A stretch of DNA of 64,000 bases from Lytechinus pictus (lineage: Eukaryota). The notes below the pieces were generated by a model that worked only from the letters and a program-made list of their open reading frames with translations, was not told where the DNA came from and ran no database searches. Positions 1 through 64,000 of this stretch are shown here, piece after piece (within the stretch, counting starts at the first letter, position 1; each line of letters begins with the position of its first letter). Location of the stretch: NCBI RefSeq assembly GCF_037042905.1, contig NC_087246.1, positions 53,878,001 to 53,942,000 of the forward strand, written 5' to 3'. Both the position numbers and the translations under genes were made by a program.

Positions 1-68
1 TCAGATGGATCTGTACTTTCTGCATTTTGGTTGATCGCCGAACTCGTTCCCTCACCATTCGTCGCCAT
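1..68 (-). CDS. Probable first coding exon of an unidentified gene running off the left edge (MATNGEGTSSAINQNAESTDPS...)
   Basis: Minus strand reads AAAATGGCG (strong start context, ATG at 68) with an open frame to the window edge. A CCAAT motif lies at ~103-107. Too short to identify. Confidence 0.45.
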   Translation of the reverse strand, partial: MATNGEGTSSAINQNAESTDPS

Positions 69-323
69 TTTCGCACTTACACACTTGATATTTCTACACA
101 ACCCAATGAGCCACTCAGCACAGCATGAACGTCATAAGTAATGCACGATCCCCATGGCTTTTTCGTAGTCTATTGAAGACAGTCGTTTAAATGTATACAC
201 TGCATCAATTAAGAATTCGAATGTAGGGGGGCCTAGCTTGTAAAAAAATAAAATCATACGACAATCGTTATTTCACTACAAAGTCAAATAATGATGATTA
301 AATAATGAAATAATGATTTAATA

Positions 324-534
324 TAGGGGCGGATCCAGGATTTTTCAAAAGGGGGGACACATTTTCTCGAGTAAAAATTTGACAAGCAAAAAAAAAAAAA
401 AAAGGTCTTCACTTTCGAAAGGGGGGCACACTTCTGTTTTAACGGAATTTTTACATTACAAATTTTAATTGTGCCTCTCAAAAGAGGAAGGGGCACGGGC
501 CGGCTGTGCCCCCCCCCCCCTGGATCCGTCAGTG
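324..534. mobile_element. hAT-like MITE, family 1 (GGGGCGGATCC...GGATCCG termini)
   Basis: Short TIRs; 8-bp flanks ATTTAATA/ATTTAATC; a second copy lies at 57149-57389. Confidence 0.7.
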
Positions 535-1439
535 ATTTAATCATACCAACTGCTGTATACCAGAGACCACACCCTCCATGAAAATAAACGATTTTGTATC
601 AAGGCCTTTTCTTAATGGAGAAAGAGATTTCTAATTCTAGATCATCGCAGAAAATCAAATGAAGAAATACTATATGTATGACAAATCAAATGAAATCAAG
701 AAGGAGCGAGAGAGAGAAACAAATTTGTTTGTACCGGCCACCCCCTCCCCCAAAAAATAAATAAATAAAAATAAATAAATACATGAATAAATAAATAAAA
801 ATAAATAAATAACCCAAGTACATGTACCCTTATGATGTAATTTTTGACCCCTTTTTCATTTTTTGTTGTTGCTGCTTCCTTTTCATTTATATTCATCTAT
901 TGATTATTGGGCTGAATCTAAAGAAAAGGGTGAGGCCTTAGTGACAGGAAAACATGATTAATGTTTAAAAGTGTTTGCCAGCATGTGTTCGTTCTAAATG
1001 CGTTCAAAACTATTTTTTCTCTCTGATATATCATAGGGTGAAAACATAATATATTTATCATCATGATATCCATGATTCAGGTAATACATCTTAAACCATT
1101 TATATCACCTTTTAGATTCCCTTAGATCACGATAGTATTTTTCATGTTAACATTTTTGAAAATCATGATCATATGATCGCCGCCTCTGATCATCAATATC
1201 TTTTTGAAGGTTCTATAGTATCACTGTTTCCATCCTGTAGAACTGCATTCATTTCGTCGATGCCACCCCCCCCCCCCATGCTTGAACGGAGCATTAAAAT
1301 AGGATCAGTCGAGAAAGAACTCCATAAATTTTGACATAATGATCAAATAGTATTATAGTTTACTCCGGTCCAAGCCGGGGGCCATAGTTTGAGTTGAAAA
1401 TTCAAAATTTCGGGGCACCCCCATATCAAGGGGTATTTT

Positions 1440-1608
1440 CACTAGCGTACCTACGGGGGGGGGGGGGGCAGGGGGGCACTCTGCCCCCCCTGACGAGTCA
1501 CAACCCATGCAAAAACGTATCTTTGCCCCCCCTGACGGGCTTGAAAAACCTTTTTTGCCCCCCTGACGAGCTTTAAGACCTTCAATGCCCCCCTGACGAG
1601 CTTGAAGA

Positions 1609-1642
<34 letters not shown>

Positions 1643-1702
1643 TGTCAAATTTTTTTGCGGACGGTTTTGCCCCCCCTGTGGAAAATCCTAGGTACGCCAC
1701 TG
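1440..1702. mobile_element. hAT-like MITE, family 2 (CACTAGCGTACCTA...TAGGTACGCCACTG)
   Basis: TIRs; 8-bp TSD GGTATTTT/GGTCTTTT; internal CCCCCTGACGAG repeats; near-identical copy at 52882-53226. Confidence 0.8.
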
Positions 1703-3555
1703 GGTCTTTTTCTTTCATTTTTTTGTTGTTGCCCTGCATTGTTTTTTTTTTGGGGGGGGGGGTAGAACGTCCATCCTATATACACAAGTGGCTATAGGGG
1801 CACGATCTTCATAATTTTTGTATGCCTCTTCCTCTTTTTTATATTAAATTTGGTCTATAAAAGCTTGTTTTGTCATAAACAAATAATTATGTTGTTCAAT
1901 CAAGGGATGATGTGATTCCAACATATTTTTTATTCGGTGTCCCTACTACGCCCTATATGTGTGATTAATTTTCATTGTAACATGCTGTTCCAATTGCCAA
2001 TGTGAAGATGAATTCATTATGCATAGTAAAAAAAAAAACATACAAACGAACTGTTAATTTTTTTATCAATAAAAAATAAAGTTTTGATCCCTATTGTGTC
2101 CTCTTTTTTTTTTTGGGGGGGGGGGGTCAGTATTAAAGTTCTAGACAAGATATACGGATCACGGGGCAGCATTTTCAATCATAATTCTGATTGACCGAAA
2201 CAGTGTCGTAAATCCAGTCTAAGTAAGGGGGTTGGGATGGTTGATAACAATAATTAAGCTGAAAATTCCAAATTTGGAGGACATGCACCCCCATATCAAG
2301 GGGTCTGAGTGCGGGGTCCAAATATCATCACCTATTTGATGATGATAGTTGATTCTTATAACGATTATTTAATTGTTTTTTTAATAGTTTTAATTGTGAC
2401 ATTAACTTGTGAACTGCAGTTGGTTTTACTATGCATATTAATATGCAAGGGAGTGAAGCGAGCGAGTAAATTTTCAGTAGTTGGATGACCAAATGTTGTC
2501 CAAAAACGAATAGATTAAACGGTTGAGCTTTATACAATGAAAACTCATTTCCTGCTCACTGGTTAGAGGTAAGATATAAGAATCGAAGAATTGATCATAA
2601 TTGGGTGCCTTATACTTCTAAAAAGAGGAAATAGCACATGGATGCAATTGCAAATAAAAATATTGTGGCAACTTTGAAAATTCTAAATCAAAGTTAATTC
2701 ACATTTTGAAGTATTTATTAGATCATCATGCTAATAAATGTTATTATAAGTCTCTTATGGATATGGTAAAGATACGTTAATTATACTGTTCTAACTGTTT
2801 ATTATATTTGATCAATGAGTAATGTCATCAGTATCTTATTGTAATTTTCATTTTCTTCTTCTCCTCCTTATCTTTTTTTTCTTGGTCGTTGAATTTCTCT
2901 TACCCCAAGCTCCTCCCCACAACTGTATCCAGTAATAACCATAATTATTTAATAGTCGTTGGAATCATTAAGATTCATAAATGAATCATTGTACTACAGT
3001 CGGCTTATTATAATCACTCGGGTCGCGTTCGCGTTCGAAATCACTCGGGTTTTGGATTTTTGGCGATTTTTTTTTATTTCGATGCAATTTTTTTTCTAAC
3101 GGTGTCTTCAATGGGACAAACACGCTGGGAAAATAAAATGAAATTGAAATTCTAGTTTCGTTTTAAGCCGGCAAGTGCCTTAGATAAAATGCACTCGCCT
3201 ACTGCTTAACATAACAAACAAACAAATCAGCCATGTGGCTCAACTATCCTAGAATACATCCAGACTTCTACTGTTTTTATACGAGGACTCCGAGTCGGAA
3301 CTTGCCATATCTGCCACATCGATATGACATCGTCATTCCCATGTGCGGACATGCATGCCTGCATGCAATGGCCCCAAGGCGGGACCCGGCCACGGTCGGA
3401 CACGGCGTGCATCGGTAGCATGGAGCAAGGTAACGTGAGTCGAGCCGAGTTAGATCCCACGTTACAGTGCCAGTCAGTCCGCAGCTCGTCCGAAAGTATT
3501 TTATTCAGCGCTATGCATAGCCAGCCATCCGTGGTTTAATGCATATATATGTAAT

Positions 3556-3986
3556 TAGACCAAAAGCTTCGGTCTCTGTAATGTTCGTTGTTCCGCTGAA
3601 CTCCGTTAGCTCCACTCACCAATACAGAGACCGAAGTTCTAGCTCGATCTGTACAGGGACTCAATGGCCATATGTTTATGCATTAAGTTCCAATAAAACG
3701 GGGAAGTGAAGTTGCGCGACAGCCGAAGCAATTAGTTACTGTTTTTTCCCCTTTTAAGTTTATTTTCCCTTTTTTGTGCATTTTAGGACAAAACGGAATA
3801 ATAATATTTATTTGATACAGTTCTTTTCATATATTTTTATGAAATAAAGACAAAAATCGATGAGCGCCGTCTGGGGGATTTTGCATTGTTAACCCCGTAA
3901 TGATGGTTGCACCATAGCGAGCCGTCTGTGTACGAGGAGAAATAAAAATGTTTAAAAACTCGAAACAGACGGCTGCCAGCTGTCTA
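3556..3986 (+). mobile_element. TAGAC...GTCTA non-autonomous element with 9-bp TSD (Academ/AcademH-like), copy 1
   Basis: Flanks ATATGTAAT/ATACGTAAT; homologous to 9934-10231 (reverse) and 50458-50871. Confidence 0.75.
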
Positions 3987-4223
3987 ATACGTAATGAGCT
4001 TTGAGGACGATCTTTCCGATAGGCGTTTTAAAATTCTGCTCTTAATTATTGTCCATTTCTCATAAAATTTGTCTTATTTTATAGATAAAATGGCCATATC
4101 ATGTTTTAAGTAACTGGAGACCTAAAAAATTCCCTTATTCTCGAAACATTGCATCAGGTGATGTGCTTAATTGATCTTTTTTGTGCTCGCGTGCCAAACG
4201 TATACGTTGAGCTGAACGGGGAT

Positions 4224-4262
<39 letters not shown>

Positions 4263-5069
4263 CTACCTTTCCGAAATTAAAACGGTCCCTCGATCGGACA
4301 TAGTTATTTAGACGCAGGACAAATAATGCTCTGACAACCAAACTAACTTTTCGTCAGCATCAGTAAAAATGTGAATGGGCTTTTAAAAACTAATACTAAA
4401 ACTGATCTAAAATTGATCTTAGATCGATTTTAAAATTGATTTTGGAAATCGATTTTAAATTAATTTTAAAATCGTAATTCTATGTCCTGTTCTAATTAAC
4501 CGATTTTAAATTTTTTTACCACAATCGGCGCGATCACCTGCCAATCTTCGATCATGTCCCTTGAAGGAAAAATCGGATATAAAATATCGGCGTAGTTCTA
4601 GTTGCAGTGCGTGATCGTTCAGAACATATTTCAAGATTTTTTTGAGGTGCTAGCTATTTAGAGGTCGCATTAATCAGGGAGAAAGACGCGGTATTATCTC
4701 TGACGATGTTTACGAGGATAGATATCTTCTCTTCAACCTCGTGGTGATAGCGGACGCCGCCGTGAACTTTTAAAGGTCGTATTACCGACGGACATCACTG
4801 CACTACTCTCTTACCTCCTTTATGATGATAGACACTTCTCTTCAACCTCGTGGTGATAGCGGACCCCGCTACTTTTATATTTCTTCTTGGTTATCAAAAT
4901 TAAGTTAATTTCTGACGATAGTAATAAATTGATTTGAAAACGCTAGCTCCCCAAAGCATTTTAATAACATGTTCCGAATCATCGCGCTGATGCACCGATG
5001 CACGCCGTGTCCGACCGTGGCCGGGTCCCGCCTTGGGGCCATTGCATGCAGGCATGCATGTCCGCACAT

Positions 5070-6399
5070 CCCAGGACCAAAATCCAGTTAAAACCAATCA
5101 GGGCAAAACCAATTGAAACCAGTTGGCCAACTGGTTTCAATAGGGAAATTGGAACAACTGGTTCCAATTGAAAACCAGTTGCCAATTGGTTCCAGTTAAA
5201 ACCAATTGGTTCCAATTGAAAACCAGTTGCCAATTGGTTCCAGTTAAAACCAATTGGGCAACTGGAACCAGTTGGCAATTGGTGTCAATTTGTTCCAGTT
5301 GTTCCAATTTCCCTATTAAAACCAATTGGAGGCAACTGGTTTCAATTGGTTCCAGTTGAAACCAATTGGAGGCAACTGGTTTCAACTGGAACCAGTTGAA
5401 ACCAATTGGTTTCCAACTGGATCCAATTGGAACTTCCAGTTGGAATGAACTTAATTAGTTACAAATTAATTAGCATTTGCACTAATTATTGCTCATGCCA
5501 ACATAGAAGCAGTGTTATATGTCTATTAATACCAATGTAAAGGGCATTGATAAAATACAGACTTTCATATGTATATATTTATATGGAAGATCTTCAAATA
5601 TATGTATTTTTGTTTGATGTAATTTGGTAACAGTTAGTGGTGTACTAATTATCCTTTAATCTGTTTTAATTATAATCTATAACATTTATGAACATGGTTT
5701 TCACTGCTAAGTATTCTAAATACTTATCTTTAAAAAGTGTGGTACTTGAAATTGAAAAGAATTAAATAGATACATTGTTAATGATGATGAATCTCATAAA
5801 ACATTAATCTGTGCACACTGGCAGATAATATGCAAATTAACTGGTTTCAATTGGATCCAGTTGGGTAACTGGAAAATTTCCAATTGGAAACCAATTGGAA
5901 ATTATTTCCAGTTACCCAACTGGTTCCAGTTTTATTTCCAGTTACCCAACTGGTTCCAATTAGAATTCATTTCCAGTTACCCATCTTTCCAGTTAGAAGT
6001 CATCTCCAGTTACCCAATTCAACCAATTGGTACCAGTTAGGATTTCCAGTTACACAACTGCATGGTTCAAGTTAGGATTTCCAGTTGCCCAACTGGTTCC
6101 AGTTAGGATTTCCAGTTGCCCAACTGGTTCCAGTTGGGATTTCCAGTTGCCCAACTGGTTCCAGTTGGGATTTCCAGTTACTCAACTGGTTCCAGTTAGA
6201 AATCATTTCCAGTTGGAAGTCATTTCCAGTTACCCAACTGGTTCCAGTTAGGATTTCCAGTTGCCCAACTGGTTTCAATTGGTTTCAACTGGAAATTGTT
6301 AAATTCCAGTTAAAACCAATTGAAACCTGTTAAAACCAATTGAAACCAATTGAAACCAGTTGGAAATCCAACTGGTTTCAATTGGATTTTGGTCCTGGG
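5070..6399. mobile_element. EnSpm/CMC-like non-autonomous element with arrays of subterminal repeats
   Basis: Perfect 17-bp TIR CCCAGGACCAAAATCCA; 2-bp TSD AT/AT whose removal restores the host TIR (GCACATGGGAATGAC); dozens of CCAGTT/CCAACTGGTT units at both ends around an AT-rich core. Confidence 0.8.
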
Positions 6400-7363
6400 A
6401 TGGGAATGACGATGTCATATCGATGTGGCAGATATGGCAAGTTCCGACTCGGAGTCCTCGTATAAAAACAGTAGAAGTCTGGATGTATTCTAGGATAGAT
6501 GAGCCACATTGCTGATTTGCTTGTTTGTTATGTTAAGCAGTAGGCGAGTGCATTTTATTTAAGGCACTTGCCGGCTTAAAACGAAACTAGAATTTCAATT
6601 TCATTTTATTTTCCCAGTGTGTTTGTCCTATTGAAGACACCGTTAGAAAAAAAATTGCATCGAAATAAAAAAAAATCGCCAAAAATCCAAAACCCGAGTG
6701 ATTTCGAACGCGACCCGAGTGATTTCGGACGCGAACGCGACCCGAGTGATTATAATAATCCCTACAGTCTATAGCCAAAATGACGTGATGCAGCGGATAT
6801 AACATTTGAAGCAAATTACGTTATATACTCCGATTCCGAGCGAAAAAAAAATCGTCTTTAGGATGCGAAGTTTGTATCACCAGAGATTATTATTTTGACT
6901 TTCTGTCTTGAAAAGTTCGTTGAAAAGTGGGGGAGGGATAATTCTACAGGCCATTCCCCCTCTCCGAAAAGTGTTATCCCCACCCCCTGGGATTTATGCC
7001 GTCAGTGGACTGAAAATGACAGACAGAATGCTTTTTGCTTTTTCTTTTAGTTAAGGGGGGTCAATGGTGTAACGAGTCTAAAGTCTTTATAAAGGGTCAG
7101 GCATGCTAGAAAAAAATATAATAAGCTGCAAGAAAGCGAAGCGAGTGAGAAATTGAAGAAAAAAAACATTTTCATACTAAAATCTAGTTTTGTGATAGAC
7201 TTTGACATGATCTTTAAAAGTGGGGTGTCTACTATAAGTAAATGTTAGCTTTCTTTTCCTATTCTTTCTTGTTTCCTTCTATTTTGGTCGTGAAACTGTT
7301 TGGGGTCCATGTTCCCCCCAACTTCTAAATCTGTATGCCAGCTGGGGAGGAGGTAGTACTTAA

Positions 7364-7933
7364 AGGCAAAGTCCACCTCAGAAAAATGTTGATTTGAATA
7401 AGTAGGAAAAAAATCAAACAAGCATAATGCTGAAAATTTCATCATAATCGGATGTAAAATAAGAAAGTTATAAAATACAAAATAGTTATATGCACAAAAG
7501 TAGTCATATGCAAATGAGAGAATGGATGATGTCACTCACTCACTATTTCTTTTGTTTTTTATTGTTTGAATTATGCAATATTTCAATTTTTACAGATTTG
7601 ACAATTAGAACCAACTTGACTGAACCATTAAATGTTAAACAATGGTAATACCACATGTTCAGGGAGAAATAAAACTTTGTTTCACAGGACAGTGAGGAGA
7701 AAATTAGAATATTTCATATTTCATATAATAAAATACAAAAGAAATAGTGAGTGAGTGATGTCATCAGTTACCTCATATACCGACCGAGATCTGCATATAA
7801 CTATTTTTTTGAATTAAAAGAAACTTCAAAATGTCATAACTTTCTTAAGAATTTTACATCCGATTTTGATGAAATTTTCGTTGGATTTTCCTCTTTTTCT
7901 TCAAATAAACTTTTTGTGGGGTGGACTTGTCCT
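7364..7933. mobile_element. Kolobok-like MITE
   Basis: TTAA|AGGCAAAGTCCACC ... GGTGGACTTGTCCT|TTAA, with extended internal inverted repeats. Confidence 0.75.
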
Positions 7934-9369
7934 TTAAAAGTGGGGTGTCTACTTAACGTACATTTTATCTTGATTTCTACAATAAGATGAGGATACATAC
8001 ATCACAATCATGTAGGCATAAGGACTATAAATCAATAATGCGAGCGCGATACGCGAACTTATTTTTGTTGTTGAAATATTGAAAATGGGCCATTGAGGAC
8101 TCTTGTCGTTTCTCTTGGTTATTTCCCTTTTATTCAGTTCTCATTTTTTATGTTCTCCATTTATTTTACTTCATAAACAAGAAAAAAACAACTAAAATAA
8201 GGAAGTGGCATTATAATTAAATAAACGGGGCACACCTCATGTGGCTTTGCTGCGGGGAGGGGTAAATGTTTAAAAGATAATGACATTTACAAAATCATAA
8301 ACATGAACATGTCATTCTATTTCATCCTGGAATTTTCTTCTTTCTCCATCGAGTCCATCCATATCTTTCTAACAATTTCTGAAAGGAATGGTTTCATTCA
8401 ATAACAATAAACATAAGACAATTCCGAAGAAAAAAAATCGCTTGTCAACATGCATTTATAAGGCAATCAATATACTACCATCATGATCATAATATACTTG
8501 TCATAATGATGGGGGTAATAACATAGGCCACCACCCACCCACCTGGAATTATCGGGGGATATATCCCAGAGACTCCAACCCCAAGCACCTTCTGATCTGA
8601 AGATTCTCCCGCCTAGATCCCCCAGCAAACTGGAGACTCTAATTTGATGTGCGTTTCGCGCACATCACGAGCGCGAAGTCCCTTGCGGCCGGGGTCCTGG
8701 GGCCCAGGAGCTCTAGGGTTCTAGATGCTCTCTTATGCTATCTCAGGCTAATTATCCCCCATCATCCCATGCATCCCAAACTTTGTGGAATAGGAGGTGA
8801 ACCGATGTGTCTTTTTACTTCCACAAAGTTCCTGTTTCTAAAGTCTAATATCTGAAACCTCTGTTTTCCTGAATGGCAAGAGCCAAGATTTGCATCACCC
8901 CATATCGGATCAGGAAATAAAATGAAGATGATTGAACAAAGAGAAGAGATAGGCTTTAATACGGTTTCAGCGATATAAATACGAGGCCCATTTTAAGTTT
9001 GAACTCATAAATAATGGATTCATCAACTCTAATAATCCCGCGATCTACTTGTCTTATGAAATTAGATTTCCAAGTAGAAAGTGTATATTCAACAGAAGTC
9101 TCTCATTCATTGGTCAAATGTTTTTCGATGATGAGCCAATCAATTTACACGTACGGTAGTAGCTACCCCGACACCCCATATATTACCCCCCCCCTCCAAT
9201 ATCACTCTATTTAATGCAAATGGAACATTAAGAATTGTATTTTTTGCAAGCTTACAAAAGTCTTTTTCTTTTCACTCTTCTTGCTCCTCAATTGCACCAG
9301 ACCCGTGTCTCACTGAGTGTATACTGCGCTGTTAATGTGGCGCCCTGCACCTATGCTGTGTACTTGCAT

Positions 9370-9383
9370 GCTACCATAACAAC
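9370..9383. promoter_or_regulatory. Candidate RFX X-box upstream of TSNAXIP1
   Basis: GCTACCATAACAAC (reverse complement GTTGTTATGGTAGC) has one mismatch to GTNNYY-AT-RRNAAC and lies ~115 bp upstream of the ATG of a cilium/flagellum-associated gene. Confidence 0.5.
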
Positions 9384-9498
9384 GGGTCAAGCGAGTCGAG
9401 TAGGTCGGCCGTGTATGAACTTTTATGTGATCAACTTAATTTAGTTGTAACCACTTGAGAGAGGTTTTGTAACTGCTAAATACATTCATATAGTCGAA

Positions 9499-12400
9499 AT
9501 GTCAGCAAAGGCACTGGCAAAGTTACCACCAATTCAGAGATCGAGGTAAATATCAAATTTTCGACTTAATTATCAAACGTTCTGTGCGACAAAATTCGCA
9601 CGGTCTCACCGGAGTGCCACTTTTCTAGGCCTGTAGAGCCGGCTAAACTAACATGGACAATCCGCTCGTTCAGCGGCCAGCTAGACAGGCTGGTATTGGT
9701 AGTGGACGTGGTAGTGGTAGTATGCCGGCGTCACCCGTTACGGGAACGGGTACGGCCGTACCCGTTCCCTGATCCCTTCAATCTAGCACTAAACGTTGTT
9801 TACATGGACCTACTAAAATATACTGCATAGACAATACAAGGCATGCCCAATACAAAAGTGCATGTCAATCATTAATCCAAATTTCCATTTTTCCAATGAA
9901 TGTGTAAATTATGTTCATCATCATATGATTATGTAGACAGCTGGCAGCCGTCTGTTTCGAATAGTTTTTTACATTTAAAAAACAAATTTCTCCTCGTACA
10001 CAGGCGGTTCGCGATCGTGCAGCCGCCATTAGGGGGTTAATAACGCAAAAAACAGTGACTTACTTCGGCTGTCGCGCAACTTACACTTCCCTGGTTTGTC
10101 CGAATACATAAACATATGCCCATTGATCCCTGTACAGATCGAATTAGAACTTTGGTCTCTATAATTGGTGAGTGGAGCCAACGGAGTTCAGCGGAACAAC
10201 CAATATAACAGAGACCAAAGATTTTGGTCTAATGATTATGATGCCAGGGCCCAGCCCAGGGCAATTTTTTAAGCCGAGTGCACACTGGATCTTCGCCATA
10301 GAATTTTGAGATCCTGATATCAGCTAAACCGTTGACTTAGATCTACTTTATAAATTCCATTGAGTGATTTTGACCATAGGATCTATTTGGTATTTATGAA
10401 TAGTTGCATAAAATTAAAAAAGTGACTTTAATAAATAGATCTACATGTAGATCTAGTTTTGCAAAGCTTTACTAGAAAAAAAAGTCCAGCAGACAAAGCC
10501 AAGGTAAGATAATTGTATCAGATGAAGGTTAAAATACCATTAAATTGGTATCACATTTTGCAAAATGGTGATTTTTTTACTTTGTCCAGAATCTCAGATT
10601 TTCTTGGAACCGACACAAAAGGTAACAAAATTAGCCGCCGTTTTGCCAATATTTTCACAAATATTTTCACAAATGGGGACCTTAAAGAAAATTTCCCAAC
10701 TGGGTTATTTTTGGTTGCTTTTTCTGTTAGTGATGTCAGTTTTTCAAGATATTGACATACACGTTAATCTAAAATTGACATACACGTTAATCTATATTTG
10801 AATTACTTATTGAATGTTGAATCTTGTTCATGCTTTTGTTTAAATTGAATCAATTTATCTTGTACATATTTATATTATGTTGAAGAATGAAAAATAAATT
10901 TGAATTGAATTGAATTGAATTATATTATAGTCTTATTATTTGTGAGAATGCAACCAAACCAAAAAATTGGTAATTTGTCTTGAATCAATCTACAATCTTA
11001 AGTAAAAAGTTATATCTAACATAATGTAATCTCTGAAATTGAATTTGAACTGTAAAATTTGAATCTAGAACTATATTTGAAGTTTCATTCGATCTGGCTC
11101 GGTTTTAATAGTCTTTTAAGTTTCGTTTGTTTCATGTAAGTTGTACATTTTGCCGTTTGACAAAAAATTAATCTGTTCTTAAATCTTTTGCAGTCCACCT
11201 CCACCAGCAAATATCAATGCTGTGATATCACCTCGGGCAGGTAAAGCTTTTGGTGGACTCCAAGGACCAAGCTACCAGATAGGGGAAGGTGGCAAACACA
11301 AACTACCTGAACCTCAAGCATTAAAGGTAGACTCCAAGCATTTCATTTAATGTTGATTGTAAAACTCTTTGGTAATATGTAAAGGGGTACTCTGGGCTGA
11401 AATTAATTTTATCTATATAAATTGAGTACAATTCATGGAGCAAAATGCTGAAAATTTCATCAAAATCTGATAACAAATGACACAGTTATTGAATTTAAAA
11501 GTTCAGCAATATTTTGTGAAAACAGTGATATGCACATCATGAGTATTCATGAGGTGGGGTGATGATGTCACATCCCCACTTTGCCTTATGTTATTACATG
11601 AAATCATCATTATTTCATATATTCATTCATGTGAGTATGATATGTCACCCTTATAATAAAATATGATGCAGTGATGAATATCTAAAATCAGTCGTCATTC
11701 CTCTTTATTTTTTTAGTTCTTGGAGGACAAAATTTTAATAAACATAGTTTCATAAAATAGAAAAGAACAAGTTGGGATTTGAGATTATCACTCAGTTTGC
11801 TCTGTAAAATGACATAATTTTGTTATTCCTTGTCTGATTTTGATGAAATTTTAAATGTTAGTTTGATTTTTCTTTGTCTGTTCAAGTCATAATATTTTCA
11901 GCCTGAAGAAGGTTGTTGACACCCACTTCTGCTTGTTACAAATATTTAAATGTATATTCTGCACATGTGTACACAGAAGCTGATCCAGTTGTGAATGATC
12001 TTTCAGGCACAGTAATGATAGTATGTGTTGCATCCTCTATCAAGAATTTAGGCAGCTGAAATCTGTCTGGAGGATTTTTTAAAATAAGTTTTTTTTTTTT
12101 TTACTTCATGAAACTTCTCCTCCATAGTTCATTTTAAAAAGTGATGAACAGAGACTGAAGCTTTCAGTCTAGCAAGAATTTTGTAGTATAAAGATGCTAT
12201 GTGTCTTTCACAGCAGATTTGCCTTATTCCCCTTTGTTATATCTCTGATAAATGTGAGGAATGGTGATGAAGCAATGTAGGATTCCTGCATGAAAGACGT
12301 GCCTCTGACTTTAAGTAATAAGGTTCCTATTAAAGTGGGTGCATGGACAACTTGCTCTTATTTACATTGCTTTAAGTGAGCTAAAAACCTGGGCGGCAAT

Positions 12401-15400
12401 GATTTAAACTTTGGGGGTGAAATCTGGCCAGTGTCATCCCCATTGATCCAATAACATCTTAACAGCATTAATTTCTTTGTCAATGATATTGCCCCCCTTC
12501 ATTTCAACTAACAGCCGTTTGTAGATACAAAGGCAGGAAACTTGGATACATGGCCAGCCCATGCCACAGCTCAGGCTGCAGCCCGCCCCTCCCTGCCATC
12601 CTCCCAGAGGCCAAGGGGTTCCAGCGCTGATGGATATGGCAGAGGACAAAGCACTGCGGAAGGCGGAGGTCCACATCAGTCGATGGTACCAAAACCAAAG
12701 TTCCTGGAGCAGTTGGAAGTCTTTCTCAAAAAAGAACTCAGAAATGTGGACGGAGGAAGGGCAGGTCCAAGCGACACAAGATTACAGGTGAGCATCATTA
12801 AAAAAAAATTGTCATTGATTGTCTCAAATGATAGTCATCTGGTGGAGTGTTTCACAAAACCATAATTAGTCTAATTTTTTGGTCATTCCACAGAAATGAA
12901 ATTTTAAACACACACTTTGTGGGTTATCCGAGAAAATACAGATTTTGAGAAGGTAGCCCTTATATAAAATAGCACCTGTGAGAGTGTGTGTGTTTTATCC
13001 TGGTTGTATTAATAGGCAAAATACAAATCAAATGCTAATACAAAAAAGAGATTAGAATTTGAGATTAGAAGGGAAAGGGCAGAGGAATACTAGAATGGAT
13101 TCAATAGACAGAGAAAAGTGGCATAACATCATTGTCAGTGTCTGAAATCAATATTTATAATATTGAAATCTTACTTTCATAATACCTTGAAAGAATTAGC
13201 TTGTTGAATCTCCCTCCTGTTGAATTCATTAACCTAATGTTTTTATTGTCTAATTTAAATTAATTTGTTTTTAAATATATATTCTTGCATTTGTTTTATT
13301 TCCCTTTTTTATCAGGCATATCGGGAAGTATTTGAGTACCTGATTGAAGATTTTAAGGCTTACAAACCAATCTTTTCTGCTATCAAGAATGAATATGAAG
13401 TCATGTTATCACATCAAAGGGAAAAGATCAGAGAACTTGAACCTCTTAAGGTAATATGCATTGCATGCAGTATAATCTGAAAGTTTCACAAAATAAACAG
13501 TTATTCTATTGTTCCGAGTGTGTATGCTTACTGGTTGATTCCAAACAGCATCTACATGTATTTGAATCATATTGTAAGGAATTATATAAGGTTGTGAAAA
13601 TGATTTGGGCTGATAATTATAATGATAATAAACTAATATTTGTAAAGCAAAAGAAAAACAAAACACAACCATTAAAATTTACTCTAGGTCCATTACAGAC
13701 AGCTTTCCAATATTTCAGGATTACAAAAGAAATAAGTAAGTCTTACCTTGTGAAACTCACTTTTCTCAATAGGCAACTACCTGTAATTGAATTTTTATTG
13801 GAAATTCAGATTATCATAGTCCTGGCCTTGTGCAGGATTGTACTCAAATGAAATACATATTTGACATGAAACATGTATTCCCCCTTTTATCCCGAATCAT
13901 CCGTGTTGGTGACAGTTTCAGAGCGGTGTGATCAAAAGTCATTTTACATGGCATGATTGATTAATGATCACACTGAAATCAAATCCAGATTTTAAATCAA
14001 TCATAAATATTTCCCCCTCTATCTGACGCAGTCCATGCTGGTAACGGTATCCGAGCAGTGTGACCAGAAGATCATGGCTCTACGAGAAGACGAGAGACAG
14101 GAGATGAAAGACCTGAAGAACGAGAAACAAGCTCTCCTGGACCGCATCGGTGGGATGAGGGAGGAACAGTTCTCATTACAGATGCAGATTGAAAAGGTAG
14201 TAATAGATGACTCTAATTGAAATATCCTCCCTAATATCTGGGTAGTGGACATACAGGACAACAAAGAAAAATTTTCACCAAACAAAGGAAAATACCACTG
14301 GATAACTGTCCAGGACATGACCTAGCCGACTCTTAGTATCTATGGAAATCTGAACAAATTATCGAGGTTAACAAAGTTAATTTGATTTTCATTTTTTTTT
14401 TCAATATGGAATCTCTTGGATATCTAATTATTTGAAAGACTTTAAGAATAAAATTTGTGTGAAAGCAGCTAGTCTGTATTGCCACAAGCAATTTTAAAGA
14501 AAATATACAATTTTTTGTGTGAACAGTGTTTGAAAGTGATTTGAAATTGAGATCTTGTGAATATGGAAGGTAAAAATACAATGAAAACAATAGTTTAGGG
14601 TTGGTCTTACGCAAAGGCTATCATGACAAAGAAATAGACTTTTGGAAATAAAGAACTTCTAGTCATTCTTGATGTGTCACTATTGTGGAATCACCGTGGT
14701 TCAATGGTTCTGATCTTTGGCTTCCAACTAGAGGATCATTTTTCAAGTCCGACCCATGATGTATATTTCCTTTTGCATCCATATCAGGCAGAACTTGACT
14801 TTGGAGTAGTAATGGGCAGTTTGTAGGAATTTTATTCTTTGAAAATACTTGTACACCTGAATGGGTACGGGCTAAAGACAGGTAATATGACAATATATGC
14901 CTCAATTGCTCTGGAGAATAGATTTGTGCACTCAAGAAGTGGCCTTGTTGATATTGAGTCACAAGACAGCTATGCCCTCATTCTGAAGTCCGGTTTACAC
15001 CTAGACCATGGTCGAACTCTGTGCTAAAATTATGAGAAGTCGAAAATGTCAGATGTTTGTTTTACATTGTTTCTTATGTTTACCTTTTCTCTTTCCTCAT
15101 GCTGTTATGGTGAAGAAAACACTTAGAATCATTATTTTCTGATAATTATGAATAATTTGTGTGTCATGTAAAACTGATAAATTAAACTTGTTCTATTAGA
15201 GATTGGTGTCTTTAATAGTTGACCATCCATATTTAAACCACAACTTTAAACCATTTTAATCAAAACCTAGTTCAGAATATGGACCCTAGAGTGTTTAACC
15301 AACATGAACGCCGACTGTGTTGCACGTCTTCCATTATAAATCCTCGGTGTAATGATAATTCATGTGATTCTCTTTCTCTTTGAACCCCATCACAGCTCCA

Positions 15401-18400
15401 AGAGAAGATAGCTGAACAGTATCAGATGTATCGTGATGAGTGTGACGCTCGTAAGTTACTTGTCTCTGATATCAACGACCTTCGTTACCAGCAGGAGGAT
15501 TATCAGAAGGCCCAGGGTAACCAAGAGGTCCCTGCTGAAGCGAAGGAAGACCCCGTCAAGATGAAGATTGCTCTCAGGTAAGGGTTGAAGGGAAATGAAA
15601 CCCTGGAACAAGTTAGCTTGTGTGCAGACGTACAAAATCAAGAAAAAGAGCAATGAAAGTTTGAGAACGTATTAGGTACCGGTATACAATAAGAAAGAGG
15701 TGAGCATTTAAATGTGGAGAATGCTAATGCTACATGGAGATCCTCCCATTTGCCCTGTGATATAGCTGTCTGCTGTCACACTTGAAAGGAAAATGGAACC
15801 CTTGGAACAAGATAGCTTGTGCGAAAACATAAAAATCAAAGAAACAGATCAACGCAACTTTGAGAAAAATTGAATAAATGATAAGAAAGTTATGAAAATT
15901 CGAAGTTTAGATCATTATTGTCATGTAGATCCTCCAATCGGCAATGCGACAAAGATGTGTGATGTCACATGTGAACAACTTTCCCATTACTTTTGTTCAT
16001 ATTTCACTTAAAGTGCCTCTTTTATCACATCACATGGGCATTTTCACGGTAACTGACATTACACGGCACAATGTTTTCACACCTTTCATTGTGTGTATCT
16101 CTAAAACAACAAATGATGGGAGTTTGCTTTTGATAGAGTTAATAAAGTGAACCTTGCTGTATAATCTGATACTAAGTTTTCCTATGTAACCACATTTTTT
16201 TACGCAACAGCAAGCAAAAATGTGTCGGTAACTGACATTACGCAAAAGGACATGAAATTTCAGGGTGTTCATTAAAATTGAAATATCTCATGTCCCTGAG
16301 TAGATAGAGTAATAATTTGAATATGTAAATATACCTCTGTTACTAGGTTAAGATGTGTCAAAATATTAAACAATTCGTTTTTGTCTTTTGGGGGCTATGA
16401 TAATTTTTCCACAACCATGCTGGTAACTGACATTACGGTAACTGACATTACACTTAATTTGCCATAGAGATAACACATGGAAGTCAAATGTGTGGAATCA
16501 TTGCATTGTATCTTCTGTGCAGGGCTTCACATGAAAGTGAGCTTGATGTGGAAGTATACCCGAGTTTTTAGGAACATTTCAATGAAAAAACTTTTTCTTT
16601 TTTTAATTCCTTTCTTTGATTTGAACATTTTTATCATTACTTGTCGGTAACTGACAATACACATTAACATTTACCAGTGCTATATGATTTTCAAAGGCAT
16701 AATTTTCTTGGTACTTATATGTAAGGCTTTTTAAAATCATAAAAGTTTCATAATACTTCACATTTTTAATTATCAAAAGACAAGAAATGTATGTTTTACT
16801 TACTCGGGGGGGGGGGGGGGGGGGGGGTCATAGCAGCTACATGTTTTCCTATAGTAATTTAATATTGCATTGACTGTACACATGGATTTTACTGACTATA
16901 CACCCATAATATATTCATCAGTTTTATATTGACTTTTTAAACCTTTTCCTTCTCCAACCTCCCCCTCCCCTCAAAAAAGGCAAAATGAATAAGGGTCTCC
17001 TCCCCTAGGCTACATGTACCCCTCCCCTGAATCTCATGCAGCCATGTAGTTTAATTGATTTCTATTCTGGTCAGTGCAAGCGATGCTTGTTCATATCTGT
17101 CGGATTTCAATTCTCTTCATAATTTGTTTAATCATTTTCTTTGCTAATTTCTTTTTTAAGCTGTCATCAAAAAATAAACTCCAGCTTCTAAACTGAAACT
17201 GAACTATTTGTAAATTAGAAAAAAAAAACAGTTTTAGTAGATCCATGCAACATTGATCAGAACTGTCAAATTTCACTTTTCATCTATACTTGTAAACCAA
17301 AAACAAAATTGTATCACACATCCACACTACTAACAGGTATAAAAACCAGGAATTTACTTTTAGCGAGGCAATGCTCAAAAGAATCCTAGAAACTAAAAAA
17401 GGGACCCTGGAAATCCCCTTCATCACAATGTTAAGCTTTAAAAATGTTGCAGATTTAGGCAATAGGTTGGGAAAAGTACCCCCTACCACCCCCCCCCCCC
17501 CCCCCGAAAACCAAACAAAAAATTGTCTGATACAATTAGGTACTTGGTAAGTGCATGTACAAAACAATTTCATAGTAATTTTTTTTTGCCTGATGGGAAT
17601 GCAACTTCCTTCATAATTTCATATAGTATTCCTTGTGAACTATACCTTTTAAAAGTCAATAGCAAGCTCCTTCTGGTGTGACTTTTAAAGTGAAAGACTT
17701 AAATAACAAGTATACAATATTTCTTCACCATAAAATTGACCACATATTTGCATTTCAATATTGGTAACCAACGTTTTATCATGGTAACTGACATTACATC
17801 TCGGTAACTGACATTACATTTTCCACTTGGTAACTGACATTACATATATTTAATGGTACCCTATGGCTTCATTGTTAATTGGTAATCTTTAATTTTGGTG
17901 TAGAAGGGAGGGGTGTTACCTAGAGAGGAAATCTACCAAGTTTCATTTAATATATCCTCTTTTCCAGGAAATTAGAAAAAAAAGTTCATGTTTTCGGTAA
18001 CTGACATTACATACCATATCACATACTTCATCAATGTTTTTTTATCAGATGAATGAATTACTGGTGCTCCTTTCTGTGGGATTTTAAAAAGTGTTATAAT
18101 AGCAAGCTAAATCACAGGCGAAAACATCATGATCAAACCTGTTCTTTAAAAATCTGTCAAAACAAAATATGTATCAATATACTATTTTCAACACTAATTT
18201 GTATCCATACTTTGGCAGCCATTTTGAAATAAAAAATGGCTGCCAGAGTCGGAAATTTTTTTGTCTCGGAAACTTCAGGTCTTGTTTTATTAAAAAACAT
18301 AAAGCATTTGACATGAATATCAACTTGATTTTTTTGCCTCTGTGTCCATCTGTGGTGAAAATGCCCACTGTATGTATTCTTTCTATAGGAGGGCATGTAA

Positions 18401-21400
18401 TACAGATTTTCAACGAATACATTATGAAGAGTTTGTATCACCATAAGGAGGAGCAAAAAGAGACATTTTGGGGATATTTTATAGTCCATCAAAGGGAAAG
18501 TTGTTCACATGTGACATCACACATCTTTGTTGTAGTGCCAACGGGAGGATCTCCATAGCATTAGTAATCCCAATTTTCAAATGCTCATAATTTTCTCATT
18601 ATTTGTCCAATTTTCTCAAACTTTCTTTTATCTTATTCTTTGATTTTTCTTTTTCCACACAAGCCCACTTGTTCGAAAGGTTCCATTCCCCTTTACTCTC
18701 TCCCTTGATGGATGTAACGCAAAATTTTTATTTAAATGTTATTTTAATTCTGTAGTAAACTTTAACTATGGACTCGCCATGAAGCAGAATTTGGAAAAAG
18801 TTTGTTTGTGTTTGTTAATGCATTCATTTATTCCAACTGAGTTTTCCTAGTTTGAATCCTAAAACTGTTGAAAATTTGCATGTAAGTCAAACATGTATAC
18901 TGATATTTGTATTATAACTGACAACACACATACTAAGATAATGGGGCAAGGAAAAGCATTGACTCAGATTATGGACTTACATCTTCATGTTTCCAAAATT
19001 CTTGAACTTTTTCTTGACTGCTTTATTTACGCTTGTCTTTGTTTAGTTTTCTTGGTGCTGGTAAATTGCAAATTCAAGCAGAAATATGCATGCTTAATAG
19101 CTTGTAAGCTGGTATTACACTCACTCCTATATGCAGTCAATTCAAAAGATTGTTTTATTTGAAACTGTTTGTTTGTTTCTTTGCGATAGGATGAGGATGT
19201 AAATAATGCTTTAATGATATCGATACTAGAGAATATATTTTTCCATAATCATGGTCTAAACAACATTGTTTACAATGAAACCATGAAATAAATCAATTTG
19301 ATTGCTCTTTTAGAAAAGCGCGGGAGGATCTAACAGATGCAACTCAGAGATTGAACGAAATGATAGCCAACTATGGTGATGTGGTTCCTAGAAGGGATTT
19401 TGAATTACTGACAGCGGAACACAAGGTATGTTGGTTTGAATTAAATCAATCAAATAACGTGTAGTGCAACTTTTCAAAAGTCCGTGCTGTGTAATTTAGT
19501 AGGAATCCTGCTTTAAGAGCACTGTGTGTCTTTTCATTGTAGTTTTCCAACATTCCCCACTACTCTGTCTGTGATGGAATGTGAGGATGGGTAATCTAAA
19601 AGCTGCCCGCTTACTTCTTGTGCAAAAGACGCCACTCTTTTGACAAGGTACCTAATACTGGAAACAGCAAGACTGGTACACCCCCAGGTCCTAGGTCCAC
19701 TGCCAACTCGTCCACTCACCACATGGTCTACCTTTATTTAATCCTATGCCATTCCATCCATCAACATTTCGTCGAACAACCATTTGGTCCAATCATCACT
19801 TTGTCTAATCACCAGTTCGTCTATGACCATTTCGTCTCATAACCAGTCTAATATTTGTTTTAATTTCTTTCATTTTGCTGATTTAACACTTAGTCTAATT
19901 AGACCAAATGGTATATGGAGTATATAGCTACTAGTATTGGACCAACTCGTTATTTTATAAAATGGGGAGTGGACTAAATGGCAATTAGACCATGTAGATA
20001 TTGGACGAACTGATGGTAGACCAAATGAAAGTAGACAAATTGGCACTGGATCAAATGAAAATAAACCCAGGTCCCCATCCTGTGAAAGAGTACTTGATTC
20101 AGATCAACAATAACAACACTTTGAGATTGATGAACTAAAAGTAACAATCTCAGAGATGAAATACTCTTTAAAAGACAGAGTTGTTTCCATTCTATTCTAA
20201 TCACAGAGCTCTACTTGGTAAATAAATAATAAGAAACAAGTATGGTTTTATCTTTTTATCTGAAGTGGAACTAATTTGAATTTGTTTCAAAGTAATCAAT
20301 AGCTTTTTTTATTTTTTTAATATTTATTTATCATTGATTAAATTCAAGCTGTCATTGATAACATTTATGATATGATCCAAAATTAAATGTACTCAACCAT
20401 TTTTAAAACATCATTATATTGACATGGTTTTATTTACAGAAATTGCTAGAAGAACATGAGACTTTGAATGGTGACTACAATCAGCTGAGAGCAGAGCATG
20501 AGTGAGTTTTGTTTCTTTTTATCAACTAGCCTAGCTTCTTATTCTTATTTTCTAGTCACTTTAATCATTGACATTTTTATTTCATAAGAATTATTCATAA
20601 AAGGATGGGAAAGATTCATCAACGCTGATTGAAATTCTTTTAAGAATCCACGGTATGCATAAAATGTTCACATTGAGAAACAATACAACAAATTGGAGGT
20701 GTCATTAAAGTAGAAAAGAGGTGGGATTGAAATGAAATTTGTAGATGTAGACAAATTTGGATTGAGTGTTGTTTTGTCTTATGGCAGCCATGACTGGGGG
20801 GCTTCCAGAATGCATAACAAAAGAAATGTACATAGACGCACCTAGCTCATTGCTGATTGGCTGATAGCCAAGTGGTAACCCCCCAGCTATGGCTGCCATA
20901 AGTTGCATTGCTCTGAAGTGGGATTGGTCTATATAAGCAGAACATGATGCATGAATTGGTTGATTCTCTTGCATTTGAGTCAACTATTTCGATGTAACAA
21001 ACAATTTACGTCATGTAATGTTATTTACAGCTTGTTAAAACTATTTTTTCCCCTTTCCTTTGTGTATGTTACAGGGCTCTGTTGGATGTGAATAAGCAGA
21101 TCATAGCACAGAGAGATGACTTCTACCAAGAGCTTGAAAACCTCAAGAGAACAGCAACACCAAGGTTTGTATAACGGGCAAATTATCTCAATTAACACCC
21201 CGATCCCACTTCTCTGACTGTCTCCTGTCTCTCACTTATTGCGACTATCAGTCAGTCGGCAAGCCCTGAAAAAGTAGCTTCTTTTATCCAAGTGATATGC
21301 ATGACTAGAGGGTTTTTGCATTGTTAATGAGCTTGGTGCGGACGAAAACACCTCTTTTTATTTGGCCATTGCTGCTCTAAATATTGACCAAATTTCATGT

Positions 21401-24400
21401 TTTTGGTATCTTTATAAAGAAGAAGAATCATTCTTTCAGGTCATGTGTCTGGATTTTTAAAAAGATTTTGTAACATACTAGTAGGTGAAACTTTTGATCT
21501 AAAACAAAATAATTATTTTCATGCAACAAAACTTGGTGTTTTTACACTTAATTTCTGGTTGGGCCCAAATAATTTTTGAATTATGATAAAGCTGAAGATC
21601 TAAGCTTTAATATGATATAATTTTTATAAGAAGAGGTATCTTAGATGGGTCAGCAGCCAGCTTTCCATAGGCCAAGTATATTTAGCAGTTTAAAAACAAG
21701 AATACTGCGCTCTGATTGGTCGTAGAGACCACACACCCACGCAAATTCCAATGTTCCCACACTGGGCCTCTGCAAGGTCACACACACCATGTGGTAATCT
21801 CTTCAAATTACCCGCGTCTGTTGTTTTGAAAACACTATTCAACCAATCAGAACTCTGGATTTTATGCTACTCAGAAATTTCAGAAATCTTTTCATGCCTA
21901 AAATTCAATTATTTATCAAAATATTTTATTCAAAAGAAATGATCAGTATCAAGAGTGACATTGTAAGAAAATATAGTTTCAGCTTTCTGATGATATAAAT
22001 AATGTTTGTGCCTAAAACACAAAATTTTGCACAATTTGCAAGATAAAAAAGAGGAAGAAAATTCCATTTGAGGCATCTTTTCATGCCTAAAATTCAATTA
22101 TTTATCAAAATATTTTATTCAAAAGAAATGATCAGTATAAAAGAGTAACGTTTACTCTTTCATATGGTTAAAAAATAATTAATTTTACTCGAGGAGAAAG
22201 TGGTTAAATTCTTTGAGAAACAAAGTCTCACAATTCACAAGATTTTGCAGGGACATGAATTCAGCCACGAGAGGACTTGGATAAATCTTGCTCATTAACA
22301 CAGGGGCTTGCAGACTGACTGCTATTTAACACTCTTTTGCCCCCCCCCCACACCATTCCATTGTAATCCCTGCATTTTTCTGACGCTGTAAGTTGGAATA
22401 ACATCTGCATTCCCCCTCACTGACTGACAAGGCTAATTTATGGCCATCAGCTGTGAAAGTAGAAGTCCCGGGAGAAGTCCAACAAAACTGTACTATAACT
22501 TTTTAAGAATTTGTATCTGTGTTGCTATTTTATAAAACAAATAATGCACTTGCTCTGTCGTGCGTAAAAGTAAATGCAGAGAAAGCTCGGTTTCTTCAGA
22601 TGGTGCACACTGGGCACTCGCCGCCAGCGGCTCGTGCACAGTGCGGCACCTATCTAAAGAAACCTCGCGTCCTCTGCATTTCCACTAACGCACTCGGCTG
22701 CATGCATTTGTATAATATTAGATGATGTATTTGGAATATATTTTGGGATTCAAATGGAGAATGAAAATGCGACAAAAATAGAGTTTGATGTTCAAATGTT
22801 TATTGATTTCTCTTTTTTTTTTCCACATACACCAACACACACACACAGAAATGTTCCCATCAATTCACATCTTCACGATTAATATTTGTGATTGGATGAA
22901 ATCAATTAATATCTAATTGAAAGTAGTGCCTCATGGACAATACATTATCGATAAAAAAAAGTATTATACACAGTGTGTCGTGCGTCCCAGAAAAAAGGAA
23001 ACTGAGATACTCATGTCTTTTTTTTCTTCAAAGGCAAATAAATTATGATATTCTATTTACATAATGATATAGTTCAATTATTCCTCTTTAATTTGATACC
23101 ATATATGAGACGAACACTTCATGCATTAATGAGCAAGACGAGTTTGAAATTATAAAGTCATAACCAGGCTGCGCAGAAAAATTTGACAAAATTGGTTCGT
23201 GATACGACGACCATGCTTATTCGACGATTGGCTCATTAGCATTTCTTTTGTATCCTTTGTTAGGATTCTCTCACTGATCCCTGAAATGAGAGTAAATTCA
23301 GATTCACACATGATTTTCTGCGCAAATCGTTTCTGATATGTCTCGATATTCATTGTTTGTAATCTGCCATGCGTGAACGATTTGCTAAGCTCTTGGTTTC
23401 AAATTAGAGATTAGATTCCAATCTTGCCACGAGTATCAAATATAATAATTGTGAAATCTATCTCTGAAAATGGGTTTTCTTTTTTTACGGGACGCACTGT
23501 ATATACTGTTACAAATGCTCTTTGGTATTCTTCACAGACCTGACTGGGACCGCTGCGCTGAGGTGCTGGAAGGAGGCGAAGAGAGATGGGTTCAAATCTC
23601 TCAAGGCAAGAAGACCGATCAACTCGTCACGTTACTCCTTAAAGAGATCATGGGAGACGGGGAAGGCTACGAGTACTTTGAACCAAAGGTGAGTGATGCG
23701 GTTGCCATGGCAATGGAAGTCGACAGTGCGGTGGTCACAGTGAAAATATTGGGATGCCATGGTTATAAGCTATATTCATGTAATGGTGGAGTAAAGAGTT
23801 TTTTGTTTTTGACCGTTAGTAAGCCATGAACCTTGGTTTTAGATGAACAATTGATGAGGTTATGCTTGGTATTGTTATGGTGACAGTATACATGCAAACA
23901 GTACCTGTGACTCATATAAAGAATCGCAAGTGGCATAACTTGACTGTAACTTTGAGATAAATTTGAGGTAGGGGTTTAGAGCGATATAATTAGTTGCCGT
24001 TCTTTTGAGGACAAGGGCCCATGTTTTGTGACAATAGATGTACGTGTCCAAGTTGTCAGTGCTCTGATTATTAACCTCGGGAGTGTTTTACAAAGAGTTA
24101 AGTATGACTTGGAGTCGCACTTAAATGTCCAGTTGCATGTCAAATAAACGGCATCACTGCATTGGTCAAATTATGCTAATAGGACGCGCGCTACTGTGTA
24201 TTGATAAAAAAGATAGCATGTTACAAAATCATGTGTGCGTCAGCACTAAGCATGATTTTAACTCACACTTAAATTTTTGTATAACACCCCCCGCAGTAAG
24301 AAATTCGCTATGACATAGGATACGGTAGATAAAATTGAATAATGTATCTTGAATCAAATTACTGCCAAGATATCTAAGGTGTTCACTACTTCCCAATTCT

Positions 24401-27400
24401 TTCTATCCCGCCACCCAGGGTCTTGGTGATGATGTACCTGTGTACATGCGATATGAAGGCAAGCTGAGGAAGAGAAAGATGGATGAGAATGATGCTGGTA
24501 TCCTCATCAAAGAAATATGGAGGGAGAAAACAAAACAAAATCAAGAGGTAAGTTATGTCAACTCACATTAGCAGAAGTCTTAAGGAGCTTTGCAAGAAAT
24601 TTGCAATCGATATCATCCCCCCTCCTCTGCATGTTCCCATACCAATTTACCGATTTGCCTCCGCCAACAACTAGTCAACCATTTCCGTCAATCCGAAATA
24701 GTATCCAGATAGCCAAATTTTACTCAAATTTCTGACAGAGAATGTTTATTTTTCAGCATTTTTACCCTTGAACCTATTAATACAAACTGTCTAGTAATGG
24801 TAAGAACAGTCAATTTTTGTGAAAACTAAGATTGAGACAAGGATGTCGGTAAACTTGAGAAAGATAACTCTATAGAGAAATGTCACACTTGGCTCTCAAT
24901 GGGTTTATTTCATGATTTAACTTAGTACACAGTTGTCAATATGGACCAGAGTTTATGGATCATATCATGACCTCAACATCAAAGACAATATTGGAAAAGG
25001 AGGGAAGTAGATTGAAAAAGAAGAAGTATTTTCATCAGTAGGATGCTTATGAACCACAAATATATCAATAAGATATTGTTCGAGCATTTTTGTAACTCTC
25101 ATAAATCTCACTTTAGCTTTAAAGTTCAGATGCTTAATTCAAATCATTTGTTCCTGATTCAACCTAAAAAGTTGCGAGGCTTCCAAACTGTAGTGGTCCC
25201 TTCTATAATGTAATAGTGTGTTACATATTTTTGTGTATGAATGAATCAAATTTGATGTGAAATATTCCTTGATATCTTCTAGAGGGGAGAAGCAGGTCCA
25301 GAGCCTATGGATATCTTCCTTGCATCGTTCATGAGACAGAAGTATCCCGAGGAGAAACTTGCCTTTGAGTGGACATACATGCTGCTTAGTATACTAGAAG
25401 AGAATGAGAAGGAGAACCATCTAATGCTCTTTTACAAGACACTCATCGGAGAGGTGAGAGTTGATATGAGACTTCATTTTGTTTAACTAAGGCATCTTGG
25501 AGCGGTGATGGGTTAAATTGATGTGTTTGGTCATTGACTAGGCAGTTTGAAATGCTGTTAGAGATTTCTAAATTCTGTTCTGTATGTGGTATTGATCATT
25601 CATTATGCTGCTATATTATGACTTTTGAGAGGGAGGGGGGGGGGGTGGGGTAATAAACTTCCTAATTATTAGTCAACAAACATTTGGAAATAGCCATTAG
25701 ACAACTTATTTTATTCAAGTCTAGTATTTTGTAATTTCGTAGCGAAATGCTGTCATTTTGTGGCTTATCTGTTAGTATGCTTTGGCATGTATTTTTGTTC
25801 ACTTATATCGTTTAGTACTGCTATCAAATATTTGTGTTTGATTTTTCTTTTTCCTTTCTTTCAGATGGATGAAGATGTGTATCATAATCAGTTAGAGGTC
25901 TTATCAGAGCTCATGGCTGCATTCAAGAAGGCTGATGAAGAGGAAGGGGGACAGGTAAGTAACCATGAACAAGATGATGAAAATGAAGATGATGATTCTG
26001 ATGATGATTCTGATGATGATGTTGATGATGGTGGTGGTGGTGGTGGTGGATGGNNNNNNNNNNNNNNNNNNNNNNNNNNNNNNNNNNNNNNNNNNNNNNN
26101 NNNNNNNNNNNNNNNNNNNNNNNNNNNNNNNNNNNNNNNNNNNNNNNNNNNNNNNNNNNNNNNNNNNNNNNNNNNNNNNNNNNNNNNNNNNNNNGGATGA
26201 TTAAATTTCTGTGTTTCAAATTGCTTTTCATGTATATGAAAAATCTTTCATCTTTTTCCAGGGGAGTTTCAACAAGGATATCCTCGAGCTAGCCTTGCGA
26301 GAGTTCTTCCCCATCAAAGATGATGATAGCATTCAAGCCCTGGTCGATGCTGCTGTTCAAGAACTTCAGCCTGAAGATGAGACTAAACTTCTCTATGAAG
26401 AACTCTTCACAGAGGTGTGTTAATATCCATATTTTACTGTCATATCAGAATACTTGCCTCCAATTTTTTATTTGTAATTTGTTGCGAAAATCTTCATGTA
26501 AAATCGGTCATTGTCTGTTTGTCACTATATTCATGCTACATTGATTTTCACTGTATCAAATGTGAACTGGAATTCAATGTGTATATATTCAATGTAGTAA
26601 CATTGTTATATAAGGGCCCCTTAAGAAAAAGAAATGTAATCACTTGCGAAGTGGCAATAACTAATCACAATCATTCAACATTCCTGTTATCAACCAATCA
26701 GAAAAGTTCTTTCAATTAAAATCTTTGTACCTTTTGGACCCAGAATCCTCCGTCTTGAATTCCTCCTGTGACTGATTACTTCGTGTCCAGCAACAGATGT
26801 AATTGTCCTGTATTGTATGTGGGTATGTGTGTGATTAGATATTTTAAAGATGTGTGATAATCTACATTTGGGGACTTATCTCTGATGTCACCTTCCAAAA
26901 ACATGACCCGGGGCTTGAACCACAGATCTCAAAATCCATAATTTCTTTTTGCAGTTGGATTACGGGTGCATGCCAAAATGCTCAAACTGTCTTATTTTTA
27001 TCTCTTAATTCAGGAGGAGGACGGTACTGTTGGACCATTTATCTCACTTCTTAGATCTCAAGAACAAGAAGAGAAGATACAGTATGTAGATGACATCAGG
27101 AAAGAACTGGAAGGGAAAGAGTAAGTTTTAATATAACTGCTGAATTCATATCGAGTATAAAATATTTGATGCTCTGTTTCATAAGATTTGTAAGCATGTT
27201 TTTTTTTTACTGACAATAGATTAACATTGAACAACAGCTGGACTGGTTGACATTTGGTAACTAACTTTTCTAAATTCATATCGAATATAAAACGTTGATG
27301 TTCTGTTTCATCAGATCTGCCAACATGTTTATATGATATGAACTACTGACATTAGATCAATATTGAACAGTTACTCTACTGATTAACATTGAGTTACTAT

Positions 27401-30112
27401 CGCTTCTCAGTTCATATCAAGTATAAAACATTGGTGTTCTGTTTCATTATATCTGCCAACATGTATTTTATGATACGAACTACTGACATTAGATCAATAT
27501 TGAACAATTACTCTACCAATTAACATTGAGTAACTATCACTTCTCAGTTCATATCAAGTATAAAACATTGATGTTCTATTTGCCAACATGTTTTTAAGGA
27601 TATGAACTGATATTAGATCAGTATTGAACAACTACTCTACTTATTAACATGAGTAACTAACTCTTCTGTGTTCATTTTGAGTATAAATACATTTATGCTC
27701 TGTTTCATAATATCTGTCGATATTTTCTGTAATTAATATTGAAGAACCACGGAATGACAACGTCCAGATATTTATAGATTTTTGCCCATGGAAAATAAAC
27801 ATGGGGCCTGTATTCTGATAGCCATGGACCTAGTTTTACTTAAACCACACTTTTATGGAGTGCTTGTTGTCAACTCATTCACCAATTGAAAGTTATTCGT
27901 ATCCTGATGCAAAAAATTGTCCAAAAATTAATTTGGTCATGAAATGGGAAGGATAGGAAAAATACAAAAATATTATGGATTCTTTTCTTATGAATTAATT
28001 GATACATTATAGTTAATTATCAGAATATCACTCTGGTTCTTTAAGGTGTTTTTTTTTTTAATTCATGTAATGAATGACAACGTCCAGATCTTTAGATTTT
28101 CGCCCATGGAAAATAAACATGGTTGGGCAGTTTACCCAAGAAGAATTTAGAAAGGCTTATATTTCCTGCTTTTCAGTGAATGGAAAGGATAAGGGTGATA
28201 ATGATGACAATAATAATGCAACTTTATATGGTTTTCATAACCACTAAGTGTTCAAGATGTTAAACTTTCAATACCTTTACCACCATAATAGTGCTCAATT
28301 ATTGTGAATAGATACCCCAAAACGGAAAATGATAATTATTATTACTTGCTCACCTCACTATTATGATAATCTATTCAAAGAATATTTCCAGCACACTCTG
28401 CAATTTATTTCACTATCTAACCATAATTTGTTCCCATATCTTTCTATCATTTCTCATCAATAATCTGTCATTAATACCTAACAGATAAGTCCATCTATGA
28501 TATATGTAATTTGAGGTAAGAATATCGTGATGTTGGTGTGTGTTATTGGCCTGTTAGGCTTTCTGTGTAATAGGGCTATAAAGTATTGCTTTATAAGCAC
28601 AAGATGCATTTACACAGTGTTATGTCGCAATTGCACTGACCAACTCCAAATGTCATTCAAAATTACTCACTAGCTTTCATCGGTCTTGACCATTGGTGTG
28701 ATTTTGTCACGGCCACCTCGTGAGCTATATGTTCTCTGGTACTGTACATTGGCTTTCAGTTTGATTTTCTTCTTTCATTCATTCTTTTGTTCCTATTGCC
28801 ATTTAAATGACCTTTACGGTGGTGCAATGATTTGTAGATCATTAGTAGCGAGCTTTGCCCTTTTTTTGGGTGTTTGATTTTGGCTTTATGGCAAAACTTG
28901 CATTTGCTTTGATTTGGGATGCAATCGTTGTATATCATCTTCATTCAGTTCTATATGTAGGAAAATTCCAATCAATTATTGGAGGAGTCAATTCATGTGG
29001 AACTCTATCTTATGTAATTGGATGACACATTTGCACATCAGATTTACTATTTGTTACAGTCTGCATATATATATTATTAATTTCTTTTTATTTTGCAAAT
29101 GTAAAGAATAAAACTCTGCAGAATTATTGCTCATGCACATTGTTAGCCTTGATTCACTTTTTGGATAGAAAGTTTTGTCTATAGAGCCTGTTTGCAAAAT
29201 AATTGCTGTGCATACAGTGTATTGAATACCTATTAGTACCTCCTGTTTACAAACTAGCTCTACAAACTGATGTAAATTGAATTTCATCCAGGACTTGCTC
29301 TACAAAATGTGCACAAAAGTGACTTTGTTTCAAGTGACTAAGCACACATGTTATTACTATTCTGAAATGTTAAGCATTGGTGGCACATATGAAAGAATAT
29401 ATCAAGCACTTCATACTTTCACCAGAGTTTTTATCACATTTCCAGTACAATGGTTAGCAATGCCCTTTATTTCCTAATAGGAAAGAATAGACAGAAGTTG
29501 CGTTTCCTGTGAGAGATCAAAATCTCTCTTTCATCTGTCATTGAAATAAATATATTAAACTGCCATCAACACAATACTGTGATGTCTTGCCATACTTATC
29601 TCCTAGCACAATGTCTCTTAACTCTGGCCAATATCAATCTTTCAAGTTCAATGTTTAATTGAGGGGGGGGGGGTACGGGGTACCACTTTCACACAACATT
29701 GTGTGAAAGAAACAAGATAATCATATCAAAATGTAACAAAATGAAATAGAATCAATTATTTGGTGTTATTTGAACCAAGAAATAAAATACTGTAGAGCTT
29801 CCCATTTTCGAACAGAATTTTTTTATTTCTCTATATAACATTACAGTGGGAATTATCTGGAAAAAAAAGAGGAATTTATGCCAATTTGATGAAATGTGAT
29901 TTATAAGTCAAGCTTAACTCAAGATGTGACACATAACATATTTACATACTGTACATTTTCTATTTTTATTTTTTTTGATGGGCTGCAAACCACAGGTTGA
30001 TGGAGCACTGTCTCAGTATGATATTCGACTCAAAGCCAGCATACTGGGCAAAACGAAGTATTGATAACATGAACTCATTTTTTCTGTCATATGATTGAAC
30101 AATGTTGGGTTG

Positions 30113-30144
<32 letters not shown>

Positions 30145-30281
30145 TGTGTGAAAGTCAAATTTCTTTGTCTTTTTTCAATGTTCGTAATGCGCCTTAATGC
30201 CCTCTACCTTCGACTTAATGTCTAAATGTGTATTATGATGGAATAAACCCATTCATAGACTTTGCCCTTTCGTATGACGTA

Positions 30282-30321
<40 letters not shown>

Positions 30322-30605
30322 TACATACAATGAAAGAAATAATTCAAGCTCATCTTTGACAAACTGGATTTTATTTTGCTTGAATCACCAGGGAGATTCC
30401 ATGGCGAGAACTTCAAATGGCCGTCAACGTGGTAGATGCCGAGATAGACCGCCCTCACATGGTGCAGTATGTGTGCCGTGCGTTTGACGTCCCCCAGGAT
30501 CAGATCACCACGGCGCAACCGACGACGCTTGACGTCATCGTGAGGAGACTGCAGAAGAGTACGGCCAGGAGGATCGGGAAGCTGAACAGTTCTGAGCTGA
30601 CATAG
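9499..30605 (+). CDS. TSNAXIP1: Translin-associated factor X-interacting protein 1-like, 16 coding exons, 737 aa
   Basis: join(9499-9545,11194-11326,12515-12787,13316-13450,14032-14196,15396-15577,19314-19425,20440-20501,21075-21164,23538-23688,24419-24547,25283-25453,25865-25954,26262-26414,27014-27120,30392-30605). All introns are GT-AG with consistent phases; 2214 nt, ends TAG. Recognisable family segments: LDTWPAH, PKPKFLEQLE..L.KEL, RLQAYREVFEY.IEDFK.YKP..SAIKNEYE, NYGDVVPRRDFE, TPRPDW, GLGDDVP.Y.RYEG. Coiled coil followed by a degenerate EF-hand-like C-terminus. Confidence 0.9.
9934..10231 (-). mobile_element. TAGAC...GTCTA element with 9-bp TSD, copy 2 (internally deleted), TSNAXIP1 intron 1
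   Basis: Perfect TSD ATGATTATG at 9925-9933 and 10232-10240; reverse-complement homology to 3556-3986. Confidence 0.8.
11383..11910. mobile_element. Degenerate Kolobok-like MITE
   Basis: AGGGGTACTCTGGGCTGAAA ... TTTTCAGCCTGAAG; interior similar to 7364-7933. Confidence 0.5.
13876..13938 (+). pseudogene. Diverged partial duplicate of the TSNAXIP1 exon 5 acceptor region and first 13 codons
   Basis: 13900-13938 encodes SVLVTVSERCDQK versus SMLVTVSEQCDQK at 14032-14070. The preceding TATTCCCCCT tract is also duplicated, but the acceptor AG is lost. Confidence 0.7.
15787..18692. mobile_element. Kolobok-like element with ~200-bp imperfect TIRs and an inner repeat-bearing segment; extra partial left end at 15589-15782
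   Basis: AGGAAAATGGAACCCTTGGAACAAG...CACATGTGAACAACTTTCCC is mirrored by GGGAAAGTTGTTCACATGTG...CTTGTTCGAAAGGTTCCATTCCCCT; TTAA-like flanks. Confidence 0.65.
19700..20046. mobile_element. MITE with inverted arrays of short GACCAAATG-like subterminal repeats
   Basis: CATTTGGTC/CATTTCGTC units on the left and GACCAAATG/GACGAACTG units on the right. Confidence 0.55.
20778..20902. repeat. Small hairpin/MITE
   Basis: CTTATGGCAGCCATGACTGGGGG ... CCCCCAGCTATGGCTGCCATAAG. Confidence 0.55.
21249..22321. mobile_element. TIR element with 4-bp TSD (superfamily unassigned)
   Basis: CAGTCAGTCGGCAAGCCCTG ... CAGGGGCTTGCAGACTGACTG; CTAT on both flanks; internal ~62-bp direct duplication (~21886 and ~22075). 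Confidence 0.65.
22971..23499. mobile_element. Tc1/mariner-like MITE ending ~38 bp upstream of TSNAXIP1 exon 10
   Basis: CAGTG...GTGCGTCCCAGAAAAAA / TTTTTTACGGGACGCACTG|TA. Confidence 0.6.
24079..24292. mobile_element. Short MITE (Harbinger-like termini)
   Basis: GGGAGTGTTTTACAAAGAGTTAAGT ... ACTTAAATTTTTGTATAACACCCCC. Confidence 0.45.
25972..26200. repeat. (GAT)n/(GGT)n microsatellite containing an assembly gap (N at 26054-26194)
   Basis: Direct inspection; lies inside TSNAXIP1 intron 13. Confidence 0.9.
27140..27720. repeat. Degenerate tandem repeat, ~4.5 units of ~125-137 bp
   Basis: TTCATATC.AGTATAAAAC..TGATGTTCTGTTTCAT recurs at ~27145, 27275, 27411, 27548 and 27671. Confidence 0.75.
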
Positions 30606-31615
30606 AACTCTCAATCATCAAAGGGAATTCATTGAGTGATTTTTAAAGTACATATCAATTACCTTAACTTCAACTATACAGGACAGGATTCACACATATA
30701 TCAATCAAACAAAGGCTGCAGAGGCTACATGTAACATATCCTGGCTTTAAAATATGATTTTATTCCTAAATTGATATATAAAGTGATGTAGTAACAAAGG
30801 ATGGAAAAGTATGAGCACTGTTAATTGAGTCATTTCTTGAAGTGTTTTATCGGACATTGCCAACAAGTTTTGATAGGACTTTTGATCTACATTTTCTTGT
30901 AAATGTTCATAATTGATACTTAAAAATATACCAATAGAATATGTATCATATATGCTGTATATGTGCTGTTTCATTCTACAGATGTGAAGAAATTGATAAA
31001 TGTATGTTTTTAGGCCCTTTAACGAATTCCTTCTTACTTTAATATCCCCCAAAATGAACTCTTTTAGCATTGTAAGCCCTTTTTAATCATTGACAGGCAA
31101 TTCAATACCATATGTATGCCTGACCCCCTATATCTGGTGCCTTTTTTAAAGTATATTTTTCTCTGTTTTCTAGTTTGTATAAAAACTTTGTAATACTCTC
31201 ACATTCAGGCTTCAGTCATTCATGAAATGGAGAAAGAATGGGAGAAAATCAAGGCCAGACGTACAAAAAGGTTGATGATTTTATTGAATTGCCCAGAAGC
31301 TAAATTGAAGTGTGTTTTCGAACCTTTAAACACATTTATATCAGTTTTTCTGACCAGGTTCAAATGCTAAATATTCATTTTGACACTTATCTTTTTCAGG
31401 TTCTGATTATCATATATATCACTATCACTTATACTATATACATCTTGAGTGGTCTTACAGATAGTGAAAAGTTGAATCATTTTTTATGTGGATAAATCAT
31501 GTTTCAATAGAAATTTGCATTCCTCAACAGATCAAACAAAAACATGCCATTAGGTGCAAGCAGCGAAATAAAAAAATTAAGAATGGAGGAATGAAATGTT
31601 CAGGGAACAAGATAA

Positions 31616-31990
31616 ATTTCAAACAAATAAGATCAAATTCTGTCTTTAATGCTGAAGTTGTATATTGTTCTGTGTTGGGGGAATTGTTATAAGAGCAAAG
31701 ATTGAAATGCCTTTACTTGTGAAAGAACACAATGGGTTTACAATTAGGAGATTAGACAAGGAAACTTACTGAAGGACAACAATAAAAGCAAAGTTATTTT
31801 ATTTCAACAAATAAGATCAAATTCTGTCTTTAATGCTGAAGAAGTTGTGAGTTGTTCTGTGTTGAGGGAATTGTTATAAGACCAAAGATTGAAATGCCTA
31901 TATTCGTGAAAGAACACATTAGGTTTACAATTAGGAGATGAGACAAGAAAATTTACTGAAGTACATGTACAACGATAAAAACAAAGTTAT
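31616..31990. repeat. ~185-bp tandem duplication downstream of the TSNAXIP1 stop (probable 3' UTR)
   Basis: ACAAATAAGATCAAATTCTGTCTTTAATGCTGAAG... occurs at ~31623 and ~31807. Confidence 0.8.
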
Positions 31991-32457
31991 CGTAGGTCAA
32001 ACAAGTATCAAGAATTGTCACGCTATAACCTAAGGAATTTCCCCTTTACTCTACTTTATTGTAACAAACAATTCCAGAATTCCGTCCAAAATGACCTCTG
32101 GGCTTTCCTGAAAAATCTGTATCTATATATGAAACCGTCCTAATGTTAGTAATTCAGCATGTATTATCCAGTATATTGTTATTATATGTATATAATGTAC
32201 AAATATATTTCACATTCTATTTAATAAAATTGTTTTAAATGTATGATTTGAATGTTTTCTTTCCATGTGCATTCTTACAGTTTATAGCATTTGATTTATA
32301 AAAAAAAGAATCTGTAATAGGAGTCAACTGCTTTTCTACCTTCCCTCCAAAGAAGATGCCATACAAATGGAAAATATGATTTTGATATTTTGGAGTCTTC
32401 TTGATAATTTGAATTTCAGTATTTATGCAAGTCTCACTTAACTTTCATGACCACACC

Positions 32458-34231
32458 CTATTTCTTATATATTTGAGCCATGACAGGTGGAGGATTAGTA
32501 TCGCCATTGTCCTTGATTGTTTTTAGGTAGTCAACGTAAGACGAAGGCAGGTTTGATTCTATAGCGCCCTCGATCATGACCTTCATGTAGTGGGGTGACG
32601 GAGGCTCCTCATTGGCTCCCTCTAAGTCAGGCGCCATGTGGTAGGTGTGGCATAAGTAGGTGTGGCCCTCTGGGGTTGTTACTGTGATTTCCGGTGAAGA
32701 GTATCGGTAGAGGGTCCTAGGATGAAAAAGGGGAATTTAGTAAGTCTGAAATTAAAATAATGAATGTTGGTAGTTGTACCCCACCTTTCTCTCTTTTCCA
32801 TCAAATCTCTTTGTTTGATTTTACACAATGATTTCATTAAAGTATGCACATTGGAACACCACTGAATAATAAACCGTTTGCAGGTGACATGTGAAATAAA
32901 AGAACAAGAGCAAAATAGACAACAAAAAAGATAAGAGATTGTAGATAAAGAGCGAGAAAGAAAGAAATCTGGTTCCCAGAGTTGTAGAAAGAATGTGCGG
33001 GCTGGTGGAGAAGTGTAAAGGAGAACAGAAGAAGATCGCACGTGTAAAGAAAGAGAAATATAATGGCAAAGGACATACCGAGAGAAGGAAAAAAAGGTGG
33101 GGGTTTATGAAAGTGAGAGAGAGGGTAGTGTATAACTCTTTATCCTTACGGATATAGTCCTTTGACATCAGTTTTATCCAGTCTCCATATTGCTCCCCAT
33201 ACATGAGCCTGTTGATCCTCTTCAATGGAACATAACGACCCTCTCCATTGACTCGTTTCGAGGGTCCATCCAGGGTAGCTGCGGAAATTCAATCTATAAC
33301 CCTATAAAATGAAGGGTGTGAGGTTGGAGAAAAAAGAAATAAAATTTGTTTGTAATTGCGATCTATTTTCGCACAAATTGAATTCTGTTACGTTTCTATC
33401 TCCCTCTTCCTCTCTCAAAATCTTTTACCGTCTCTCTCTTTCTCCGTCTCTCTTTATGTCTGTTTCTTTCTTTCTCTGTCTCTCTTTTACTACCTCCCCC
33501 CTCTCTCTTTCTTTTTCTCCCTTCTCTTTTCCATCCCTTTGTCTTTCTCTTTCCCATTAGACATATTAGTGTTCAGGGTATCTTGTTTGTACTTGGTTGA
33601 AAACTTTCACTTTGTTTAATAATACGAGAAAATACAATGGAATAAAATAAAACGGTAAAACGTTATACTAAGTTTGATCATCGATAAAAAGCCCCCCCCC
33701 CAAAAAAAAAGAACTTGCACCAAAAGCCAGACAACTGAGCAGCCATACCTCAAGTTTCGCTGGGCTTACAAACTCGGCTGATGGTACATAAAGATGAAAC
33801 CTCGACTTTAATAGATTGCTAGCGTAGCAGAAATAGAAGAATTTATCATTCGGAGCCCTGTAATTGAAGAAAGTCATTAAATTAAAGAAGTCAACAAGGT
33901 GCTTATGAGATAATTTCGAAGTAGCACATAGCATATTGTTTGATCAATAATAATAGGTTGCAGAGTCTCATATCCATATATAACCCCTCCCCACACCCCA
34001 CCAAAAAAAAAAAAAACAAAGAGAGAGAGAGAGACAGAGAAAAGAAAAATAAATGAGCACTTTTTGTTTTCTGTTGATGAATCCTTATTTCTTTATTGCG
34101 ATCCCACCATACACAAATTGGAATTGAATTTGATTTTTAAAATATCTCTGAAAACCTGTCTTCGCCATTCTTACGAGTTAATGTTGGGTAAAACGCGCAT
34201 ACATTATTATTGCTTACTTTTGCACACTCAT
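32458..34231 (-). CDS. GGCT-like paralog D, 177 aa, lacks the catalytic Glu (probable pseudoenzyme)
   Basis: complement join(34231-34218,33857-33749,33301-33150,32716-32458); GT-AG introns in phases 2,0,2. MSVQKAPNDKFFYFCYASNLLKSRFH...HVWGAIWRLDKTDVKGLYPTLYRYSSPEITVTTPEGHTYLCHTY...PSPHYMKVMIEGAIESNLPSSYVDYLKTIKDNG...*. Two exons are missing from the ORF track in this frame. Confidence 0.85.
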
Positions 34232-35773
34232 GGTTAAAGCTTTTTATTTTCACTCGTCACCAGTCTGGTGTTGGTGGCCCGTGTTGGTGACCCACTTCCT
34301 GAACCCCGGCAAAAACTTCTGAACATCAATGTTTGAGATCTGTGGTGGAATGAAATCACAAAATTACAAATAGACCTATAGTTGCTGAAATCGTGAAAAT
34401 TTTTAGCTAAAAACTGTAAAAGCTGAAAGCTACAATATTCCAAACTTATTCCAACTCGATCAGCCCCCTCCCTTTTTTATCTTCCGATCTTCTTCGCTAT
34501 CACTCCCCTCTCACTCATCCTCCCGCCATACTTCCACAAAGCCATCCAAATAGGATTCTCTTTTTCACCACCCCCTTGTCAATTCTCTATCCCTCCCTCT
34601 TTCTTTCCCATTTACACTCTACCGATTTTCTTCCCCGACTCCAGTACATTTTTTTTTCAACTTGAGTCATCCGTGATTGACTTGAATCATATTACAAGGT
34701 CCTCAGTGAAGAAGGGCTGTTGCTATAACTTTATATTCAAATTGAATTTCGATGTGGCATTCATAATGGCTTTATGACAAACAGCTAAGTAATGGGATAT
34801 ATGCGTATCTAATACCATACTATTCATGTACTATTATCATGGAGCTACCAGACAGGCTATTTATAGGCCTACTTACATTATAAGCACACCGACTGATAAA
34901 GGCTATATATCCACATGTACTCACCTGCACTCCTGTGGTGTCCACTTTGCTCTGCGAGTTCTGTTGTTCAAGTTGTTGACTCAACCATATCTTTGTAGCT
35001 AAACACATGAGTCCCCAATCTTATTTTATGATTGCTAGACTGGCCTACGTTTGTGTAAATTTGAAAGGCTGGTTTGTCCCGTGGATGTGAAAGGGATCGA
35101 TTAGAGGGGAGTACTGTACTTAGAGCCTTGTACAGTTGGAACAAACAACTAGGCCTATATTTCCCAAGATTGTCGTATATCCCGTGACTATAACGGGTTT
35201 GGGGGGACGGGGGGTATGACATAAACATTATAGCGAATATTAAATTCAGTGATATATCAAGTCTCGTCGAAATTTAAGTTATCACCAGTTTACATAATCA
35301 CCGATAATACCGCCCCCCCCAAAAAAAAAGTCACGCCAAGGGGAAACTCCCAGAACGAAACCCCGCGATGACAATATAAAGGGGGCGTGGCACAAGTGGG
35401 CGTGGTTCGTGGTCAGTACATTAACCTGCAGTATTACCATTAGTGCTGTGTGGTTATATTGTATCAAGTCAAAGTAAAAAATGGAAGGTATTTCTGATAT
35501 TATCACTGTGTTATTTCAACAGTATGAGGCGCTAGGCAATAAATGCCCCTTTAGCTTCAACCTCCCCATCCCTGTTCCTACCCGAGACAGACACAGCTAG
35601 CTGTCGCGGTTATCAAGCTTTAGGTCGACGTGAACTTTCATAACCCTCCTTTTTAACAGGGACCTCTTAATTCTTTATGGGACACGTCCAAGTTCAAAGT
35701 ACGATATATCAACCTATCCTTCGTATCCGTGGTAGGACAGGGTAAACAAATCTGTCACAGATAGTACCCCTAT

Positions 35774-36582
35774 CAGAGGCGTCGATCCGGGGGGCAGGGG
35801 GTGATCGCCCCACCAATGGAAATATGGGGGGGGGGGCAAACATATCGTTTTGCCCAATAATTCAGGATGTGCAAAATAAAATAAGATTGCAATGTTACAC
35901 AGAAATCGGCAAGTGAGATTGAGATACGTACGTATCTCGTTCTTTACTTAAAATCGTGCTCAAAATTTCCGTTTTTCAGATTGGAATATAAAAATTTTCA
36001 GCTCGCGCTTCGCGCTTGCATCATTTCTTTAGCAAAACCCCATACTTTTCATGATTTAATAGGTGAATAGAATGTCCCGTTTTCAGTTCTAAACCTCAAA
36101 AGAGTTCCTGCTTCGATTTGCAATAATCGTTTTCAGAAATATCAAAATTTTCAGCTCGCGCACTTCGCGCTCGCATCTATTGTTCTTTTAGATACCAATC
36201 TTAATCATTGATACCAAAAATGCTTAGAATATCAAGCTTTCAGGTCAGAATATAAAGAGATTTCAGCTCGCTCTCGGCACTCGCATTATCTGTGCAGTAA
36301 GATATGAGTCACTAAAAACAGTCAAACAGTGTTTGAGATATGTGTCTCTTTCTCATGAGTCATATATATATATATATATTAATGAGGCAAAGTGGTAATG
36401 CATTGTACTTAGTTCCAACAGTTTATTTTGAATTCCAAATTTTCGACGTTAAACATACGTCTTCCTCAGGGATACAATAAATATATATCGATATATACGA
36501 TATATATATATCGAGCGCCTTTGGAACGTTGCTTCATGATTTTGCCCCCCCCCCCAATCTGAAAAATGGATCGACGCCCTTG
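35774..36582. mobile_element. hAT-like MITE
   Basis: CAGAGGCGTCGATCC ... GGATCGACGCCCTTG; 8-bp TSD ACCCCTAT/ACCCCGAT; internal GCTCGCGCTTCGCGC repeats. Confidence 0.75.
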
Positions 36583-37995
36583 ACCCCGATACAAGGGTGT
36601 AGGCTGGTTTGAGCACGGGGAGGTGCAAATCATGGGGAGGTGGCACTAAAGTTGGGAAAATTAGCTGTTGAAAGCAGAAGAAGGGGTAACAAATTACGTT
36701 TTTGCTTATACCAGTGTCGGAACTCCTCTGCCTCAGCGGGAGGGTACACGTGCACCCAGCGCACCCCAGCCTACTCCCTTGCTATATCTCTTCTATTCAA
36801 GAAAAATCGTTTTATGTAATAGAAGCGACTAACAATGTTGTTAAGGTCAGTCTAGTGTCAACTACATGCAGAAAACACAGTAACACGAAAATAGAAAAAT
36901 ACTTTTTTATGTCTCAAATAAAATATTTAATTCATCTACAAGAATATCTATTGAAAAATGTGATAAGAAAAGCAATGAAGCCACTACTAAATTCCTTTTA
37001 TAAAAATCCGCTAACATAAAATAACCATTCGCAAAATAAATTTAATCGGTATTGCATACCTTTAAAGTTGCAATTTATAGCTGGTGATATATTTTTTATC
37101 TGAATTAGTCAGAATGAGTATTACATTGATAGCCTTTATCACACATATTAATTTTTCTTCTTTTTTTAAAAGGACACAATTTGAATGGATTCAACGTGAT
37201 CATCTAGTTTTCTGTAAAGCTGTTGTAAATTATAATTCATCCACGAAAATACTCAATCATACTCTGGAATTATGTCTGGTCATCTAGACTTACGATTTTC
37301 AAGCATACAAAGGAACTTTTCACGTACGATTCGTCCCGCCAATAACTTAGAGAACTCTTTGGAAGCATCCTAGATTGGAGGGTTAAACGCTTTATGTCTT
37401 GCTTGAGAATCATGGATCCAGATGGCCAAATTTATTATAATAATCTGCTTGAGAATTTCTGTATTGATTAGAATGATATTAAAATGGATTAATGGACCGG
37501 TATGAATATACATAAAGTCTAGCTATTTCGAAGCACACATTTTTTGTGGATTTTTTTTGGGGTCATTTTCAATAGTGTATTTTCACCTTGATCTACAGCA
37601 ACTGGTCGATGGGATCGGAGTAAAATTTCACAACTAATTTTTTGCATTCGTAGATACAGATGACCTTCATGCATCAAACATTGTTTTCTTAAGTACATAT
37701 CATTTTTACAGTATATAATTATAATAATAATAATACATATGATTTATATAGCGTCTTTTCCATTTTGATTAAATGCTCAAGGCGCTTATATAAGAGCAAA
37801 ACATAAAAGTAAAGAGAACTAAGAGAAGTACAAGAAAGAGTGAATTACAAAATAATGAGGAAAGTGTCTGTCTTCAAACCTATAGTAGGCCTACCTGCTG
37901 GTATATACGACATATAGAAACTGATATGTTGCAGATTCGGGGCTTCAGTTCACGATGCTCGATTTTTAATAGAATAGATAAAATTAAGTAATTGA

Positions 37996-39482
37996 TCATT
38001 TGAATATTTCATTCATGATATCTGGTGGGTTAGTCTGTCCATTGTGCTTGATTGACCTTAAGAACTCGACGTAGGTTTTTGGAAGGCCAGACTCTACGGC
38101 GCCCTCTGTGATGACCTTCATGTAGTATGGTGATGGAAGTTCTTCCTCTTGGCCATTCATCATCTGATAGGTGCGACAAACGTATTCCATACCCTCTGGT
38201 GACGTCACCGTGACGTCAAATGCTTTATAGCTAGATTCCGGCCTTTGAAAAATAATCACACAAAACAATGGAAATCATATAATTATTTTCTTTACTTTTA
38301 CAATTAAGAGATCTATATTGCAGTGTTGGCGCCATGAGACTCAATGGACAGTGCATGTGTTCTGCAAGTTACTCTATTATTATCTTTACCAATATTTGGT
38401 TATGTAATTCCTAATGAACCATATAGTCGTGAATTTTTTTTTTCTTTCATCTTTCTCTCCACTTTTTTAGATTCAGTATATTACTGTAAAAGTCTGTAAA
38501 AGTGTCTGGCAACATAAAGAATTTTCACTTTAGTATAACATGGCCCGTTTCCTGTGTATTTTTTCCTTGACCTGACATAAACCAAATTGAAGTGTGCTTA
38601 CGGATCTAGATTAGCCAGATCTGATTTGTGGAGACGCCATACTGCTCCCCAGACGTGACCTTGAGGACTCTCTATAATAGAGGCAGGGGCTCCGTTCCAT
38701 AGACTTTCTTTTACACTCCATCCGGGGTACACTTGAAAACAAAGTCTGTAACCCTATAAATATCGTTAAAAATATAAATATTAATGAAAAATATCCGATG
38801 TCGGTTTTTTCAAGAATTTCTTCATTAAGGTAATGCCACCATCAGGGCGGGTAAAATGTTTGACAAGCAGCAAAAATACAAATTGTTATTCAAACATAAT
38901 CCTTGATACACCCTGTTAACGGTCGTCGATCTATGGCTAGTGGCTTTGGAGTATAAAGTCGCCATGTGCTAAGTTCTAAATACCTTGATGTCTTGCTCTT
39001 TAAATACAATGCCACTCTTATAGCAAATTATCATAACAGTTTTTCATTATGAATAGCGGTCCTAGTAAATAATAACCCTTTTGCAAACTTATGAATAGTA
39101 TATTGCATACTCAATGTTATTACCTCTAGTTTAGCTGGACCAACTAGCTCCGCGGTTGGGGTACCAATGTGTATACGGGCTCTCAGCAGGTTGCTGGCAA
39201 ACCCAAAATACAGAAATGAATCCCCATCATTACTAATCAGATAAAAATAGAAAAATAAAAAAATGAAAAGGAATGAAAGACACATTATTTTGTGTATGTC
39301 ATCCGGGGTATTATAATAAGCATACATTAATATCAATGGTAAGGCCAAAATAATATAAATGAAAGGTTTCAGTACAGTATATACTGGCGGTGTTACAAGA
39401 TTCTGCATGTAATTTGTAATCAAAATGATAATTACCAAGGAATCGGTTAAATTTCAACTTACCTCAGTGCACCACTGTCCAT
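37996..39482 (-). CDS. GGCT-like paralog C, 175 aa
   Basis: complement join(39482-39463,39232-39124,38753-38602,38242-37996). MDSGALSNDGDSFLYFGFASNLLRARIH...HVWGAVWRLHKSDLANLDPPESSYKAFDVTV...CRTY...PSPYYMKVITEGAVESGLP. Phases 2,0,2. Confidence 0.88.
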
Positions 39483-42388
39483 GTTATTCTAAACAATATG
39501 CTCCTCTAAAGTATATCATCAGAAAGGGAAATTCCTTTCTTGAATAAATACCAAAGGTCTAATTGCGAATGGCCGGTAGCATGACGGAACCAACCTTTGG
39601 TCTTGTGCTGATGAAAAATAAAGATAAGTGTATTTAGTACTGCCTAAAAGAAAGGGGTGACTCTTATTATTTCAGATCACACTGGAGGATGGTGGGGGGG
39701 GGGGCATGATCATGTGTGTTTTTGGTGTCTTATCCGTCAACTTTGTTTGATTTTTGGTCAGCGTCATTTACCCCCAATCCTTACTTTTAATGTATTCATG
39801 AGCCGATCGCTAGTCGAATTTGGACAGTTTTAGGCATTATCAACCCCCTTTGATACAGATAGGCAGGCTTGGGGGCACTGTGCCGCCAAAAGTTCCGTGA
39901 CCAAATAAACAAAGATAAATGAAGATAAAACGAAAAGGAAAGAAAAGGAGAGGAAATATCATTGTTAAAATAAATGTTAAAATAAATGTTAAAATCTATC
40001 ACAAGATAGATTTTTAGTTCAAAAGGTCCATTTTTTTTTGCTTGCTCGCGATTTTAATTTTGTCACAATGCGACGTGTTGAGCCCCCCAAAAAACTGTTT
40101 AGCTCATTATGCCAGTGTGTCACACACCGAGGATCTACTAGATGTCTCAAAACAGTTTCAGTTATCAATTTTCCCCACAATGTTTTGTCTGTCTTTTTAC
40201 AATGCGGCGCCACTGACGGGTAGGGGCGGGGGCAGGGGGCGATCGTCCCATTTGATTTTTTTGTGATAAAAATATAATAAAATGAATAGCTCAAAAGGTA
40301 GTGAACCCCGCCAGAAAATGAACACATTTAAAAGTGTTCAAGTTTTGCTAGGTTTTAGATATCTAATTTTGAAGTCAAGTGATAAAATATTACATTTAAT
40401 AAAGATTGTTTCTGTGGGCCCACCGAACATTTAGTATTGTTGTCTACATTCAACTCTCAGCATAATGGAGCGCATTTTGTGCTGGCGATCACTAACTTTT
40501 GAGTACAACTGTACATGTACTATTTCAAATCGCTAGATTTATAATAGAATCATTTATTAAGGCAATGATGTTTCTAAGTCTTACGTCAACCACTCCAAAT
40601 AACTGCTCTGTACTACCTCATGGACAAGATGAAGGTCCAAAGTTGATATTCATTGAACCCTGCATGGGAGTAATACTTACTCCAATATTGAATACTTCCA
40701 CGTCCTACCACTCCCCCTCTCTTACAAGAAAATTATATAATCAAAGTCGATTTCGATTTGAGGGTCCCCATGCCTCCCCAGTGGATTTATCTAAATAACA
40801 AGATCGAAATAAATAAAATCTGTAAGTACGTTCTGCATGTAAATCCACCAATGTATTTAAATGATTCTTCTTCTATCATATGACCAAAATTGGGATTTCG
40901 TATCGACACTTTCAAAGCTCAATATCTGAATTTCTTGATAGTATTTTGTTAATTCAATCCCTTCTGCATTTTTCTTTATTTCTCCATCCTTAAATGGAGT
41001 CTCTCTCATGTACCCCCTCTCTCTTACACACACACACCCACATATCTCACTCACTCTTCCCTCTCTCTCTCCCTTTCCGTCTCTCTCTTTATCTACCCTC
41101 TCTCTCATCATTTTACCACCATCCGAAACACTATCAGCTTCCAATGAAACGAGAGATAACGATCATCAATGAAAATGGCAACACAATCATGTTTGATCAA
41201 TGCAGTAATATAAATTTTATTTCCCAGTATCTACAGTACAGAGAGGTACACACACGTTTGACATGAAACCAAATCAATTTTTGTACCGTTTCAACTTTCA
41301 ACACTAACCTTATAAAATTCATGTAAGCTAACCATGTTTTAATTTCCATATTCAATAAGCTCAACTCATACTGTACTTCATTATAATCTTGGCGCTACAA
41401 ATAATGGTATTTGAGCTAAATATGCACAGTACATGTAGAGATTAATATACAATAACAACCACTTTTCAACATATATGAATGTGTACGGCAACAGGAATTG
41501 TTTTTTTCTAAGTATTTCAGTGAAATCACAATCTACATCCCAGACGGTAATTTTCACAGCAAGAAGTCATCTTCATAAGTATATTGTTGAAAATATTACA
41601 CATGCATTTTCTTATTATTGCAAAGTCATAAAACAATAAATCTCCTGAATATATATTATCCATTGTTAAAATTATACAATTACTACATGCATTTCCTACA
41701 CAATGAGGGGAAATGCAGATAAAAACTTCCTAATATAGGGCAAGGTAATAAGTTTTCTCTGTCATGATATTCATACATTAAAATGATATACAATTTTAAT
41801 GATATAATGAGGAGGATTGGACACTCCATGAGAGCAACATTTCTAGGTTTACGAAATACAGAACATAATTAGTTGATTGTTCCAAATATTAAACACATCC
41901 AAACTGATGTAATAAACAGAACCCATGTGCCGGTGTCCCCATCTACATGTATTACAAAAATACTTCTCTCCAAGCAGAGTAATACAGAAACTACAAATAC
42001 AATGAATGAAGGGCATCATTTATTTAATTTTTTTAACTTCTTGTTTGATATTCATTCTAAAAACTATGTTATAAAAGGACCCCCAAAACAACTGAGAGTT
42101 ATTACTGTTATTTCTAGAAAAAAATTATTCAATCAATACGATAAATTAATACTGTTATTAGTATTGAATAATATATCATCATTGATAAATCAATAGTCCC
42201 TTCATACAATCCTTTGCTTTCAGTGAACTTACACTCTTTTGATTTACTTGTCATACGTGTATATAATTCAGTCAGGAAATAAATAAATATTTTGTAACGA
42301 GACTTTTCATGAGTAAATTATGCAAAACCAATCTCATTTTCACCCATTAAGAGTGCAGGAAATCCTATAGTTAAATATGGAACTTTGT

Positions 42389-42675
42389 GGGGGCATCGTG
42401 GTCTAGTGGTTATGACTCATGTCATTCAATCTGAGCGACATGGGTTCGATTCCCAGCCATGGCATGTTTTCCTTCAGCAAGATATTTACCCACATTGTGC
42501 TCAATGTGCTGCACTCAACCCAGGTGAGGTGAATGGGTACCTGGTAGGAAGTAATTCTTCAAATGCTAGAGCACCTGTAGGCAGCATGTCTGTAGCTAGG
42601 GTAATAATAATAGTATTATTGTAATGCACAGAAATTGCGCAATATAAATGTACAATTAATATTCATTATTATTAC
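42389..42675 (+). mobile_element. tRNA-derived SINE
   Basis: Pol III A box TGGTCTAGTGG and B box GGTTCGATTCC; central ACCCAGGTG..AATGGGTACC domain; (ATT)n tail; homologous to 63401-63675. Confidence 0.8.
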
Positions 42676-44614
42676 TATGATTACTTGAATAATAATTGCC
42701 TTTTACCATCTGCTTATCAATCTGCTCATTAAGAAAGATACCGCAATACCCATCAACATCAAATACATATAAAATTAGTATATATAATTGGATAAAACAC
42801 ACAAAATAATACAGTAAAGTTACCACCACGCATTAATCACATGATCAACATCTGATGTGGACGGATGTTTGCTTAACAATTGTCACACAGAGTACATGCA
42901 TTTCTAATAAATCATTCATTATCACATTACATAAACCAAACATCACATGTTTATCATATCAATTATTCCAGGCAGTATTAGTTGCAGAATTAATGTAAAA
43001 TCATAACAAATTATACACATACAGTATATATATGCATTATATACAAAATAAATTTCATCTGTATACGGTATATATATTATACAATCAATTTCTTTCAAAA
43101 ACAAGATTTACAATTAATTCTGATGGTTTTTCATCAAATCTAATTTGTGCACTTTGCTCCTCAGGTAGTGGACAAAGTATGAGTATCTTGTGCGTCAAGC
43201 TGGCATCCAAGAACAAGAGTAATAATCCTCATTATTTGGCTGTTCTTGTGTTTGTATTCATCTGTTTATATGAGCTTGCTTTTCTCAGTGACTGGCTGCC
43301 AAATCATTTTTATTAGCCTATTCCTATTTCGAAACCTGAAGGTTTTCATGGCAAACTCTAATTTACATGATTTAATCCATTTGGGGGTTCAAATTTCAAA
43401 ATACAAGAGTTTGCATTTGGTGATTCAGCAGTGAGTGGGAATCCTTCATAGAGTTCAATAGCCCTTTTACCAAATGAACATCAGCTCACACACATGCAAA
43501 GATATTGTATGCATCATAGTTGCATATCTCAATTGAAAGTATCAAATAGAGAATGAGACATGATTGTAAAATGATCAATGTATAAATAAGTTTTTAAAAA
43601 TTGTTTTGTTCAGTGTCAGAAGTGACAGAAAAACAATATTCATTCAGAGTGCAGACTTGAATAGGCCATGTAAGATCTGTAGGTCACCCTTATATGTAAG
43701 TACAATAAATAAAGATGACAAATGGAAGACGTATACCTATCACTTGTTGACCTACCCAACAGCCAAGTATAGAATTATAGCTTTAGTGAGCTTATTTTTC
43801 AGAAGTCCCCAATTTTCATGTACCTTGTCCATAATTTCTTACTTTAATCATCCCTTTTTTCCGATTTTTTTCTTCATGCAAATGATTTTATCAAAAAGAA
43901 TGGATTGCCAATTAATTAACTACATGTAAGTCCTACTACCATTAAAAAATTTTCTATCTGCACACTCCCATCCAGCAAGCATTTTGAAGAAGCTTATCTT
44001 TGTGCGAGTGGGAACATATAAAATATTACAATGTACTGAACATCACTACTGAATGCTAGCATATTTATGCCGGATACCTGCGTTACTTTTCATAATAGAT
44101 CATTAAAACATAATTCATTCACATCCTTACCATACACTTAAGTACCAGCAAATGAAATTGACTGCCCGTACCTACATAATACCGGTATGCTTCTTAAAAG
44201 TATGGCATGAATGCCCATAAAAGTTAAAAATAAGAATAGCAAAGAATAAACTAGATTCCCTAGGTAAATCTGAGACAGCTAAGTACTTATTTGTTTTACT
44301 CAAATATTAAACAAAAAGAAATAACATCACTGATTAGTTCACAATACGAATAAAAAAAGTACCATATATGATTTACCCATGAAATTGTGCTACATTCTTG
44401 AAAAGTACTCTATACATAGAATCCAACTTCCTAGAAATTAAATAAATCATTCCTATAATTTGGATTGATATCAATTGTAGGTCTATGGTGAACCATGTAT
44501 AAACAGGTTAAAATTGGTAAAATTGATTACAATATGTTGAAGAACACTGATAAGGTAGATGGAAGTGTAGGCATCATAAAAGAAAGTTAAGTAATATCAT
44601 TATTCTGGCCCAGG

Positions 44615-47600
44615 TCACGACTGAGATGTAGTAGATTTGAAGAGAGTGGCCATAATAGGAGGGGGATCCTTATCTCCGTTGTGAGGTATCGCTTCAAGAC
44701 GTTGAACATAAGAGGAAGGAACTCGCGATTGTTTGGCGCCCTCTATCAAAACTTTCATGTAATGCGGTGAGGGAGCCATCTCCTCTACATTGTCATCAAG
44801 TTGATAAGTGCGACAAACATGACTGCTGCCTTCTGGTGTTGTCACGGTAACATCCAGGACGCTGTATTCACTTTCTTGACTGAAATTATGAGTGAATAAT
44901 CAAAGATATTGATGTTATCAAGTAAAAATCAAGGTTAAAGAAATGACCAGTTAACTTATCCTTCAGCTAATAATTTATCTTTCTGAAGTGATCTGATAAT
45001 GGCTTAATCAAAATGCAATAATTCAGACATCATTGCTTCAACTGTCAAATTTAGATAAAATAACATAATCCTGAAACTCAAGGGTGACAATAAGAATGGT
45101 CTTCAATGACAATTTTTCTATTAGTGAAGCCTCCGATAATAAAATCTACTCTCGGGAAAAGGATAAAGCAGATGACACTAAAAATGTCAATAAAAGTCTT
45201 TGTATTTCAATTGAAGCTACTGCAATTAAAATGATTTGAAAGTACAAATTTTGCTTGTACTATTCCAATTTTTATCGAGATTATATAATAATTTTAATAA
45301 AACCGGGTTATAGGATGTAGCCAACCATGGGTGCATATTATATGCAAGTAATGAGTTCCTACGTCATATATACACAACTCTCCAACTGTGCATTTTTTTG
45401 TACAGCACTGCATTTGGATGCATTGGTAAACCTCTAATTCGTAAAACCACGTGACACACTAATTCATTAAAAAAGAAAGCCATGGCTAGGATTTTGGATT
45501 TTGATGATGCCTTAACTCGGGCACGTATCATACTGACTCAACTTTTGGTGTCAAATTAGAAAACGGAATAGGGCCTATTTGTATTATCTGTGGAATTTTT
45601 CAGGGCTTTTAACAAATTGCCTAGTTTTATAAAACAAATAATGTACAGGTTTAATGATGGTGTTGTGAATGATGGTCATGCTGGTGACAACACAGGTAAG
45701 CTCTTTGGTATGTTATGCTATTTGAAGCACTTGCACGTACAGTCATGCGTATACAGTTGAGGCCAGAAGTTTACATACACCCAGGAAATTCAAAGAAAAG
45801 TTGACAGTTGCCAAACATCATAAATTTACTGTATCTTATAAAATATTTGTGCTATCATGACGAATTTGATAGCGGACAGAGGAGTATGTCATGCCCCTTC
45901 ATCACATCGCTTTGTCATCAGGAGATGAAAAATATTTAGGTGTCATTTTTTCCCAAAAAATCTTCATATTTTAGACAAATTAAAAGTAAAAACTTGACAA
46001 AAACATCTCATATTTGTGCTAGTTACTTCTCAACACAAACATTTCAGATTACACCTTTTTGTTCAGTTGTGACATATCATGATAGAAAATGTAATATAAA
46101 TCATAGATTTGGAATTTATATATTTCTATGAAATTATGTTTGAAAGTGTAATAACAAACAATAGAATACATTTGACAGGAATATTACTTCTTTTCTTCAA
46201 AGAAAATTCCACCTGAAATATACTTTAATCCCAATGTCATCCCAATCATGTGAAAGAGCCTAATACGCTCTTTCATTTGATACCAAATTCGTCATGGTAG
46301 TATTTATTTTTCTGAAAATATAGTACATTTTACAATGTTTGGCAAGCGAACAAATTTCATTGAATTCCATAGGTGTATGGAAACATTTGGCCTCAACATG
46401 TAGATACCTGCAAGTTTGCTGTATAGCTACTTACAGACTCTAAACTATGCATTATTCTTTATTTAAATAAAGAGCTCTATGAAACAACTGTAGACATAAT
46501 AAAAGTAAACATAAAATGCTTAATAGATAGATGACCCACCTATCTAGGTGATCTCGGTCTGATATATGTAGTCTCCACACTACACCCCATAGATGATCAC
46601 CTGGAGCTTTCTTGATAGTAGCAGGAGCACCTTTCCAGTAACCTATCCAATCAGGATAGGCATGAAAACACAGCTTATAACCCTACATAAAAGACAATTA
46701 GTAGGGCAATGAGATGGGGGTGGGGAATCAAATACATCTCAATATGTGTGAGCATGGTGATCTAGTGGTTCTTGCTCTCGCCTGTCAATCAGAGGGTCGT
46801 GGGTCTGAATCCCAGGTATGATATTATTTCTAACGTGGAGAAGATTTACGGTTCACCATGTGTAATATGAAGAAGGGAAGGAAATATAGGCAGAAATATT
46901 GAAATTGAAAGACGAGATAGGATGAAAAGAGGAAATTAGAAGTATTCTTTCTTGAAAGTGAGTGAAGTCCTGAAAAGGACTGTAAACCAGATGAGATGAG
47001 CTGAATATGGCTTGAGTAGCGATGGTTTGAGTAGTAGCAGGATGAAGTGAAGTGCTACTACTCAAACCATCGCTACTCAAGCCATATTCCAGTTTGCAAA
47101 CATTACATGTTACTATGTTTGCAAAGCATCTGACTAGCATTCAGGTTGCCAAGAACAATCTTTGTTTAATGATTTATAATACTCCCTCATGGACTAAATA
47201 AGATGCTATGAAGGAATCCCCCCAAAGGAGGATAAACATAGCTTGGACTTTTCTTCGGTACCTATAGTGTATAAAGCCATGGTGACTTTCACCGACAGGT
47301 GACATAAGCTACTGTAATTTAATCTCCACATTGGCTGAGAGCAACTTACTTAGTGAAAACCACTGACAAAACTCTATCATGAAACAGTAAAATAAAAATC
47401 TTAAAATTCATTTTGGGTGCGTTCAATGTCGGTTTCCAAATTTAAACTGCAACATGAATGGTGATTACAAAATGCTGATATAATGAGAAACAAACGATGT
47501 GTTCAATATCCTCCATTCCCAGTCGTAAAAATAAACGTCTCTCAAATCACGATTCAGAGGAAAATTTAAACGTCGAAAAAGATGCGTTTGCAAATGCGAT

Positions 47601-48311
47601 CAGCTCAAATTTACGACCTTGAGCATCACGAATGCGATATTGAACACAATTGCGTTTTGAAACGTCTTTAAATTTGCAGTCGCACTGGAAGCCAACAAAA
47701 ACAGGAGCCAGAACTGACCTTTCTTGTGATGGGTCAAACTGAGCACTAAAGCTGCATTCACGAAAGCGGGAAATTTAAAGACGATCAACATATAAACGGC
47801 TTTATATTTTCGACAATGAACGGTGCACCGCTGATCGTGTTTGTGTTCGGTCTTTTGGAATTGAGTTTTTAATCATGATTCATGTTGCTGTTTAAATTTT
47901 CAAATCGACATCGAACACACCCTTACTTTGGGGATCTTAGGTGGCTGTTCACAAATTATCATTTTCAGTTACCATAGTTAATCATAGACCAGTACTGCAA
48001 ATCAAAATCAAGGATTTCACTGAAATTGTCCACTTTCATGAAAATTCCCTGTAATTACTACCGTGCTAAAAATGAAAGTGAGAATGTACCTCAAGTTTAG
48101 CTGGACCAACTAGCTGCGCAGTAGGATTGTGCACATGAATCCTAGCTTTCAACATGTTGCTACCGTACCCAAAGTAGAGGAAGGTATCATCACTACTCCT
48201 GATAATAAATGACAATAAAAGAAAATAGAAATAATAATGCAGCTTATCTACTCTGCACAGAGTTCTCAAGACACTGGACTCATACTTTATTCCCACTGTC
48301 GTGCAATCCAT
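44615..48311 (-). CDS. GGCT-like paralog B, ~180 aa
   Basis: complement join(48311-48286,48198-48090,46682-46540,44879-44615). MDCTTVGIKSSDDTFLYFGYGSNMLKARIH...HLWGVVWRLHISDRDHLDSQESEYSVLDVTV...CRTY...PSPHYMKVLIEGAKQS. The first mini-exon is less certain than the others. Confidence 0.87.
45754..46400. mobile_element. Tc1-like MITE in a GGCT-B intron
   Basis: TA|CAGTTGAGGCCAGAAGTTTACATACACC ... GGTGTATGGAAACATTTGGCCTCAACATG|TA. Confidence 0.75.
46749..46830 (+). mobile_element. Degenerate tRNA-SINE head (another remnant at ~14687-14790)
   Basis: GGTGATCTAGTGGTT...GTGGGTCTGAATCCCAG resembles the head of the 42389 copy. Confidence 0.45.
47415..47922. mobile_element. PIF/Harbinger-like MITE
   Basis: ~45-bp imperfect TIR GGGTGCGTTCAATGTCGGTTT... 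/ ...AAATCGACATCGAACACACCC; flanks TTT/TTA. Confidence 0.6.
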
Positions 48312-48568
48312 TATGATTGACCTTTTGTAGCTGATCGCAAATGTTTTTGAGCCATCCAAATTTTTTCTTCAATCAAAATGATTGCCACGACCGACCTCAA
48401 GATCTGATACGATCACTACGATTATTCCACGATTTAGACCATGGTTTCAATCGTGGCGCGAATCACGACAGTAGGGCTAGGTATCGCAAAATTAGAGAAT
48501 TCTATAGTCAAGGGGATATATGTATTTCAGACTAATATTTTGTACCGAATGTATCTGGGATACCACAT

Positions 48569-48670
48569 GGATCTGTCCACGGAGGATTATCAATTGTTAC
48601 TAGGAGTGCTGTGATAGTGCTCAGCAGTGCACCCCCAGTAACAATACAATAATCCTCCGTGGACAGGTCC
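48569..48670. repeat. ~100-bp hairpin between GGCT-A and GGCT-B
   Basis: GGATCTGTCCACGGAGGATTAT / ATAATCCTCCGTGGACAGGTCC (21/22 paired), with an inner TTGTTACT/AGTAACAA stem. Confidence 0.7.
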
Positions 48671-49124
48671 CTGGGACACAATGGAACTCACTTTTGTGTT
48701 CAAACTCAGCCCAGTATAATTACTCATCCAATAACAGGTTGACTGTTGCAATGGGCTATGGCATCATACAGGACACCCACAGTGTCGTGCCAAACACTAA
48801 CATGATGGATAAACTAACAATCTTTGGGGGCAGTGTTACAGCTCGCCGTCTCTCTACAAATTTGTGCTTCATGACATAAGTTAACAAGAAGAACAAGTTT
48901 CTACTTTTAATACACATGTGACAAAGGAACAGATTGAGGTACAAAATGAAGAGCCAATAAATTGTCCAGAGTGAATTAAGCACCATTTAAGTATCTAAGT
49001 GTCAATCTATTGTTGATCAAATATCAATTATGCATGAAATTCACTAGTATGTGTAATAAAACATCTCAATTAGTGTAATTTAAGTGTAAATCAAATGTCA
49101 GTTAAGTATTAATCTGTACATTTC

Positions 49125-52100
49125 TTACTCGGTATCGATTAAATTCATGATTTCCACCTGTCCGCTGTATCCGTTATCCTCAATCGATCTCAGCCATTCA
49201 AGGTAATACTCAGGGAGAGAGTTTTGATCGGCCCCTTTCCTGATCACATCCATGTATTGAGGTGAAGGGGTGCTCTCCTTAAAGTCTATTATGCTGTATG
49301 TCCAACATGTATGACGGGTACCATCTTGTGATGTCACAATGACTTCCTTTCGTCTGTAAACAACGCCTTTACCCTCTTGACTGTAGTGAGTTAATACAGA
49401 ATACAATGGAGAGATAATAGGGAGCTATGTAGCATTTGTAAGAAATTATACACATTGATATTCTGATTGAGTTTTATTAAGTACTCATTCAAATATTTGC
49501 AAAAGTATATTACACAAATGAATGACACAAACTACAAATACATAGAATTTAAAAGAAAGACCACAGAAATTTTGAAATCTTGAATACAACTAGTGTAGTA
49601 AGTTTCAAAGGTACACCATAAACTTGACGTTTCGACAAGTGTGTTCTTGTTGTCTTCATTTATTTTCCCAAGAATTTAAATGAGAGTTGAGTTATCATCC
49701 AAGTTGCTAGAAATCTGGGGTTTTCTATTAAAGCTTTCTTGTGTATACATGCTAAATTCAGGTCGCATTAACTGCAAACAATCAACCAGTTTAATGACAT
49801 ACTGCAGTTTATCTATGATTTAAAAAAAAAGGTCGATGACAACCTGAAAGCTTGCCACACATAGCCAAAAGTAATATTTACGAACTGGATAAACTACTCT
49901 CAGGTAAAAAAAAAACAATTATATACCGTATTACTTCATGTATAATAAATCATTGTACATTACTGCATCTCTATTATTAAGTTGTAGGATTGTAAATTAC
50001 TAAATCTCTATTAGGTTGTAGGATTATTACCTACAAATAAATTTGAGTAACCAGACCTACATAACAATAGAATCAACTTACAAATCCAGACTTGCGAGAT
50101 CCTTTTCCTCCAATCTCCACACTATGCCCCACACAGAACTCCCATTCCTTTCTTCAACAGTAGCGACACCACCATGCCATCTATCACTCATCCATTCGCT
50201 TTGTCCTCCAAAACATAGCTTGTGATCCTGAAAAATTGAAAGACAAGCCACAAGAAAGATCACACCATTTGAATAGAAATTATTATGAAGCACTTTTAAA
50301 GTTTCCTAATTAATGTAAGACAGGTCTTTCTTGCCTCTTGGCATGAATGAAAACAATGAAATCAAGTCCAAGACAAGAGGAATTGGATGAGTGGGTCGTC
50401 AACGTCATCATCATTCATGGTTGTGGGGAAAAAGGGAAGATATTACAGCCTCTAACTTAGACCAAGAGCTTCGGTCTCTGTTATGTTGGTTGTTCCGCTG
50501 AACTCTGTTGGCTCCACTCACCAAATACAGAGACCAAAGTTCTAGCTTGATCTGTACAGGGACTCAATGGCCATATGTTTACATATCAAGTTCGGATAAA
50601 ACTGGGAAGGGAAGTGAAGTTGCGCGACAGCTGAAGTAAGTCACTGGTTTTCCCACTTTTAAGTTTATTTTCCCCCGTTTTGGTGCATTTCAGGCCAAAA
50701 CGGAATAATTTCTATTTGGGTAGTTCTTTTTATATATGTTTATGAAATAAAGACAAAAAATCGATGAGCCCCGTCGGGGGGATTTTGCATTGTTAACCCG
50801 TCTGTGTACGAGGAGAAATTAAAAAAAAAATGTTTAAAAACTCCTCGAAACAGACGGCTGCCAGCTGTCTAGATCTACCTCAGTCTTACTTAGAGAGGTA
50901 GATTTACACATTTAAAATATTATTCTTCTTGAAATTAATTCTCATTTGTAAAATGTTTTATTATTAAAAGGTAATTAGTATCAACTATAATTAAGCCTAG
51001 GCTAGACATAGGATGGGGAGTCGGGTGTCCGGACAGTTTATATTCTTGAGGCCTTCTTTTTTGTCTTTGGATTGCACTAAAAATATGAATTCGATAGTTG
51101 TAATCATCTTATATTTTGTTCTCTATAATATTTCCTAACATTTTGTAATAAAAATTGATGAAATTTCACTTGTAAATTTTTCCAAATGACGTTCTAAATT
51201 GATCGTCCGGACACACAACAACTGGGTATACCAGTAGTATGGTAGTGGATCGTATTACCGAACGCTTTTCATGAATTCAATCATATCAAACACATTATTC
51301 TCATAAAATTCACCAAACTTTCACCATAAATACACAATTACCTACAAAATATAAATATGTAAAAATTTTGCCGAAATCGTTTTTCCTTTTTACGATATTA
51401 GCTTCCAATCGGACCCCTCTTCGCATGTGAAATATTTTGGTCACTTGAAAAAGGTATCGTATTACCGAACATGTGTTATCTATGGGAAAATTTGAGAAAA
51501 CAACAAAATCACTGATTAGCTATTTTGACCATATTTTATTATTCTAAGAATATTAAGACTTTGAAAATGTGTTTTTTTACAATTTTTCATCATCTTTCTA
51601 TTCAAGTTCTCTTTGGAAGGATGTTGCAAAATTTTGAGCGTATGAAATTATTTTCTGATGCGTATGATGCGCGCATTCGGTAATACAAGGCCGGTCGGTA
51701 ATACAATTACTCACTATACACCCGAATATCGCCCGGTAGGATGGGGGGTTGGGTGTCCGGACACGTAACAGAAATGAAGCCTTGTTTTTATCTCAGGAAT
51801 AAACCAAAAATATAGGTTGAATAGTTTTTTTTCACCATCAATATTTGTTCTTTATAATATTTTCTTATATTCTGTGCTAAAAAGAATTAAAGACATTGCT
51901 TGTAAACTTTTCAAAATTGAGAGTAACGTCATGTGTCCGGACACCCAACCCGTCCGGACACACAACCACTGGGTACAGGCCGCTATCTACGGTGAGCCAA
52001 ACGACAGTCACTTAACGCCCAACGCTGCGGGAGGACTGTCTGTTGAGTTCCGATGAAATAAAATTGTTTTACCTTTAATTCTGCGACGTCAACAAAAACA

Positions 52101-52198
52101 GCAGACGGGTTTTTCAAGTGAATTCTCTCTTTCATTAGATTACTGCCATATCCATAATACAAAAATGTGCCTTCAGACCCTCTTGAAGTTTCGTCCAT
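49125..52198 (-). CDS. GGCT: Gamma-glutamylcyclotransferase, canonical copy A, 175 aa
   Basis: complement join(52198-52073,50227-50082,49380-49125). FLYYGYGSNLMKERIHLKNPSAVF, WHGGVAT, VWGIVW, LDFQEG (catalytic Glu), PSPQY...GA.QN.LP..Y closely match vertebrate GGCT motifs. Confidence 0.92.
50458..50871 (+). mobile_element. TAGAC...GTCTA element, copy 3, in GGCT-A intron 1
   Basis: Colinear with 3556-3986; flanks CCTCTAACT/GATCTACCT (6/9). Confidence 0.75.
51007..51977. mobile_element. Two direct copies of a TGTCCGGACA-bearing MITE (51007-51230, 51737-51977) flanking a GTATTACCGA-bearing MITE (~51235-51718)
   Basis: The two outer copies share the start TAGGATGGGG.GT.GGGTGTCCGGACA and the end GTCCGGACACACAAC.ACTGGGTA. 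The middle segment has inverted GTATTACCGA/TCGGTAATAC motifs. Confidence 0.6.
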
Positions 52199-52379
52199 GC
52201 TTGCTATCTCAACTTTGTTATCGTCAAACGCAAAGTGTTATCTGCGGAACGGCGACGTCAACCAGACTAAATCATTGGTCGATATCGATCGAGCTAGCTA
52301 GCTGCGGTTGTGATTATAAAGTTTTAAACAAGAGATGGTGCTAAACAACCTACCGCACCTACCGCAGACGTACAGACTG

Positions 52380-53058
52380 GAAGTTAAGAGAATTTCAATA
52401 CAAACTTTTACATATAGCATCATATTTTGTAATGACAAACTTTTCCAGTTTGGTATAATACATTCCAATACTTTCTCTTTCTGTAGAAAAAGAGATAGAA
52501 ACATATTATCATGTATTTTATAAATGTGCTGAAGTGTCTAAGACTTGGACTGAAATAGGAAACAAATTACATCTTCTAAAATTCCTTGATATACAATGGC
52601 TTGAAGTATTACTTGGTGTTAGAGACAATATAAAACACAATTCTTTATTAAATCATGTAATAATTTTGGTCAAATATATGATTTACAATAACCGTAAACT
52701 GGGAAGGGTCCCTACATGTAAAGAAATATGCAGTGCTATTAAAAGGTCAAAACAGATCGAATGTGAAAAGGCAAAAAGAAAGGATAAATTAACTCTACAC
52801 CATACAAAATGGGAAAAATTTCCCAATTGTCGGTTTGAGTCAATTACACTGAAGTGTTTATTTTTTTTTCTTTCTTCAAACCACTAGCGTACCTACGGGG
52901 GGGGGGGGGGGGGGGCAGGGGGGGCACTCTGCCCCCCTGACGAGTCACAACCCATGCAAAAACGTATCTTTGCCCCCCCTGACGGGCTTGAAAAACCTTT
53001 TTTGCCCCCCCTGACGAGCTTTAAGACCTTCAATACCCCCCTGACGAGCTTGAAGACC

Positions 53059-53089
<31 letters not shown>

Positions 53090-53910
53090 TGTCAATTTTT
53101 TTCTGGTACGAAATCCTTTATTTGTGATCGAAGACCTTTTTTTTTTTTTTTTTTTTTTTGCTTGTCAAATTTTTTGGCGGACGGTTTTGCCCCCCCCCCC
53201 TGTGGAAAATCCTAGGTACGCCACTGCTTCAAACCCTTTTTCCCACTGATCCTTACCCATCAATTTAAATATATATAAAAAAATCAACTTACGATTATCT
53301 TGCATCAAAGCTTATTTTGTATAAAATGATTTATAGTATAGTACTGGCATAATAGTAATTAAATCATTATAAAATATATTATGATACCAGTAAAAGATAA
53401 AGGAGATGAGTTTCAGTTTGGATGCTCTCCCTTTACATTTCTGTTTTTTGTTTTGTTGATATTTTGTATTTGTGTGTTTTATATATATAATCTTTATTCA
53501 GATTTTACAATTTTTAAGTATAAACATAGAGATTTATTCTTTTTTGCATTGTCTTCAAAATATGGAGATATACATTTTTTTATTATGGGATAGTCTATTC
53601 ACATCTTTATTAAACAAAGTATTATATATAAAAATGGTATTATTTGCTCAGAATTTAAAAAGTCTTTATGTTGGGATTTTTTTTCATCATACAATACCGC
53701 ATTATAATACAGTAAATACAAGTGAAAATAACTGTTTCCCCGTTTGTATTATGGGTTGTGATAATCTTTGTTAAAAAATGTTTATCATAATATATAATAT
53801 TTCATTTGTTATATTGCTGTATATATGTACTTCACTTATTTTATATATTTTCTTTATTACCCTTGTATGTATGCAAAATGTGATATTATCTGAATAAAAG
53901 CATAAAAAAA
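52380..53910 (+). mobile_element. 5'-truncated L1/Tx1-type LINE (decayed ORF2 C-terminus, AT-rich 3' UTR, AATAAA and A-tail)
   Basis: Frameshifted peptides IIFCNDKLFQFGIIHSNTFSFC...W...VLLG...LLNHVIILVKYMIY..R...P...KW resemble the zf-RVT C-terminal region of L1-clade ORF2. AATAAA at ~53893 is followed by an A-run. Degenerate TSD CGTACAGACT-GGA / CATGCAGACTTGGA. Confidence 0.75.
52882..53226. mobile_element. hAT-like MITE family 2, nested in the LINE
   Basis: Perfect 8-bp TSD CTTCAAAC; near-identical to 1440-1702. Confidence 0.85.
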
Positions 53911-56218
53911 CATGCAGACTTGGAGCAGAGTACATGGATGAAATAGAGTTTATCTACCTGGATGAAATGGAATGTCAGTTTGTCAGTTCTGTTCAGTGGC
54001 GTACAGATGGGAGGGGGGAAGCTTGGGGGTGCTTGCTCTCCCCAATTTTTTACGACCAAGAAAACAAAAGAGAAAAGATAACGTATTGGAAAGAGAATTT
54101 GTTTATGATTTTCTGATAACTTTATTTAGGTTGTGATTATAATGTTTTAAACAAGAGATGGCGCTAAACCACTTACCGCAGACGAACTGCAGAATTGCAG
54201 CAGAGTATATACGGATGAAATCATGAGAGGTTTATCTTCCACCTCAAAATGGATTAAATGGAATATCAGTTCTGTTCAGTGGCGTACAGATGGAAGGGGG
54301 GGGGGGGGCTTTGGGCTTGCTCCCCCCAAATTTTAATGACCAAGAAAACAAATGAGAAAAGAAAAAGGATAGGAAAGAGTTTATGAAATAGAGATGGTTT
54401 ATGATAATATTTTTTTGAATATTATGTCAAAATCTGCCACAAAATTGGATTTTTGTAATAGAAATGTCGATTTTTCTTTTTGCCCGTTCGCTTCGCCCAC
54501 TTGCAACTTTTTATCAATTTTGCCTGAAACGCCATATTTGGTCACCTCAATATTTTGGGCTCATTACGACACTCTGGTTCTGCTTCAACCTGTAGTTGTG
54601 AGTCAGTCGTGAGATGGTCGGGTCGTATGAGGTGTCCGGTAGCCTTATACTTAGGGGTGAAAAGGGGAAAAGAGGGGAAATGGAAAACAATCGAGGAACT
54701 GAAAGAAAGAATTAGAAGTGAATGGTCAGAGCTATACTGCCCAACTTTGGCAAAAGGAAGCAAGTGCCCACATCAGTCAAATTTGAGTTATTGTTGTTGC
54801 TGAAATACCCTTTGTACGTTGCACGTTCGGACAAAAAGTTGGGGAAGAAATTATCGTTCTATGGAAAGATATTGAAGAAAATTTGCTGTTAAAATGCATT
54901 GACGCCTATGTAAATGACGTTCACATCGCTCATTTACGACAAATTATAGTTTTGTCACTTGCTTCCTTTTGCCAAAGTACGGCAGTATATACCCTATTAC
55001 TCAATAACAGAAAACACATTTTAATGCGTGTATACTTGCCCACCCCTATATCCTTACGCCATCCCTGACTGTACAGTTTATGCCTAGAATATACAACGGC
55101 TACATGGATAACATTAATTTCCAATATTTGGACTAATTAAGCACTATGATGGATGTGGGCATAATATCAAATTCTTGTGTGATCTGTAATAATAATTATG
55201 CTCGTCACAAAAAAAAGTCATGAATCTCATATATCTATATTTTTTTCTTTGGCATCATTTACACATCCTGACATAGGCTAAAGACTGCGAAAAGAGAAAA
55301 ATTAAAATTTCGCTTATTTTCACAAAACAATTATTATTCACTGAATAGATTACATGCAAATGCAAATAAGACGGGTGATGTCATACAGCTATATACTTCT
55401 TTTTCAATTTTTGCAGGCAATCACAATAGGTTACAACATTGACAATGCAACTGAGAAGGAGTCAGACCTCGTTTGTCATATGATCTTGAGGAAAAAAACA
55501 ATATATTTTATTGCTATATTGATGTAAATAGTAATTGGGAGACGTCATTGGTTCATGACCAAGATTTTTTTTAATCAAGTTAAACTTTGAAATTTCATAA
55601 CTTTGTTATTTTATTAGGTTTTGACTTTTGATGAAATTTCAAGCATTTATAATTATGCTTGTACATTTTTATATCTTTTATAATAAGTTTTGTTAGGGCG
55701 GACTGAACTCGCCCTTATAATTAGTTCTAAATTTATGATAAACACGTTATATTTTCATTAGGCCTTTATGCCATCCCGTTGACTTAAACTTATATACATA
55801 ATAAATGATTAATAATTATAAGAATGGAGCATATGAAGTAACACAGGAAAATAAAACAACTTGATAGTATATTTTTAACTATTCCGAAACATTGACATTT
55901 TATACTTTACCTTATGATAATAGGTTACTTTTTACCTTATCTCAGGGACACCAAATACATTCGCCCTAAAAAAAACCCTGCTACTAGCAAATGTATTTCA
56001 GGGGATAAATGAGTAATATTTGCAATGTAAATGAAATGAATAAGATATTTAAAAAATCGTAGACAAACAAGTGAGGCAAGTGAGCTGCATCTGTCTTTGG
56101 CACCAAGATCCAGATCCCGACCTCTCTTGTTCAGAGTGCGCGCAGTCAGGTAGCAGACGTTTTGATTGCTGTTTATACAGCTACTGCACTGTACCGATCA
56201 GATCTTTGCAACAATGCA

Positions 56219-59200
56219 ATGGCAGGAATCTTGACATTCTTCAGGCCTATTCTGCGGTTTTTCATTTACAGTGGCGTGATCATATTTATTTGTGAATACC
56301 TGGTTTACTACATTGTTATGTTTCGGTGTTCATGGCCTTATACAAGCTTTCAGAACGACCATAATCATAGTGGTCAAATTGCCGACTCTGCATGGGTTTT
56401 CAACGGGAAGCCATTCGGTTCCTCTGCCAGAGCTCCGGGGTTGATAAACATTGAGACTCGATCGTCGTTAGTTGAGCAGAGGCAAAATGATGAAGATTCA
56501 ACTTTGCGGGTTATTTTCATAGCAGATACCCATTTGTTAGGAAGTCGACTCGGTCATTGGTTTGACAAGTTAAGAAGGTGAATGTCATATTGGAAATGAT
56601 TTCATATGACTGGATGCTTCAACTGAAATCAATTTCAAATTTTCAGTAAAAATTGGTTAAACTGCAGCCCGGTTCACTCAGGGGCCGATTAACTTAGGGT
56701 CTTTGTGTCGCCCATTTATTTTGATGCGTTGTATGAGGTTCCTTTTACAAATTGATTATAAACTATTCTATGATTATTAACCTCACTTTTAAATTGATTT
56801 TTACATAATAATGACATAAAATATTGGCTTATTGCATTTATAATAATCAATGACAATCGTTCGTTTAAATGGATGAATAAAGTACTTTTGCAGGTACTTT
56901 AAAAAGGCGTTTCCGTACAGCGCATCATCATATTTCAGTGAGAGACATTCCTGGCAAAGACCCTTTAGTGCAATAGGCCCATGACTGAGTCGTCTGGCGT
57001 GTAGGCATTCGATTCTATAATGTTAGGGTCTCTAAGCCTAATTTTATTTTGTCTGTTCTCTGAACTTAGTACAAACTTAAAAGTCAGACTGTCATATCTA
57101 CTTAATGGATTGATAATGATAATTAAGTTGTAGGTCAGTGTCATCACTCGGGGGCAGGATTTTTTGAAAGGGGGGGCACATTTTCCCTAGGAAAAATTTG
57201 GTTTTAACCAAAAATTAAATGTATTTCGCCCACGAAAAAATTTGACAAGCAAAAAAAAAAAAAGGTCTTCAATTTCAAAGGGGGAGCACACTTCTGTTTA
57301 ACAGCATTTTTACATACAAATTTCAATTGTGCCTCTCAAAAGGGGGGGGGGGACATGGGCCGGCTGTGCCCCTCCTGGATCCGCTAGTGTCATCACTGTT
57401 CAGTATTATTTGTCTCCCATTGTTATGTAGCTGTTGGATCTTTTGCACTTTTATTTTCAACCAGTCTTAAAAGCAATGCAGGATGTACAGTTCATACATT
57501 TATTGAAGATGATTATAAATAAGTTGATGATAAGTAATACAGGAACATGAGTAAGTATGATGGTGTCTGTACTCTGAAGATGTAAACACTGCATACTGAT
57601 GTATTATAAAATGTAAACTCTTCTGTAGCTCTAAAACTAGTGATCTCTATGTAATCCAAAACTGACTGGAGATCAGAAATGAATCCCCTTTATAATGTTC
57701 TGGTCAAGATTTTCTACAGCCAAACAGCTGTGGTTTAGTCGTGGGTAGTTTTATGGAGCTTTGGTTTGACCATAACAAGTGTACATCATACTTATACTCT
57801 GGATTGGGGAAGTCCGAGTGGACCTTTTAGTGAGAAGGAGGATTCTTGAGAATTGTGTTTGCATCAGAAGTTTGGCGACAAAGAGTTTCCTGTCATACTT
57901 CCTGTAGAAGTATTGATTAAGCATTGATGGATATATTGCATATGTGAGATATGTCTTTCATCACGTAACACCATTATATATATTTAGGATAACCGAAAAT
58001 GAGGAAATAGTGACTGAAGGTTTGAAAGAAATGTTAAGGTTCAGGGCTACAGTCAAGAGGACTGAATTTGCAACATGTTTCTTGATACAAGTAATAGTAT
58101 CAAAATTACTTGTAGATGGGAAAGATCACTGGATAATACGCCCATACATCCATGGTTAGAGATTACTTTAGCAATTCATCTTGCAATGTGAAGCACTACA
58201 TTCTATATGAATTATCAAAAATTTAAGGAGTTTTTTTTTTTAATTACGTGTTTTATTGGTTTTAATCACAATATTTACATATTATTGGTATGATTAAAGG
58301 AAAAAACCATAGTGATTAATGTTTGAACCACTCCCTACGTGTTAAAGTAATTTGGCAAAATGCACAAAAAACATTTCTTGTTATTTCTAGTCCTTTACTT
58401 GCTTAGTGCTTGAATAAGTAGGGGAAGGCGGGGTAAGTTGCAACACTTTTTGCATGTTAGAATTGATATGACAAATCATCTTATAGAAATAAGTACCTTG
58501 CCTTTAAATTTAAATCTTAGGAAATATTTTTCACCTATAAATAACTTTCTACCCCCACACTAAAAGTCATTGTAACCTTTGAAAAAACGATGTGAAATGG
58601 CTCAACTTGCCCCATCTGTGGAGTAAGTTGTGCCACCTGATGGGTTAAGTTAAGCCACAAAAACTATGTACAAAATGTATGCGGGAAGAACCAGCATGTC
58701 AAATTTTTATTTAAAGTCTTCTCACTTGCTAATTCTCTATAAAATACTAACATCCTCTAAAAGTAAAAGAACTGTCATGTGAATTTGCTCCTTTCTGCCT
58801 GCATATCAATGGCTTTTTAAGGGTTTTTAATTTTTTTTAAAAATACATTACCATAACAATTACCATGGCTCAACTTGCCCCATGTTATGTTAGCTGGCTC
58901 AAATTACCCCAGTCCGAACTTAATGCGATATTTTCACATCCACACATTTCTTATGCATCCATCATGTAGAGACTTTGACAAGAATGATAATCCATACCTG
59001 GGCTAACAATATTGTTCATATTTCTTTATATTATATTATATTTAAAGACGTGTGTGGGTAAAAAGCACTGATCTATTTCACACCCTTTTTTACTTTTTTT
59101 GCTGAAATTTGTATTTTTCCCTCTAAAAAAGTACTTTTGTTTCTAAGTTGAAAACAATGTAGTGGGGATAAAGATTATGTAGTGGGTCATCAATACATAA

Positions 59201-62200
59201 CACCACCACAATGTCTGACTCATTCATTATTGGCCTGGGGGTGGTGGCTCAACTTGCCCCTCTGCTCAACTTACCCCGCCTTCCCCTATACGCAAAAGCT
59301 TGCAGGCAATACCATTTTTTTTAATTGTATTTAACCCATTTTGTTGAGTAATTTATTCCATAGCATCTTTTTTTTTTTGGAAATGAAAAAAAGGTACTGT
59401 GGAATGCGGAGATTTGGACCACAAAAGAATTGTTCAATGATAGGTGAAACATTTTGACATTAATATGACAACAATTTTTTTTATTGGAGGGGGAGGGGGG
59501 TGGTGCTAAACATGACCTTTCTACCATTGTCAAATTCCTTTTGATACTGATATGAAAACTGTAATGAAAAACAAATCAATTCTTTGCCATGTGTCCAAAA
59601 ATAGTTCATGGTTCTGTTTCACAAATCTGATTAAAAAAATTTCTTTCAGAAAAATTGTGTAAAGTTTCTATACTTGGATCTTAATTTCTCCTCCCCAATA
59701 CATTATTTTTGCTTTTGTTTTTAAACAAGGGAATGGCAGATGGAGAGAGCTTTTCAGACAGCACTGACTTTGTTTGCTCCTGAAGCAGTTTTTGTTCTTG
59801 GTGATTTGACTGATGAGGGAAAATGGGCCGACAATAAGGTGAGGACATGATCATGAGAGATATTCTCATTAGAAAAAATTTGCAATATAAGACTCAAAGT
59901 AAGTGCGGTATGTGTAGGAATTTTCCTCCATGAGCATAGATTTAATGTAAGATTATTGGATGTTCAAAATTCAATTTGAAAATATGGCAAATACAGTGTA
60001 GCTATGTATCGGGAGATAATTATGAAACATGCATGTTTATGGTTCATAAACAAAAGTGTATTTAATCATTTTCTAGTAAGCATCTATAGGCAAGTAAAAA
60101 GTGTGCTCCATAGAGATTTCATGAAGTGCAGAACTGTTATTTTGATATTTTCCAGCAATAGGAAGAAGTCTAATTGGAGTAAAAATTCAAGACTTCTTGA
60201 TTTTCAGAATCTGTTGTTTTCACCGATTAATTTTTATACCAAAATCTCAAAAGGCCGTAGAGTGATGTATGCCCTGCTTTTAAACCATCCGTGTTGTCTC
60301 AAAGCTAAATTCCCATTTTACCTTTCCTTTCATCAGGAGTTTGAAGCTACAGTCAAACGTTTCAGGAAGATGTTTCGCCATTCACGAGGGGTTTATTTCA
60401 AGGTTGTCGTTGGAAATCATGATGTCGGATTTCATGGCTCGTTAGTATTCTTCTCATTATGGGATATATGATGTATAGGAAAGAAAAATGTATGAGACAT
60501 GATGTTCAATTTAAAAAACTCATTTTCAGTATCAGTTTCATGGTATCAGAATGTTGCGTTTTCTTCTACAATTAGCCATAGCTTTAGGTAAGGTAACAAC
60601 ACCTTTCTGTGCATTAAATATTTTGACGTCTCCCCTCCCCTCATTAAAATAGAAGAAAATTATGATAATAATATGATAAATAACAACAGCAGCTATAATG
60701 AAATAATCAATTAATAAATAAAAAAAACACTATTAGTTAATAAAGCTTTGAAAAAGCAAATTGATAAAATGAATTAACAAAAAATAATTTAACTTTTAAA
60801 GAATGAATTCAAATAATTGTGACTCACACTATGGAGAGAACACAAAATCTTTACTTGAGTTGATTTCATGTTTTTTCACGATTGAAATGACCATTTTCAC
60901 TTATTTTTATCCACAGCATGAGTAAGAGCAAGTTGGAGAGATTTTCTGATGCTTTCAACTTGTCTGGTGTTGAAGTGGTCACTCTAAAAAACAATAGGTA
61001 ACCGAACTTCAACCTGATTTTACTCTGTTTTTTGTTTGTTTTGTTTTCGGTTCATAGACTTTGTGTTGTGAGGTTATTGCCTCCTGATATAATCTGCACT
61101 TGATGTATTTTTCCACTTCATGTGGAATTAATAGGTTCAATAATTTTCCAGGATATGAATAGGTATTAAACTTTTTGTGAAAACCTCAGACAAAACTAAG
61201 ACAACATAAAGTATTTCCATTTAGTTTCAATCTATTTTGGTTACTGATTATTTTGAATGGTGATTGGCTTATTATGGGTCGTAATTATTCAGTTTATAGT
61301 CTATGGCACACAATTAGTGAATATGATCAAACCATGGATCGTAGGATCTATGAGTATGAACAAACTAATGCTTTACATTTGCAAGTTTTTGATGGGCCCA
61401 ATCTGTTATAAGATATTATAAGATGATCAAAGAATTAGCATGCATTGAACATAAATCTTTTGTCCATAATAACCATTCCATGACATTTGCTCTGGCGATC
61501 ATTGCTCCAATAAAAAATCTGTACTCTAAGCAAAACATAAAACCCAACTTCCAAACTAAATAAACCCTAATCCTGATTTTTACATTATTCTGAACCAAAA
61601 ACTATATTACCCTCTGTGATATTGAGACAGGAGCAAATGTTGCAAGAACATATGTTGTGTCAACATAAATAACTTCATTCTTCTATTTTAGTGACATCAA
61701 ACTGTTGCAAAATTATTTTTTAAATCTTTTTTTAACCCCTAGTTTTGTGTTGGTGAACAGTATGGCCTTCCATGGCGATGGTTGTACCCTCTGTTTGCCC
61801 GCTCAGACGAAGCTTCGAGGTGTTTCTGAGAGGCTTAACTGTTCCAGGTTTGGACACCAGGGTGGGGTCAAGCAGCGAGGGAAGGTCAAGTCGAGGTGCA
61901 GTCATTACAGACCGTTACCTGCAACACCTCCCATTCTCCTACAGGTAATTATGATGAAGGGAATGTCTTCAAGGCACATCATCTCATTGATAACTTTGGC
62001 CATACATGTAATATTTCAGCTTGGTGACCCAAAATTTCCTCCTGTTTTAATATCTCTGGATTAGGGTTTCTGAGGGTTGGGATATGTTCCAGATACTACT
62101 TAAATTAAGGTTAGAATTAAGATTAGGTTTTAGGTTGGGGTCTATGTTATGTTATACATGATATACAGACTATTCATACTACGAGTAATTATCACTGGTG

Positions 62201-63386
62201 CTAGTTTCCATGGAGTCTAAAATGTAAAGGAAAAACAGTTCTGGAGGTGTTTGCATTGGGTATTCCAAAAAGGCCTTTTATGCAATGCATTACAGGTTAA
62301 TCTACCAAAATAAATTAAATCTCTTGAAACCGCATGAATCTGTTTGACTTTAGAACTTGAAAATAATGTGTTTTGCATATTCTGGTTTAAATTTTTTTTT
62401 TTACTTAAGCGAAGGTTGAGTTAGATAAAGTCTATCATTAACTGACAAGTATGCACGTGGATCATACTGACGGAACCCTTTTTGTATCTTCCCAGCATTT
62501 TCCCTTGTACCGTCCAAATGATGAGATGTGCTCAGGTGTCGATGGAACACCGCTCGATGAGAAATATATTCCTCATGGACAGAGAAGAGAAGTTCTCTCT
62601 CAGGAAGCTACTTATAAGGTAACTAAACCTGAGAACAATGCTATCTATTTCTGCAAGACTTGATTAACTGTAGAAGTCGATATCTTGCTGTTTTGTGTGT
62701 CATTGAGTAGCAATGACTATATGAAATAAAGCTACAAAATACAGACGTGTTCCAGTTGTGTTAGAAATTAGAAATTTAAGAGTGGCATCAAGAGTGTTTT
62801 TCTTGACTCGAGCTATATTTATTTGAGAGTTGTATTGAGGAAAAGTCTCTTTTTCTGTTCCATAATCCTGTATTCATTAAATTGAATACATAGGTTTTGT
62901 GAAAATGAGTTAAATAAATCTAAAAACCATTCTTTAATGACTCTTAAATCATTTCACCTTTATTAATCTAAATTTGATTTTTGAAATAAGTTTCAAATGA
63001 AAAAGGAAAAGTGAAATGACGAATAAGGGTATCTGAATTATTGGTTTAGAAAACCATCTCCTGTCTGCAAATATGGAGAACAAAAACAGGAGATGAATTT
63101 GGTTCAAGGAATTCATGATCTTAATTCCTTCTGTTTGTTGATTTTAGTTTCAATTATTTTGTGAAATCTTCATTTCCATAAAAATGCTCTTTTGGTTGCG
63201 GAAGCCAAAACTTCAAGTAATCCGTAAATTTTCTTTCATTACCAGTTATTGTCATGGATCCGTCCTCGTCTTGTGCTTAGTGCTCACACTCATCATGGCT
63301 GCTACATCGTTCATCAGAATGTTACTCCAGAAATCTCAGTGCCTTCCTTCAGCTGGAGAAACAGAAAGAACCCAAGCCTTACTCTT
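56219..63386 (+). CDS. MPPE1: Metallophosphoesterase 1 (PGAP5), first 7 coding exons; continues beyond the window
   Basis: join(56219-56577,59730-59838,60337-60440,60917-60997,61743-61944,62496-62618,63246-63386), GT-AG with consistent phases. N-terminal TM segment, [86 protein letters not shown]. Confidence 0.93.
57149..57389. mobile_element. hAT-like MITE family 1, second copy
   Basis: Perfect 8-bp TSD TCATCACT; homologous to 324-534. Confidence 0.8.
58421..59286. mobile_element. TA-flanked MITE
   Basis: TA|GGGGAAGGCGGGGTAAGTTG ... CAACTTACCCCGCCTTCCCC|TA, a perfect 20-bp TIR; internal GCTCAACTTGCCCC repeats. Confidence 0.8.
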
Positions 63387-63400
63387 GTGAGTATGAGATT

Positions 63401-63675
63401 AATAATGATAATAATAATAGCTGGATTTATTTATAAAGCACTTTTTGCCAGATGATACAAAGCGCTGCTATTATTACCCTGGCTCGAGCTACCATCACCG
63501 GCGCTCAGTGCATGCAAGGAATTACTCCTGACGGGTACCCATTCACCTCACCTGGGTTGAGTGGAGCACAGTGTGGGTAAATTTCTTGCTGAAGGAAAAC
63601 ATGCCATGGCTACGATTCGAACCCACAACCCTCTGTTTCAAAGGCAAGAGTCAGAACCACTAGACCACGACACAC
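63401..63675 (-). mobile_element. tRNA-derived SINE, reverse orientation, just after MPPE1 exon 7
   Basis: The reverse complement has A box TGGTCTAGTGG, B box GGTTCGAATC, the same core as the 42389 copy and an (ATT)n tail. Confidence 0.8.
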
Positions 63676-64000
63676 CCACACAATGGGAGATTAATAGGAG
63701 AGTGTTGATGAAGAGACAAGGGAGGGGGTCATTGAATTAGAGAAGGGGAGGGGGGTGGTGGTAGTCTGTCATCTGGTATGATCTTTTACCCATGTGAAAG
63801 GAATTGTAAAAACTGGGTTGCATCTTCAAACAAAGGTGTCAGAGGTCTTTGTTAGAACAGGGGAGCGTTTCATCAACATATTTGTCCGACAGGTTGTCAG
63901 ATCTGACATCTGTCCTTGATTCTGATTGGCTGAGAGGCACTGTTACTACGGTAACTGTCAGATAAAATGGGACTTGTCAGACAAAACATCTGATAGGTCC

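Follow-up and report, generated by a model that had tools for sequence, protein, structure and literature searches.

The window analysed here is a stretch of 64,000 nucleotides from the sea urchin Lytechinus pictus (assembly GCF_037042905.1, contig NC_087246.1, forward-strand positions 53,878,001 to 53,942,000). Positions below count from its first letter. It contains four units of the GGCT family (Pfam AIG2_2), all on the minus strand and where an earlier note on this DNA had placed them. They are called A, B, C and D in the order in which they are read. All of their intron junctions are canonical GT-AG, and the last exon of each unit belongs to the family by its match to the PF13772 AIG2_2 profile (A 52, B 55, C 50 and D 47 bits, against a curated cut-off of 27). 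The four units probably make up three transcription units, A-B, C and D, and not four genes. The features are as follows; a slash marks an exon-intron boundary or a splice joint.

52073..52198, minus strand: A-B exon 1, coding from the ATG at 52198, with YGYGSN; first exon of the spliced coding sequence equal to XP_063951242.1
50082..50227, minus strand: A-B exon 2, 146 nt; joint 49380/50082 present in both RNA runs
49129..49380, minus strand: A-B exon 3, the last exon of A, with the catalytic Glu93 in FQEG; ends at the donor GA/GTAAGA
49125..49127, minus strand: TAA that would end a putative stand-alone A, at intron positions +2 to +4 of that donor; spliced out
48090..48198, minus strand: A-B exon 4, the 109-nt exon of B, with a phase-2 acceptor and FGYGSN
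46540..46682, minus strand: A-B exon 5, 143 nt, with YPDW
44615..44879, minus strand: coding part of A-B exon 6, with Glu261 in SQES and with DPPP; stop TGA at 44615-44617, the 3' UTR continuing below 44615
39463..39482, minus strand: coding part of the mini first exon of C, ATG at 39482, 20 nt (MDSGAL plus AG), donor GTAAGT
39124..39232, minus strand: C exon 2, 109 nt, with FGFASN
38602..38753, minus strand: C exon 3, 152 nt, with YPGW
37996..38242, minus strand: coding part of C exon 4 with the stop, Glu96 in PPES, and NPPD; no GT donor at the stop
34218..34231, minus strand: coding part of the mini first exon of D, ATG at 34231, 14 nt (MSVQ plus AA), donor GTAAGC
33749..33857, minus strand: D exon 2, 109 nt, with FCYASN
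33150..33301, minus strand: D exon 3, 152 nt, with YPGW
32458..32716, minus strand: coding part of D exon 4 with the stop, the loop LYPTLYRY, in which Leu94 replaces the catalytic Glu, and NPPP

A and B lie in a single gene of six exons, RefSeq LOC135153149, which encodes a tandem two-domain protein of 346 aa. The A-B coding sequence spliced from the window translates exactly to XP_063951242.1 (346 aa). The donor GA/GTAAGA overlaps the TAA of A, and splicing from it joins the last exon of A in frame to the 109-nt exon of B. It is a strong 5' splice site, and because it lies across the TAA, its use removes the stop codon; in-frame joining to the phase-2 acceptor gives the fusion.

Transcripts of L. 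pictus contain this joint. A contig of 1676 nt from one RNA run and a contig of 960 nt from a second run both connect A exons to B exons, and the joints seen in the contigs are 49380/50082, 49129/48198, 48090/46682 and 46540/44879. The joint 49129/48198, which skips the stop codon of A, is the only one that leads into 48198 across the two runs. Since the sole joint into the 109-nt exon of B starts in the last exon of A, the two units belong to one transcription unit and the cluster holds three genes. The L. pictus RNA contigs give no depth directly 3' of the stop of A; being assembled Logan contigs, they show the presence and not the absence of an isoform. Two runs of raw reads placed only a few reads on the exons, too few to count isoforms.

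Other urchins carry the same arrangement. The donor gtaagaaat with its embedded TAA is the same in L. variegatus, in S. purpuratus and in a second L. pictus copy of the cluster, and the RefSeq models of L. pictus, L. variegatus and S. purpuratus all have A-B as one open reading frame. A cDNA contig of 1208 nt with an uninterrupted 346-aa reading frame aligns to the S. purpuratus locus in six exons. In a cDNA contig of a more distant urchin, the last exon of A again runs straight into a B-type domain.

The earlier note had counted four genes and had B, at about 180 aa, starting on its own in a phase-2 mini first exon. For B to have its own promoter and such an exon, for instance from an ATG at 48311, would parallel C and D, which do carry mini exons. 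A candidate exists 87 nt upstream of the 109-nt exon of B, where an ATG is followed by GTATGA after 26 nt (MDCTTVGI plus AA/GTATGA), and the contigs are compatible with rare isoforms such as a minor A-only mRNA or a B-only start. The candidate is not supported as the start of B: it takes part in no splice joint in the RNA contigs and has no match in the A-B intron of S. purpuratus. The single joint into 48198, from 49129 in the last exon of A, and the continuous A-B frame in the RefSeq models of three species and in two cDNA contigs also speak against four independent genes, which makes this arrangement very unlikely. What stands from the earlier count is the lengths of the A unit (175 aa), C (175 aa) and D (177 aa) and the mini first exons of C and D, which are conserved; B as a separate gene is not confirmed. 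The note had also supposed that A keeps a housekeeping role as a stand-alone enzyme; this is not supported, as every A transcript in the RNA examined also includes B.

The opposite arrangement, in which one long gene encodes an A-B-C-D polyprotein of four domains, is slightly less probable still. It has a precedent in the S. purpuratus RefSeq model XP_030831451.1 (704 aa), which joins all four units. The stop TGA of B lies beside a weak GT (TC/GTGACC) in phase with the acceptor of C, and some read-through may occur. Against this, one L. pictus A-B contig runs unspliced through the stop of B into the 3' UTR, being colinear from 44879 to 44550 with 576 more letters beyond. There is no GT donor at the stop of C, the start exons of C and D are their own and conserved, and no model of three or four domains was found for Lytechinus. 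D cDNA has separate 5' UTR exons, part of one of which the 704-aa model takes as a coding linker. That model is flagged as chimeric; the cDNA shows the units it joins to be separate.

C and D are separate genes, each of four exons. C encodes 175 aa; its coding sequence spliced from the window gives the product XP_054763955.2, which is annotated on the same chromosome, and the first exon with MDSGAL is also found in S. purpuratus and L. variegatus. Contigs with a C-type fragment were considered as C transcripts and rejected; they are colinear with genomic DNA and hence genomic. D encodes 177 aa, and its N-terminus MSVQK matches that of the 177-aa RefSeq D protein of the second cluster copy, from which D has five differences. 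D cDNA contigs from two Strongylocentrotus runs have their own 5' UTR exons, located downstream of C, and D has its own promoter. The mini first exons of C and D are unlike each other, and a DNA comparison upstream of B, C and D for common first exons gave chance-level matches only.

A search of the 812-Mb L. pictus genome with PF13772 found this cluster and a near-identical second copy on another contig (C25), and no other matches. Loci of the GGACT type are separate and lie elsewhere in the genome. L. pictus, L. variegatus and S. purpuratus have the units in the same order, with the same exon structure and the same exon sizes, so the cluster is common to Lytechinus and Strongylocentrotus. 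Downstream of it, the annotations of L. variegatus and S. purpuratus have a TSNAXIP1-like gene. The expansion is less novel for this: the cluster occurs in these species too and RefSeq has models of it already, as predicted, uncharacterised loci.

All four units are held by purifying selection. Between L. pictus and S. purpuratus, dN/dS is 0.12 for A, 0.18 for B, 0.13 for C and 0.064 for D, at dS of 0.7-0.95; D has the lowest ratio of the four. With ratios of 0.06-0.2, far from 1, and with transcripts found for A-B and D, the outcomes that the earlier note had named as refuting its view did not occur; the shift of B to D to new substrates or to non-catalytic binding is its proposal. That B, C and D might instead be duplicates in decay, as pseudogenes or artefacts of annotation next to a single genuine GGCT, is suggested by their altered active-site motifs next to a canonical copy, but is hardly credible given their intact frames and splice sites in both L. 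pictus copies, L. variegatus and S. purpuratus, their dN/dS of 0.06-0.2 at dS of about 0.7-1.1, and the spliced transcripts of B (as A-B) and D.

The units differ in their active sites. In the GGCT fold, roles in binding and catalysis have been described for a YGSL-type motif and for Glu98 (PMC7022552). The substrate-binding motifs that the earlier note had assembled across splice junctions were read correctly (YGYGSN in A, FGYGSN in B, FGFASN in C and FCYASN in D), as were the catalytic loops (LDFQEGKGVVY, LDSQESEY, LDPPESSY and LYPTLYRY, in the same order). Apart from the mini first exon of B, the further traits noted for B, C and D are present as well. Each has a 109-nt exon, a catalytic loop shorter by three residues and the motifs YP[DG]W and [DN]PP, and C and D also have a 152-nt exon.

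Active sites were compared at those columns in which the residue is conserved across 75% or more of 51 other rows of the family. At the catalytic columns B has no changes, C has two and D has five, which bears out the graded remodelling proposed earlier within a lineage-specific GGCT expansion. The substrate-binding loop is YGSN in A and B, FASN in C and YASN in D. The catalytic Glu is kept in A (Glu93), in B (Glu261 in the numbering of the fusion) and in C (Glu96). The two changes in C put Ala in place of the Gly of YGSN and Pro in place of the Gln adjacent to the Glu. A few other members of the family have the same Ala together with an intact Glu, so this replacement by itself is a poor guide to activity.

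D is the only clade that lacks the catalytic Glu. All six D rows have Leu in this column, where 98% of the 51 other rows have Glu, and the Glu to Leu change in D (Leu94) is accompanied by loss of the Asp and Gln, so that D reads LYPTL where the family has LDxQE. In alignments with human GGCT, a gap or the Leu of D stands opposite Glu98.

From these residues, the A domain would share the reaction of human GGCT, the conversion of gamma-glutamyl amino acids to 5-oxoproline. Cyclotransferase activity is probable for B and C as well. Their substrate range is probably different, because their pocket loops are changed in the YP[DG]W segment and in the loop that is shorter by three residues. With LYPTL in place of LDxQE, D lacks the acid/base Glu and would be unable to use the mechanism of the family.

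Structure models indicate that the fold has been retained. The model of D (pLDDT 91, pTM 0.88) superposes on the human GGCT structures 2I5T, 3CRY and 2RBH with TM-scores of 0.87-0.90 and an rmsd of 1.9 Å; its remodelled loop, residues 91-100, is the least confident part (pLDDT 68). In the AlphaFold model of A-B, both domains have a pLDDT of about 89. The whole protein reaches a pTM of only 0.59, and hence the model does not predict how the two domains are placed relative to each other. The D model and both domains of the A-B model show the three-dimensional fold of GGCT. Human GGCT is a homodimer, and the two domains of A-B might mimic such a dimer within one chain.

D thus combines a lost Glu, a kept fold, a spliced cDNA in Strongylocentrotus and a dN/dS of 0.06 with a predicted inactivity. 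It is probably a conserved, putative pseudoenzyme, kept as a non-catalytic binder or partner. Alternatively, D could still be an enzyme, a cyclotransferase or some other, with the acid/base function taken over by another residue or with other chemistry taking place in the same pocket. Its fold is intact and it is the most constrained unit (dN/dS 0.06), and for the mobility of catalytic residues within this fold there is a precedent in ChaC2, which is reported to use two alternative glutamates (PMC7022552). Such an activity is nevertheless unlikely in view of the Leu in six of six D rows, against Glu in 98% of the other 51, and the loss of the adjoining Asp and Gln.

The tree (A,(B,(C,D))) drawn in the earlier note is recovered, with support of 100/100 for a clade of B, C and D and of 99/89 for C with D. 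A groups with GGCTs of Diadema and of vertebrates. These relationships suggest that the ancestor of B may have been captured by splicing from A. C and D would then have arisen from B-type exons and taken up unrelated mini first exons. The placing of the fusion first turns on one weakly supported node (87/60). A fuller scenario is possible and is put forward tentatively: the fusion came first, C and D were later born from captured B-type exons with new starts, and D then became catalytically dead while staying tightly conserved, and would bind gamma-glutamyl compounds or 5-oxoproline, or regulate the active units by pairing with them.

The closest known system is human GGCT (C7orf24; PDB 2PN7, 2RBH, 3CRY and 2I5T), which shares the AIG2_2 family and fold with the urchin units. 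It is the best PDB sequence match of both A-B (E 3e-44) and D (5e-27). With the A domain it aligns over 160 residues, at the E-value of 3e-44, and YGSN and the glutamate of QEG are in place. Unlike in the human enzyme, the canonical urchin domain is the first half of a two-domain protein and is accompanied by three further, diverged domains, of which D has no equivalent of Glu98. GGACT (PF06094) and ChaC1/ChaC2 have the fold, a YGSL-type loop and a catalytic Glu in common with the family (PMC7022552). They are far more distant, giving only weak structural matches to the D model (TM 0.4-0.5, 13-17% identity).

The RefSeq entries of L. pictus, LOC135153149 (XP_063951242.1), XP_054763955.2 and the 177-aa GGCT-like proteins, are the same genes as those of the window, and LOC121407523 of L. 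variegatus and LOC577509 of S. purpuratus are their orthologues. These urchin entries were predicted automatically, carry the name "uncharacterized protein" or "GGCT-like", and do not record the fusion through a stop in the donor, the loss of the Glu or the pattern of selection. A literature search on sea-urchin GGCT, LOC577509 and GGCT tandem duplication found no relevant paper.

Predicted proteins with two GGCT domains also exist in Arctia plantaginis (CAB3240960.1), Bombyx mori (LOC101743698), Scleropages formosus (isoform X1) and Ptychodera flava. In the tree their domains pair together or with their own lineage, which marks them as independent events. They are known from predictions, and neighbouring tandem genes joined in annotation may account for some of them.

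In the gamma-glutamyl cycle, GGCT is commonly regarded as one simple enzyme. The only genes of its family found in L. pictus make up a conserved set of three genes and four domains, in which the canonical domain is seen only fused and the slowest-evolving unit, D, is the one without the catalytic residue. D is a clear candidate pseudoenzyme. The A-B gene shows clearly how a splice site that overlies a stop codon can fuse genes, and the practical yield is a corrected gene count at the cluster. With members predicted to be active, modified and dead, the set offers a natural series for asking which residues set GGCT specificity. If the fuller scenario holds, Lytechinus and Strongylocentrotus at least would have a multi-component gamma-glutamyl system in which a stand-alone canonical GGCT is absent.

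The minus strand of the window holds four GGCT units, A to D, delimited by stop-free segments and splice sites, with canonical GT-AG introns. The last exons of all four match Pfam AIG2_2 (PF13772) well over cut-off. Pairwise identity is 35-42% for A against B, C or D, and 48-58% among B, C and D. The graded motifs described in an earlier note, made from the sequence alone, are right, including those that span exon junctions: the substrate loop reads YGYGSN (A), FGYGSN (B), FGFASN (C) and FCYASN (D), and the catalytic loop LDFQEGKGVVY (A), LDSQESEY (B), LDPPESSY (C) and LYPTLYRY (D). Also present, as it had stated, are the 109-nt exon common to B, C and D, the 152-nt exon common to C and D, and, in B, C and D, the loop shortened by three residues and the YP[DG]W and [DN]PP motifs. 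The spliced coding sequences translate exactly to the L. pictus RefSeq proteins XP_063951242.1 and XP_054763955.2.

The same note counted four genes. A and B are instead a single gene, as seen in a fusion donor, spliced RNA contigs, RefSeq models and cDNA from other urchins. A ends in the codons ACC GAG TAA, and the letters GA/GTAAGA (slash at the splice site) form a strong donor, in which TAA occupies intron positions +2 to +4. After splicing, the leftover GA meets a single G at the phase-2 acceptor of B's 109-nt exon. Because the donor overlaps the stop codon of A and joins the phase-2 acceptor of B, one protein contains A, then one Glu, then B, which is exactly XP_063951242.1. The gtaagaaat donor with its embedded TAA is also found in L. 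variegatus, S. purpuratus and a second L. pictus copy.

Direct RNA evidence can be found in two L. pictus runs, used as Logan contigs. The run records do not say whether RNA or DNA was sequenced; both are read as spliced RNA because their contigs skip introns at GT-AG. One contig of each run contains the joints 49380/50082, 49129/48198, 48090/46682 and 46540/44879. A 1676-nt contig spans A exon 2 to B exon 6 and continues colinearly for several hundred bases past the stop of B, and contig depth immediately 3' of A's stop is zero. The separate start proposed for B (probably ATG 48311) is used by no joint in these contigs, and no counterpart of this segment was found in the S. purpuratus intron.

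A 1208-nt cDNA contig, open over a 346-aa reading frame without interruption, maps onto the S. purpuratus locus as six exons. In a more distant urchin species, a cDNA contig joins the last exon of A to a B-type domain. A profile search of 1.8 billion proteins returned two-GGCT-domain sea-urchin models, and in cluster look-ups L. pictus, L. variegatus and S. purpuratus all had entries of 346 aa named 'uncharacterized protein'. The predicted model of the whole A-B protein has a pTM of 0.59.

Five segments within A-B introns (45714-46489, 46684-47071, 47848-48041, 48624-48817 and 49594-49787) have contig depths of hundreds to thousands, raw reads in both orientations and numerous loose ends, which gives them the look of transcribed interspersed-repeat copies that do not belong to the GGCT transcript. 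Predicted proteins with at least two GGCT domains (P0007, P0168, P0167, P0002, P0014, P0012) also occur in animals unrelated to one another (a tiger moth, silkworm, an arowana and an acorn worm), one model having 1956 aa and 12 matched stretches. Such models may represent genuine tandem-domain proteins or tandem genes merged into one.

C and D are separate genes. Both have a mini first exon, as the earlier note stated; C's starts at ATG 39482 (MDSGAL, then AG/GTAAGT) and D's at ATG 34231 (MSVQ, then AA/GTAAGC). L. variegatus and S. purpuratus also have the MDSGAL exon, with identical geometry, and there is no GT donor at C's stop. In two Strongylocentrotus runs, cDNA contigs of D include a pair of 5' exons located between C and D. 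The C-type contigs found outside L. pictus are all genomic and gave no transcript support for C.

S. purpuratus RefSeq XP_030831451.1 (704 aa; AAGJ06000008.1:7499637-7530879) merges A-B, C and D in a single protein, taking part of a 5' UTR exon of D (24646-24693 of the S. purpuratus cluster locus) as the coding linker between C and D. This model is regarded as chimeric because cDNA contigs and the conservation of the MDSGAL start exon speak against it.

A second copy of the whole cluster lies on another, 1.49-Mb L. pictus contig (C25:975600-1000700). Compared with window 30000-55500, it is 92-99% identical, including introns and intergenic DNA, with dS of 0.03-0.09. This is probably a second haplotype left uncollapsed, not a duplication. 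Since both copies carry RefSeq annotation, the genes appear doubled. About 1.4 kb of the B-C spacer is repeated in this copy; window 40865-42231 matches there twice. L. variegatus CM031016.1 (84.6 Mb) has two near-identical A-B loci (P0166/P0173) and two C proteins (P0178/P0182) in RefSeq, either a real cluster duplication or an assembly duplicate.

The gene called immediately upstream of A-B in L. variegatus is a Metallophos gene; immediately downstream of D, both L. variegatus and S. purpuratus have a call for a TSNAXIP1-like gene. Window open frames 56162-56581 (+) and 60004-60471 (+) have motifs that, by eye, resemble metallophosphoesterase. Given these calls and motifs, the same neighbours are likely here (regions considered: these two open frames and 12542-31000 (+)). 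A 141-base N gap (26054-26194) interrupts an acidic, His-rich open frame. GGACT-type (PF06094) genome matches are also locally grouped, at C1:21280276-21297665 (three matches in 17 kb, one with an internal TAG) and C3:56617986-56623674.

An IQ-TREE phylogeny of 60 domains recovers the proposed tree (A,(B,(C,D))): B, C and D form one clade (100/100), C and D are sisters (99/89), and B is sister to both (87/60). The distant species' B-type domain sits at the base of this clade. A groups with the GGCT of Diadema (100/98); its grouping with vertebrate GGCTs is weaker. D has a long stem (0.51) and a short crown.

The Diadema antillarum locus (JBFRCO010000378.1:373672-398509) has only an A-type GGCT gene of three exons, whose stop (ATA TGA) lies outside any splice donor; none of the units B, C and D occurs up to 10 kb away. 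This local absence would fit a GGCT expansion that arose inside echinoids. The neighbour genes there are different (UPF0547, BCNT). Tentatively, the donor of A may have captured a B-type unit first, C and D arising later. Pointing to this order are an acceptor position common to B, C and D, the lack of relationship among their mini exons, and the fused state already found in the B-type domain that branches earliest.

For each of the four units, the coding sequence was rebuilt from both L. pictus copies, L. variegatus and S. purpuratus, and the exons have the same sizes in all of these sources. Over A to D, Nei-Gojobori dN/dS is 0.057-0.21, nowhere near 1, at dS of 0.7-1.1.

Constraint on the four units, Lytechinus against Strongylocentrotus
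A: dN/dS 0.09-0.12, protein identity 79-82%
B: dN/dS 0.18-0.21, protein identity 74-77%
C: dN/dS 0.11-0.13, protein identity 81%
D: dN/dS 0.057-0.064, protein identity 87-89%

Constraint is strongest in D, the unit whose active site is altered most. In human GGCT the loop is of YGSL type and Glu98 is the acid/base residue (PMC7022552). The units were compared at columns with at least 75% conservation among 51 other family rows. None of the catalytic columns is changed in B. In C, the Gly of YGSN is Ala and the Gln beside the Glu is Pro. D has Gly to Ala, Ala to Cys, Asp to Tyr, Gln to Thr and Glu to Leu, and is the sole clade among 63 rows without the Glu, in agreement with a HMMER alignment to human GGCT. 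The fold is retained in the predicted model of D (pLDDT 91; TM 0.87-0.90 on human GGCT), the remodelled loop being its weakest part.

The loci are already RefSeq predictions under uninformative names. With these predictions, and with a cluster common to three camarodont species or more, the annotation itself is not new; a literature search found no paper on a sea-urchin GGCT cluster. The stop-in-donor fusion, the fact that the RNA examined shows no stand-alone transcript of a canonical GGCT, and a strongly constrained Glu-less paralogue appear to be undescribed.

The A domain would be an ordinary 5-oxoproline-forming enzyme. B and C are presumably active, the YP[DG]W segment and the shortened loop giving them altered pockets. 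D would be unable to perform the acid/base step of the family, and may be kept for binding or partnering.

What the first reader, a model, noticed from the sequence alone, without database searches (positions are those of the whole stretch)
32458..34231. GGCT-D: intact gene that has lost the catalytic glutamate (candidate pseudoenzyme)
Seen: splicing 33150 to 32716 (CC|G) gives ...KGLYPTLYRY..., placing Leu at the catalytic Glu position and Tyr at the conserved Asp of LDxxE. Gly of YGSN is Ala, and the W.G..A motif becomes WRGSLC. Yet all four exons keep frame and canonical splice sites, the internal exons match paralog C in length (109 and 152 nt), and PSPHY/EGA/LP..Y are retained despite heavy divergence. 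Known: substituting Glu98 abolishes human GGCT activity. Since GGCT is dimeric, D could be a ligand-binding sensor, a dominant modulator of its neighbours, or an enzyme with different chemistry (inference).
Basis: partly seen in the sequence, partly recalled or inferred. Interest (0 to 1): 0.72.

Follow-up and report, generated by a model that had tools for sequence, protein, structure and literature searches.

The report
Conserved sea-urchin GGCT paralog lacking catalytic glutamate
One of four neighbouring sea-urchin copies of a glutathione-cycle enzyme gene (GGCT) has replaced its catalytic glutamate with leucine, yet it is transcribed, correctly spliced, kept in urchins about 40 million years apart and evolves more slowly than its intact-looking neighbours, so it is a working protein with a changed, probably non-catalytic, role and not a dying gene.

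Summary
On the minus strand, four GT..AG coding exons (14, 109, 152 and 259 nt) give a 177-aa protein of the GGCT family (Pfam AIG2_2, 55 bits against a cut-off of 27). Leu94 sits at the position of human Glu98, Tyr91 at Asp95 and Ala17 at Gly23.

- **Expression:** an RNA contig with no mismatches and raw RNA-seq junction reads show exactly the predicted splicing, including the 33150|32716 junction, plus an extra 5'UTR exon.
- **Species:** the genome is almost surely Lytechinus pictus.
- **Orthologs:** those in L. variegatus and Strongylocentrotus purpuratus carry the same LYPTLY loop.
- **Constraint:** D is the most conserved of the four paralogs (89% identity against 76-81%). Its dN/dS is 0.05-0.08, against 0.11-0.18 for A and B. 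Between the two copies of the array in this assembly it is 0.13.
- **Family context:** the glutamate is kept in all 43 other full-length family representatives examined.
- **Structure:** an AlphaFold model (pLDDT 91.5) matches human GGCT at TM 0.86-0.90.

A decaying pseudogene is rejected. The most likely reading is a selected pseudoenzyme, or a paralog with a new function, whose binding pocket is largely kept. Loss of activity, the ligand and any partners remain untested.

The gene is already annotated as "GGCT-like", but I found no paper on the Glu loss. The scan had noted the same stretch and the array on this same window (s1-320094, s1-320059).

The parts
34925..35163 (-). 5' non-coding exon of the D transcript. 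This is a minimum extent, because the RNA contig starts here.
   Evidence: X1 RNA contig, record 1, piece 34925-35163. It is joined to 34339 by a GT..AG intron (34340-34924).
34218..34339 (-). Exon holding the rest of the 5'UTR and the start codon. The coding part is 34231-34218 (MSVQ + 2 nt).
   Evidence: The 34218|33857 junction is seen in the X1 contig and in 2 X21 reads.
33749..33857 (-). Coding exon 2 (109 nt). It encodes the YASN loop (33826-33815; Gly23-equivalent is Ala17) and the D-specific Cys15 (33829-33827).
   Evidence: The 33749|33301 junction is seen in the X1 contig and in 3 + 6 raw reads.
33150..33301 (-). Coding exon 3 (152 nt). It encodes WRGSLC (Cys65 at 33232-33230) and ends with Leu90-Tyr91 (33157-33152), where Tyr91 replaces the conserved Asp of LDxQE.
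32458..32716 (-). Coding exon 4 (259 nt including the stop codon). Thr93-Leu94-Tyr95 lie at 32715-32707, and Leu94 (CTC, 32712-32710) is at the position of the catalytic Glu98. The exon also retains Tyr97, Glu101, Tyr117 and the PSPHY, EGA and LP..Y motifs.
   Evidence: The 33150|32716 junction is seen in the X1 contig (depth 17.2, no mismatches) and in 1 X22 read.
32300..32457 (-). 3'UTR. The RNA contig runs about 490 nt further, beyond 32300, which was outside the stretch laid.
   Evidence: X1 record 1 covers 32300-32715 at record positions 624-1039 of 1527.

Best explanation
GGCT-D is a functional paralog kept by selection. It is the last gene of a four-gene tandem GGCT array in a sea urchin, almost surely Lytechinus pictus.

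**Origin (shown).** D arose by duplication of a C-like gene before Lytechinus and Strongylocentrotus split, about 40 My ago. A burst of change then hit the catalytic loop (LDxQE became LYPTL) and two small pocket-wall residues (Ala to Cys at positions 15 and 65). Since then D has been under strong purifying selection.

**Present state (shown).** It is made as its own spliced mRNA and is predicted to keep the GGCT fold.

**Mechanism (inferred).** Without the general acid/base Glu it no longer performs the canonical gamma-glutamyl cyclotransfer. It keeps most of the residues that bind the gamma-glutamyl / 5-oxoproline moiety: Tyr16, Ser18, Asn19, Tyr97, Tyr117 and Tyr135. It therefore most likely acts as a pseudoenzyme. 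It would bind such a ligand, or a protein partner, without turning it over, in the way of a sensor, sequestering protein or regulator.
For: **Gene model and family**
- The gene model is intact and the protein matches Pfam AIG2_2.
- Leu94 sits at the Glu98 position, shown by ungapped alignment to solved human GGCT.
- Glu is present in all 43 other full-length family representatives and absent only in the D clade.
- D-specific changes at conserved columns are limited to G17A (shared with C), A65C, T66S, D91Y, Q93T and E94L. The change is targeted, not general decay.

**Expression**
- A spliced RNA contig without mismatches and raw junction reads match the model. First mates lie mostly on the + strand, as expected for a minus-strand gene.
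- The ortholog is also found as spliced transcript contigs in two Strongylocentrotus-type runs.

**Conservation**
- The same LYPTLYRY loop is present in L. variegatus, two further L. pictus records and three S. purpuratus records.
- Lp-Sp protein identity is 89% for D, against 79% (A), 76% (B) and 81% (C). Fisher p = 0.002 for D against A-C pooled.
- dN/dS is 0.046-0.080 for D, against 0.11-0.16 for A and 0.18 for B. dS is similar for all three, about 0.7-1.0.
- D against the second copy on contig C25 has 9 synonymous and 5 non-synonymous differences. dN/dS is 0.13, and the binomial P against neutrality is 6e-4.

**Tree and structure**
- The tree has a long D stem (0.54) followed by the shortest within-clade branches.
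- The AF2 model has pLDDT 91.5 and matches 3CRY/2RBH at TM 0.86-0.90.

**Literature**
- Glu98 is the acid/base of human GGCT, and YGS plus the Tyr residues line the cavity (PMC7022552).
- E98A is used as the enzyme-dead form (PMC13039682).
Against: - No activity or binding data exist. Inactivity is inferred only from the missing Glu.
- ChaC2 shows that a GGCT-fold enzyme can use an alternative Glu (PMC7022552), so catalysis through another residue is not excluded. D has new, fully conserved Tyr91, Tyr95, Cys15 and Cys65 near the site.
- The modelled loop 91-100 has the lowest confidence (pLDDT 72).
- RNA depth in the two raw-read runs is low, about 1-3x with 6% of each run read.
Confidence: 0.6

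Rival explanations
1. D is still an enzyme, with altered chemistry or a different substrate. The new, fully conserved residues around the site (Tyr91, Tyr95, Cys15, Cys65) would take over as base or nucleophile, or the pocket would now act on a different gamma-glutamyl or thiol compound.
For: - Purifying selection is very strong, and the changes are targeted to the active-site loop and to two pocket-wall positions, not scattered.
- The pocket Tyr residues and the Ser/Asn loop are retained.
- ChaC2 gives a precedent for an alternative catalytic residue (PMC7022552).
Against: - No acidic residue specific to D lies near the loop. Glu101 is homologous to human Glu109 and is shared with paralogs A-C.
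- The Glu is invariant in all other sampled members.
- I found no known GGCT-fold enzyme that works without it.
Confidence: 0.25
2. D acts mainly through protein contacts. It would form heterodimers with the catalytic paralogs A-C (human GGCT crystallises with two chains) and tune or poison their activity.
For: - D sits beside its catalytic paralogs in an array that is conserved between genera.
- D is conserved more strongly across the whole protein than its paralogs. This is typical of proteins with constrained surfaces; the link to surfaces is an inference.
Against: - It was not tested here.
- In runs X21 and X22, D exons are covered while the last exon of C has zero depth. Co-expression with C is therefore not obligatory.
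- D shares only 39-55% identity with A-C.
Confidence: 0.1
3. D is a young, still-intact pseudogene drifting towards decay.
For: Only the loss of the catalytic Glu and Asp, and the low RNA depth in two runs.
Against: - The same loss is fixed in species about 40 My apart, with intact reading frames.
- dN/dS is 0.05-0.13 while dS is 0.7-1.0.
- D is the slowest-evolving of the four paralogs.
- Correctly spliced mRNA is found in two genera.
Confidence: 0.03

Closest known systems
Human gamma-glutamylcyclotransferase (GGCT / C7orf24; PDB 2PN7, 2RBH, 3CRY)
   Same: - Same fold: TM 0.86-0.90, rmsd 2.0 A, 35% identity.
- Same Pfam family.
- Retained Tyr/Ser/Asn of the YGSN loop, the Tyr105, Tyr125 and Tyr139 equivalents, and the PSPxY and GA motifs.
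   Different: - Glu98 to Leu, Asp95 to Tyr, Gln97 to Thr and Gly23 to Ala.
- Ala21 and Ala69 equivalents are Cys.
- The loop after the catalytic position is 4 residues shorter. B, C and many other members share this shorter loop.
Paralog C of the same array (window 37996-39482, minus strand), sister of D
   Same: - Same 4-exon structure with internal exons of 109 and 152 nt.
- Same Gly-to-Ala change in YGSN and the same short loop.
- 55% identity. The C+D grouping has weak support (83/41); the B+C+D clade is strongly supported at 100/99.
   Different: - C keeps LDPPE with the Glu.
- C evolves about twice as fast as D between Lytechinus and Strongylocentrotus.
ChaC2 (glutathione-specific GGCT-fold enzyme) with two alternative catalytic Glu residues
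   Same: GGCT fold. It shows that the catalytic acid/base can be supplied from a different position (PMC7022552).
   Different: ChaC2 still uses a Glu. D has no D-specific acidic residue in or next to the loop.
Non-catalytic uses of the GGCT-like fold: allophanate hydrolase / urea amidolyase C-terminal domain (4ISS, 5I8I) and Paulinella transit-peptide part 2 (9I09, 9I08)
   Same: They appear as weaker structural matches to the D model (TMq 0.37-0.48). As far as I know, they use the fold for something other than gamma-glutamyl cyclotransfer. That reading rests on my own knowledge and the entry titles, and was not tested here.
   Different: These are distant (7-15% identity), are domains or targeting elements, and are not recent duplicates of a true GGCT. 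D is a close relative of canonical GGCT with most pocket residues intact.

Membership tests
GGCT protein family (Pfam AIG2_2 / GGACT; GGCT fold) | Significant match to the family profile, above the curated cut-off | tested here: met
   AIG2_2 scores 55 bits against a cut-off of 27, E = 1.1e-14. GGACT scores 22.3 against 22.8, just below its cut-off.
GGCT protein family (Pfam AIG2_2 / GGACT; GGCT fold) | GGCT fold | tested here: met
   AF2 model of the C25 allele (P0145, 5 residues different from the window protein): pLDDT 91.5, pTM 0.88. Foldseek to 3CRY/2RBH gives TM 0.86-0.90 and E = 1e-17.
GGCT protein family (Pfam AIG2_2 / GGACT; GGCT fold) | YGSN / YGSL substrate-binding loop | tested here: inconclusive
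   D has YASN. Tyr, Ser and Asn are kept and Gly is Ala. Ala also occurs in paralog C and in several Glu-bearing members (P0001, P0054, P0055, P0065), so it may be tolerated.
Catalytically competent gamma-glutamyl cyclotransferase | Catalytic acid/base Glu (human Glu98) in the LDxQE loop | tested here: not met
   Leu94 is at that column in all six D-clade proteins of the alignment and in the window's own protein, and Glu (once Asp) is there in the 26 non-D sequences of the alignment. No alternative splice form or hidden exon exists.
Catalytically competent gamma-glutamyl cyclotransferase | Measured formation of 5-oxoproline from gamma-glutamyl substrates | not testable with these tools
   This needs a recombinant protein assay.
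Pseudoenzyme (selected, catalytically impaired homolog of an enzyme) | Loss of a key catalytic residue while the fold and reading frame stay intact | tested here: met
Pseudoenzyme (selected, catalytically impaired homolog of an enzyme) | Maintained by purifying selection across species, and expressed | tested here: met
   dN/dS is 0.05-0.08 (Lp against Sp) and 0.13 (the two assembly copies). Identity is 89% over about 40 My. Spliced RNA is found in both genera.
Pseudoenzyme (selected, catalytically impaired homolog of an enzyme) | Demonstrated lack of the ancestral activity | not testable with these tools
   Inferred only from the missing Glu. E98A is used as the dead form of human GGCT (PMC13039682).
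Non-functional pseudogene | Disabling mutations or neutral evolution (dN/dS near 1) | tested here: not met
   There are no stops, frameshifts or broken splice sites in the window copy, the C25 copy or the orthologs, and dN/dS is far below 1.

The most novel reading that the evidence does not exclude
D is the first natural Glu-less member of the true GGCT subfamily with a selected function of its own. It would be either a thiol/Tyr-based enzyme with new chemistry, or a ligand-sensing regulator of the gamma-glutamyl cycle. Its remodelled pocket (Cys15, Cys65, Tyr91, Tyr95, all fixed in D orthologs and absent from every other sampled member) would read out glutathione-related or other gamma-glutamyl/thiol metabolites in sea-urchin cells.
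Probability: 0.2. Interest if true: 0.7.

Novelty: new variant of a known kind. Interest (0 to 1): 0.5.

Why it matters
GGCT-fold enzymes are defined by the YGS(N/L) loop and one catalytic Glu. Here a close relative of canonical GGCT has dropped that Glu, yet it is the most constrained copy in a conserved four-gene array. That is a clean natural case of an enzyme duplicate taking on a new, probably non-catalytic, role.

It lies in species with good experimental tools: L. pictus and S. purpuratus have genomes, transcriptomes, embryo injection and knockouts. Activity, ligand binding, dimer partners and loss-of-function phenotype are therefore all directly testable.

It also warns that the automatic label "gamma-glutamylcyclotransferase-like" on these records overstates what the protein can do.

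Tried and rejected
**Searches that gave little**
- **Word-indexed protein search.** I ran it with the spliced D protein, with the exon-4 open frame by reference, and with the S. purpuratus ortholog. Only insect and fish GGCTs at 35-38% identity came back, or nothing.
- **Representative search.** I then used exon 4 by reference. From that point on I did not send the spliced D protein to any other tool. Structure work used the database protein P0145, the allele on contig C25.
- **P0003 and P0004.** No DNA could be fetched for either ENA assembly contig. P0004 is an exon-4-like fragment 59% identical to D. Whether it is a deeper D relative or another paralog is open.
- **Status of contig C25.** I searched the own genome with 20 kb of flank to decide whether C25 is an alternative haplotype. 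Dispersed repeats swamped the result. That C25 is a haplotig is a plausible reading (93-96% identity including introns, same gene order), but it is not shown.

**Ideas rejected**
- **Alternative acceptor or micro-exon restoring LDxxE:** none exists. The upstream AG at "ttcag" would shift the frame.
- **Compensating Glu in SSPEI:** rejected as D-specific. It equals human Glu109 and is Glu or Asp in A-C.
- **Pseudogene reading:** rejected.

**Not done**
- Distances in the model (for example Cys15 to Cys65) could not be measured, because coordinates are not returned.
- Organism B contigs (run X6) cover exon 4 plus intron with 12 differences in 352 nt. They are probably DNA of a close relative. 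Their letters were not listed, so I did not use them beyond that.

Full report
**1. The observation**

The minus strand of 32458-34231 holds four coding exons: 34231-34218, 33857-33749, 33301-33150 and 32716-32458. Their lengths are 14, 109, 152 and 259 nt, 534 nt in all. They stay in frame, and every intron begins GT and ends AG. The 177-aa product matches Pfam AIG2_2 at 55 bits against a cut-off of 27.

I aligned each exon by reference to solved human GGCT (2PN7, 2RBH):
- Y16-A17-S18-N19 falls on Y22-G23-S24-N25.
- L90-Y91-P92-T93-L94 falls on L94-D95-E96-Q97-E98, without gaps from the invariant Leu.
- E101 falls on E109.

So Leu replaces the catalytic Glu, Tyr replaces the conserved Asp, and Ala replaces the Gly of YGSN. 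No peptide of the form L[DN]..E exists in any minus-strand frame of 32300-34400. The Tyr91 codon also lies inside exon 3, so no alternative acceptor could restore the motif.

**2. The surroundings**

D is the last of four tandem minus-strand GGCT genes:

| Paralog | Window position | Catalytic loop | YGSN loop |
|---|---|---|---|
| A | 52198-49125 | LDFQEG | YGSN |
| B | about 48311-44615 | LDSQES | YGSN |
| C | 39482-37996 | LDPPES | FASN |
| D | 34231-32458 | LYPTLY | YASN |

C has the same internal exon lengths as D, 109 and 152 nt. The Gly-to-Ala change is therefore shared by C and D. It also occurs in other Glu-bearing members, so it does not by itself mean lost activity.

The whole array occurs a second time in the assembly, on the 1.487-Mb contig C25, in the same gene order. 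D and its C25 copy are 93-96% identical across introns and exons.

**3. Which organism**

An exhaustive profile search with exon 4 followed by a cluster look-up gave annotated proteins:
- XP_063971293.1 "gamma-glutamylcyclotransferase-like [Lytechinus pictus]". It lies on a contig of 1,487,000 bases, the length of C25, and is identical to my translation of the C25 copy.
- XP_054748386.1 (L. pictus).
- XP_041454586.1 (L. variegatus).
- XP_789027.1 and XP_798993.1 (S. purpuratus).
- XP_030831451.1 (S. purpuratus), a 704-aa read-through model that strings A-B-C-D together.

The window is therefore almost surely L. pictus, and the four-gene array is conserved in S. purpuratus. One paper gives the divergence of these two species as about 40 My (PMC11688612).

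**4. Expression and splicing**

In run X1 (organism A), a 1527-nt contig at depth 17.2 lies on the window with no mismatches. It has five pieces: 34925-35163, 34217-34339, 33748-33856, 33149-33300 and 32300-32715. All skipped parts are GT..AG on the minus strand.

This confirms the three coding introns exactly, including 33150|32716. It also adds a 5' non-coding exon, and it continues about 490 nt past 32300 as 3'UTR.

Raw reads from two 2026 rRNA-depleted RNA runs show the same joints:

| Run | Intron 1 reads | Intron 2 reads | Intron 3 reads |
|---|---|---|---|
| X21 | 2 | 3 | 0 |
| X22 | 0 | 6 | 1 |

First mates lie almost entirely on the + strand, as expected for a minus-strand RNA in a standard stranded library. 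Depth is low, about 1-3x with about 6% of each run read. In those two runs the last exon of C has no coverage, so D is not merely co-transcribed with C.

The Strongylocentrotus-type ortholog is also assembled as a continuous 180-aa ORF in transcript contigs from two runs (L012, L013).

**5. Selection**

All six D-clade proteins carry the same YFCYASN, WRGSLC and LYPTLYRY. Three comparisons show the constraint.

*Between L. pictus and S. purpuratus*:

| Paralog | Protein identity | dN/dS (NG86 / YN00) |
|---|---|---|
| A | 78.9% | 0.11 / 0.16 |
| B | 76.2% | 0.18 / 0.18 |
| C | 80.8% | not available (no coding DNA) |
| D | 89.0% | 0.046 / 0.080 |

- The identity difference between D and A-C pooled gives Fisher p = 0.002.
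- The dN/dS values compare the window's coding sequences with the transcript contigs L012 (D) and L014 (A and B).
- dS is similar for D, A and B, at about 0.7-1.0, so the constraint acts on the protein.

*Between the window and the C25 copy*:
- D has 9 synonymous and 5 non-synonymous differences, giving dN/dS 0.13 and dS 0.094. Under neutrality the binomial P is 6e-4.
- For comparison, dN/dS is 0.42 for A, 0.06 for B (exons 2-4) and 0.14 for C.

*Maximum-likelihood tree*:
- The B+C+D clade has 100/99 support and the D clade 100/100. Within it, C and D group together only weakly (83/41).
- The D stem is long (0.54, against 0.25 for C).
- The Lp-Sp path is shortest for D (0.11, against 0.23-0.30 for the others).

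The pattern is a burst of change followed by tight constraint.

**6. What changed and what did not**

In an alignment of 32 sequences, D differs from a 75%-or-better family consensus at only six columns:
- G17A, shared with C.
- A65C.
- T66S, shared with B and C.
- D91Y, Q93T and E94L.

Residues fixed in D and found in no other sampled member include Cys15, Cys65, Tyr91, Thr93 and Leu94.

Invariant or nearly invariant family residues are all kept: S18, N19, R24, W60, G62, G77, L90, Y97, C114, Y117, P131, S132, Y135, G142, A143 and P149.

The ChaC2 structural paper describes the GGCT-fold cavity as formed by the YGS loop and three Tyr residues plus the acid/base Glu, which is Glu98 in human GGCT (PMC7022552). 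By sequence position, D keeps the loop Tyr and Ser and Tyr residues at the corresponding positions, and loses only the Glu. E98A serves as the enzyme-dead human form (PMC13039682).

Among 43 other full-length representatives, the Glu column is Glu in every one.

**7. Structure**

An AlphaFold2 model of the C25 allele, built with the 32-row alignment, has mean pLDDT 91.5 and pTM 0.88. The weakest block is residues 91-100, at 72.

Foldseek places it on human GGCT (3CRY, 2RBH, 2I5T) at TM 0.86-0.90, rmsd 2.0 A and 35% identity. YkqA, ChaC2, the AIG2-like proteins and GGACT follow. The fold is kept. I could not inspect the pocket geometry because coordinates are not returned.

**8. Interpretation**

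*Shown:*
- D is an intact, expressed and correctly spliced gene.
- It is conserved in at least two urchin families.
- It has strongly constrained protein evolution and lacks the catalytic Glu and the neighbouring Asp.

*Inferred:*
- D cannot carry out the canonical cyclotransfer.
- Because the ligand-binding residues remain, it binds a gamma-glutamyl / 5-oxoproline-like ligand or a partner protein without turnover.

I put about 0.6 on this pseudoenzyme reading. I put 0.25 on an enzyme with altered chemistry using the new Tyr or Cys residues, 0.1 on a mainly heterodimeric modulator of A-C, and about 0.03 on a decaying pseudogene.

**9. Comparison with what is known, and novelty**

By homology and fold, D is a member of the GGCT family. 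It fails the defining catalytic feature, so it should not be filed as a gamma-glutamylcyclotransferase enzyme.

The gene models already exist in NCBI under the automatic name "gamma-glutamylcyclotransferase-like". I found no paper on sea-urchin GGCT paralogs or on a GGCT pseudoenzyme. I class it as a new variant of a known kind, of moderate interest. Loss of a catalytic residue in a lineage-specific duplicate is a common theme. What is neat here is that the "dead" copy is the most constrained of the four, and that it sits in a tractable model organism.

The scan had already noted this stretch and the array on this same window (s1-320094, s1-320059).

Noticed in passing
window 49125-49130 (end of paralog A) and 48198 (B exon 2); L014: The stop codon TAA of paralog A overlaps a consensus splice donor (GA|GTAAGA, GT at 49128). 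Splicing from there into B exon 2 would stay in frame and give a two-domain A-B protein. Exactly such a 346-aa A-B fusion is assembled as a transcript contig in a Strongylocentrotus-type run (L014) and is annotated in S. purpuratus (XP_011675323.1). RNA support in L. pictus was not checked.
   Followed up: partly
window 48286-48311; G000:C25:979329-979359: My tentative 26-nt first coding exon of paralog B carries a 5-nt insertion in the C25 copy. The insertion creates an in-frame TGA and shifts the frame. Either this exon is not B's real start (see the A-B fusion above) or the C25 copy of B lacks an independent start.
   Followed up: partly
window 33827-33829 and 33230-33232: Two cysteines (Cys15 next to the YASN loop, Cys65 in WRGSLC) replace Ala or Gly. 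They are fixed in all D orthologs and absent from every other sampled family member. Whether they lie close together in the pocket could not be measured.
   Followed up: partly
window 35700-36900 and 37700-37900: These stretches between D and C have very high summed depth in all four runs, up to tens of thousands in contig word depth. Many variant letters, back-joints and loose ends are present. This is a multi-copy repeat or mobile element, not part of D.
   Followed up: no
window 16035-18367; also 3002-5069 and 5070-6282: Dispersed repeats. The 2.3-kb element at 16035-18367 has at least 25 copies at 95-99% identity on many contigs of the genome, which suggests a recently active mobile element.
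   Followed up: no
window 26054-26194: A run of 141 N (assembly gap or masked). I left it untouched.
   Followed up: no
P0004 (ENA assembly ERZ26222911, 4996-nt contig): This is an exon-4-like GGCT fragment, 59% identical to D exon 4, with D-like AIES, YVD, NGDT and PPP motifs. It sits next to a 7TM receptor gene, in the same assembly that holds a near-S. purpuratus B-like exon (P0003). It could be a further C/D-type paralog or a deeper D relative. No DNA was available.
   Followed up: partly
window 32500-32699: In run X21 only, this bin over D exon 4 shows reads with the first mate on the minus strand (depth 2.8), opposite to the rest of the gene. This may be antisense or unstranded signal.
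   Followed up: no
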